A DNA stretch of 54,804 nucleotides, filler included, from Stramenopiles sp. TOSAG23-2 (Eukaryota), in assembly GCA_900128395.1 (NCBI GenBank). It is 3 parts of 3 records of this genome, joined end to end, with 100 filler letters (N's around TTAATTAATTAA, not from the genome) between each part and the next. Parts side by side here need not be neighbours in the genome. Positions count along the whole stretch, not along the records: positions 36,613 to 54,804 come from LT649615.1; 2 more parts are not named here. The stretch is one strand, 5' to 3'. This document shows positions 1 through 54,804 of this stretch, in pieces; the stretch's first letter is position 1, and each line of letters starts with the position of its first letter. A program made the translations under genes and the position numbers. Under the pieces are notes generated by a model. That model saw nothing but the letters and a program-made list of their open reading frames with translations. It searched no databases and was not told where the DNA came from.

Positions 1-1
1 T

Positions 2-1738
2 GAACAATTGCAATATCCATGGGGTGGACCAGATTTAATCATCCACCTTGGCGGCCAGGTGGATCCTAGAAATACTTTTCAAGATGCCATTAACGTATTA
101 AGGCGAGAAGGCGAAGCGGCCGTAATGGAAGAAAAGGCATTGGATATTATACGCAATGCATATCGCTTTGCATGGAACTTGCCACATACAAAAGAATCGT
201 TAGCATCATGTTCAAATTTAATGATCTGGTCTGACTTGGACTTGGCAGAAGGTTTTACATGGCCATCTGGTGGTCCCGCGTTAGGAAGTGAAAATGCTAC
301 ATGGGGACCAACAATCTTGCGTTTGTGTCGGAGGGCATACAGGGAATATCAAAGACAACTTTGGGATCCAGAAATGACAGCAGAATGGGAACCAAAGGAA
401 GGATCAAACGGAGTCTCCGAACGTTTTAGTATAATGTGGGGCAATATTGGAATAGTCTTTTTAGATATGAGAGGAGCAAGGTTAGGCGCTAGCGGTAACA
501 TTTTACATAAATCAAAATCACTACTGAGCGAGCAACATTGGAGAGAAATAGTGGCTACTTTAGCATCGCCTCGTTTAAAAGCACTTGTTGTTTGCTGTGA
601 ATTTCCATATGTAGATGAGTCGCCAGAAGATGCTTCTATCAAAGGTTTGCACCCTTCAAAAGCATGTTTGCGCGATCAATGGTCATATAATCAAACTGAT
701 TTAATGCGTTTACTTGATACATTATTTGCCTGGAAAAACGATGGTAAGAAAGGTGCAAGAGATGTCGTTTTAATGGCTGGTGGGCTTAGATCGGGTACCA
801 ACACAATCATTAGAGATGGGTTGACGGGATTGACTATTCGACAAGTTATCCCACCGCCTATATCCGCAAAAGCTGATGACTTTGAAGCTGAGTTGAAAGG
901 TAGGCTTGATACTGAAGATAGAATGACATATACGCATCGACCTGTAACAGGCCGTGGCTTTGGAATATTGCAAATGAAGGTGGAGGAGCTAGTGAAGAAA
1001 AAAACAATTGAGGAACAGGCGTTGGAAGAATTAAAGGAGCTAGAGGAGGAAAAAGAAGGGGAAGATGGTGAAAGAGATGAAAAAAAAGAGGATATAACAA
1101 CAGATGGTAGTAAAAATAAAGGTGGCGATGATGACGACAATACGGAAGGCGTGGATGACTTTATGAGCGAGGATGATCTGAAGGGAAAGATTGATGTGAA
1201 TTTATGGTCCGTCAATTTACGAAAAGGTAGTATGAATTTAGGTGCAAAATTGACACGAATACCGACCTGGCTTCGTCGCACTGTCGAAATGGCAATGGAA
1301 CGCGATAATGTGGAGGAAGATGAAGAGGAAGAGGAAGAAGTAAATGTAGATATAGATGAAGATACACCACATGGTGGATTGATGCTAGGCAAGACAATAT
1401 CTGCCGCTCGTAGAAATTTATCTGCGCTTTCTGGGCAAGACATGTTTAAGAACAATGCCATGCGTATTTATGAGCGTTTTTCAGCGAAAGGCAATGGCGT
1501 ACCAAAAGATTCAATGTTAGAAGCAGCAAGATATTTATTTTATGAAAAAGTTGGGCCAGAAGTACGTAGTATTGTGCCATCTCCAGACGACGATTTGTCT
1601 ACTGGTACTATTATTTATTTGGCATTATCATATGTTTTAATTGATCATAAAGCAAAGGTAATCCCAAGAGAAAAATTCACTGGCTTTATGAAAGATACGT
1701 TAGAGACTATGTTGATTATAAGAAAGGAGGTGTTGTAA
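2..1738 (+). CDS. 5'-truncated PhoD-like (metallophosphatase fold) protein with degenerate catalytic motifs, acidic linker and C-terminal helical/EF-hand-like region
   Basis: Frame is open to the window edge. Motif order HLGGQVD / MIWSDLD / FLDMRG / LLSEQHW / VLMAGGLR parallels PhoD GDQxY / MIWDDHD / LDxR / LGxxQW / LSGDVH. Confidence 0.6.
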   Translation, partial: EQLQYPWGGPDLIIHLGGQVDPRNTFQDAINVLRREGEAAVMEEKALDIIRNAYRFAWNLPHTKESLASCSNLMIWSDLDLAEGFTWPSGGPALGSENATWGPTILRLCRRAYREYQRQLWDPEMTAEWEPKEGSNGVSERFSIMWGNIGIVFLDMRGARLGASGNILHKSKSLLSEQHWREIVATLASPRLKALVVCCEFPYVDESPEDASIKGLHPSKACLRDQWSYNQTDLMRLLDTLFAWKNDGKKGARDVVLMAGGLRSGTNTIIRDGLTGLTIRQVIPPPISAKADDFEAELKGRLDTEDRMTYTHRPVTGRGFGILQMKVEELVKKKTIEEQALEELKELEEEKEGEDGERDEKKEDITTDGSKNKGGDDDDNTEGVDDFMSEDDLKGKIDVNLWSVNLRKGSMNLGAKLTRIPTWLRRTVEMAMERDNVEEDEEEEEEVNVDIDEDTPHGGLMLGKTISAARRNLSALSGQDMFKNNAMRIYERFSAKGNGVPKDSMLEAARYLFYEKVGPEVRSIVPSPDDDLSTGTIIYLALSYVLIDHKAKVIPREKFTGFMKDTLETMLIIRKEVL

Positions 1739-2096
1739 AATTTTAAAAACTGAAGTGTACGAGTCGTAATAATACACGAAGTATATATCTCGTTCGTACA
1801 TGTGTGACGATTTCTTATATTATATGATGAGTAGTATTTACCACGGGAACTAAAATTATTACGAAGTATAAACTTAGATTTTAACCATCATATTTATACT
1901 CGTATTATAAAATATTATACGAAGTTCGTGTAGGATACTCGTATGTACGTATGAAGAGAAAAATTTCAATAGACACATCATACGATTAGGCAATATTTCT
2001 TACACGCTACACACTTCCTCGTTTAAATTGAAATTTTTTATATATTTTAATATATTACGAACTCTTCGTGTATTCCTACTGCGCCCAATTCTTCCC

Positions 2097-2101
2097 AGAG
2101 A

Positions 2102-2143
<42 letters not shown>

Positions 2144-2222
2144 AAAATCGTAATACGTATCAAAACTCTCCTCTGTCTAAAATCGTAATATTAAAACTCT
2201 CCTCTGTCTCTCTCTCTCTCTC
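2097..2222. repeat. (GA)n microsatellite, about 35-bp imperfect tandem duplication, and (CT)n tract between convergent genes
   Basis: gagaga run at 2097-2141, two copies of ctaaaatcgtaata...aaaactctcctctgtct, and a tctctc run ending at 2222. Confidence 0.9.
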
Positions 2223-2236
2223 TTATAAAAGCTGGT

Positions 2237-4177
2237 TTAGAAATCTCGCATCTTCTCAAACTCAAGACCAATATCATCAACTACTTTCTGAAATATCGCA
2301 ACATTCTCTTCCTCTGACCATTCCCTAATTTCATCTTCGTCGCGAAATTCAAATTCTTCCGGAGGCAATCCATGCATTTGTTTATTCATTGCTGACATGC
2401 GTTTTAATATTCCCCCTTTGCCATCTTTCCCACCAAAACGTATACGTATTGCTTTCCAGGTTACTGCATTTTCCGTGCCACGCGTATCTTCAATAATACT
2501 TTTTGCACCTTCATAAAATGTAACGAGTGCACGCATCATGTAAATTGTTTTATATAAAGGACAATTAAAATCATATGCTGTAAATGCATTTTGTTGTAAA
2601 AAATCTTCACGAATCAGTCTTGATACTTCTAATATAAGTTTCTGATCATCAGAAAGTGAATCTTTACCAACAAGCTGAACGATTTCTGCTAATGATGTTT
2701 CCTCAGACAAGAGACTACGAATCTGTGCTCTTAAATTGGTATATTCAGAATCGATTTTGTTCATAGGTTCTTCTAAAACACGCATGTACTTTGAATAACT
2801 TATGGTCCAATTGACGGACGGAAAATGCTTTCTTTGTGCTAATTTTTTATCCAAACCCCAAAAAACTTGAACGATACTTAACGTTGCCGCTGTAACAGGA
2901 TCTGAAAAATCACCACCTGGTGGTGATACAGCACCAACAACAGTAACACTTCCTTCCCTGGCAGTCGGCCCTCCTAAACATCGGCATCTTCCCGCACGCT
3001 CATAAAATGCAGCAAGGCGAGCGGATAAATAAGCGGGGTAACCACTATCAGCAGGCATTTCCCCTAAACGACCAGAAATTTCCCGCAATGCCTCAGCCCA
3101 ACGAGACGTGGAATCAGCCATCATAGCCATATTGTATCCCATATCACGGTAATATTCTGCCAATGTAATCCCTGTATAAATCGATGCTTCACGGGCAGCT
3201 ACAGGCATATTACTAGTATTTGCTACTAGACATGTACGATTCATAACAGGAACATTTTTACCATCCACATTAATTGTTAATTCAGGGAAATCATTTAATA
3301 CCTCTGCCATTTCATTGCCACGTTCACCACAACCAACATAAATGATACCATTTGTATTTGCATATTTTGATAATGCTTGACTAATAACGGTTTTCCCGCA
3401 ACCGAATGCCCCTGGAACGGCACATGTGCCGCCAAGAACTGATGGGAACAATCCATCAATAACCCGTTGCCCTGTAATTAATGGTTCACAACCAGCTAAT
3501 TTCTCAGCAACTGGTCTTGGTTTACGTACTGGCCAAAAATGAGATAATCTCAATTCATGCTTTGTTCCACGGGCATCATCTTCTACTTCAGCAATAGTTT
3601 CCCGAACCGTAAATGTCTCATTTCCATCTGTATCCCTACCATATAATTTAACAATACGCCCAGAAACATTTGGTGGGCACATAATATAATGTTTTTTCAA
3701 TAAATCATTTTCTTCAACAAAACCTAAGATATCACCACCAGAAATGGGATCCCCAACTTTTAAGCTGGTTTCTTGTTTGAACAACCATTTTTTCTTTGAA
3801 TCCAAAGAATCTACCACAACACCACGTGGGATGAACACATCCTGTGCAAGCTCGCAAATATCTTTTAAAGGCCTTTGGATACCATCGAAAATATTATTCA
3901 TAATTCCAGGACCAAGTTCCACTGATAAAGGCTTTCGTGTTCTTTCTACTGGATCACCTAAACTTAAACCAGAGGTATCTTCATAAACTTGTATAGATGC
4001 AGTTGTGCCATCCAATTTAATCACTTCTCCCACTAACTTTTCTAATCCAACACGAACTAATTCATACATCTCTGCACCACTCATATTTTTTGCAACAACT
4101 AATGGGCCAGCAACTTTATGTATAAAGCCATAGTCCGATTCTTTCTCCGAGCGAAAATCATTCATAATCGAAGCCAT
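2237..4177 (-). CDS. ATP6V1A: V-type H+-ATPase catalytic subunit A
   Basis: GAFGCGKT Walker [45 protein letters not shown] and [10 protein letters not shown]. Intronless, no intein. Confidence 0.98.
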
Positions 4178-5426
4178 TTTTTAATTATTATATTTATTAA
4201 CTCTTCTTTAAATATAGATATACCCTAATTAATATGTATATATATGTCGAATTCTTCTTTATATGTGCGTGTGTGTGTGTATATATATATATATATATGT
4301 ATATCACCGTATATATGAATATGTATAAGTCTACGACTGTATTCTTATATTATCATTGTATAATATCTATGACATTTTGATGATTGTATCTATTCTATCT
4401 ATATATTCTATTGGATATTATAAGATATTATAGATTGATGGTGGTTGGTTGCTATTTATATGGTAATTTGCCAATCAGGAAAAATATCAATGTTCTCTTA
4501 GAACTTTTCTTAGTTGTAATAGCCGTCTACATCTATACTATTGGTGTTTTTTTACCTATCACGAATGATAGCAACCTGCGATACTAAAAAAAGTGAGGTT
4601 TGATTTTTTGAAGATTATTATTTAGATTGTTAGTCGAGCTTTCGAGGCGGTAGCTACAATGCTCACAGTATTGTTTTCACCGCTTTGCTAGGCAGGCAAC
4701 AGATTCCACTACTTTCCTTTTGTAGTGTCTGTATAAAAAAAAAATAAGAACGAAAAAAATTAAAATCTCTGCTGCATGTAAGCATACACACTATTAAATA
4801 TAATGCTGTGAATATGCTATTTACAAAAATACAAAACATACCTTTAATTTTTAAAATATCCGAAAATTAGGTTTAAAAAAACCGGTATACTCAAGTATAC
4901 AAAATACCATTATCAAGTGCTATCTAGTAATTCTAGCGAAGAGGTATATGAAATAGCAGGTAATTAAATTTCAATTGATTGCCCCTTAACAATAACTTAA
5001 CAATAACATTACCTTTTACACGTTGCGAAGCCCTACAAAATACTATGGATTTTTATTTAGTGCTTTATGTTAAATTATTTCGTTTTCGATCTTTTAAAAA
5101 TTAATACAAGAACAACACAGCATGGGAAAACAATATAATAAGAGGCTGTAGCATCAAAATACTATTATAACGAAGTGGAGGATTTTCCTTTTTTTTTGAA
5201 CTGAAAGTGGGGGGGAAGGCATAGAAAATAATTCCATGTTATTATCGACACAACATATAAATAATTATTATTATATTGGTTATTGAACAAAACATATTGA
5301 TAGATTGATAATAGTATTGATCATTCTCATTATACATACAGATTCATACATTGTAGTTGTCCTTTATTTGAGAGAGAGTGAAACTATATAGCTTACAGAT
5401 TATAGAGAGCAAACGTTAGAGACACC

Positions 5427-8400
5427 ATGGGAATGTATTACAAACGTGGTTTCAATGCACTTGCTTTCGTTGCATTAACGTTGGTTATAGCATCAGTGTT
5501 AAGCATAAGCAGTGCACAACATCATAGCAACCTAATCTATACGACGAAAGGGCAGCATAATATTGATAAAAATAATAAAACTGGTAGCACAGGTGCTGCT
5601 GGATTGATAGGATGGTTCAAAAGCTTACATCATAAAGTAGTTGGACAAAAAGTTAGTGTAAATTTATTTGGAAAGTCTGGTGGTACAGGCGTTGGAGATG
5701 GTGTACTTAAATCTGTATCAAAAAAAGAAATTGTGGTTGAATATCCAAAAGCACCAGCAGCCACTTTACCAGCAACAGGCCCAACCGGTCCAGGAACGAC
5801 TGGCCCAACTGGTTTAACTGGGCCTACTGGTACTGATTTTACTGGTATGTTCGCCACTGCAATGACTGGGGCTACAGGTATTAGCGGTTTAGAAGCAGCA
5901 ACGGGTATTAACTTGCCATGTAAAGATGGAAAAACAAAAACTAAAGATATATTTGAGGACGTCAATGACCCAAAAATTGTTCGTCTTGGCTCCCCAACGT
6001 TTAAAATTATGAGTGATTTAAAATTTTTGGCTGAACGCGTAACATATACCATCAATCGTAATAAAAAGATGCTATCTCGGAAGAAAGATATATGTGCCGC
6101 TCGTGCAGATGCTATCGACAATGAAATGAAGCGTGAAACGAACTTAATCGAGACAACTATTGGACGGGAGGAACAAGCACGCAGTAAAGGCAAACACGTT
6201 GTCAGCGAATACAACGAAGAGACCCCTATCATAGCTGAGATGAACAAGGCACATAACGAGGCAATAAGTGCGCATGGTATGACTGTCAGTCACTTGAATT
6301 ACGAGTTAAAGGTAATGAAAACTGCACTTGATAAAATTAAACGCGCAAAAGCGTCTGTTTCATCAAAAAAATCTACTAGCACGGAGGCTATGACTCAATT
6401 TTTAGAAATGGTCGAAGAAAGAAAGTCAAACATACGCAGTCGGGTACGCGATGATGACGTCGATGATGAGAAAGTAACTGATATGTTTGAAAGTTTAGCT
6501 GGTGGACCTAAAGCAGTTGAAGTTCCTAACGTTCCAAAACAACAAGCAAATATTAAAAGCTTAAACGAAAAAGAAGATAAAGAAGAGGAGGAGGAAAAAG
6601 ACGAGGAAGTGGTAAAACCAGCTAAGCAAATATTGAAAAAGACGAGAAAAACAGCCGCAACTGGTCCAACTGGCTCTGGTGAAACTGGTTCAACCGGTGG
6701 AAGCAGTGGTACGGGTAGTCTTGCCGCTACTGCAGCTGCTGATTTAGATGCAACTGCGCCAACTGGTATTGTATCTGCAGCTTCCGTTGCTGGCGACGCA
6801 TTGGCTGAGGAAACTGGTGGATCTGATGAGGAAACTGCCGAAGGTTCTATTAGTACTGGAGGTACTGGTGCTGGTGCAGAAACCGGTTCAGCGAAGACTG
6901 GAGCAACTGGTCCAATCGAAGAAACTGGTGCAGAAACCGGCACAGCAGAAACTGGAACAACAGGTGCAAGCGAAAAAACTGGTGCAACTGGTGTTGGTAC
7001 TGGCTCAACTGGTGTTGGGACTGGCTCAACTGGTGTTGGGACTGGCTCAACTGGTGTTGGGACTGGCTCAACAGGCTCTGCAACAGGTACAACTAGTGTT
7101 GCTTGTAAAGGACAAGCATGTTGTGAGAAGGGCATGATCTTTAAAGATGGAAGATGTCACATAGCGACACCAAAAGAAATCGAAGAAGCAGCAGAAAAAG
7201 AGGAAGAAAAGGAAGAGGAAAAATCCAATTCCCCAATGCTTACTGTAGAACAACGCCTTGAACATGCTGCAAAACGTGATAAGGGTAGTGAAATGCGCCA
7301 TGAAACCAAAACTCTACGAGAAATGGTTAATACCCATAGTAAAATGCCTGTAGTTAAGAATGACATTGATGCAAACGGTAGTTTGTTATCGAAGACGAAA
7401 AGAGAAAGGCAACTTTTGCGAAAGGTTGCAAGTTTAGAACATTTGTTAAACCATTACACACCAGAGGCAAAGAAATTAGAATTGCATTTGGGAAGGACAG
7501 ACGCATTGCTTTTGCATGCCAACGATGCTGAAGGGAAGGAGCGTCTGGCAAAGGCCAGGGATTTAGCTGGAAAGCAGTTAAAGGAATTGAAAGCCGAGAT
7601 CAAGCATGTAAATAATCTTTTATTTGATGCAAGACGTGCCTTGGACTTTTTGCATGAAAAGCGATCTATTCGTAAAAAATTAAATACAGGGGAGCTTCAC
7701 ATTTTGAAAAGTGTGAGTCCTGTTTTAAATGTTATGGAGGAAAGAATTTTGGGACATATGGAATTATTGCGTCAACATTTAAAGGAAGAAAATACAAATT
7801 TTGAAGAGACCACTAAAATGTTTGAAAGCCAAATGAAACCCTTACTAGGTCCTAGAAAAGAAGAAAAGAAGGAAGTTGAAGGTGTCAATAAAGAAATTCT
7901 TAACCTTAGAAAAATGGTGCGTCGTGTTACTCGAGACCGCGCAGAGGAGGAACGAATTGGCAAAATGGAGATGCTTGAATGTAAGGACGAAATTGTGAAG
8001 ATGACAACACGTGTCGGGACTCTTGATGATATATTAGATCATTTACAAGAAACACAATTACTGGTTGCAAATAAAATTGCAAAATTGCGTTTCAGCTGGC
8101 AACGTTCTTTATACAGATTCAAAGTTGCGACGAAATCTACGAAGATCCTTGGCCCAACTCCATTTGAAGATACACCGGATAAAATCAAGGATGGCAAAAT
8201 GGTAAAAGGCACCACACAACAATTAAAGAATGCTATGAAAACTATGTATAACGAAATCATCCCACCTCAACAAGCACGATTAGTGAACGAGGAATCAATT
8301 CCTAGAGACTCTGTCTTGAGAAATGTTGCAAAATTGGATGCACTGATTTCTGTTGAAGTTGATAGTGGTTTTGAAACTTGGAAAGAAGCTGTAGATGCAC

Positions 8401-10247
8401 GTAACAGATCTTTAGATGGTGCAATCATTGCAAAAAGCAATTTTGAAATTGCAGAAAATGCATTTGCTACTGCTGAATTTGAGCTGAAGGAGGAAACCAA
8501 GGAGTTTATACACATCAGTACTAAATATAGTCGTGTACTTGCTTCAGTAAAGGCTTTGAAGACCAAGATACAACAATTGACCGATGTAAGCGAAAAGCTT
8601 GATGCTGAACGTACTTCGTATGAATTGAAATATTCAAATGCAATTGCGGATCAGGAGGATGCTTTGGAGCAAAGGAAAAAATTGGCTGAAATTCAAGTAA
8701 ATCGTGCGACAAGTTTAGTATCTGATCAAGACGGTGTGATTTCAAATGCTGAGGAAGAAGAAGCAAGAAGTAGAAATACGATGGAGCGTGCAGAAAAACA
8801 ACGAAAGAAATTAGAGGAATTAAAAGCAAAAGCGGAAGGCAAAACGAATGAAGCGAAAGTTGCTCTAAAGAAACGTATTATTGATGCCGATGCATCGGCA
8901 AGATTTGCAGAAGTTGCAAAGGATCATTTGCACAACCTGGCACAAGCAATGTCATTTTTAGAGGTTCGTGAAAATCCAAATAAAGCACTTGCTGATTCTG
9001 AAGGTTTGGATGCTCAATTGAAAAAAATCAATGCAATGGAGGAGAAGGTGCATCCATCATTGAAACAGAAAGCAGCGGCTGGTGTTTCACCAAATGATGA
9101 AGAAAAAGAATTTATAAAAGCTGGTGATAAAGACGACTATTTAAGTGTCGTTTCTGCATTGCAAAACAGCCTAAAAGGTTTGAGCTCATTGAATTCCAAG
9201 ACATTAGCTAAAGTACAAGATAACGTTGAAGATGCGTTGACACAGGCGGAGGAAGACCAAAAGAATGCAAGGAGCGATTTAGCTGATGCTAAAGAAACGG
9301 CATTAACGGCAGAGAAAAGGCGTGCACCATTGTTGAAGGTGTTATCAAAGGCGCAACAGATGTTGAAAAATGTTAATGATATTAAAGTAACACCAAGTAC
9401 TAGGGCTATGTTGAACAAAAAGGCAGCTGACAAAATTGAGAGGCGCGAAGTAGACGTGAAACAACAAATACAACTACTCAACTCGACACTTGGAAATGAG
9501 ACAGTAGCATTAGCTAAAGTAAGAAAATTGTATGATCAACAGAAAAAAGTACATGAAAATGTCACATATATTTTCAACAAGGCAAAGAAGAAGCTTGATT
9601 CCGCTTCGTACAATAAAAAACGTGCTGAAATGGAAGTTATAATTAGGAAAAAAGATTTAGACATTGTTACTGATATGTTTAAGAAAGTATGCGATCGTGA
9701 GGAAGAAAAACCAAATGTTAGAATTACATTAGAACATAAATGTTGTCTTGCTTACGTTGTAGATTGTCCTGGAAATCGAACAAAATTCGTTGGATATACC
9801 AATCCAAAGCCGCAAGTGCCTGTGAATATGAGAGACGATCAGGAAACTCTTGTGAAGTTGAAACGTGAAGTAACACGTCTTCGCTTGATGAAGGAGGGTT
9901 TAAGTGAGGAAACAAAGGAGGCTTTAGCAAAGGCTGCAGCCGCAAATAAGAAAAAGGCCGAAGCTGAAAAAGAAGAAGAAGCAGAAAGCAAAAAATTACA
10001 ATTAGAAAAACAACAAGAAATAGTTAATGAAAATAAAGAGAAAAAAGAGGAGAAATTTAATGCACTAATGAATCCAAACAGTGCGTCAGGTGCTACAGGC
10101 GCTGCTTCAGGTGCTGCTTCAGGTGCTACAGGTAGCGATGAAAAGGAAAAGGAAAAGGATAATAAAGATAGTAAAACGACACTTTTGCAAGTTAGCTCAT
10201 CGAAGCTTCGTGGCAATTCTAAGAATATAAAAAATAGAAAAAAGTGA
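5427..10247 (+). CDS. Large secreted coiled-coil protein with Thr/Gly low-complexity repeats (1606 aa), function unknown
   Basis: N-terminal hydrophobic signal peptide (ALAFVALTLVIASVLSISSA), ATGPTG/TGS/GATG repeats, long heptad-rich helical segments and small Cys clusters. Confidence 0.85.
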   Translation: MGMYYKRGFNALAFVALTLVIASVLSISSAQHHSNLIYTTKGQHNIDKNNKTGSTGAAGLIGWFKSLHHKVVGQKVSVNLFGKSGGTGVGDGVLKSVSKKEIVVEYPKAPAATLPATGPTGPGTTGPTGLTGPTGTDFTGMFATAMTGATGISGLEAATGINLPCKDGKTKTKDIFEDVNDPKIVRLGSPTFKIMSDLKFLAERVTYTINRNKKMLSRKKDICAARADAIDNEMKRETNLIETTIGREEQARSKGKHVVSEYNEETPIIAEMNKAHNEAISAHGMTVSHLNYELKVMKTALDKIKRAKASVSSKKSTSTEAMTQFLEMVEERKSNIRSRVRDDDVDDEKVTDMFESLAGGPKAVEVPNVPKQQANIKSLNEKEDKEEEEEKDEEVVKPAKQILKKTRKTAATGPTGSGETGSTGGSSGTGSLAATAAADLDATAPTGIVSAASVAGDALAEETGGSDEETAEGSISTGGTGAGAETGSAKTGATGPIEETGAETGTAETGTTGASEKTGATGVGTGSTGVGTGSTGVGTGSTGVGTGSTGSATGTTSVACKGQACCEKGMIFKDGRCHIATPKEIEEAAEKEEEKEEEKSNSPMLTVEQRLEHAAKRDKGSEMRHETKTLREMVNTHSKMPVVKNDIDANGSLLSKTKRERQLLRKVASLEHLLNHYTPEAKKLELHLGRTDALLLHANDAEGKERLAKARDLAGKQLKELKAEIKHVNNLLFDARRALDFLHEKRSIRKKLNTGELHILKSVSPVLNVMEERILGHMELLRQHLKEENTNFEETTKMFESQMKPLLGPRKEEKKEVEGVNKEILNLRKMVRRVTRDRAEEERIGKMEMLECKDEIVKMTTRVGTLDDILDHLQETQLLVANKIAKLRFSWQRSLYRFKVATKSTKILGPTPFEDTPDKIKDGKMVKGTTQQLKNAMKTMYNEIIPPQQARLVNEESIPRDSVLRNVAKLDALISVEVDSGFETWKEAVDARNRSLDGAIIAKSNFEIAENAFATAEFELKEETKEFIHISTKYSRVLASVKALKTKIQQLTDVSEKLDAERTSYELKYSNAIADQEDALEQRKKLAEIQVNRATSLVSDQDGVISNAEEEEARSRNTMERAEKQRKKLEELKAKAEGKTNEAKVALKKRIIDADASARFAEVAKDHLHNLAQAMSFLEVRENPNKALADSEGLDAQLKKINAMEEKVHPSLKQKAAAGVSPNDEEKEFIKAGDKDDYLSVVSALQNSLKGLSSLNSKTLAKVQDNVEDALTQAEEDQKNARSDLADAKETALTAEKRRAPLLKVLSKAQQMLKNVNDIKVTPSTRAMLNKKAADKIERREVDVKQQIQLLNSTLGNETVALAKVRKLYDQQKKVHENVTYIFNKAKKKLDSASYNKKRAEMEVIIRKKDLDIVTDMFKKVCDREEEKPNVRITLEHKCCLAYVVDCPGNRTKFVGYTNPKPQVPVNMRDDQETLVKLKREVTRLRLMKEGLSEETKEALAKAAAANKKKAEAEKEEEAESKKLQLEKQQEIVNENKEKKEEKFNALMNPNSASGATGAASGAASGATGSDEKEKEKDNKDSKTTLLQVSSSKLRGNSKNIKNRKK
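6985..7072 (+). repeat. Coding 21-bp tandem repeat, 4 copies (TGVGTGS)
   Basis: caactggtgttgg(t/g)actggct at 6985, 7006, 7027 and 7048. Confidence 0.95.
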
Positions 10248-10445
10248 GAGAGCACATTTAAATTTAAAATATGATACGAACGTACGAAGTATTTTTTATT
10301 TTTACGTGTTATTTTATACGACGTATCACATTGATATGCATATTTTTTATTCTCGTATAATATACGTATATATAATATAATATAATATATTACTCGTAAT
10401 TTTCTTTCTCCCCTTTTTGAAAAACTTCACATATGTTCTTCTTCT

Positions 10446-11273
10446 TTAATACCCTCCTTCTTCTTTGCGTTGTTTGTTACGTAAACGTCGTTCCATCCAT
10501 ACTTTTGCTTGGTTACGATCTTGTAAAGTTATTGGTGTAAAATCCAACTGTTTTAATGTTGGTAACATGTATGTAACATACTTTCGATAGTTTTTCTTTT
10601 CTTCAATTGGATTACCATGTAATGTTAATTTTTGTATTTCTTTCAAATTTTTTAAACGTTTGATGTCTTGCAAATTGCCAATTTTGTTTCCGTGAAGGTA
10701 CAAAACTCGTATTTTATCATATTTTTCCAAACAAGAGCCTATTGTTTGCAACATATTAAACGAGCAATCTAAAAATTGCAAATCAGTGCTTTTAACAGTC
10801 TCGCTATCAATTGCATTTTTAAGCGCTTCATCAAAACCAACCCATGTATTTATTTCATTGTTGTTGAATTTTATGCTTCGTACTTGTTCCTTTAAATATA
10901 ACTTTGGTCCACTTGGTTTTTTGCGTGTTTTCTTTTTCTCTGCTTGTTCACCTTCTTCCCCGCTGTTATTGTTATTACCTACATTGTTTTCATTATTATT
11001 ATTGTTTTTGATGTTGTCTTTCGCTTTCTTTTCCTCGTTAGATATCCCTTCTTTCTCATTTCCTTCATCTTCATTCTCAGCCTCTTTTTGCACATGTTTA
11101 GCTTCCATCTTCTTCCTCATCTCTTCCAAAGCAGCCGCTTCTTTTGCTTTTGTCCATGGCTCCTCTTCTAAGACTTCTGAAAAAGATTTCATTTCTTTCC
11201 ACCCATAGTCCAGAGGTGAACCAGTGACGTTTGCACATAAATTATTACCGACTTTATATGTATGGCCCGACAT
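10446..11273 (-). CDS. LRRC51: Leucine-rich repeat protein 51-like (ciliary)
   Basis: N-terminal GSPLDYGWK, LQFLDCSFNML, VLYLHGNKI, LTLHGNPIE and LRRcap YRKYV...LKQLDFTPIT. Confidence 0.85.
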   Translation of the reverse strand: MSGHTYKVGNNLCANVTGSPLDYGWKEMKSFSEVLEEEPWTKAKEAAALEEMRKKMEAKHVQKEAENEDEGNEKEGISNEEKKAKDNIKNNNNNENNVGNNNNSGEEGEQAEKKKTRKKPSGPKLYLKEQVRSIKFNNNEINTWVGFDEALKNAIDSETVKSTDLQFLDCSFNMLQTIGSCLEKYDKIRVLYLHGNKIGNLQDIKRLKNLKEIQKLTLHGNPIEEKKNYRKYVTYMLPTLKQLDFTPITLQDRNQAKVWMERRLRNKQRKEEGGY

Positions 11274-11963
11274 GGGGTTTTTGTTTTACAGTGAATACGA
11301 GCAATTAACGATATCTTCTCTTTAAGAACAAAGGTTTTTAAAAGTATTTGATTTGTAGTTTTTCTATCATCTATAGTGTATATGTATATAACTATATCGT
11401 GTATATTTAATTTTAGTTTATTTTAGTTTATGTTATACATATATTATTCATTACTAAAAACGCACCATACCAGCGTAATAATATTATGTGCTTATAGTGC
11501 TTAAGTTAATACAAGCGAGAGAGAGGTAGTTTTTCTTGTTATTGTTATATTTATTTCATTTATGCCCGTTTTGTAACAGTATATGTGACATACCAGGAGT
11601 AATGCCTTAGATTACCCAGAGTATAATATATAGAAGTATGCACGAAGATCCGTTTCCATCACATCCATCATCATGATACCACACATCATATAGTAGTATA
11701 CCATAGTGTTATTATATAATGTTACATAGAATAGCAATATAAATATATATAATAATTATACATTCTTTACATTTATCATAGATAGAATAGCTATATATAT
11801 ATATACAAGCTATATAAAATATATATCACTATCCGCTGCACACATATTCCTTTAACATTCATAACAATAGAAAAAAGAGACTCAGGTAGAAAGAGAGAAA
11901 TACAATTGTAACTAGTATCTTGTAATTTACTAGAATATATATATATATATATATATATTAATA

Positions 11964-13406
11964 ATGGATAAAGAATATGTACCACCTTCGACAAAAGACA
12001 TTGCTGATTGGTCGAAATCTTGCATTGGAATTTTAGAATTGACTGAGACGATGGGGAAAACAATAGATGATACACTAAATACGATGAAATCTGATAGGGA
12101 TAGAGTAAGACGTCGTAGAGATTTCATTTTAAATAAATATCAAGATACAGAAGTTACCTTAGATAAAACACTTGCCGCTTTACCAACTGATTTGACTGAA
12201 TATAAAAAATTATTAACAAAGAAAGATTCTATGAAAGCAGCAGAAGAACAACAACGAAAATTACTAGGCTTAACAAGAGATGCCGATGATGACACCTTAG
12301 TTGAAGAAAGTACGCGTAGGTTAAGGGCTTATTTATCTGGTGAAACAGATGAAGCACCAAAAAGTCAATTGTTAGAGTTAAATATGGAAGATATTGACAA
12401 GGTGACTAATAATAATAATAATAATAATAATACGACAGATTCGTTGTCAAATGCTAATGCTAACAATAACAATAATAATAATGGTAAAAAAGAAGAAGAA
12501 GAAGAAGGGGAAACAAAAGAATCTGTCATTGACACACAAGGTAAAATAGAAAATAATGACAATAATGGGGGGGAAAATAACAATAATGATAATGAAGGTA
12601 GTAAAAAAAATACTTCTACTAAAAGTAAAAAAAAAGGTAGAGGGAAAAAAAGTAAAAAGAAAATGAAAAGTAGTAGGAAAGTAGGACCTTTAAGTCCAAT
12701 AAGAGAAAACAAAATAAAACAACAGCCAGCAGCACATGATAGATTATTAGCTATCCTTCAACAGGAAGAAGAGCGAGATGTCTTTCGTGCTCAAACATTA
12801 AAAGCATTGGAGGTCAATAACCCAGAACGGATCGAAGAAATGAAGCGTATATTTGCAAAGGAAAGACGGGAGGCAAATAAAGTTATGGAACAAATATTAA
12901 GTGATTTTAAACCAAGTAAAAGAAAATCTGAGCCAGTTACTCCATTGTCTTCAAAAGAACGACGAGAGAAATACAATATATCGACGCCAAAGAGTACTAG
13001 AAATAGTAGCAACAAAGGTGGCAAATCTTTTTTTCCATCGCCAAAATCATCAAATTCATCCATTAGAGGTCAGAGTGGTGGCTTTAGAGGGACAATGTCC
13101 GCACCTAGCATCACACAAGCAGCACATAGTAGGAAAAAACATAAACCGTTTAAAGCTAAAAATATGATGCCAGGATCATTTGCACCACCGAGTCCACCAA
13201 ATCTTCCTGATAATATTGATAAAAAATTAATTGATTTACATGGTGAACAAGCACGTACAGATCCAATTGATGGTTCCTCGATTGATCGTGGTGTTAAGGA
13301 TTTAATACATGATCATTCAACTCAAGTAGATCTGAATTTTCCTGATTTAGAAATGTATAGACGAAGTTACCATGATCGTGCAAAATGGAATGAGCCGAAG
13401 TATTGA
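11964..13406 (+). CDS. Hypothetical protein with poly-Asn tracts and a conserved-looking helical domain
   Basis: 480-aa ORF after an (AT)n leader, with the segment LLAILQQEEERD...KRIFAKERREANKVM. Confidence 0.75.
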   Translation: MDKEYVPPSTKDIADWSKSCIGILELTETMGKTIDDTLNTMKSDRDRVRRRRDFILNKYQDTEVTLDKTLAALPTDLTEYKKLLTKKDSMKAAEEQQRKLLGLTRDADDDTLVEESTRRLRAYLSGETDEAPKSQLLELNMEDIDKVTNNNNNNNNTTDSLSNANANNNNNNNGKKEEEEEGETKESVIDTQGKIENNDNNGGENNNNDNEGSKKNTSTKSKKKGRGKKSKKKMKSSRKVGPLSPIRENKIKQQPAAHDRLLAILQQEEERDVFRAQTLKALEVNNPERIEEMKRIFAKERREANKVMEQILSDFKPSKRKSEPVTPLSSKERREKYNISTPKSTRNSSNKGGKSFFPSPKSSNSSIRGQSGGFRGTMSAPSITQAAHSRKKHKPFKAKNMMPGSFAPPSPPNLPDNIDKKLIDLHGEQARTDPIDGSSIDRGVKDLIHDHSTQVDLNFPDLEMYRRSYHDRAKWNEPKY

Positions 13407-13789
13407 TGAGATTGATGAGAGAGACCCATGTGTTACAGTTTTCTTATTTTATTAATACTGTATATAAATAGAGAGTTTTCGCAGAGAGGGAGAAGGGAGA
13501 ATAAAAGTACTCGTAATAATATTTTTTAAGGTTAAACAATATTATTCTTAAATTATATATGTTAGCCGAAAGAGAGTCTGACGACGAGCTAACTGGCTAG
13601 AGCCGCCTTCAGTTCAGTTCAGCCGCCTGGTCAGCACTTCACAATATATTCGTATCAAGATAGAATCTCGGGCTACGTCTCAATCAACACACACGCAATG
13701 TATCTAAATATTTATATTGATCTTTAAGTTTTCTTTTTTATATTTTTAAATATAAAAGTAATATTGACACACACCCCCAATTTATTTCT

Positions 13790-14596
13790 TTAAGCCCACG
13801 CTCTAGCAGGTTGATATTGTGCAAACCAACTACGTATCATATATGCTTGACCTGAACTTACAATCAATAATATTAACGTTTCCACTAAAGTTAAATACAT
13901 GACCCGCGAATTATTACTTTCTCCTGTGTTCCTATTAGCTTCTTCCCTATAATGCATGTAATTAGCTTCCGTTTCAATCTTTTGTAATAAATCTTCCAAA
14001 TTTTGCAATGAACCTTTGATTGGAATCGTATCGGTAACTTCAGCAGGACGCTTTTTCTTATCTTTTAAGCTTTCCTTTTCAGATTTTTTTGGTGTGCTAC
14101 CTGCATGTGCTTTCTCAGCACTTTCACGAAAATGTAATTCAAAGGCAACAACTTTGGCTCCCTTACTAAGTGGGGTTGTAATATCTAAACGGTGAGTTGG
14201 AACGGCATGTACATCTACTCCAGTAGCAGGTGGCGTTGGGCGATTATCGAAGCAAAAGCTGTATTCCCCTCCTTGTTCAGTAACGAAATCCAAATGTTGC
14301 ATTTCTGGTATGTCTCTGAACGTTTTTACATGAACCGTACGTGCACCTTCTGCCCTAACTTGATGCATATCATATGAATGTTGTACTATTAACCGAATAT
14401 CTAAGCTACCACCATCTACCACAACCGCGGTTGCCCGTACTGGCACACGCTCTTCAAGCACCTCATAGAAACAATCTACAGCACCACTTTTTACAACTTC
14501 GTTGAACCAATGTGATTGTCCATTACATAGTATTGCAAACGTACTTGCAAAAACGACGAAGAACGTAGTGCAAAGTACAAAATTATTTTTCAACAT
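13790..14596 (-). CDS. p24/emp24/TMED family GOLD-domain cargo receptor
   Basis: Signal peptide, DCFYE...GEYSFCFDN GOLD cysteines, REEANRNTGESNNSRV coiled coil and a C-terminal TM with a short tail. Confidence 0.93.
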   Translation of the reverse strand: MLKNNFVLCTTFFVVFASTFAILCNGQSHWFNEVVKSGAVDCFYEVLEERVPVRATAVVVDGGSLDIRLIVQHSYDMHQVRAEGARTVHVKTFRDIPEMQHLDFVTEQGGEYSFCFDNRPTPPATGVDVHAVPTHRLDITTPLSKGAKVVAFELHFRESAEKAHAGSTPKKSEKESLKDKKKRPAEVTDTIPIKGSLQNLEDLLQKIETEANYMHYREEANRNTGESNNSRVMYLTLVETLILLIVSSGQAYMIRSWFAQYQPARAWA

Positions 14597-15137
14597 CTTA
14601 TTTTAAATATATGTATGTGTAGATTAACGATTAATGAAAGGTTTATGTTTGATTGATCTTCTTCCTCAATAATATATATAGCAGAGACAATTAAATTATT
14701 TATATATAAATCTAATAAAATATATTTAAATTCATCATCATCAATTCATTTTTCATCAATTATTCTTCTAATAATAATAATACCATGTACATTATTTTAT
14801 ATCACTGGATAGCACTATACTACATACAGTATCTATACTGTGGTATTTACTGTATTTGAATTTTTTAGCCACAAAAAATAAATAAATTATTTACCAGAGT
14901 TTACCTATTATAATATATTATCATAGGTATAATAAATATTACTATATCCATATACTAGCACGTACGAGATGATGGAATATACCATATTTACAGTATTTTT
15001 CACTTTTACTTTGTTCAAAAAGAGAGCTTTGTTTCCCGTTAGGATTTTTAAGGGGTTTTAGAAAACAAACACAACCATCAGCAGAGAGATTCTCTCTCGA
15101 AAGAACACCCTGTGTGGGAACACACATACACATATAT

Positions 15138-15902
15138 TTATATACATGATAATTCATATAAATCTTTCAGATGATCTTCATTTGCATATTCAAGTTGTAA
15201 TGCATATAAGCTTCCACTAAAATGTTTGATGTATAGAAATCCAGGTAATGGAGCAGATTTAGTATTTTGAAATGGATCGATCATTTCTGATATCTTATAT
15301 TCCTTGATATTATAACCAAGTAATCCTATTGTAGTGAATTCAACTTTATCGATCTTGGTATCCTGGCGTATTTCAACAACAATTGAACGTGTTACCATAT
15401 GAACACCAAATAATACAATACCTGTCATTCCTAATGCTAGTCCTGACATGCCTAAACGTTCCATCATATTTATTGGTTCAGACGTATACATAAGATATGC
15501 ACTCATTGCAGCGGAAGAATAAAATTGAAAAACAGAAAGTATACCACCAACTCTCCAATATTTCATTTGTTCCTTTGCATTGAAAATTACATGTTCTTGT
15601 CCTAATTCAGCTTCAATTAGATTATCATTTTTATCAATCTCAGTAGAAAAGAAATACTTATTAAAACCTCTATTACTACCGTTATTTTTCGTTTGTTTGT
15701 TGTTGCTTAAATAAAATTGGTTCTTCTTATTATTATTAATAATATTATTACATTGTTTTATCCATAGTACATTTGGTGTTGTATTTGTTTTTTCATTCCA
15801 TCCGTACTTGTTATTGCTGCTGTTGAATGATGTAGAGAAATATATTTTTTCAATGACTTTACTTTTTGGACATATAATTTTTTTAATTTGATTTAAGAAC
15901 AT
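15138..15902 (-). CDS. Probable mitochondrial inner-membrane protein, TMEM70/TMEM186/TMEM223-like
   Basis: Basic Asn/Lys-rich presequence, two TM helices, then RSIVVEI...VEFTTIGLLG. Confidence 0.6.
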   Translation of the reverse strand: MFLNQIKKIICPKSKVIEKIYFSTSFNSSNNKYGWNEKTNTTPNVLWIKQCNNIINNNKKNQFYLSNNKQTKNNGSNRGFNKYFFSTEIDKNDNLIEAELGQEHVIFNAKEQMKYWRVGGILSVFQFYSSAAMSAYLMYTSEPINMMERLGMSGLALGMTGIVLFGVHMVTRSIVVEIRQDTKIDKVEFTTIGLLGYNIKEYKISEMIDPFQNTKSAPLPGFLYIKHFSGSLYALQLEYANEDHLKDLYELSCI

Positions 15903-16311
15903 GGTGGTGATATATATATATATGTATATATATATCGTGACCGAATATGATGATACTTTTTTCTGAATATTGTTATTATTTATAGCACTTTAGTTACATT
16001 GGCAACAACAACATGAGTGATGGAGAATGGTGTGGAATAAAAACAAAGCCAGCCCGGCCAGGACGATAAGGTGCTTTTATAAATGGTTCACTATTAATCA
16101 GGAAACAGAGAGACTCTTTTTAATGAACGACGGGAGTGCCCGCCGCCGGACGACGGTTACCAAATTATGAGATACCACCAAAAAACAATAAAAATTGTTG
16201 AGTTTTTTAAAATGGTAAAAGAATAACCAAAACAAAAAGAAAAAAAGACAAAGAGATGAATAATTTTAACAAAAGAAACAACAACAAACTGTACATTTAG
16301 AAAATTAGAAT

Positions 16312-16866
16312 ATGGCATCGGTCGTCCAAAATAATACAACAGAAGCATCGGAGAAGAATATAGAGATAGAAGAGGAAAAGAAAAATAATGATGTGACTAA
16401 TAATAATAATAATAATAATGTAAACAATGAAAATAATATTAATAAAAACGTAAATAATATTGTGCCAATAGAGCCAATTGTTGTACCAGAAACTGAAGAA
16501 GAAAAAAAAATTAGAAAAGCGAAAGAACGAAATTTATTGAGATCACAAATATACTTTGGTGATTTAGGAAAATTAACTGCAGCAGAAGCAGCTGAAAAAC
16601 GTGCAAAGGAAAAACTTGCAAAAGCATCAGAAAATGCTAAAAAATTTCTTAAAGTATTTGCAGCAAAAGAAGACACAAAATTACCTTTTGCTATTATAGG
16701 AGTTCCACATCAACAAGAAGGTGGGTTTTATTCAGCAAAAGAAATTGCTGATGTTCAACAATGTCCAAACTATTCAAAAGATAGTGATATACATAAATGT
16801 ACAGAGTATTGTAGACGTCGTTATGGCCCATCGATAAATCAAAGTACAGCATGTTTGCTTCAATAA
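16312..16866 (+). CDS. Small hypothetical protein with a C-x9-H-x-C-x3-C cluster and C-terminal CaaX (CLLQ)
   Basis: 184-aa ORF with a MAS start, CPNYSKDSDIHKCTEYC and ending ACLLQ*. Confidence 0.75.
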   Translation: MASVVQNNTTEASEKNIEIEEEKKNNDVTNNNNNNNVNNENNINKNVNNIVPIEPIVVPETEEEKKIRKAKERNLLRSQIYFGDLGKLTAAEAAEKRAKEKLAKASENAKKFLKVFAAKEDTKLPFAIIGVPHQQEGGFYSAKEIADVQQCPNYSKDSDIHKCTEYCRRRYGPSINQSTACLLQ

Positions 16867-17218
16867 AAAGTATATTTTTAAAGAGAGAGAGAGAGATCAA
16901 AACTCCACCCTACCAACCCAGACAGAATAAAATCCCCTGATAAACCCATCAATTCGATGATGAGATACAGAGAGATACGTAAGGCGAAGTATATATTCGT
17001 AAATTTTTTTGTGTGTGCTCTTAAAATGTTAGTTGACCTTTTTTTATTTAAAATATATAACATATATTAAACTTGAGATTCATTATTTTTTTATAACATA
17101 CGAGCATACGAGTCGTAATTTATATAATTTTACGAATAATACTTTTGGTATCATACTACGTAGTATTAATATTTAATGATGTACAGACGTGTATAAAAAT
17201 ATTTAAATATTTAATATT

Positions 17219-18408
17219 TTACATTACGATACAAACTTGGCTATCATGTCGACCAAATTTAGTATTTCTACGCTCTTTATGGACTTCTCCCGTAATATCC
17301 GTATTTACTATTGTTGGTATGTTAAATATAGCTCTGACTGCACGATGATCTGAAGTTTTTACTGTTTTTTCACAATCGTATGCAAGCAATTCAATTGCAT
17401 GTCCACCATTTGATCTCCACAAAATTCTATCTGTCCATGCTGGCACTCTTTGTTTTCTACTAGTATCATATACATCAGATTTTTTATCAAATTTATAAGT
17501 CGGTCGAAAATTTAAGGGCCCTTCCTGGAAACTTTGAAACACATTACCTTTCTGCTGTTCCATCTTCAATTGATCCTTCTCAAGAAGCTTCTCATGCATA
17601 TTCAACTTTAACATTTTATCGACTGCATCACGTGTACCATTTATACGATAATTAAAATCACCAAGCCAAAATACATGATGAAAGCGATCGGAAACATTAT
17701 TACCAGTACCAATTTCAACCATTGGTGTGAAGTCTGGACGATGTAAATCTAATTTTTCATTAATCATTTGAAAATGTTCGTTACGTTCATGCACTTTGTG
17801 CTGATGTGCAGCAAAATGCGCACTGATGAACAAGAAACTTGTTTTACCAATTACCACTGAGATCCCAACACCTCCTTTGTTGCCAAATGTATTTCCTATT
17901 CCAGTCGCAACAACTTGAGCATTATGATGGCAGATTCCAACATGTTCATTATCATCTCCAATTTGGTCCTTTAGCGATTTATGGGCAAAGACAACGCATT
18001 GTATCGCAGCAAGCGCTTCTCCATGCACTAGAAAATAATTTTTTCCTAAACATTCTTTTACCATTTTTGGAAATTTTAATTTACCAAATGAATAAACAGA
18101 TTGCGCAGCAGTTCTTTCGCATTCTTGCGTTCCAATAACATATAAGTGACACATATTCGGCGGCAAAATTTTTCTCAATTGATCGATACCTGGTGCTTTT
18201 TTACCATGNNNNNNNNNNNNNNNNNNNNNNNNNNNNNNNNNNNNNNNNNNNNTTAATTAATTAANNNNNNNNNNNNNNNNNNNNNNNNNNNNNNNNNNNN
18301 NNNNNNNNGTTCAAAATCAAGGTCATCCTTATCAGGAGGTGAATCAGTATACTCTTGATCGTTGAAAATCGATTCCGAGGTAAATTGAAAATGACCATCA
18401 CCACCCAT
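17219..18408 (-). CDS. INPP5E: Inositol polyphosphate 5-phosphatase, INPP5E-like, interrupted by an assembly gap
   Basis: VIGTQE, GNKGGV, SAHFAAH, FWLGDFNYR, PTYKF, PAWTDRIL, SDHRAV and C-terminal CaaX CIVM. The frame stays open to the gap (HGKKAPGIDQL at 18208). The likely N-terminus MGGDGHF... at 18408-18309 is tentative. Confidence 0.85.
18209..18308. other. Scaffold gap (100 nt) with TTAATTAATTAA all-frame stop spacer
   Basis: N run with a central ttaattaattaa at 18253-18264; the same structure recurs at 36513-36612. Confidence 0.97.
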
Positions 18409-18689
18409 GGATTCGTATGCATCTTGATGTTTATTATATATATATATACATACGTATATATATGAAGGATTGAATATTATTTCCTGATTCCTGAGATAGA
18501 GTATTGAGCACATATGCATATAATAGTAATTTACCTATTTCCTATTTACCATGGGAAGTAAAATTATTATTTAACTTATTTATTTTTGATGGTTTATTTT
18601 ATAAAAGAGATTTTAACTATATACACCTGAATTACCACACCACAGCATTACTTTTAAATTTCTACGTATGTACGACGTCGTAGTAAACA

Positions 18690-19598
18690 TCACTCTCCTC
18701 TTAATTTAAAATGTTGAATGATCTTAACAGTTGCATCTTTTTGGAAATTATTAATAGTTTTTACACTTGTATTGACTTTTGCCCATTTACTTTTTTTCTT
18801 TCTATTTGCTAATGCTTTTTTACTAATTCTAAATGTAGCAAGAAACAATACAAATGCTGGGCCAATTTCTAACTGTTTTTGATCTTTTATAAAATCCAGC
18901 TCGTCTAATTCCATCTCCATTGGCAATTTTCTCTTAAATGACTTAGCTGTTATAGTTTGATCTTTGATTGGAATTTTCCAATGCTTCACTATACGCTCAC
19001 AAACACATTTAATTGTATCATCAGAACCCATAGAATCAAATAGCACTTCTTTTCCTTTCTTTTTTTTACCATTATGCATATTCCATTTCACAAATACACG
19101 ACGTGCAATTCGTCTTGAATCTGGCCATATTATTCTTTTTCTAGCTTTTCGTTTAGGGCCGGCATCAACATTTGCTTCTTCTCCCGGTTTTGCTCGGCCA
19201 CATATTTTACATTTAATTGAGGTATTTAAATTATCTTTTACCCCACATAGTTTACAAGTCCAATGAAGGTTTGGGTCAATGTATTTTTTCTTTTTACGCT
19301 CTTTTTCTAGTTCTTCTTTCAATTTTAGTTGTTTGGCTAGATTTTCCTCCAACAGACGTTGCTTTTCTTCTTCCTCTTCCCGAGCAAGAATTTCATCTTC
19401 ATCTTCGCTACTACTTATAATGTCATCTATTAAACCACCAAATCTATCAATTTTTTTCTTTGGAAAAGGTGTACCCTCAGGACATGGCCTTTTACAAGTT
19501 ATGCAGTTTCTATTAACAATTTGATTTACTTTGTAACATGTTTTACATTGCCAGGTTGGCGGAGGTTTCTTACCATCATCTGAATCGGAATCAGACAT
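18690..19598 (-). CDS. Protein with two RanBP2/NZF-type zinc fingers and a ubiquitin-like domain
   Basis: WQCKTCYKVN...CITC and WTCKLC...N...CKICG. VFVK...GKEVLFD...DDTIKCVCERI...IPIKDQ resembles the ubiquitin fold. Confidence 0.75.
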   Translation of the reverse strand: MSDSDSDDGKKPPPTWQCKTCYKVNQIVNRNCITCKRPCPEGTPFPKKKIDRFGGLIDDIISSSEDEDEILAREEEEEKQRLLEENLAKQLKLKEELEKERKKKKYIDPNLHWTCKLCGVKDNLNTSIKCKICGRAKPGEEANVDAGPKRKARKRIIWPDSRRIARRVFVKWNMHNGKKKKGKEVLFDSMGSDDTIKCVCERIVKHWKIPIKDQTITAKSFKRKLPMEMELDELDFIKDQKQLEIGPAFVLFLATFRISKKALANRKKKSKWAKVNTSVKTINNFQKDATVKIIQHFKLRGE

Positions 19599-20094
19599 AT
19601 TTATATTTTATACAATATATATGTACGTACAAGGTTTAGTGTTGATCATATCTTTGTATTAGACATTGGCAGTGTGAATGATTGCGTGTTTGAGTGATTT
19701 GTAAATATACTATTTAAAGGAAGAAGAATATAGCAAAAAGAGGTGTATTATTAATGTATTTATATTTTTTTATATAATGTGTATGCGTGCCAGTATGTTG
19801 TATGTATGTGGTGGTTGGTTGCATGCTATGTAGTAGTAGTATGATGTATATTATAATGAAAATATTATTATTATTATCAAAAACGGCAAAATGAGGTGGT
19901 AGTATAATATAATATAAAAACCGTGGTACTACCCTTGGTCATTTAAGGACTCACTACATGTTGTGGTGCTGTACCAGTTACCAGTGACACAGTATGTACC
20001 TAACTATAATGCTATGAAATGCTAATGTGCGTTAGGAGTATTTAGTCCTTAAATACACAAATTTAGTAGTTTACCAAACTTATTAATCAATACA

Positions 20095-23000
20095 TTATTC
20101 CCAAACTTTTATTTCTCGTCTGACCGGCTTGGCACTTGCAGGTCTCTTATTTTTTTTACTCCCCCGAACTTTTCCATTCAATCCATCGCTTGGAGTCAAA
20201 AATTTCTTTCTACCAGCACGTGTTGCTGGACCTGCTGTTTGTGGGCGATGGCGTTTATGATGATGATGGTGGTGATGATGTCGTCCATGATGATGATGTC
20301 CAACATTTCCTTTTTCAAATATGGCTAGTCTATCCTTCAACTCTTGGATGTATAAATCGGATTGACGTTTTTCACGTGACATAATTTTCATCTCAGATAC
20401 AATAGTTGCTTTTTCAGTAAGTATCTTAACCTTATCTTCTTCCCACCGTTTTTCAGCTAATTGTTGTTGTTGATCCAATCGACTAATGTCATGTCTAGAT
20501 TCTGTCAACTTGTGTTTCATCGATGACATACGTTCTTGTACTCTAACAAATTCTTCCTTAGCAATCTTTAATTTTTCTTCGATTACTTTTGCACTTTCAT
20601 CTTTCAATTTTTTCACCTCCATCTCTGCAATTTCACGTGCTCGTTGATCCGCTGCCATGCGTTGTCGCATCATTTGAATAACTTCATTTTGTTCATGTAA
20701 ATCTTCAATAGCATCATCTAATTCACGTCTCATAGTTGATACAGAATCTGTACCAGCGCTACTCTCTTTTTGTCTTAATTCCTCTTTTTCTTTTAAAATA
20801 TTAAATTCTTCTTGTAAAGTTAGCAGTTGTTTTTTCATTTCAGTTTCATTTATTTTTGCTTTCGATTTCTCAGTATACAGTGCTTCTTCTTGATCCTCTA
20901 GCTCTACTATTTTATTTTCGAGTTGTTTGATTTCCTCCTGTAATTCTTTTTGGTATTGATTCGCTTCTTTTGTAGACTCCTCATATTTAACTTCAACTTC
21001 ATTTAAATCTTCACTTTGCAAACGTAAAATTTCATCCAATTGACTTTTCTTCATTTCCATTTTTTGCATCATGACTTGCTTTTCCAATTCAACTTCGGCT
21101 TTCATTTTCATATTCTCTTGTTTTAACTCAACCACTTGTTTTTCTGCATGCTCCAAAGCATTGGTTAAATATTCAACAACATCTTCGCCAATTTCAATGT
21201 CTGACATTTCATTGCCTTTGCCACGTTTGCTTTTTAATGCTTTCACAGCATTATGCGGGGATCCGGAGGCGGTAGTTGTGCCACTTTTACTCTCCTTTCC
21301 CTCAGTTTGTAATTTATCAACACGCTTGCTACTACCAGAATTTTTTAAAAACTTTTGGCCAGGAAATGTATTTCTTAAACGTTGCCGGTCTAATTCTTCC
21401 AATGCTAATATTTGATCATGTTGTTTTTTATATTCTGGGGTATGTGCATATGTACAATGGACATCCGAAACTGCATCATATTCTGGCAACTTTTCTGCTA
21501 CAAAATTATGGTCCCACCCACTTTCTAGGAAGAAACGTTCTATCATCGATTGGGTCGTAGACGGAGTGTTTAACAAAGGGGGCAATCGAGCTTTTTGCTC
21601 TTCTATTTGTTTTTTGCCACTTAAACGCAGTCCAAGAATCACATAACGCCATTTTGTTGTTCCTTTCCTTAGTAATTTCAATCTCGTTTTGCACAATATA
21701 CGCATGAAAATGGTTTTACGTTGTTTGTACATTTCGACTGTGTTTTGCCATGATGACCACGTCATTAACATAACACGTCGTCTCCATTTATTAACAGCAC
21801 GTTTTCTTAAATACCGTAAACGACGAATGTCTTTAATATAATCTATCCATGATTCCATTGATTGTGATATAGTTTTATTTCGTATTTTTTTAACAGCTTT
21901 GCTCAATTTCGTACGCAATATCCGCTCTTCCGAAACAAAATCTGCAAAAGCGTTGAAATAAGCTGAAAGCGTCCTGTTTGCCCATTTCATAGCAGCTTTT
22001 TTCAACGCATATCGATGATGTTTAATAGTAGCAACGTTGCCTTTCCAAGTGTTCAAACAACTGACTAATGCTGGGTTTAACATTTTTAATGCAGCGCTTT
22101 GTGCCATATTTGCACTATTTCTATTTTGCATAGTTACTTTCACCCACGTTTTCCAGCCTGCATTTAATTTACCATTCAGCATGCGTTTCACAGTTTTGCT
22201 AACAATTTTTCGCAAGCGTTTCCTTTCCTCTACCATATCAATCCAAGTATTAAACATTGATGCTGCAACACGCATTTTCATCCGCATCAATGCACGTTTA
22301 ACTTTAAATCTATTTTCTACTATTTCATTAACTGCATCTGACCATCCAAAAAATGCACCTGCGATTACACGTTTTTGCATTTTTGCAGCGACGCGCATCA
22401 TAATAATTTTGTTACGCTTGTCCTCCTCTACCATGTCTTTCCATGACCTCAATGCACTGCTAAGTTTACCATTGAATAGACGTTTTAATATTCGTACCAT
22501 CAATGCTCGCTGGTGATCTTGTTCTGCTTTTTCTGCTTTTATGACGGAATCCCATTTAGCCCATCCGGCTAATAATTTTGTTTTACCTAAACGGGAAAGT
22601 ACTTTCCATGCTAATTGTTTGAAATGTATTCGTTCATTTCGATATTCATCCCATCGATTGTATGCGCTTAATACGACTCGTTGTCTCATTTTTTTGCCAA
22701 ATCGCCTTAGCATTACCCGTATTCGTATTTTTTCTTGAATGTTTTCATTCCAAGAGTCAAATACAGCTGCTACAAGTCTATTATGCATTTTTGCCAATGC
22801 TCTACGGACAATAACATTCATGCGCACCTGCTCTTCATGCACTATAACCCATTCTTCGAAGATTTTCATCAATATTTTTTTGTTTCTACGTCTTGACATC
22901 CTGCGTATTTTCAATGCATGTTGTTTGTTTTCATCCGTTTTGAATTCCCAAATATCAACAGCAACTCTTAAATTTCGATTAGCTAAACGTTTTAAAAGCT

Positions 23001-25264
23001 TTGTTAACAGCAGCTTCCTCATGCGTGTCAAGTAATCGTCATAATCTTTGGCAACGCGCCCTCTTTCTATATTTAATTTCCACGTCGAAAAGCCATATTT
23101 GTACATTTTCTCTTGATCGCTATTTAATCTATTGAATATATTAAACAACAATTTACCAAGTCGTCTCCTACAGCTTTGAAACTCTAGCCATGTTTCAAAT
23201 GCCATCATGGATTGACGTCTCATGATTTTCGCTGCCGCTCGCTGTAATAAGACATTTTCTTTTTTGTTGGAAACGATTTTCCAATGCCAATATTCAAATG
23301 TTTTCTTCATAGCACCTTTTGTCCATGATGAAACCGCTCTTTTTAATGCACGCTCATATTCCTTTTGTCCTTCGACCATTGCAACCCATGTTTGCCAGCC
23401 ACTTAGTACCTTTGTATTGATCATTCTTGAAAATACTTTTTCCATGAAATTAAAATGTTCATCGCTCATTTCAATATTGCTTTTCCATGTGTAAAATCCT
23501 TTTGCGTAATTCGATTTGGACAAACGCGTTATAAGATTTTGCATCATTCGTCGCTCATATTGCCGTGTTTTTACATATCCACACCACTGTTGAAAGGTCA
23601 TGCTGATGTTTCTGTTTTTCATTCTAGCTGCAGCACGCATCAATGCAACCCTAGTACGATTTTCATTTTCCGTCCATTCTTTCCATTCGTTTACAGCAAA
23701 TTGACTCCACTGTTTAAACATTTTGCTCATAATTGTTTGCAATAACTTTTGCCGTTGAATTATTCTAGCTTCTCCGTTGTTGATATACTCAACAACATTT
23801 ACCCAATGCTTAAAACCCATGAATAATTTGCCATTGCATAATCGTGATACAATACGCTTAACGCGTTTTCTTTGTGTTACCCTAGCAAGAACATATTGTT
23901 TCCATTGTTCCATTACCATGGCAGTTTTTCGATGCATCATCTTTGCTGCTGCTTTCACTAATTTGCGCCGTATAGATGCTGCTTCGTTGGTTTCACTTTC
24001 CCACGTTTTAAACCCCATACCTTTTATGACACGGTAATGCCTTTTCAAGAGCATGAACATTTGCTTTAATTTCCATTCCTTTAATTGGTCTTTCAATTCA
24101 TTGATTTCATCTTGGTTTTGATAGTCTATCATTGCCATTTTCCATGGAGAAAAAACATCACGTATAACATGCATTCTCGTTCGCTCAAATATACGTTCGA
24201 ATAAACTTCGTTGGTACTGTCTTTCACTTCTTACATATTTTATTTCATTAAATATTTCTTTTGCACGCCTTGATCGTTTTTGTTTAAACAATTGCTCGAC
24301 ACGCACTGAGCGTGTTTTATACAACAACCATGCTTTAAATATTTTTGTGTTTAATTTATTGATATAATGCGAACTAGCTATTTTATGGCCTCTATTACTA
24401 TTTTTTTGGTGATGTATACCGAAATTCCATTGCACCCATCCTTTTCTCCATAAACGATTTCGTGTTTTAAATACAATACGTTTAAGCAATTGGTCTCTTT
24501 CAAACAGCGATTGATCACCATATATATCTTGAACATCTTTTAATGCTTGAGTACGTTTATCTTCTAAATCTTTCATCATAACGGTTACTTTGTTCGTCAA
24601 TACACCAAATGTTTCTTTGATATCATCTAAACCACGCTTAGCAGAGGAGCGTTTACGCTTCAACTCTTTTTGCATTCCCGTTATATTGATCAAGTTTGTT
24701 TCAACATCGTATAATACGTCTTTAACTTTTTCAGAATCTTCAGTAGTAGCATCTAATTTTTTACTTAATCGGCGTAATTGATGAACTAGCATATCGACAT
24801 GCCCATATTTCCAACGAAAGATTGCCTTAGCTTTCCACCAATGAGCTCGTTTTTGAAACACAGCAATTAATTTACTTGCACCCATCATTCTTTTCATTTG
24901 ATCAAACTTCACATTCACAGAACCACCTTGCACTTCCCGCTCAATATCTCTACGCAATACTTTAATTAGCTCAGGATCTATTTTTAACGCCTTTGCAATA
25001 CGTTGCCTTCGTATATATGCATCAGATGAAGATAAATGACGCTTTACTTTCTTTACTTTACCATCAGCATTTTTTTCTGCGATTGATATTTTTAAAAGTA
25101 TGAAATCTTGTTAGTGAATTGTACTTTTTTTTTTTTAAATACTGTGTCAATTTAAGATATATATAGTAGAATAAGAGAAACTTACCACCCGCTGTCCATG
25201 CGAAAAATTTATTTTCAAGCTCTTTTTTGTCCTTCCCATTTGCCGTTTTAGGTGAACTAGACAT
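20095..25264 (-). CDS. Sfi1-like centrin-binding repeat protein with C-terminal coiled coil; exons 25264-25186 and 25076-20095
   Basis: Dozens of about 33-aa repeats of the type L..AF..W.... Intron 25185-25077 (GTAAG...CTAAC...CAG) joins MSSSPK...WTAG to EKNADGK in frame. Confidence 0.8.
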
Positions 25265-26777
25265 GATGTATATATATATATATGTATGTATGTATGTATT
25301 TACTCAATTTATTGTACAGGAGCACACACGCACTTTCGTAATTGTCTAATCTCACTAGCCTTATAATACTATTGGTGATTTAACTATCACGTCTTCTTAT
25401 AATAATAATAATTTGTGTGCGTGTATGCGTATCCTAGTCGATATATATATATATACGTATATATATTCGAATTGCTGTTAAATAATTATATTGTGTTATA
25501 CGTCTTATTGATGTTATCAAAAGAGGCTATATATTCCTTCATATCATATTTGATGTACAAGTTTGTTTTGGATTATTAATTGAATGATAAAATAATTATC
25601 ATCATGTATTGTGTATTATTGTGTAGTATAGTGTGTAGTAGTAGTGTGCCAGTGTGCGATGATGATATAGCGATGCGATAGACACAATTTAAATTATTGC
25701 TGTGTTGTTTCGCTCTGAACTGTAAATGTAGTAGATTTACATATGCATGGATGATATATGTATAGGACTGCGTACACACATATTATATCCGTATTACAGT
25801 ACTATTTGTGGGTGCAAATCTTTTTACTTTTACTTTTTACATTGCAAAAGGCAAAAAGCAAAAGAGCACAAGTTTAATTTTGAGTATTATACAAAGTACA
25901 ATAGGACAGTATGGTGCTATAAAAAAACTTCGCAAAAAAAGTTACGTTTGGTTTTTACGAAAAATGATTTATTGGCATTTTAGATTATATTTGTGTTGTG
26001 TAAGACTATAGAATACTAATGGCATAGCAACTTATGTATGGAATTTGATCAAGACAAATATTTGTGGACTTAAGAACTTTAAATATATTTACTGTGGTAT
26101 AAAAGAGGCTTAATATGATATTCCATCGGAAATTTATACAACAGACTTTTTTCGCTGTGACAAAGTTGTAAGGCTATAGAAAACTACATTCCTAATTCCT
26201 ACTGCCTACTACCTACTACCTACGTACCTACTGCCTATATAGCTCCACTGTATTCTGTATTGTTTTAATCATGGCATCAAGCGGCATCACGGATCACGGC
26301 ACTTCAACGACAATATTTGGGCAACGATATTTAGTAATAACACAATTTACTATGCCAGTATGAACATAATAGCTACTACGTAATAGCGTTATTAATAGAA
26401 ATTGGTAAAATACAAGGTACTATCGTACTATCATCATCAACAACAAAATTAGTTGTTACAAAAAAAAAGCATTACATTTTTTCGGATATGCAAAAACTCT
26501 GTTGTCAGTACTATTTAGTATACTAAAAATTGTATTTCGTCTATCATGAAATTTTATAAAAAAATAAAAAAAAATGAACAAATAACAATAACTTTTATAC
26601 ACCTGGTACTACATGCATCTATAAATATACTGTATATACATATATTATGTAGAATATGAATACAATATTGTCACATTCAGATATACATATCTATTATTTA
26701 AAGATTTTACTATAATAAGTACATTCATAGTTGTAAAAATAATTAATTTTACTGATAAATTGAATAAATTTGATATA

Positions 26778-29204
26778 ATGGATGAAAGTAAAACTGTCGA
26801 TGCTAATAATATTTCATCCTCGTCAAAATATAATGAGGAGAGCAAAACTGAAAGTAAGTCAAACGATAATATAAAAGAACAAAAAGTACGTGATAAAATT
26901 GATCATGCATTAGCGCAAAGCGTTAAAAGTAGGGAACGAAAGCCTCAGCCATTGGAAACAGGCTTTGTACCATTTGCAGAAAAAGGTAGAAAAATTACAA
27001 AAGCAAGTTTAATTGTACGGTTAGAACAAGAATTAGAAGATGTTGAACGGCAATTAGCAGGTATAAGTGAAATAAGAACTGATAATTTTTATAAGGAAAG
27101 AGACCGAAGCCGGACACCATCAGCATCAAGTAGGGGAAGTTCTCGTTCAAGCGGTTTGTATAGAAAAAATAAACGACCTGGCACTGCACCAAGATCACGT
27201 TCTGCAAATAACAGATTAAAGCGGATTGATCATTCAGATAGTGATTCTAAAAAGAAAAGACCACAAAGTGCAAGTGCAAGCACAACAAGAATGAGACAAC
27301 AATCGCAAAGACAAAAAAGTGGTGGACGTAAATCGAATACTACTACTACTACTAATAATAATAAAGCATCATCAAATAGAAATAATGCACGTCCTGAATC
27401 GAATTATAATAATGATAATAATAATGCTCGAAGCAGGCGTCCACAAACAGCAGGTAGAGGACGAACATCAGCACCATCATCTGCAACAAGTAGTAGAAAT
27501 ACATATACATCTTCGAATAATAATAATAATAGAAATAAACGACCACAATCCTCACCATTAGTAAGACATGGTGCAGTTGGTCGTAAACCAAGGAAACTAC
27601 GTAGCATTGCTGGTTATACTGCACCTGATTTAATATATGATGAAGGTTTATTAGCAAAAGCAAGACAATTAAATGCAAAAGATTTAACTAAAATGGGTGA
27701 TTCCAATTTATTTAGACAAGCATGTTTAAAAAGTGGCTGTACGTTTAAAGCAGTATTTCCAAAACCAGTTAGTACTTTTATGAATGTTAAAATTGGTTTT
27801 CAACGAATGCGTTTAAATGGTGAAGAAGCACATGAACGATGGGCAGCATTTGAAGATAGAAGATTAAAATTATTAGCAACGGTATTGACGGAACGTCAAA
27901 ATATTATTGAAGAAATGAAAAAAAAACAATGGGAAACAGATCCATCTAATCCAAAAGCAAAACCATCAGGTAATAATTTAACGGGTTTAGCATCAAAAGC
28001 ATTAGTAGAGGAAGATAGACGTTCAAAGCAAGTAAAGCGAAATCAAATGCGCAATCATCAGTTGCTTTTAAATGAAAATAAAGCATTAGAGCAACGTCGT
28101 ATTGATTATGAGAAACGTTTGAAACAAAGGGCTAAACGGGAGAAAGATCTCATGGAAAAAAAACATAAACATGAATTAAGGAAAATGGAAGTTAGTCGTA
28201 AAAAAGAAGCCGCATTGCAATTAGCGCGTAAGCAACGTGAAGAGAAAGATCGTGAAAGATTATTGAAAGGAGAAGCAACACAACGACGTAAATTTGAACG
28301 CGCAGAACGAATACGACTGGCAAAAGCAAATGCTAATAAAGAAAAAGAAAAAATAGAACGTGAACGTAAACGGCATCGGGATCAGGTAAAAAAAGATCGT
28401 GAAAAAGCAATGTTACAAAAAGAAAAAATGATACGTATACGATTGTTGCAAAAAGATAAACATATTGAAAAACAAAATAAATTAAAACGACGAGAATGGC
28501 ATGAGAAAAAAAAAGAAGCATTGTTTAAATCGCAAACGAAAAAAGAAAATTTAGAACGTATTAAACAACAACAAAATTATCATCGTGTCAAATTAAGGGA
28601 ACAATTGAAACAAGCAGATTTAAAACGTGAGAGAATGAATGAATTGAATGTAGCAGTAATAGAAGAAAGACGTAAAGAAAGGAAGATAGCGTTGATAAAT
28701 AAACATTCCTTGAAACGTGGTACACCAGTTGAACGTAATATTATGCCAGGACCTGGTGCATATTCCATACCAACAACTATTGGTGGTGATGGCAAAGGTT
28801 TTAAAATAGGTGATGAAAATCCAATGGGTTATATTGAAATTGTAGTAAATCGTGCAAAACAAATACCTGGACCAAATGCATATGGTTTTGCTGATTATCC
28901 AAAGAAAATGAAAGCAGTGAAATTTTCAGATGCCAATGTACCATCTGATGTGGAATGGATCATGCGACGTAGTAGAGAAGTACCAGCGGCTGATGCATAT
29001 CAAAATGGCAATGCATTTAAAAGTGATACACCAGCATTTAGCATGGGTAATTTCAAACCAAAAAGTGATATTGATTGGATCATGGCACGTAGTGCTAGTA
29101 CACCTGGTCCTAGTGATTATTATGAAGGTTTACCAAAACCACGTAGTCCATTGAGGAAAGTTGCTAAGAAATTAGGCGTAGATGTTGAAGCTACTGATGA
29201 TTGA
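26778..29204 (+). CDS. Coiled-coil protein with C-terminal PGP/SHIPPO (STPG/ODF3-like) repeats, likely flagellar
   Basis: First ATG at 26778, RPQSA/RPQTA repeats, a charged coiled coil, and MPGPGAY, IPGPNAY, VPAADAY, TPGPSDY repeats. Confidence 0.75.
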   Translation: MDESKTVDANNISSSSKYNEESKTESKSNDNIKEQKVRDKIDHALAQSVKSRERKPQPLETGFVPFAEKGRKITKASLIVRLEQELEDVERQLAGISEIRTDNFYKERDRSRTPSASSRGSSRSSGLYRKNKRPGTAPRSRSANNRLKRIDHSDSDSKKKRPQSASASTTRMRQQSQRQKSGGRKSNTTTTTNNNKASSNRNNARPESNYNNDNNNARSRRPQTAGRGRTSAPSSATSSRNTYTSSNNNNNRNKRPQSSPLVRHGAVGRKPRKLRSIAGYTAPDLIYDEGLLAKARQLNAKDLTKMGDSNLFRQACLKSGCTFKAVFPKPVSTFMNVKIGFQRMRLNGEEAHERWAAFEDRRLKLLATVLTERQNIIEEMKKKQWETDPSNPKAKPSGNNLTGLASKALVEEDRRSKQVKRNQMRNHQLLLNENKALEQRRIDYEKRLKQRAKREKDLMEKKHKHELRKMEVSRKKEAALQLARKQREEKDRERLLKGEATQRRKFERAERIRLAKANANKEKEKIERERKRHRDQVKKDREKAMLQKEKMIRIRLLQKDKHIEKQNKLKRREWHEKKKEALFKSQTKKENLERIKQQQNYHRVKLREQLKQADLKRERMNELNVAVIEERRKERKIALINKHSLKRGTPVERNIMPGPGAYSIPTTIGGDGKGFKIGDENPMGYIEIVVNRAKQIPGPNAYGFADYPKKMKAVKFSDANVPSDVEWIMRRSREVPAADAYQNGNAFKSDTPAFSMGNFKPKSDIDWIMARSASTPGPSDYYEGLPKPRSPLRKVAKKLGVDVEATDD

Positions 29205-29626
29205 AAAAATGGAGCACAAAATGAAATAATAAAAAGTAAAAAATATGCATACGAAAGTAAAATGAAAAGTGTCGTGTGTAGTATCATATTAACTTTTTTT
29301 TTTAATAATTCTCCACATGATCTCTTACACTCTATACGAACCAAAAGCCCCGTAAAAATTTTTATAAAAAAAAATTAGAGTTCTTTTTGCTTTTTGTACG
29401 AACATGCAATGTATCTCATACGTATGTTTAATATTATATTTAAAAACACACGCACACACACACGCACACCACGCACGACACCCTTAAAATCATGTGTTCA
29501 ACTATTTATTTGTATTTTTAATTCACATGTTTTTTTCCCCTTTTTTATTTTTATTTTATAAATATAATATATTATACGTAATATATTTTATATTTTTCTT
29601 ATCTTATATTAATCACTCTTACTAAA

Positions 29627-30314
29627 TTATAACATTGCATGATGGAATGATGATGATGAAGGTTGTTTTTCTTTTGTACAATCATATTTAAATGCATTCA
29701 TCCATGGTTCATTTAATGGCATAAAATGTTTATTTTCATCTATAGCATCATCATTCATTAATGTAAATATACTTCCATGTGTACCAGGTTCATGTACTTG
29801 TCCACGATTTGGTTGAGACAATACTTGAATTTGACTTGATATTGCGGTTATCTGGTCAGAATATTCTGATATAACATTTGATACAAAATGTTGGTTCACA
29901 ATTTCCCATTGTGTTGGCATAGTTAATGGTGGTGGCATAGGTTCTGCATATTGTATTGCTAACTCACGTATTGGACGATAACTGATTATTTAAAAAATAA
30001 ATATATAATTAATTTTGTTTGTTAGTATATATTAAAATATTGTACAAAGAGAAATGTAGTCGGGTCTATAGATATATATTAACATACTCTAAATATCCTT
30101 GCCCATGTGGTAATATGGTAACATTTGAACGATAACGATATTTAACTATGATATTTAAACATTTACCAAATTGCCGTGTACTATTATAATGTGATACAAT
30201 AAATATAAAATCTGAATTTGTCGTATAAGAAGATGAAAATGTGGATGTTGGTGATATGATGAATATGATAAATGATATTATGATCGATGAGATTGTTATA
30301 ATATGATACGTCAT
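29627..30314 (-). CDS. Small secreted hypothetical protein (about 193 aa); exons 30314-30088 and 29981-29627
   Basis: Intron 30087-29982 (GTATGT...CTAAC...CAG, phase 2) joins two ORFs as ...GQGYLD|YRPIRELAIQYAEPMP.... Hydrophobic N-terminus. Confidence 0.8.
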
Positions 30315-31140
30315 ATTTATAATATATACATATATATATTAATACTACTACTACTAATTAATAATACACGGGTGAAATAACATTTGTCTCTACATGAAAC
30401 CATATATTGTACCCCATCCCACACATATATACTTGTAATAATCCTCCACTTTCTTATTTTATATATTTATGCAGTTGTTATGAGATTTGCCCCCAATTTA
30501 TTCCAATTTATAATATCATATTGGAAGTTTCTTTTTTTCATCTATTTCTTAAATGGAATAATCAAGGGGCGTAATTAACATTATTTATATGTAATGCTTG
30601 TAAATTATTATTTGTAATATATTTAAAATATCGGATATTTTACAATTTCAATGACATAAATTTTATAAAGTATTTTGAGGTACTGGTATGCACGCGCATA
30701 TATATGAATTTTACAATTTTGAGTGATTTTCAGTGTTATAAATAGGGTTAAAATTCTTACCATTTCGTTCTTGAAACTACATAATACAATGTACAATAGA
30801 AATATAAATTAATTTACATTTTTAGGGTTAGGTTTGTTATAATTTAGATTACTATGATAATAATATTGATATAGCATATTGTATTTCTAAATAAAGTAGG
30901 GTTAGGTTTAACAAACAACAAACACGTGTTGTTTTTGATCCATCATTATCTCAAAAGAAGAAGCACCAACAAAAACTCCATCCTCGAAGATAATAAAGAA
31001 GAATTGATGGGAGTTTGGCCATTGCTGATGGTGGATTGGATGATGATGTATGGTGGTGACAGATATATAGATATATATATTCTTAATAATATCTGTGTAG
31101 AACATTCTTTTATAATACTAATAATAATAATACACAGTAA

Positions 31141-31242
31141 ATGAGAAAAATAGATATTATCATAAAACAAGAAGAAAAAGGTAATAATAATAACGAAATT
31201 AACGAAATTAACGAAGAAACTACAAAGTTAATAAACGACGAA

Positions 31243-31275
<33 letters not shown>

Positions 31276-32391
31276 ATGCCTACTACAAACAACGAGAAAC
31301 AAGGATTGTCATCTGAAGTACAATTATTAATATCGGTATCAGGTATTTATTTTTTTTACCTATATTATGGTATATTACAAGAACAAATATGGACAACAAC
31401 GGAAGATGATGGTAGTCGTTTTACATTTATGTTATTTTTATTATTAGTACAATGTATTACAAATGCATTTGTTGCATTTATTGGTGCTACATTATTTGAT
31501 AAAAAAAAAAACAATGCGAACGACAAAAACAAATCATTACCAATGTCATCTACGGCAAAATCAGCACCAAATTATTTAAAAATGATTTTACCAAATGTTA
31601 GTGGTAACATATGGATGGCTGTAATTAGTTTTACCTATTTATCAGCTATGGGTGCAAGTAATCAATCACTTAATTATGTGAATTATCCAACACAAGCATT
31701 AGGAAAATCATGTAAAATGATACCAATCATGTTATTAAATGTATTGATTGGTGGTAAAAAATATTCATTACGTGAATATTTATGTGTATTATCCATTACG
31801 CTTGGTATCGTATTCTTTCGATTAGCAAAAAGTAAAGGTGGTAGTGGACAAGAAAATAGTTCCTTTGGTTTGATCTTATTATTTGCATCATTATCATTAG
31901 ATGGTTTAACTGCATCCAATCAACGTTTATTTCGTACGGAATTTAAACCAAGTACATATGGTATGATGTTACAAACAAATCTATGGGCATTATTATATTT
32001 ATTAATTGCAAATATTATTACTGGACAAGGACAAACTGGTTCTCAATATTGTATGGAATATACACATATATGGATTGCAATTTTAAAATTTTCATTATGT
32101 AGTGCATTTGGACAAGTATTTATATTTTTCACGATTACTGGACCTGGACCATTAGTATGTACAACAATTACAACAACAAGGAAATTTTTTACGATATTAT
32201 TAAGTGTAATGTTAAATCCAAATAATCATTTAAATAATAATCAATGGATAGCAGTTGGTTTAGTATTTCTTGGTTTAGGTGGTGAAATTGCTGGTAAATA
32301 TCAAGCAAAAAATGATAAGAAAAAAATGAAATTAAATAGCCCAAGTAGTAGTCCTAGTCCACGGATGATTAAACCATTAAAATCGCCGTGA
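31141..32391 (+). CDS. SLC35B1: UAA-family nucleotide-sugar / ATP-ADP transporter, SLC35B1/HUT1-like
   Basis: YGILQE, SLNYVNYPTQALGKSCKMIPIM, SLSLDGLT, GQVFIFFTI and ITTTRKFFTILLS; about 10 TM helices. The start could be the later Met at 31276. Confidence 0.9.
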
Positions 32392-32768
32392 ACATGGGGA
32401 GGGGGACGAGGAGAGAAGGTGAAGGTGAAGGCTGCTGGCTGTGTGTGTGTGTGTGAAAAATTGTATGTGTGGTACGGGTGTGTGTGTGCGTACAACTCTC
32501 AACATCTCTCCGAGTGGAAAAGAGCAAAGAAAAAGAAACGGGCGGCGATAGAAAAAAGGGTGTGTTACACTGGACACAGGTACACAGGTTGTTCGTACGG
32601 ATTCCGTAATGATAAAATTGACAAATAATATAATTATTCTAAAAATAATATTATATATGATAAAAAAAAACACACTTTTTTATTTTCTCTATTTCTCTAT
32701 TCCCTCTCTCCTCTCTCTCTCCCTCTCTCTTTGTCAACTCTTTAGATCTCTCTCTCTCTCTCTCTCTC

Positions 32769-35700
32769 TCATACCGACAAGTTTTTCCATTCAGTCCACG
32801 TCTTCATTCCAAAACATGTATCGCAGATGCGCATTTTTTGTTTGCTTACGGCAGCGATGACAACACGTTGAGAAGAACATTTCATGCATACCAATTCACC
32901 ACATTTTCTACAATGGTGCCGTCTTTTTAGAAGTGTAAATGTAATATCGCAATTTGAACATATGTTTGAAGAATTATTTGGTTTCCAAGTTGATTTATCT
33001 ATGTGCAAATCATATTCTTTTATTGCCTCTTCACGTGATATCTTTTTCCTACCGCCACTACCACTCATCATCATACCAAAACGTTGATCCACACCATATC
33101 CATTCTGTGCTAAAATATCAACATGTTCTGCAGCTACCCAATGGATCGATCCATCACTTTTCTTGAACACTTTCTGGATTTTACCACTTTTGACTAATTT
33201 ATTCCATTCTTTCTCTCCAAACCCGTCTTTTCCTAATATCTTTTCCATAACTTCGCTTGCTAATACGGTAGGCAAATCAACGTCCTTATGCGATGGTACT
33301 AGTTTCTTATGTTTCTCCATCGATTTGATATCGTTTTCAATTTTTGTTATATACTTATTTACTTTTTTCATTTGACCAGTCATTCCAACAATTAATTTAA
33401 AACTCTCTGATAATAAGTCAAAATTGATTGTTTCAACAGCTGTTTTTGCTACAGGAATAAACTTCCCAACTTTTGCTGCTATTGCAAACATTTTTGTGAT
33501 AAAATAAAGGTACGGAGCAAGTTTGACTAATAGTGTACCTGGCAATTCAACTAATATTCCATCTCCAAAAGGATCTTTTAAATCCTTGCATTTTCCTGGC
33601 AGTAACATCGGTCCTTCGTCAACTATATAAAAACGAAAGTATTTTTTCCACCCTACTTTTTCTAACGTATTTTTTTTCAAGTTTTCCGCCCATTTCAATA
33701 TGCCAGCTTCTTCTTTCCTTGCCTCTGGGACACAAAAACAAAAATATGGATATTTTGAATTTTGAACATTAATTATTAATTGAAATACACTTTCCATTTT
33801 TGTTCCTAATTCTTCAACAGAATCTTCTAAACGATTAAATCCATCTTCAATACTTTCTAAAATACGTTGTTCCACTGCAGACAATTTATTGACGATAACC
33901 GACATTCGCATGGAAGCTTCACTACTCCATATACTATGTTTTAATATTTGTGCAAATGAATAACGATCATCTGGATTACGCAGTAACATTTCTTTTAAAA
34001 TTTTCTTCACATCATGTCTTAAATTGGATGGGAATGTTGCTTTAAATTTTGGATTTGCTAAAATCGTTTTGTATTCATCATTTTCAATTAATTCAGGTGC
34101 AAAATATTCTTTTCCAGTAAAGAGACGGTACAAGATCAAACCAAATATAAATACGTCTTGTTTGCTATCTAGTAGCAGCACTTTTTGCGTTCCTTTTTCT
34201 TCTTCTTCTTCTTCTTCTTGCTTCAACATCAACTCTGCGCGTTCAGGGGAAATGTAACCAGGTGTTACTAAATTATCTGAATCCATTCCTTGTGTATTGA
34301 ACGGTATTTTAGTAGTATCATCATCATTCATACTATCTCCATTGTTAAACGAGTAAAAGCAACTGTCAAAATCAATTGCCTTGTATTTAAACTCATTGTT
34401 GACATTAAAACTGACGAAATTTCCAGGCTTTACATCTCCCCAAACAATACCACATTCGCTTATGAAATGTCCAATTTCAAGTAGTTGATATGCCACTGAT
34501 ACTTTTTGTATAAACTGCTGTTTATCGTGTATTGAGGTAAACCTGTCTGCTAGTGTACCACGATGCTCAACACCTCTTTCTAATACAAGAGCATGTGTCC
34601 CATTGTTGTCGTAGTTTGGTATGTAATCATAAAATTTTACAACGTGATCATTTGCTGAATTGCCTCGTTTGTTTTTAAAAAGACGTAATACACTAGCTTC
34701 TCTTTCTAATGTGTGTGATTTAGTTAATTTGGCAACAAGAGGTGTATTTTGTGCATCGTTTGTATTTGCCAGTACAACTTTTACCCCATCTCGTTTCGAT
34801 AAATTTCGTCCACGTATTTGAAAATTATAATTAAAGACAATTTTCCCACTTGCAGAGGCGATGGAATTACTATTTGATATTGAAGTACTAGAGGTGGAAT
34901 AGCGATTGGACAAAACGTGTATTGCTTGCGTCAATTTTGACACATGTCCAGATTTGACAATGCCGATTTCGGTTAATGTCTCTGTTGTCATCATACGTAT
35001 AATATTCAAATCTTCATATCCTTCATTTAAAAATAGTTCATAGTACATTGATAAATTTAAACTTGAAAAAAAATACGTTAGAAAAAGTAGGGTGGAATAA
35101 ATTTAAACTTGACAACCAATCTTTTACTGCACGTTTTGCATGAGCTACATCTTGTTTTTCTTGTTGCTCCCGCTCTTCTTCTAACCGTTTCTGCTCCATA
35201 TCAATACGTACTTGTTCTTTTGCAGCTTTTTCTTGTTCTTCTTTTCGTTTTTGTTCCTCCTTTTTTTGCAACTCTTGTTTTAGCATTTCTAAACGTTTTA
35301 CCTCTGCTTTCTCTGCTGCATCTTTTTTTGCTTGTTCAATTGCATCTTGTTTTGCCTTTTCAATCGCTTGTTTTTGACGCTCTAGTTCTTTTTCTTGCTC
35401 TAAAAGTTCTTGTTTTTGTTTTTCTCGCTCAATTTGTTCTCGCTCTTTTTCATATGCAACTTGTTTTGCTTTTAACAGTTCTTCTTCTTGCTTTGCTCGA
35501 GCTAATTCTAATAATTCTTTTCGTTTTATTATTTCTTTTTCTTTCTCAAGAAGGTTTCTTTTAATTTCATTTGAAATTGATGGGAAGTTTTGTTGTAATA
35601 TTTGTTTTGCCAACTCTGGCGATGCTAAATGTTGTATTGATGGTTGATGTTTAATATCATTTGCTAATTGTAATGGCGTTTTTCCTTTATTTGTTTTTGC

Positions 35701-36512
35701 ATTCAATTCGTTCGTGGTGGCATAAAGGACGATTAACAGAGGAATTAAATGATCACGTTTGAAATATGATGCATAATGCAGCAAATTCCATTGTGAATTT
35801 GAACTTTTCCATACTAAACTTTTTTCTTTATTTAATTTGTACAGGTAATATACTAGATCGACAGTAGCACCTTTCCATACAGCGAAAGAAATTGGTATAA
35901 AACCTGATTTATTTGTAGGTTTAGATAAGAGCATGATTTCTTGTCCTGCTGGGAGTAGCGTTTTTACATGCTCAACAGTTGTTTGTTGCCATGCCTCTTC
36001 AATTTGGGAGTGCAAAGTCTGTATCATTGTGTATTGATTTTTTATTGATGCGATGGTGCTAATACCATCATCATTGATTGTGGATGGTTTGGCAGAAAGT
36101 GTTTTTATGGAACGCATAAGTTTTTTGAGATGGCCTTTTTTTGTTATACTGCGTTGTATAGGATGGGGAGTGTTAGTTTGTAAAACGAAAACATAAAAAC
36201 ATGGAAACAATATTGATCTAACTTACCCTGCTTCTTTTAAATCATTTTCTTCCATCGAGATAATAATTTCTAAATCNNNNNNNNNNNNNNNNACTGTGCC
36301 ACAATATTCATCATTTTCCCATTTTCCTTCAAACAGAACAGTATTGTTGGATGCCAATAATTTTCCATTTCCATGACGTTTATTATTCTCCCATTCTCCT
36401 TCATAAACTTCTCCATTATCGGCATATGTCATTTTACCTTGTCCACAACGTTCGTATGCTGGAGTATCTGAGTTAAGGGTTCCTTCATACACATTTTTTG
36501 TGTCGTCACACC
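32769..36512 (-). CDS. Multidomain kinase: MORN repeats - ankyrin - coiled coil - SAM - atypical protein kinase - helical domain - FYVE; frameshifted as assembled
   Basis: MORN (YEGEWENNKRHGNG). Intron 36226-36149 (GTAAGT...CTAAC...CAG) is in frame. Ankyrin (LLHYA, GKTPLQLA), SAM (VKDWLSSLNLSMYYELF once the 46-nt insertion is removed), kinase VAK / WGDVKPGN / DFD / TPGYISPE, and FYVE (WKPN...RRHHCRKCG...RICDTC). Confidence 0.8.
35059..35097. repeat. 39-bp perfect inverted copy of 33646-33684, flanked by a 16-bp direct duplication (35051-35066 and 35097-35112)
   Basis: The reverse complement of 35059-35097 is ttccaccctactttttctaacgtattttttttcaagttt, identical to 33646-33684. ataaatttaaacttga occurs twice, 46 nt apart. 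Confidence 0.95.
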
Positions 36513-36612
36513 NNNNNNNNNNNNNNNNNNNNNNNNNNNNNNNNNNNNNNNNNNNNTTAATTAATTAANNNNNNNNNNNNNNNNNNNNNNNNNNNNNNNN
36601 NNNNNNNNNNNN
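36513..36612. other. Scaffold gap (100 nt) with TTAATTAATTAA spacer
   Basis: N run with ttaattaattaa at 36557-36568. A separate 16-N gap lies at 36277-36292. Confidence 0.97.
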
Positions 36613-36759
36613 TCAAATCCAGCTGGTAAAACTAATATACCAATCTTAATAGGTGGTGGTGCCCTTTTTTGTTTTAACCCTTCAATCGTTGATGGTTTTA
36701 ACGACGTACGACATTGTCGTTTTGCAGGTGGTGGATCTGTTGTAAGTGATGCATGCCAT
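36613..36759 (-). CDS. Probable gene 5' end (MASLTTDPPPAKRQ...KIGILVLPAGF) running into the gap, with an apparent 4-nt frameshift
   Basis: (AT)n leader and acaaccATGG context. ATG GCAT GCAT CA reaches an open frame only if one GCAT is removed. Confidence 0.45.
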
Positions 36760-37354
36760 GGTTGTGTGTGTATATATATGTATGTATATATATATTTATA
36801 TTATGTTTTCTATATTTTCTACTTTCTATAATTTAAATTCTAATTCATTCATTGCTTAGTGTTCATCAAAACATGCCTATTCCTTAGATGTATATTATTA
36901 AGGTAAATTAAAATTGTTTCTACGCGATAATATTGAGTATAAATTCCTATATTCTCTATATGTAATAGCGAGCTAACAGAGACCCAACGACCAGCGAGCT
37001 GTGTGGGCGAGCCATGCAAAATGACATCGCGCAACAACATTTTGTTGTTGCAACACACCACCACAACAATAATAATAATACGCACAACGCACAACACTAC
37101 TGACTACTGGCACATATAACTCACAGGTAATAATAATAATTTTTAGAGATACATTTTCCAAATAGTATATGTCCAGATACTCCATTTTCCAACTAATATT
37201 GCAATATATTCGCCATTGATTCTTACATAAATTATTCTCTATTTGATATAAATTATTTAAAATATTATTCAATTATTTATCAAACCATAATTGAAAAGCT
37301 TGCATATATATATATATATATATAACACTTAATTATTTTTTTAATTAAAGTGGT

Positions 37355-40239
37355 ATGGCGAGCTTAGCTTTTGGTGACGATGATAATAATAACAATAACA
37401 ACAACAACAACAACTATTCGAATTTGAATATTGGTTATGCTGCTGCGGGTAAAATGATGCGCACAAGAAGCGAAGAATCAAGAATGAAAAGAGATAGTGA
37501 AATTGCGAAAAAGTTACAAGAACAATTTAATCAAGAAGATATGGAAGCTATTGAAAGACGTAGGAAAGAAATTGAAGAAGATGATTTAACTTTACTAGAT
37601 TTACTTGCGCCGTATAGAGATAACATTAATAGTTACCTTGATAAAAAATTTCGAAATACGTTAGGTACAAATTGTACTATAACTTGTATAGAGCGCAATT
37701 ATCATTCTTTGCCAGGGCAACCAATGTATAATAATTTTGTTACTGCGTGGCAAAGTGTTTCCAATGAAACTATTCAATATATGTTTCATGGTACAAATGA
37801 AAATAACATTACATCAATATGTCAAAATGGGTTAGATCCAACTCGACGTGGCCAACATGGTCAAGCATACGGCCAGTAAGTAAAATTGTTCCATCTTTTT
37901 AAATATATAATAAATTGACATCTCTAACACAAAGCTTTTTTCTATACCATGCTCCATATAGAGGGGAATATTTTGGTAAAGATGCTAGAATTTCGTTAAA
38001 TTATTGTTCAGGAACAAATTTAAAAATGTTGGTATTTGTTTGCTTGATGGATAAAAGTGGATTGACATATGACAGCAGTAATATGGTAGTTATAAATAAG
38101 ACATCACACCAATTGCCCATATTTATCGTTCATTTCACTTGTCCACAACGCTCATCATTTGGGGGTTTTGGTGGTGGGGGAGGTAATACATTTGGTGGTG
38201 GTACCTTTGGTGGTGGTAGACGAATAGGTGTTAGAAAAAAGATAAAACCGAGGAAGAACAAAAAACCTATTAATCTTGGTGGTGGTGGTAGCTTTGGCGG
38301 GGGGCAAACATCTACAAGTGGATTTGGTGGGCAGTCAAATACATTTGGCGGGCAGTCAAAAAATACATTTGGTGCAACACAATCAACAACTAATGGACCT
38401 ACTGGCTTTGGTTCCGGGCAAACATCTACAAATACAAGTGGATTTGGCGGGCAGTCAAATACATTTGGCGGGCAGTCAAAAACAACATTTGGTGCAACAC
38501 AATCAACAACTAATGGACCTATTGGCTTTGGTTCCGGGCAAACATCTACAAATACAGGTGGATTTGGTGGGCAGTCAAATACATTTGGCGGGCAGTCAAA
38601 AAATACATTTGGTGCAACACAATCAACAACTAATGGACCTACTGGCTTTGGTTCCGGGCAAACATCTACAAATACAAGTGGATTTGGTGGGCAGTCAAAT
38701 ACATTTGGCGGGCAGTCAAAAACAACATTTGGTGCAACACAATCAACAACTAATGGACCTATTGGCTTTGGTTCCGGGCAAACATCTACAAATACAGGTG
38801 GATTTGGTGGGCAGTCAAATACATTTGGCGGGCAGTCAAAAAATACATTTGGTGCAACACAATCAACAACTAATGGACCTACTGGCTTTGGTTCCGGGCA
38901 AACATCTACAAATACAAGTGGATTTGGCGGGCAGTCGAATACATTTGGCAGTGGCGCTTTTGGTGGATATACTGCACCTACAAGCGGAACTACATTTGGT
39001 GGGGGTAATAGTAATATGTTTGGGGCTAGTACATTTGGATTTGTCAGTAATAATAATAATAATAATAATAACAACAACAACAAGAAAATACAAACTTTTG
39101 GTGGCAGCAACAATCTTCAAAAACATTCAGTAAATGAGAAATTATCTTATCAGTATACCGATACTATAAATTGGGAAAAAGAAACGAAATGGAAACGAGT
39201 ATATCCACCTGAGTACGATCCAAATGAAGAGGATATAATTGATTTGGAACCATTTGGAGACGGTATTGAAGAAATCATAATTAAGTTGCCTTGTACTCAT
39301 GTATATAAAAAGAATAATTTACTCAACTGGTTAACAAAATCACAACCACGATGCCCAATGTGCAAAAGATATTATGGTCTCGGTAGTCAGCCATCCGGAA
39401 CAATGTCCATTGTCTTGATGCCAAATATTGACTGTGGTGGTTCCCCACATGGCGTAGGTACCTTTCAAGTCACATATAATTTCCCTAATGGAGTACAAGG
39501 TACTAGGATGAATAATCCAGGAAATCGGTATCAGGGAACACGAAGGAAATGTTATTATCCAAATACAAAAGATGGAAATGTAATGGTACAGTTGTTAAAA
39601 CTTGCATTTTTAAATGGTGTATTATTTGTAGTTGGTCAAAGTGTAACAACAGGACGAGATAATTGTGTAATCTGGGGTGGTATACATCAGAAAACCAATC
39701 TACATGGTGGTCCACAAAAACATGGTTGGCCTGATCCAAAGCGTCTTGAGGCAATGACTAGAGAATGTAAGGACAATGGAATTGAATTGAAAATTCCCGC
39801 AAAAACAAAACAAAAAAACAAAGAAACGATGAAAAGCACATCATTATCGCCATTGGAAATGGCAAAGCATTTCTTACTGTATATTTCGAAATATACAGAC
39901 AAAAAGAATACAAGTGATGAGCGTACCAATCATATCTTAGCGATGCTTGTAGATTTAAACTTATCTCAAAACGATATCAACAATGAAGTCTTTTTGAAAG
40001 GAAAAATTTTAGAAGCAGAAGAAATTTGTAAAAAAGAAATGATAGAATTTGGTACAATTCTTTTCAAAAAAATAGAAAAGCATGCGTCGCGAAAAGATAC
40101 AAAACATGTGCAAAAGATATTGGCAATGTTTTTAGAATTGGGGCGTAAAACTCGTGTGCGATTAGTTAATAAAGAGCAAGATGCTAACAATGAATTGTTT
40201 TTGATAGAGAAAATTAAAGAGGCGGAGGCATTGATTTAA
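37355..40239 (+). CDS. PARP-like ADP-ribosyltransferase fused to FG repeats, degenerate RING, Deltex C-terminal domain and two MLLE-like domains; exons 37355-37875 and 37962-40239
   Basis: Intron 37876-37961 (GTAAGT...CTAAC...TAG) rebuilds HGQAYGQ|GEYF. MFHGT; LPCTH...CPMC; GSQPSGTM, YNFPNGVQ, PGNRYQGTRRKCYYP, FVVGQSVTTG, WGGIHQKT, HGWPD; KILAMFLEL...KIKEA. Confidence 0.9.
38303..38950 (+). repeat. Coding 120-bp tandem repeat (40 aa, FG-rich), about 5.4 copies with alternating A/B variants
   Basis: Near-identical units start at 38341, 38461, 38581, 38701 and 38821. The variants KN/T/S and KT/I/G alternate. Confidence 0.97.
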
Positions 40240-40470
40240 AAATGATACGCACGTAGATTTGTAATTTACGCAATTAAAATTTATTTTTTTTTAATTTTTT
40301 GCACTCTTATTTGATAATTTCTACGCATGATATTATTCCACAATTTTAATATGCTTCGTAGAAACTTTTTTTGAACAAAAATTTTAAAATGCTTTCCAAT
40401 ATCTTATCTAGAGATGAATGAAAATTATACGAAATGTCGTCATATGTATCCCAAATATTTAATATGTATA

Positions 40471-42111
40471 CTACTGTATCTGGCACAATTTAACTTTACT
40501 TTTTCTCAATTGTTCTAATTGAACTGAAGTTATTATTTCGTGCTCTTTCAAAAATAATAATCCCGCATCTCTTCCACTATCAAGTGCACCATGTGTCGTG
40601 CCACTCCAATGACTATGACATGCTTCACCGGCAAAATAGATGTTATTTCTTTTTTTATTTGTATCGTTATTTCCTATCCTAATTGGTGACTCCAATTTAG
40701 TGCGATCAATTTTTTCTGATGATTTATGTAAAAAACTATATGCTCCGCAGCTATAAGGTGAAGTGCCCCAAGTCGATTTTGTTGTAGATATTAATTTTTC
40801 TTTAATTATATCCATTGAAATATCCATACCTGTAGACAAGCTATTTAACGCTTTTTTAATAATTGTATTTTCATCTAAATTTTCCAGTATGGTGGCATTT
40901 TCTCCACCAGCAAATGCTAATAAAATTGGTTTCTTTGTCACAGTACTGTAATCTAAAAATATTTGGAATTCACCCAAGTTTGATGAAGGTACAATTAACC
41001 ATTTTGCTTCATCATGTTGTTTTGCTTCATCATCGTCCTCGTCAATCCAAAATAAATCAGTAAAACATAAATACAATTTGAATACATTACCAAAACCGAG
41101 ATTTTTAATTGCTTCAATTTTATACGATGGTAACATCCCATTTGGAAACAATTTTGTATGGTTTTTCTTTAATACACCTAACGGGAGGGTAATAATCGCT
41201 ACATCAACATTGAATTTTTTCACAACATTCTTTTCATTATTATTCTTACCATTATTTTTTTTTATTGTATGAATTATAATATTTTTTCTATTATTGTTGC
41301 CACTATTACTATTATTATCTTCATCCTTCAATGTTACTTGTTCCATTTCATGCAATAAAAAAGTTTTAAAATTATTAGGATATTTTGATACAAGATCTTG
41401 ATGAAATGTTTGTACCGCATTTCCAAATGTTGATGATACAACAACGTTACCACCACTTATATCTAATCCACCACCTTCTTCAAAATCTTTCAATGGAAGT
41501 TGCGATGAATCACCGCCTACAATAATAGAAATACATTCTAAAAATACAGAAATTAAACGCCGCATATTTTTTACAATTTCTGGTGATAATGCGTCATTCG
41601 CTAAATCTTCCGGGGGCATCGATTCATACTGTTTCAATATCTTTTCAACACCATCTTGTAAAGATAAAGAATTATTTGATGGATTTAGATTATTTAATTC
41701 TCCTACTTCTTGCAATATTTCTTCGAAATATTTTGAGTATTTTTTAAATTCAATATCAGCTGGATATACTATTGAGTTTTCTTCAAATGGCAAAGACAAG
41801 AATTCAGTATGTACATTGCTTTCCATTTTCCCGTAGGTTTGTACAAAATGGATTACTGGATTATTTACAGGCATATGTATCCAAGATGCGCCTAAATCAA
41901 CTATTGTATCGTTATTCACTTGAATTGCTCTGGTTCTACCACCTACAGCATTTTGTGCTTCTATTAACGTGACATTAATATTATTGCTTTTACTATTTTC
42001 TAAAATGGTTTTACAACAATGTAATCCACTAAGTCCTGCACCGACCACAGCAACTTCAATTGCTTGGTTTGCGGAGGTAGGTGTTGATGGTTGGTGAGCT
42101 AATGATGCCAT
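40471..42111 (-). CDS. Flavin-containing amine oxidase (polyamine oxidase/LSD-like family) with C-terminal CaaX
   Basis: VVGAGLSGL, EA...GGR, DLGASWIH, ITLPLGVLK, W...GAYS, YFAGEA and GTTHGALDSG; ends KSKVKLCQIQ. Likely start MASLAH at 42111. Confidence 0.92.
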   Translation of the reverse strand: MASLAHQPSTPTSANQAIEVAVVGAGLSGLHCCKTILENSKSNNINVTLIEAQNAVGGRTRAIQVNNDTIVDLGASWIHMPVNNPVIHFVQTYGKMESNVHTEFLSLPFEENSIVYPADIEFKKYSKYFEEILQEVGELNNLNPSNNSLSLQDGVEKILKQYESMPPEDLANDALSPEIVKNMRRLISVFLECISIIVGGDSSQLPLKDFEEGGGLDISGGNVVVSSTFGNAVQTFHQDLVSKYPNNFKTFLLHEMEQVTLKDEDNNSNSGNNNRKNIIIHTIKKNNGKNNNEKNVVKKFNVDVAIITLPLGVLKKNHTKLFPNGMLPSYKIEAIKNLGFGNVFKLYLCFTDLFWIDEDDDEAKQHDEAKWLIVPSSNLGEFQIFLDYSTVTKKPILLAFAGGENATILENLDENTIIKKALNSLSTGMDISMDIIKEKLISTTKSTWGTSPYSCGAYSFLHKSSEKIDRTKLESPIRIGNNDTNKKRNNIYFAGEACHSHWSGTTHGALDSGRDAGLLFLKEHEIITSVQLEQLRKSKVKLCQIQ

Positions 42112-42656
42112 GTGTTGTATGGTAAACGTATTGGAGAAGGGGTATATGTGTGTATATGATGTACAATATACTGTAGATATAGTCATAATATATGTATCTT
42201 TTCTGTTGCGCGAGGCACTCCGCTACTAAAAAGTTAAAAGTCGTTCTTATTCTACTACAGTATAGTATATTAATATTATACTGAACACTACTCCTATGTG
42301 ATGATAAAATCTTAGGACCTTGATTGATCTATTAAGGTACCAGGTTAACACAATTTAAATTGTCCCGTATTAGGTGTATAGTAAGTAAGCATGCCAGGCA
42401 TCATGTCGTATCTTCCTTAATATATATAAATTTATCGATCGAAGTATAACTACTACTACATTGAAATGACATCGATCGAGAAGAAAGAAGCATTTTTTAT
42501 AAATTTAAATTGTTGTGTGTGTGTGCGTGTGTGTGTGTGTGTTGTAGAAGAAAAAGAAAGAAATGTACGTGAACAAGCACACAAATATTCCAGTGTCATC
42601 AAATACAATCGTTTATGTATAAACAACAAGTAGCATTTTAGTCGGAAAAATAATAT

Positions 42657-44021
42657 ATGGCAAGTTTTTCACGTGCAAGTACTGGTCGTAATAATAATAA
42701 TTTATCACCACGTACAAGAAGAAATCAAGCAAGGGCAAGGCGTACAAATGGAGAAGTACGTCGTGTAGGCCTTGCCATGGGTGCTGATGAAGCTACTGTG
42801 GCGATTGTTGATTCATGGGTGAAAAGCAATCCATATTTGATACATCAAATTGAAGCATCTTTTTTCTTTGGTATGAAGCTTCAATATAATTTTTTAAAAG
42901 GAAATATGAATAAAGATCAAGTTGACACATGTAAAAGTTTATATGGGTTGAGTGGTGATACAGATTCAGATAACGGCGCTGCTAACCGTCAAGCTGCTGA
43001 AGGAATGTTTGATACATTCATGGCTGATAACAATAATCGTAAACATGGAAATGATGGCAGGAATGTTAATAATGTATATAATAATAACAATAATGATATG
43101 ATAAATAATGATGAAGCGATAGCAAAAATGTTAGCTACTAGTGATGGAGCAAATAATAATAATAATAATGATTTTATTGGTATAAATTTAATGTACAATA
43201 ATAATAATAATATGAATATGAATAATAGTAATTACAACAATCAAACACAAGTTGATTTGGATGCAGAACTTGCTAGACAATTACAAAATGGAGATAATGA
43301 TATTGGTAGAAGATATGATGCTGCTAGATTTAGAAATAATAATCGAAATGGAAATAGGGGACGAGGACGTGGAAGAGGACGATCGAATAATCGTAGACGC
43401 GTTCGTGTTAATAGAAATAACAATAATAACAACAACAACAATGGATGGCAAGATGCAGGATTATTTTTTCAAAATGATGGAGTTTCAGATAATCGATTTA
43501 ATACATATGAAGAAATGCTTGCGTTAGATGAAAATAATGTAAAAGTTGGATTAAAAAAAAATGTAAGTAACTCTATATTTTATTATAATATAATATTGAT
43601 TTAAAATATCTCTCGCTAACAAAAAAAGATAATATTATCGATATTATATATATGCATATATATATATATATATATATATTATCCTTGGTGATGCATTATA
43701 TATAATGCATATTGTAAATATTATATTAATTATATACAGGAATTAGCAAGATTGCCTCAGATTGAATTTAAAAAAAAATCATCATCATCTAGTATTGGTA
43801 GTAATGATCCAAATTATATGAATGGTTCAAGTAGTAATTCATCAAATAATAATCAAGTGGAAGATGAACCAACATGTAATGTCTGCTTGGAAGAATTTGA
43901 AAAAGGTGATAAATTAAGAGTCTTGCCATGTTTTCATAAATTTCACGTTCGATGTATTGATAAATGGTTAAAACAAAGTAAATTTTGTCCGACTTGTCGC
44001 CATATTTGTAATGAATTGTGA
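42657..44021 (+). CDS. RING-H2 E3 ubiquitin ligase with MIU-like motifs; exons 42657-43562 and 43740-44021
   Basis: Intron 43563-43739 (GTAAGT...CAG, phase 0) gives [10 protein letters not shown]...GLKKN|ELARLP. RING-H2 CNVCLEEF...[16 protein letters not shown]...[14 protein letters not shown] and DAELARQLQ. Confidence 0.92.
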
Positions 44022-44238
44022 CCATCAAAGAGAGTATGATATATATGATAATGCGACACACACATTATTAATGTGATATATAATTAAACACGCACACATA
44101 TATGATGCGCATCAAAAAAATATTAATTATATTTTATATTTTAATACACTTTTTATAATATACGGATCGTATTTCAATATTAATACATACTTCGGTGTGT
44201 GACAGTTTTAAACAAATAGAGACGACGCACACATATTT

Positions 44239-44842
44239 TTACTCCGTATCAAACGGTACATTATCACGCTGGAAAAAAGTGTACATAATGTTAGAAACGT
44301 GTTTTGGAAATAATCAAAGTAAAAATGGTTTTAGTAAAAATACTTACAAAACATTTATCCATCATTTTATCAACACAATCTTCTCCTTCCTCTTTACAAT
44401 GGCCAGCTGTAGTTGCTCTTTTCGCAGTTTCTACAACACAGGAAAATTTTGGACCAAAATTGAAGTTTAAAAAGTTTGGAAAATTTTCACACTCCGCATG
44501 AGTTGCGGCTCTAATTTCACTACAAGCTAACATATCACAATCAATAAAATTCATATCCCGTTTACAATAATCCACTGCGTGAATCATTTCATGTTTTAAT
44601 GTTTGATTAAATGCTGTTTGTGATCGTAAACGATTTTCACACATTGTCACACTATGATTTGTCCCATCGCTAGAAAAGAAAGCACGTGCTGATTTTTCGA
44701 TACCTTTCAATCCACATTTTTTACATATTAACTTTAACGTTGTTTCACTATCTGCATTTAAAAACTTCAATAATTTCATATTTTTTTCATTTTTCCTTGC
44801 TTTTTCAAGAAAATCTAAACATTTCTCATGGGTAGTTGACAT
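44239..44842 (-). CDS. ATP23: Mitochondrial inner membrane protease ATP23; exons 44842-44348 and 44268-44239
   Basis: HEMIHAVDYC and LACSEIRAA. Intron 44347-44269 (GTAAGT...CTAAC...CAG) gives the family-typical end DKCF|RDNVPFDTE*. Confidence 0.92.
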
Positions 44843-45344
44843 GGTGGTTTTGACTATATGTAACAGGACGAAAAAAATGAATGTAAACGGGGAAAATATC
44901 TATTAAAAAAGGTAAAAATACAAGTTTCCAGACTATAATATATATATGCTTCTATTCTATCTATAGATATACATCAAACATTTTTTATATTATATAAAAC
45001 AAGTATTAATTTAAACAAACTATACCTGAACGAGAAGAAATAATATGATCCTTTTAATGTACTTATTAGACTAATATTTCAATATCCCTATCACAATAGC
45101 AGTTATAGTTACTATTAGGGTCTATACCGGGGGGTTCGTTTTTTTTTTTTGTCTTTTTTTTTTTTTCAAAATTTAACACTACTAACAATGTAATAATGAT
45201 TCAAATTACAAACATTTTTTACTGGCATATATATATAATAAATTAGAAATAGAAATTAGGTACACAAAAGGAAAACATAGATAGATATAGAGATATATAT
45301 ATTTACGTAAGAGTGATAAAAATAATAATAATAATACAGAAAAC

Positions 45345-45782
45345 ATGGCTGATTATCAAATACGACCATCCTTCAATGAAAAATTCCCAGCAAGTGCAGT
45401 GAGGGAAATTATTAAACAAATATTAAAAGATGAATTAACTGGACAACAATATGCTGATGATGCGTAAGTAAAAAATTATTTTTATATTACAAAAACATAT
45501 ATGTACATACATAACTAACATAAATTTATATCTACAATTATCACAAATAGATCGCAACAAACAAAACGTTTAGCAGATGACATTAATGCAAAATTACAAG
45601 GATTAGGTTTACCACGTTATAAATATATGGTTCAAGTCGTTTTAGGTGAAATGAGAGGACAAGGTGTACAAATGGGTCACCGTTGTTTTTGGGATAGTTC
45701 AACAGATAATTTTGTTAGTGAAAAGTTCATGAATGATAGTCTCTTTTGTGTAGCAACAGCATACGGTGTATATTTAAATTAA
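45345..45782 (+). CDS. DYNLT2B: Tctex1-domain dynein light chain (TCTEX1D2/DYNLT2B-like, 116 aa), absent from the ORF track; exons 45345-45463 and 45551-45782
   Basis: MADYQIRPSFNEKF...; intron 45464-45550 (GTAAGT...CTAAC...TAG); LPRYKYMVQVVLGEMRGQGVQMGHRCFWDSSTDN...NDSLFCVATAYGVY. Confidence 0.93.
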
Positions 45783-46063
45783 ATGGTGGTAGAGTACATG
45801 AGGGGTAATATAAATGTATAAAATTTGAAATTTTTATATTCTGATGATGTGTAGCGTACATCTTTTTTACTTTTTTTTTATAATATCAATATTAATAAAT
45901 TTAATAAAAAATGCAAATGGAACATTTAAATATTGGTGTCTACATATTACAGGTGCGCGTAATATATTTTACAGGGGGGGGGAGAGAGATTATCATGTGA
46001 ATGTTAAACAGTGTGTGTATATACACGTATATCTGTAAAATATTTAAAAATATCATTTTACAT

Positions 46064-47995
46064 TCAATTTTCAACAACATTCTCCTCATCTTCTTCTTCA
46101 TCACTAGATTCATCATCATCATCACCACTCTTCTTTCTTCTTCTAACTCTTGTTTTATCATCAGCTTGTTGTTGCTCCAATATTTGATTTCTTGATCTAC
46201 GTTGTGCTTCCATTCTTGTACGTGCTGCTTTACCACGTTGTAATTTCTGAATACGTACTGCAGCTTCTTTTTGTTTCCTTTCCTCAAGCTGTTTACGTTT
46301 TCTTGCAGCTTTTTTCCTACCTGATCTACCACGTGCAGCTGCTTGTATTTTACGCATTGCTGCCTCTTCTGCTGCTTTCTGTTCCATTTCTTCTAATGCT
46401 CTACGTTCAGCTGCTTCTTGTGCCAATTCCGCATTTCTTGCATCTCGTCGACTTTGCTCTGCTACTTCAGATTCCATTGTAAATGTATCATGTTCTTCCT
46501 TCTTTTGGTTATAACGTTTGCGTCCCATTTTACCACGTTGTATCGATTGTATTTTCAATGCAGCGCGATTTTCATCTCTACTTTGCCGCCTTTTTTGAAC
46601 TTCCGCTTTTGCTTTTCGTGAACGTGCTTTGTTTTGTATCGCTAAAGCAGCATTGTTTTCACGTTTTTTTTGTACTTTCATTTTATATTTTTGACGACCT
46701 TTTTTACCACGTTGTACAGATTGTATTTTCAATGCAGCAGCTTGCTCATGTTGCCTTTGTCTAATTTGTCGTTTATGATCAACTTTTTTACGTGCCATCT
46801 TGCCTCTCATTGCATTTTGCATTTTAATTGCTGCTTGTTCTTTCTCTCTTAATTCATCTTGTATTTTTTTTGCTTTCCTATTATATTCTGCACGGCCTTT
46901 ACGGCCACGTGCTATTGCTTGTATTTTCAATGCTGCTAATTCTTTTTCTTTCCTATCTCGTATTTTATGTTCCATATTTGAACGCATTAAATTTTGTATT
47001 TTCAATGCCGCATCATCTTCTACTTGTATATTTCTTAATCGAATGCCATAGACTTTAGCAAATGTACGTCCAAACCATCCACGGACACGTCGTTGTATCG
47101 TAGTTGCCGCTGCCGTGCGTTTACGCAAAACACGTTTTAACACGAATGTTCTTGCTAAAAATCCACGAACTATTAATTGTATTTTAACTGCTGCCCAACG
47201 TTTTTCCTCCTCAATTTTTCGCCGAACCAACGTTCGATATGCTCTACGTCCTAAAAATCCTCTAGCAACACATTGCATTTTCTTTGCAGCGTTTCTTTCA
47301 ACCATCTTTCTCCTCTTGCGTTGTTGCTTTCCTTCTGCTTTTTTAGACACGTGTTTACGCCATGCTGGACGTGATGAATCACCAATCAAATCCATATAAA
47401 AATTTGTTTCAGCAGTTATTCGTGCTAATTGTTCACGTAAGGTTTCTGGATCTAAATCAATTGATATATTTTCTTTATTTTTTGTCTTACTACTATTGCT
47501 ATCTTTTAATTGTTTTACATCGCGTCTTTCTGGGTGTGCAGGCCTGCCTAAAAATCCACGTACCAATGCTTGTATCGTTGTTGCTGCCCATCGTTCTAAT
47601 TCTGCTCTTTCTTGTCTTTCACGTGCTAAACGTTCCATAAATTCTTCACGCTCTTTTAATAATGCTTTGTTACGTTTTGCAGCAGGAATTTGTATAAGAG
47701 GTTCTAACGAACCACCATTAAATTTTGGTAAACTAATTTTGCGTGATAAACGATCTTCTTTCCCTAGTTTTATACGAGTTTGGTAGACAACCGTTGTTGT
47801 TGCTGTTGACATGACATCAGAATGCGTAGTTCTATTAACCCATAAATACCTTGGATATAATAAATCCATCGGTCCAGGTTGTGAAGATATATTCCTATTC
47901 CTATTACTACTACTATTGCTACTAACATTACTTGTTTGTGGATGATTTAATGATGGTGCTGACGATGACATATTTTTTGTAGAGTTGGAATTCAT
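46064..47995 (-). CDS. Multi-IQ-motif calmodulin-binding protein
   Basis: More than 10 IQxxxRG motifs (AATTIQALVRG, AALKIQAIARG, AALKIQSVQRG). Confidence 0.88.
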   Translation of the reverse strand: MNSNSTKNMSSSAPSLNHPQTSNVSSNSSSNRNRNISSQPGPMDLLYPRYLWVNRTTHSDVMSTATTTVVYQTRIKLGKEDRLSRKISLPKFNGGSLEPLIQIPAAKRNKALLKEREEFMERLARERQERAELERWAATTIQALVRGFLGRPAHPERRDVKQLKDSNSSKTKNKENISIDLDPETLREQLARITAETNFYMDLIGDSSRPAWRKHVSKKAEGKQQRKRRKMVERNAAKKMQCVARGFLGRRAYRTLVRRKIEEEKRWAAVKIQLIVRGFLARTFVLKRVLRKRTAAATTIQRRVRGWFGRTFAKVYGIRLRNIQVEDDAALKIQNLMRSNMEHKIRDRKEKELAALKIQAIARGRKGRAEYNRKAKKIQDELREKEQAAIKMQNAMRGKMARKKVDHKRQIRQRQHEQAAALKIQSVQRGKKGRQKYKMKVQKKRENNAALAIQNKARSRKAKAEVQKRRQSRDENRAALKIQSIQRGKMGRKRYNQKKEEHDTFTMESEVAEQSRRDARNAELAQEAAERRALEEMEQKAAEEAAMRKIQAAARGRSGRKKAARKRKQLEERKQKEAAVRIQKLQRGKAARTRMEAQRRSRNQILEQQQADDKTRVRRRKKSGDDDDESSDEEEDEENVVEN

Positions 47996-48612
47996 ACCCC
48001 TACTTTTATTATTATATTATTTTACAATATTTTGTTATTAATTATACTACTATCTTATAAAATGTATTAGATATATGTATATATATATATATATATATGT
48101 ATACACTTATTTTCTATCTTTACGATCTTTCCTACCAAGCCTATCTCTTCTCTTTTTTTAACTTTTATTAAAATAACCAAACGGTAATTTTAATGTGTTG
48201 TAAAGTTGATATCAGCGACCCTCTACCACCACTTCGTACATATATGATATACTAAATACTAAATTATATATATCAAATATATATTCCCCAGAAAGATTAT
48301 GGTGCGCACGTTAACGTTGTAATTATTTCAATATTACATCAGTAAAACACCTTAAAAACCCATCAAAATCAGTGGCGTCAAAATCACCCATGTGCCCATC
48401 ACCAAAGGCACACAGAGCAACACTAATCTAGGTCCTAGACTTTTTAGAGCAACACCAGAACACACACATTCACACGCACGAACGAAAGAAAAAATAATTT
48501 TCAAAATTCAAACAAAATAATTTTATATACAAAAGTATAAAAACATAGGAATAGAAAAAAAAAGGACAACGAAAAGAAAAAATTAAGAAAGATCAACATA
48601 TATAACATCAAC

Positions 48613-51600
48613 ATGGATGATCCTTCATTTTTACCAAAAGAAGATGCCTATGAAGTATTGTATTCGAAAGATAAAAGAAGAAAGAAAAAACGATGGACGG
48701 ATGGAATAGCAAAAGTAAAAATCTCAAAAGAAAATTTAGACAAAAAAACAAAAAAAGTGATAATATACGATGAAAATGGTAAACGACAAATAACGCATTC
48801 ATTTGTAGAATTGAACCCACCAGAATATCGAATTGAAAATGATCTTGAATTTGAAACCGAGAAATATATTATACAAATTTTGAACATTATGCAAAATGAC
48901 AAAACAAATACGTCACAACACCAACAACAACAACAATATGAAAATTATAATAATAATCAAAATGTACAACAAAATCGTTTTCAAAGAAACAAAACTTCCT
49001 CTATCGTCGGGTTAAGAAAAACATCTAATAATTCTTTGTCAATACGTAACAAATCATTAACTAACAAAGTATCAGCAGGACCTTTTAAAAATGCATATAC
49101 ACAACAATATCGTCAACCATCAGTGATAACATCATCGTGGAGATCTGCCGGAATTGTATATACAAGAGATGAAGTCAGACTTATGCTTGAAAAAGCTTAT
49201 TCTAAGAATAATCATGATGATACTGGTTTGATGATGAATATTATTAATAATGATAGTCCGATGATGAAAACAAATATGAATTATAATAATGAAAAAATTA
49301 CTACTACAACGACGCATCTACATGAAAACAACATTAATGATAATGAAAGAAAACGGCTAAACACAAGACGTTCAATAATAGTTCGTTCAAATAATAATGA
49401 TGATAATAACAGTAACAGTAGTAGTAGTAATAGTAATACTAATACAATGTATAATCGAAAAGTTATTTACAATAATATATCGAAAAAAAATATTAACAAT
49501 GATGTAAATAGTTATCGAAATTTTTTATCTAATTTTTCATTTATGAAAGTATTAACCACTGCAAGCAAACGAGCAAATTGGAGAAATGAAAACAAGTCGC
49601 TGGAAACATTGGTAGTATCAAATACGATCAAACAAACACCGACTTCTTTTTCATCGATCGAAGAATATCTTTTTACAATGGAAGAATTAACACATCAGGA
49701 AATTATTATCGGTTTGCAAGATGCATCTAAACATTTTTGGGAAGCAACAAAACGTTTACAAAATATTGGTGATGAGGAGAACCCATTTTGTGAGTGCACA
49801 AAACCGAAAAAGGTCCGCTCTGTAGTAAAAATTGTGAAAAAAGAAGGTAGAAACAAAGGTAAGATGTTTTATACTTGTAGCAAATCGAAAAAGAAAGGTT
49901 GTGGTTTTTTCAAATGGTGCAATTCATCTTCAAGTAACAGCAGCAGCAATACACAGCAGCGTAAGAATAATAGTAACAATTATGGTAAAAAAAACAGCAA
50001 CAACAATAAAAAATTCAATAGCCCATTGCAAAACGAAATGAACGAAATTACACAAATAACACGTTTATTATCAAGTAAATTGAAAGAAGATCCATATAAA
50101 TTGTCAACGACGTTGCGTGCATCTGGAATATCATTTTATGCCAATTGTACATTAGTACGTAGACGACCGTCAGAAAAAATGAAAATAAATAATGAAAATA
50201 TAAAATCATCTTATTATTTTAAATGTTCTAATCCATCATTATGTGAAAATACAAATCGTACAAAGCAAGGAGATTTGTGGATATTAACTCGAAGTATGAA
50301 TTTCAGTTCGTGTTGTATTATGAGAGCAACGTTTCATGGCTTTACAAATCAAAATGTAATGCAATTGGCAGCTTTACCAGAATGCAAACCATTTTATGTT
50401 GGGATGAATGAGGAAGTAACTGTACATGCTGTGCGAGCATTTAACTGTACTAGTGAATTTGAAATGTTGGACAATATTAACAATTTAATGAAAAATCAGA
50501 ATAAAATACCAATATTAAAATCATTGAGTATGGTTGGTGAAAATGATAGTCGTGGTAATACTAGTGAGGATAATTCTGATGAATTTAATTTATCATATAC
50601 GTGCAAAGAATTGAATTTACTTGCAACAGAAATAAAAGATAAGTTTACATTGAATGAAGACCAAAATAAAGTTTTACAAACTATTGTTTCAAAATGGTTT
50701 AAGCCTGTGGATTACGATATGAATAATGTTGAAAATGATTATTCTTCTTTAACATCATCATCATCATGTGATAATATTATTCTAGTGCATGGATGCTTTG
50801 GTACTGGTAAATCCTACATGATGGTTGCGTTGATTCATTTTATTATTAAAGTGATTGAAATGGAAGAAACTATTTCAAAAAAAAATTGCGATATACGTTT
50901 ATTAATAGCATGTAGCACAAACGTTGCGGTAGATCGAGTGTTGAAAACATTACTTGAGACTGGTTATACTGATTTTGATCGCGTCGGTGTAAATCAAAAT
51001 GTTGAGAAATCCTTGAGAAAATATGTTCAAAAAAGTTCAACCTCGCATATTGTAGTTGGAAGTACATTAGCAAGTTGTACATCACAAGCGATGCAAGGGG
51101 AAACGTTTCAAATTGTATTTTTAGATGAGTGCTCGCAGCAAATTGAGCCAAGTTCATTAATGGCGATGGGATTTGGATGTAAACGTGCATTGTTAGTTGG
51201 AGACCCTTTGCAATTACCGCCAGTGTGTAAATATTCAACAATTGTCGATAGCAATCATACCAACAATAACAATAATAATAATGGTAGTGGTGGTTTGAAT
51301 AAAAATTCAAGCTTTAATTATATTGCTGGCATGGATCGTGCCCTATTTTTACGTTTGCAAGAGAGTGCAAAAATGAAAAAAATTATGTTGCGGATCCAAT
51401 ACCGTTTACATCCCGTTTTATCTCAAATTCCAAATGAATTATTTTATGAAAATATGTTGAAAAATGGTGTAACTCATGAAGACAGGAAACCTTTAGTGCC
51501 ATTGAAAGCATTAGTTGCTTATGATTGTCGTAAAGGATATGATCAAAGGGATAGAGTATCGAATTCATATTCTAATGACTATGAGGCAAAGGTTATTGTA

Positions 51601-52431
51601 AAATTATTAAGACATTTGATTAATGATGGCGTATCAGAGGAAGACATCGGTATTATATGTTTATACAAAGCACAAGCGGAAAAAATTAAAGGAATGTTGG
51701 GTCAAAAGGATGGTAATAGTTACGCAAATAATCGCAATAATCGAAATGATTTTATTATAAATTCGACAACAATTGGTAAGAAAAAAATCAGTAAAAAAGA
51801 ACAAGCAAAAGCAGAAAGAAGGATGAAAACGCTGATCAAAGTTAGTACCGTTGATGCATTTCAAGGTGCTGAGAGAGAAATTATTATTTTGAGTACTGTA
51901 CGATCTACTGTACCGAAAACTAAAGATAAGGAATCGTTTATCTCATCAAAAACAAGAATGTGTGTTGCATTATCTCGCGGAAAAAGACATTTATTTGTCG
52001 TTGGTGATCTTCACATGTTGAAACGAACTAATATTTGGACAACGGTCATTCAACGTATTGATCAGCATGGTACGATTTTTTCAACTGAGCAAGTTGATAG
52101 GTTTCTAAATTCACCAATACCTCCTCAAAAAGAAAAAGAAAAAATTGAAGATACTTTGGAAGACACTAATGGCGTGAATAAAAAAAGAAAAAATGGAAGT
52201 AGTATTCATGGTAGTAATGATTCCCGCGAAGAAAGTCGTAAGAAAAAGAAAAAGAAAAGAAAGAAAGTTAATTCATTGATTGATGATGAAGCAGAAGAAG
52301 CAGACAGTGATGAAGAGGAAATTCTTGCTGAAGATGAAATTAATAGTACCTTTATAGTTGATGATGATGATGATGATGACGATAACGACGACGACGACGA
52401 TGAAATAATGAGTATAAAGCAATTGAAATAA
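48613..52431 (+). CDS. ZGRF1: ZGRF1-like 5'-3' helicase (DUF2439-like N-terminus, GRF zinc finger, UPF1-like SF1 helicase)
   Basis: YEVLYSKD...KKKRWTDG; CEC...GRNKGKMFYTC...CGFFKW; HGCFGTGKS, STNVAVD, LDECSQ, VGDPLQLPP, QYR, STVDAFQGAE and RMCVALSRGK. Confidence 0.9.
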   Translation: MDDPSFLPKEDAYEVLYSKDKRRKKKRWTDGIAKVKISKENLDKKTKKVIIYDENGKRQITHSFVELNPPEYRIENDLEFETEKYIIQILNIMQNDKTNTSQHQQQQQYENYNNNQNVQQNRFQRNKTSSIVGLRKTSNNSLSIRNKSLTNKVSAGPFKNAYTQQYRQPSVITSSWRSAGIVYTRDEVRLMLEKAYSKNNHDDTGLMMNIINNDSPMMKTNMNYNNEKITTTTTHLHENNINDNERKRLNTRRSIIVRSNNNDDNNSNSSSSNSNTNTMYNRKVIYNNISKKNINNDVNSYRNFLSNFSFMKVLTTASKRANWRNENKSLETLVVSNTIKQTPTSFSSIEEYLFTMEELTHQEIIIGLQDASKHFWEATKRLQNIGDEENPFCECTKPKKVRSVVKIVKKEGRNKGKMFYTCSKSKKKGCGFFKWCNSSSSNSSSNTQQRKNNSNNYGKKNSNNNKKFNSPLQNEMNEITQITRLLSSKLKEDPYKLSTTLRASGISFYANCTLVRRRPSEKMKINNENIKSSYYFKCSNPSLCENTNRTKQGDLWILTRSMNFSSCCIMRATFHGFTNQNVMQLAALPECKPFYVGMNEEVTVHAVRAFNCTSEFEMLDNINNLMKNQNKIPILKSLSMVGENDSRGNTSEDNSDEFNLSYTCKELNLLATEIKDKFTLNEDQNKVLQTIVSKWFKPVDYDMNNVENDYSSLTSSSSCDNIILVHGCFGTGKSYMMVALIHFIIKVIEMEETISKKNCDIRLLIACSTNVAVDRVLKTLLETGYTDFDRVGVNQNVEKSLRKYVQKSSTSHIVVGSTLASCTSQAMQGETFQIVFLDECSQQIEPSSLMAMGFGCKRALLVGDPLQLPPVCKYSTIVDSNHTNNNNNNNGSGGLNKNSSFNYIAGMDRALFLRLQESAKMKKIMLRIQYRLHPVLSQIPNELFYENMLKNGVTHEDRKPLVPLKALVAYDCRKGYDQRDRVSNSYSNDYEAKVIVKLLRHLINDGVSEEDIGIICLYKAQAEKIKGMLGQKDGNSYANNRNNRNDFIINSTTIGKKKISKKEQAKAERRMKTLIKVSTVDAFQGAEREIIILSTVRSTVPKTKDKESFISSKTRMCVALSRGKRHLFVVGDLHMLKRTNIWTTVIQRIDQHGTIFSTEQVDRFLNSPIPPQKEKEKIEDTLEDTNGVNKKRKNGSSIHGSNDSREESRKKKKKKRKKVNSLIDDEAEEADSDEEEILAEDEINSTFIVDDDDDDDDNDDDDDEIMSIKQLK

Positions 52432-52504
52432 AATCTACTCCTCGTATTTTACACTCACAATGACTGTATTCTCTGGGGATGGTTCTTCGAAATTTCATAT
52501 TTTT

Positions 52505-52963
52505 TTAACTATCACATTCGTTGAATTGTAAACCAATTTCTATTTGTGATGCAAATGGATTTGCAGATATGTTTACTCTAACCATTCCAGCTCTCATACC
52601 GTGTTCTTTCACCATAGGATCTAACTTGGTAGACCTCAAGACCGCTGCCAGTGCCCAACGAACTGCAGTGCTATTTTTGTCTTTGTTTTCACTTTCTGCT
52701 TTCAATCTCTCTAAGTCAATATTTTCACCCCGCGAAATATCTACTCCAACTGCAGGAAAACCAGCAGCATGCAAAATTAAGCTAGCATTATCAACATTTG
52801 AATCTAACGTCTGTAAAACTGCTTGTAAAGCTGCTAAATCTTTTAATATTCCTTGTATTAACTCGTTGGACTTTTCAGATGCTGAATTTGTCATCGAAGC
52901 AGTTTTTTCTTTACCTTTTTTCAACGCATCAGATGCGCGTGCTTTCATTTTTGCAAAGTTCAT
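52505..52963 (-). CDS. Hypothetical protein (152 aa)
   Basis: ORF with protein-like composition and an amphipathic N-terminal helix, convergent on ZGRF1. No family recognised. Confidence 0.7.
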   Translation of the reverse strand: MNFAKMKARASDALKKGKEKTASMTNSASEKSNELIQGILKDLAALQAVLQTLDSNVDNASLILHAAGFPAVGVDISRGENIDLERLKAESENKDKNSTAVRWALAAVLRSTKLDPMVKEHGMRAGMVRVNISANPFASQIEIGLQFNECDS

Positions 52964-53345
52964 CGGAAGAAGAAAAACTGTTAACGTAATTTACATTGAT
53001 CTATAATATTATTGTTATTTTATTTTATTTTAGTGTATGTTATATATTGAATAGCAATATATTTATAATATTATTATTATTTCTGATATATATCATCTCT
53101 ATTATTGACATAGACATGAATATTCATCATGATATCGTATAATTTTATAATGCTGTGCAATGTTATTTTATTAAAAAAATATTATAGGCAAGTATAGATA
53201 TCGTCTATCCAACCCAAAAAAAAAGCAAAAAAGATACAGAAGTATACAGTGTTCATTTAACTTATATAAATGTACATATATCATATTCATTATTACTTAT
53301 TATATACAGGCTATATATATGTATGTATGTATGAATTAGGGATAT

Positions 53346-54209
53346 ATGTTTTTAAGAAGACGACATATCAGATTATTATTGAATCAACAACGACGATATT
53401 TAGTAACAGCTACGAGTAAAAAGAAGATGCCAATTTGCAATAGACCAGATGGTGCAACCATTTATTACGAAAAGAAAGGACATGGATCCATCACTGTATT
53501 ACTTGTTGCACCAGGGGGTATGAATAGCGCGATTCCAAAATGGGAAATGATGTCATACAATCCATGGACACAATTACCAGAGTCCGAATTTACAATCATC
53601 GGTATGGATCAAAGAAATGCGGATAGTAATAGATCTACAGGTCCAGTAGGTGAAGGATGGGATACATATGCTGAAGATATACTTGCTGTACTAGATGAAT
53701 GCAAGGTCGAAAAAGTACTAGCTATGGGTAGCTGCATTGGACCTTCGTATATTTTTAAATGCATGGAATTGGCCCCAGAGCGCTTTTTAGGCGCGGTGTT
53801 AATGCAACCAATTGGCTTTGCGCATGCTACAGTTGAGAATGAAAAGTGGGAAGGGTCCAATGACAGATTTACTGCAGGGTGGTTTAATGGTTGGAGATAT
53901 AATATGATTTCTGAAAAAAGAAGTGACGAAAATGAGATGAATAAATTATGGGGAAATATGTTCAAAGATAAAAAATTTGTATTTAGTGTAAGTCCTGAAT
54001 TTGTTCAAAATTGTCAGGCTCCTTTGCTTGTATTGATGGGTTACGATCATTATCATCCTGCATTGACCTCGCAACAGATAGCATATTTGAGTCCAAATGC
54101 GCAAATTAATATGAATTGGTGGAATCGTAAGAATGTTCCATTCACTAAAAATCAAGTTGAAACCTTTTTCAACAATAATAGTGGGGGAATAACAAGTAGC
54201 AGAATGTAA
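53346..54209 (+). CDS. Alpha/beta hydrolase with a Cys nucleophile elbow, predicted mitochondrial presequence and PTS1-like end
   Basis: IYYE..GHG, LLVAPGG, MDQRNA, MGSCIG, PLLVLMGYDHYHP. N-terminus MFLRRRHIRLLL...RRY; C-terminus SRM*. Confidence 0.88.
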   Translation: MFLRRRHIRLLLNQQRRYLVTATSKKKMPICNRPDGATIYYEKKGHGSITVLLVAPGGMNSAIPKWEMMSYNPWTQLPESEFTIIGMDQRNADSNRSTGPVGEGWDTYAEDILAVLDECKVEKVLAMGSCIGPSYIFKCMELAPERFLGAVLMQPIGFAHATVENEKWEGSNDRFTAGWFNGWRYNMISEKRSDENEMNKLWGNMFKDKKFVFSVSPEFVQNCQAPLLVLMGYDHYHPALTSQQIAYLSPNAQINMNWWNRKNVPFTKNQVETFFNNNSGGITSSRM

Positions 54210-54804
54210 AAAGATACGATAGCGTGATGTAATAGATATATTTGTTTTTATCAAAATAGAAATTTTTAAGTTTTCATGCAAGTATATGATTATTTAGAGG
54301 AGAAATGTTTTTGCGCGTTATTGTAATGGAGATATGATATGTGTGAGTGCACCTGAATACTAAAAGCGTTTAAAATTATCATATGACACACGGATCCGCT
54401 CTATATTATATATATATGATATCATATGATGTGTATTGGCAATATACCTATCATAAAGAATATTGTATAATCATATTGAGTGTAAAAAAAAATAGTTCCT
54501 TGGAAGTCATAAAAAATACACGAGAAGTTTCGTGGAAATCTATTTTATTTCTTTAAGATCTCTCTGCACTCTAAATATTAATATATAAAAAATTCTCTTA
54601 TTTATAATTTAAAGATTTTATTTACTCATATTGTATATATATATGTATGGAATTACCAGAAATAATAATTAAAGATAATATATATATTAATATAAAAAAT
54701 TCTCTTATTTATATCATAAGTTATATATATATCATCAGGAATGACTCTATTCGTCACACATCGGTTCAATCAAAAACAAATACAAAAACCGATAGCTCAC
54801 CAAC

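What the first reader, a model, noticed from the sequence alone, without database searches (positions are those of the whole stretch)
37355..40239. Single-chain PARP-Deltex fusion: candidate ADP-ribose writer and ADP-ribose ubiquitin ligase with MLLE domains
Seen: splicing out the 86-nt intron joins two ORFs in the middle of the PARP signature. The product reads MIU-like motif (DSEIAKKLQEQF), compact ART domain (FHGT...YGQGEYF...SLNY...LPIFIVHF), FG spacer, RING-like, Deltex C-terminal (DTC) domain, and two MLLE/PABC-like domains. Established: in animals PARP9 and DTX3L are separate proteins that heterodimerise in interferon and DNA-damage responses, Deltex RING-DTC modules bind ADP-ribose and ubiquitylate it, and MLLE domains bind PAM2 peptides of mRNA-metabolism factors. 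Inference: a protist enzyme that both writes ADP-ribose and ubiquitylates it, aimed at poly(A)/translation machinery and possibly antiviral. I know no described protein with this architecture, but I could not search for one.
Basis: partly seen in the sequence, partly recalled or inferred. Interest (0 to 1): 0.85.

Follow-up and report, generated by a model that had tools for sequence, protein, structure and literature searches.

The report
Single-chain PARP–Deltex enzyme, marine protist
A spliced, expressed gene of an AT-rich marine microbial eukaryote joins in one protein an enzyme domain that should attach ADP-ribose and a Deltex module that should attach ubiquitin to ADP-ribose, two activities that animals split between partner proteins.

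Summary
RNA contigs from two independent marine metatranscriptomes join 37875 to 37962 and skip exactly 86 nt with GT..AG ends. A DNA contig is continuous there. The product is 932 aa.

- **ART domain:** it is PARP-like. A homologue's model has pLDDT about 95 and matches PARP12/13/10/14/15. It carries an H-Y-aliphatic triad (H145, Y176, M215), typical of mono-ADP-ribosyltransferases.
- **DTC domain:** unambiguous (Pfam E 6e-38). It keeps the His582/Glu608 equivalents that DTX2 uses to ubiquitylate ADP-ribose.
- **RING:** degenerate. Only 4 of 8 zinc ligands remain.
- **MIU-like helix:** a conserved trait of this ART subfamily (13 of 19 ART-only relatives).
- **Linker:** a 120-nt FG repeat in 5.3 copies, apparently variable in copy number.
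- **Tail:** two real internal repeats, but MLLE identity is only weakly supported (16.6 bits against a cut-off of 27). The same module also ends an Aquarius-like RNA helicase.

The architecture is not unique. ART plus DTC proteins occur in 4 of the 150 best cluster representatives, one of them in reversed domain order. I found no paper that describes them. This is a new variant of known kinds, and all catalysis is inferred.

The parts
37355..40239 (+). Whole gene: two exons, 932-aa product
   Evidence: ORFs and sequence; in-silico splice gives 2799 nt with a single terminal stop
37355..37875 (+). Exon 1 (residues 1-173 plus 2 nt of codon 174)
37876..37961 (+). Intron, 86 nt, GT..AG
   Evidence: RNA contigs of X6 and X8 skip it; the DNA contig of X5 keeps it
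37962..40239 (+). Exon 2 (last nt of codon 174 to the TAA stop)
37493..37528 (+). MIU-like helix DSEIAKKLQEQF (residues 47-58)
   Evidence: The pattern D-x-x-[LIMVF]-A-x-x-[LM]-Q lies 83-106 aa (HGT column) upstream of the ART core in 13 of 19 ART-only relatives and in the window. It occurs in 1 of 127 DTC-only proteins. Weak Pfam CCDC50_N hit, E 0.022
37592..38166 (+). ART (PARP-like) catalytic domain, residues about 80-242, interrupted by the intron
   Evidence: Pfam PARP 26.5 bits on the exon-1 half. phmmer to the P0003 ART gives 5e-29 and 9e-26. Family profile versus PDB: PARP12 2.6e-7. Homologue model and Foldseek
37787..37789 (+). His145 of FHGT (triad position 1)
   Evidence: Aligned to FHGT of PARP12; invariant in A2
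37969..37971 (+). Tyr176 of GEYF (triad position 2)
   Evidence: Aligned to G-S-Y-F of PARP12; invariant in A2
38083..38085 (+). Met215 (inferred triad position 3, aliphatic)
   Evidence: This column in A4 reads I 12, V 5, M 2, L 1, C 1. Its assignment to the triad rests on my manual alignment to recalled PARP10/PARP1 sequence
38137..39147 (+). Low-complexity G/T/S/N/F linker with 31 FG dipeptides
   Evidence: Composition; absent from P0003 and P0004
38218..38268 (+). Basic patch RRIGVRKKIKPRKNKKP inside the linker (NLS-like by eye)
   Evidence: Sequence; function not tested
38313..38949 (+). Tandem DNA repeat: 120-nt unit (40 aa), 5.3 copies, 96% matches
   Evidence: The same ORF is 164 aa shorter in P0200, a ≥90%-identity relative from another assembly, against 778 aa
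39226..39366 (+). Degenerate RING: C618, H620, C638, C641 kept; the other four ligand positions are D, D, K, N
   Evidence: Alignments to the RNF13 and RNF165 RING-H2 domains. Pfam matches only the second half of RING models
39382..39783 (+). Deltex C-terminal (DTC) domain, residues 648-781
   Evidence: Pfam PF18102 E 6.2e-38, 130.4 bits, profile 2-133 of 133. PDB DTX2, DTX3L and DTX1 at 9e-26 to 3e-24
39685..39687 (+). His749, equivalent of DTX2 His582
   Evidence: Alignment to 6y22_A, taking chain index + 387 as DTX2 numbering. Role from PMC7615817 passages
39763..39765 (+). Glu775, equivalent of DTX2 Glu608
39841..40029 (+). Tail repeat 1 (helical, ...HILAMLVDL...)
   Evidence: Internal repeat. 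No Pfam hit of its own to MLLE
40030..40236 (+). Tail repeat 2 (helical, ...KILAMFLEL...), MLLE-like below threshold
   Evidence: Pfam MLLE E 0.0081, 16.6 bits against a cut-off of 27

Best explanation
The gene encodes a 932-aa single-chain coupling of a PARP-type mono-ADP-ribosyltransferase with a Deltex-type E3 module.

**Shown:**
- The gene is spliced and present in RNA libraries.
- The domain order is MIU-like helix, ART domain with H-Y-aliphatic triad, FG-rich repeat linker, one-site RING, DTC with the His/Glu pair, and two tail repeats.

**Inferred mechanism:**
- The ART domain uses NAD+ to put single ADP-ribose units on a substrate or on itself.
- The DTC pocket of the same chain binds that ADP-ribose.
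- The RING-like domain brings an E2~ubiquitin. [quoted passage not shown]
- The long flexible FG linker would let the two catalytic ends meet on one target.
- The MIU-like helix would hold ubiquitin.
- The tail would dock the enzyme on partner peptides of RNA-processing complexes, because the same module ends an Aquarius-like helicase.
For: **Splice**
- RNA contigs of 2 of 3 RNA runs laid show the joint; the DNA run does not.
- Homologues read through the junction.

**ART domain**
- P0003 passes Pfam PARP at 44.5 bits against a cut-off of 26.7.
- The family profile hits PARP12 (2.6e-7), PARP10, ZAP, PARP14 and PARP15, with FHGT and G-x-Y-F...S..Y aligned.
- The AF2 model of P0003 has pLDDT about 95 over residues 150-305.
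- Foldseek's top hits are all mono-ART PARPs, prob 1.0, TMt 0.56-0.68.
- The third triad column is aliphatic in 20 of 21 sequences. Citarelli 2010 describes this for mART Clade 3 (passages).

**DTC domain**
- 130 bits in Pfam; about 40% identical to the DTX2, DTX3L and DTX1 structures.
- The His582 and Glu608 equivalents are present in all 6 ART+DTC proteins. Across all DTC domains examined, 130 of 175 have the His and 105 of 175 the Glu.
- The role of these residues comes from PMC7615817 passages.

**RING**
- The central Trp and the CP-x-C proline are kept in the alignments to RNF13 and RNF165.

**Recurrent association of this ART subfamily with DTC**
- It occurs in both domain orders: P0003/4, P0033, P0049, and P0052/P0185.
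Against: - No enzymatic activity was tested.
- The window's own ART was not folded. The model is of a homologue, and its RING-DTC part was poorly predicted (pLDDT mostly below 70).
- The exon-1 PARP hit is 0.2 bits under Pfam's cut-off, and the exon-2 half gives no Pfam hit alone.
- Four of eight RING zinc ligands are lost, so E2 binding is uncertain.
- The Ser568 equivalent of DTX2 is Val. That Ser568 matters for ligand binding is recalled, not read.
- The third triad residue was placed by manual alignment.
- The tail's MLLE identity is unproven. A spurious-looking FAS_N hit scored as well in the same search.
- One RNA run holds an unspliced piece.
Confidence: 0.6

Rival explanations
1. Reader-type degron ligase. 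The ART marks targets with mono-ADP-ribose. The DTC only reads the mark, and the RING-like domain then ubiquitylates lysines of the marked protein for degradation. Ester-linked ubiquitin on ADP-ribose is at most a side product.
For: DTX2's DTC was first described as recruiting ADP-ribosylated proteins for ubiquitination (PMC7442474, abstract start in the listing). A 'Parp7 generates an ADP-ribosyl degron' paper appears in the same listing, title only. The domain content here fits equally well.
Against: The His/Glu pair needed for hydroxyl activation is strictly kept in all 6 fused proteins, although it is lost in 45 (His) and 70 (Glu) of 175 DTC domains overall. A degenerate RING is a poor candidate for efficient lysine transfer.
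Confidence: 0.2
2. Scaffold without E3 activity. The half-degenerate RING no longer binds an E2. The protein is then an ADP-ribose writer plus reader (DTC) held in FG-mediated assemblies.
For: Ligands C1, C2, H5 and C6 are replaced by D, D, K and N. The nearest DTC relatives share non-canonical RING regions. The FG repeat tract is long and seems to vary in copy number.
Against: The second zinc site, the central Trp and the CP-x-C proline are kept. U-box and SP-RING domains work with fewer or no zinc sites (recalled). The catalytic His/Glu would have no reason to be conserved.
Confidence: 0.1
3. The ART domain is a non-catalytic partner, as PARP9 is for DTX3L. The DTC module alone does the chemistry on free NAD+/ADP-ribose or on marks written by other PARPs.
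For: In animals the Deltex partner PARP9 has a divergent triad and was reported inactive (Citarelli 2010 passages).
Against: The window keeps H and Y, the S..Y pocket and an aliphatic third residue, unlike PARP9's Q-Y/S-T/S. These residues are invariant across the subfamily.
Confidence: 0.07
4. Gene-model artefact. Two separate products are made: an ART fragment ending at the in-frame TAA at 37877-37879 from unspliced RNA, and a RING-DTC protein from an internal start.
For: One unspliced RNA-library contig in X14 (37888-38142). Database ORF calls start inside or after the intron (P0200, P0154).
Against: Spliced contigs come from two studies. An unspliced product would cut the ART fold in half. 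The homologues are continuous. The database ORFs look like intron-blind gene calls.
Confidence: 0.03

Closest known systems
DTX3L-PARP9 heterodimer of vertebrates (with PARP14)
   Same: It pairs a macro-PARP-clade ART domain with a RING-DTC E3. The DTC is about 40% identical to DTX3L's (PDB 3pg6, E 2.1e-24).
   Different: Here it is one polypeptide. The ART keeps H-Y-aliphatic, whereas PARP9 is Q-Y/S-T/S and was reported inactive. No macro or KH-like domain was detected in the window's pieces by Pfam. The RING has lost one zinc site. The His594 equivalent is His as in DTX1/2, not Tyr as in DTX3L.
DTX2 / DTX1 RING-DTC (ADP-ribose 3'-OH ubiquitylation)
   Same: Same DTC fold family, with the His582 and Glu608 equivalents.
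   Different: No WWE domains (no Pfam hit). The RING is degenerate. The Ser568 equivalent is Val. An ART domain sits in cis.
Human PARP10 (RRM, UIMs, mono-ART)
   Same: A ubiquitin-binding helix motif lies upstream of an H-Y-aliphatic mono-ART. PARP10 is among the best sequence and fold matches. Its UIM content is described.
   Different: The motif here is MIU-like (inverted orientation; consensus recalled), not UIM. There is no RRM. An E3 module is attached.
Dictyostelium DDB0232928 (U-box, Macro, PARP; Citarelli 2010 Clade 3D)
   Same: A protist Clade-3-type PARP fused to a RING-related E3 domain (passage).
   Different: That protein has a U-box at the N terminus and a macro domain, with no DTC reported. 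'Deltex' occurs 0 times in that paper.
Database relatives P0003/P0004, P0033, P0049 (ART, RING-like, DTC) and P0052/P0185 (RING, DTC, TAZ, ART)
   Same: Same ART subfamily and same catalytically intact DTC. P0003/4 are 59-63% identical to the window over RING-DTC.
   Different: None of them has the MIU-like motif (0 of 5). P0003 and P0004, the two aligned with the window, lack both the FG repeat linker and the tail. P0003 (Pfam IBR hit) and its 84%-identical relative P0004 carry a Cys-rich N terminus instead.
MLLE/PABC domain of PABP and UBR5
   Same: About 65-aa helical unit. The motif K-I-L-A-M-F-L-E resembles the family's KITGMLLE (recalled). Sub-threshold Pfam hits occur in two paralogous copies. 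UBR5 MLLE is the best natural PDB hit of the helicase's third copy, E 0.69.
   Different: Scores are below the family cut-off. There is no significant PDB match. The fold is not established.

Membership tests
PARP / ARTD catalytic domain (PF00644) | Sequence match above the Pfam gathering score | tested here: inconclusive
   The window exon-1 half scores 26.5 bits against 26.7, and the exon-2 half gives no hit. The domain is split by the intron, and the joined product was not submitted. Homologue P0003 scores 44.5 bits, so it meets the cut-off.
PARP / ARTD catalytic domain (PF00644) | ART fold | tested here: met
   Tested on homologue P0003 only. The model has pLDDT about 95 for residues 150-305. 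Foldseek hits PARP12, ZAP, PARP10, PARP14 and PARP15 at prob 1.0, TMt 0.56-0.68.
Mono-ART PARPs (Clade 3 of Citarelli 2010) | H-Y-aliphatic triad in place of H-Y-E, plus the nicotinamide-pocket S..Y | tested here: met
   H and Y are aligned to PARP12 and PARP10. S185 and Y188 follow at +9 and +12 from Y176. The third column is I/V/M/L in 20 of 21 sequences, though its placement is by manual alignment.
Deltex family E3 | DTC domain | tested here: met
   PF18102 at 130.4 bits against a cut-off of 25, covering the full profile. PDB DTX2, DTX3L and DTX1 hits.
Deltex family E3 | Catalytic His-Glu pair (DTX2 His582/Glu608) | tested here: met
   H749 and E775 align to them. Their role comes from PMC7615817 passages.
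Deltex family E3 | Canonical eight-ligand RING immediately before the DTC | tested here: not met
   Only C3, H4, C7 and C8 are present. C1, C2, H5 and C6 are D, D, K and N. The canonical regex fails. All RING Pfam hits are below their cut-offs.
MLLE / PABC (PF00658) | Match above the gathering score or an MLLE fold | tested here: inconclusive
   Repeat 2 scores 16.6 bits against 27; repeat 1 has no hit. No PDB hit with the tail or with the two-repeat profile. The AF2 single-sequence model has pLDDT 48.6. Atlas gave no usable hit.
MIU (motif interacting with ubiquitin) | Helix with acidic-x-x-hydrophobic-A-x-x-L-Q-type core (consensus recalled) and ubiquitin binding | not testable with these tools
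   The pattern is present and conserved in the ART subfamily. The two papers opened did not print the consensus in their text. Binding is untested.
FG nucleoporins | FG repeats plus an NPC-anchoring domain | tested here: not met
   FG repeats are present. No nucleoporin family appears in the Pfam output.

The most novel reading that the evidence does not exclude
This is a self-contained 'write and ubiquitylate' enzyme. One chain deposits mono-ADP-ribose and immediately caps it with ester-linked ubiquitin. A peptide-docking tail module, recently exchanged with an Aquarius-like spliceosomal helicase, aims it at RNA-processing complexes. A copy-number-variable FG linker sets its reach or its partitioning. 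Together with the reversed-order relatives, it would show that mono-ART/Deltex coupling is ancient and has been hard-wired by fusion more than once.
Probability: 0.3. Interest if true: 0.8.

Novelty: new variant of a known kind. Interest (0 to 1): 0.6.

Why it matters
Ubiquitin esterified to ADP-ribose is a recently found hybrid mark. Its writers in animals are split between PARPs and Deltex ligases, and its physiological targets are still being mapped.

A natural fusion of an apparently active mono-ART with a catalytically intact DTC is Rosetta-stone evidence that the two activities act on the same targets. It also offers a one-protein system in which to reconstitute and dissect the coupled reaction.

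The one-zinc RING would test how little RING is needed when the DTC supplies the catalytic residues. The shared tail module points to an untested link with RNA-processing machinery in marine protists.

Tried and rejected
**Tail (MLLE question)**
- The single-sequence AF2 model had pLDDT 48.6 and is not usable.
- PDB sequence searches found no PABC/MLLE. With the tail, the only hit was peroxin 14 at E 1. With the two-repeat profile, the only hit was Sly1 at E 0.92.
- The ESM Atlas gave only sub-0.9 unrelated hits the first time and no usable hit the second time.
- An attempt to search Pfam MLLE in the record behind L001 failed because the record is not held.

**ART domain**
- A mixed ART+DTC alignment (A3) misaligned the ART-only proteins onto the DTC and was discarded. 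A4 was used instead.
- The exon-2 half of the ART alone against PDB gave only a spurious TFIIIA hit.

**Relatives and genome**
- The metagenome contig scan returned only the same gene at 99% identity (L001), so it added no divergent orthologue.

**Reads**
- Read laying covered only 37100-38270. I avoided the long repeat, so there is no RNA statement for the rest of the gene. Parts without cover (before 37425) say nothing.

**Literature**
- The MIU consensus was not found in the text of two papers.
- The Aravind review id that I recalled is not held.

Full report
**Observation**

The + strand between 37355 and 40239 holds two ORFs in different frames, 37349-37879 and 37903-40239. An 86-nt stretch, 37876-37961, begins GTAAGT and ends TATAG. 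Removing it joins codon CA|A (Q174) and gives a 2799-nt reading frame with one terminal stop, which encodes 932 residues.

I laid contigs of three RNA runs and one DNA run on 37100-38270.
- One contig of X6 and one of X8 (different studies, X8 a polyA library) join 37875 to 37962: 'skips 86, GT..AG'. They have 255 and 159 letters on the shorter side.
- The DNA run X5 has a contig that runs through the intron.
- The third RNA run, X14, has one piece ending at 37875 and one unspliced piece, 37888-38142.

The stretch is held by 20 listed runs from 13 studies, 9 of them RNA and nearly all marine or seawater metagenomes. The window is 33% G+C. Its neighbours are ordinary eukaryotic genes: V-ATPase A, a UAA transporter, a SAM-kinase-FYVE protein and an amine oxidase. 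No whole genome is held.

Two database proteins give independent support. P0003 (618 aa) and P0004 (623 aa) read ...HGQAHG[V/A]GEYFG... without interruption. They leave exactly one residue between the ends of the two window ORFs.

**ART domain**

- The exon-1 half scores 26.5 bits on Pfam PARP against a cut-off of 26.7. The exon-2 half alone gives nothing.
- I did not submit the joined product to any tool, so fold evidence comes from homologue P0003. Local phmmer matches its ART to the two window halves at 5e-29 and 9e-26.
- P0003 passes Pfam PARP at 44.5 bits.
- A profile of 18 ART-only relatives (A2) hits PARP12 (2.6e-7), PARP10, ZAP/PARP13, PARP3, tankyrases, PARP14 and PARP15. FHGT and G-x-G-x-Y-F...S..Y are aligned.
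- AlphaFold2 of P0003 with a 22-row alignment gives pLDDT about 95 for residues 150-305. It is poor elsewhere (mean 56.9).
- Foldseek against PDB puts PARP12, ZAP, PARP10, PARP14 and PARP15 on top, at prob 1.0 and TMt 0.56-0.68.
- H145, G146, T147 and Y176 fall in invariant columns of A2.
- The column I take as the third triad position (M215) is I 12, V 5, M 2, L 1 and C 1 in 21 sequences. This placement rests on my manual alignment to recalled PARP10 and PARP1 sequence.
- Citarelli et al. 2010 (passages) state that most Clade 3 PARPs replace the triad Glu by Ile, Val, Met or Leu and act as mono-ADP-ribosyltransferases. They describe PARP9 as Q-Y/S-T/S and inactive.

**MIU-like motif**

DSEIAKKLQEQF lies at residues 47-58. 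The pattern D-x-x-[LIMVF]-A-x-x-[LM]-Q lies upstream of the ART core in 14 of 25 ART-bearing proteins examined.
- That is the window plus 13 of 19 ART-only relatives.
- It is 0 of the 5 other ART+DTC proteins.
- It occurs anywhere in only 1 of 127 DTC-only proteins.

The spacing to HGT is 83-106 residues (the HGT column printed). The motif is therefore an old companion of this ART subfamily, as A2 also shows. That it matches the MIU consensus is recalled. The two papers I opened did not print the consensus in their text. A weak CCDC50_N hit (E 0.022) is the only tool hint.

**Linker**

Residues about 233-569 are G/T/S/N/F-rich, with 31 FG dipeptides in 330 aa. A basic patch sits at 260-276. 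The DNA holds a 120-nt unit in 5.3 copies at 96% matches. P0200 belongs to the same ≥90%-identity cluster as P0154 (a near-identical ORF fragment of this gene whose tail is 100% identical) and comes from another assembly. It is 164 aa shorter across this ORF (614 against 778 aa). This suggests that the repeat number varies between populations or close strains. P0003 and P0004 have no such linker.

**RING-like domain**

Pfam matches only the second half of RING models, and all hits are below their cut-offs. In the alignments to RNF13 and RNF165 RING-H2:
- C3, H4, C7 and C8 are present (C618, H620, C638, C641);
- C1, C2, H5 and C6 are Asp, Asp, Lys and Asn;
- the central Trp and the Pro of CP-x-C are kept.

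A canonical RING pattern precedes 86 of 175 DTC domains in the hit set. It does not precede those of the window, P0003, P0004, P0033 or P0049, but it does precede that of P0052.

**DTC domain**

Pfam PF18102 gives E 6.2e-38 over profile positions 2-133 of 133. The structures of DTX2, DTX3L and DTX1 match at 9e-26 to 3e-24. Taking chain index + 387 as DTX2 numbering in 6y22_A, His582 aligns with H749 and Glu608 with E775. His594 aligns with His and Ser568 with Val.

Zhu et al. [quoted passage not shown] Mutating either residue impairs ubiquitylation. Both residues are present in all 6 ART+DTC proteins. Across all DTC domains examined, the His is present in 130 of 175 and the Glu in 105 of 175.

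**Tail**

The last 132 residues are two repeats, 37% identical, E 7e-7 in a pairwise test. Evidence on MLLE identity is as follows.
- Pfam MLLE reaches only E 0.0081 (16.6 bits against a cut-off of 27) on repeat 2. A FAS_N hit of similar strength on repeat 1 looks spurious, which calibrates that E-value.
- PDB searches, the Atlas and a single-sequence model gave nothing usable.
- A search for longer proteins found P0155 (1576 aa). Its last part is 66% identical to the whole tail.
- P0155 is an SF1 helicase closest to Aquarius (1.2e-41), then UPF1. By eye it carries three copies of the module.
- Its third copy again hits Pfam MLLE below threshold (E 0.0057). Its best natural PDB match is the UBR5 MLLE, aligned end to end, at E 0.69.

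I read the tail as a mobile helical docking module that is probably MLLE-related (about 0.55), not as an established MLLE.

**How common is the architecture?**

- phmmer of P0003 against 1.84 billion cluster representatives gave 3007 hits at E ≤ 0.001. Only the best 150 were listed.
- A script that mapped ART, RING and DTC pieces on them found both ART and DTC in 4 of 150: P0003, P0033, P0049 and P0052. A further 19 are ART-only, and the rest are RING/DTC proteins, many with tandem DTCs.
- Pfam confirmed PARP+DTC in P0049 and P0052. In P0033 the PARP hit is below cut-off, at 23.8 bits.
- P0052 and P0185 have the reverse order, RING-DTC-TAZ-ART, with the same ART subfamily.
- P0033's cluster has 18 members and P0049's has 4. 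P0052 comes from a transcriptome set, and P0004's cluster includes a eukaryote-proteome gene model.
- Weaker relatives below rank 150 were not examined, so these counts are lower bounds.

**Literature**

Six full-text searches were run, five of them aimed at PARP/Deltex (one search was for the MIU consensus). Word searches inside Citarelli 2010, Perina 2014, Ahmed 2020 and a 2026 DTX3L-PARP9 co-evolution preprint found no mention of a PARP-Deltex fusion.
- 'Deltex' occurs 0 times in the first two.
- 'fused' and 'fusion' occur 0 times in the preprint.
- In Ahmed 2020 they occur only in methods text.

This covers the open library only. Supplements were closed, and a review I recalled is not held.

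**Verdict**

The mechanism (write mono-ADP-ribose, then ubiquitylate it in cis) is the best-supported reading because both catalytic centres look intact. It remains inferred. The architecture is a rare, undescribed but not unique variant of the known PARP and Deltex kinds.

Noticed in passing
P0155 (stored protein; tail matches window 39736-40236 at 60% by tblastn): An Aquarius-like SF1 RNA helicase of 1576 aa ends in what look by eye like three copies of the same helical module that ends the window's protein. This implies recent domain exchange between two unrelated genes.
   Followed up: partly
window 38313-38949 versus P0200: The FG repeat tract seems to vary in copy number: the window has 5.3 units, while the same ORF in P0200, a ≥90%-identity relative from another assembly, is 164 aa shorter.
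   Followed up: partly
P0005-P0007, P0009, P0010, P0012 and many others: Many marine proteins carry two or three tandem DTC domains. Often only some copies are preceded by a RING, and across all 175 DTC domains the His or Glu equivalent is missing in a sizeable minority.
   Followed up: no
P0203 (216 aa, cluster of P0154): This contig product starts like the window's RING-DTC and ends like P0004's C terminus. It may be an assembly chimera or a recombinant between paralogues, which suggests that both gene types occur in the same samples.
   Followed up: no
P0156 (2124 aa): A eukaryote-proteome gene model places the P0004-type ART-RING-DTC protein at the end of a much longer product. It is possibly a merged gene model.
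   Followed up: no
window 5406-10244 (+), 20098-25110 (-), 26625-29201 (+), 11934-13403 (+), 42654-43601 (+), 2-1735 (+): Six long ORFs (316-1671 aa) have no Pfam family at E ≤ 1e-5.
   Followed up: no
window about 36430-36620: The window holds 192 N in all. Runs of X in the translations of ORFs between about 36430 and 36620 place at least some of them there, just upstream of the gene. The adjacent minus-strand ORF has MORN-like YEGEW repeats by eye, not tested.
   Followed up: no
window 37888-38142 in run X14: An RNA-library contig covers most of the intron. It could be unspliced pre-mRNA, intron retention or DNA carry-over.
   Followed up: no
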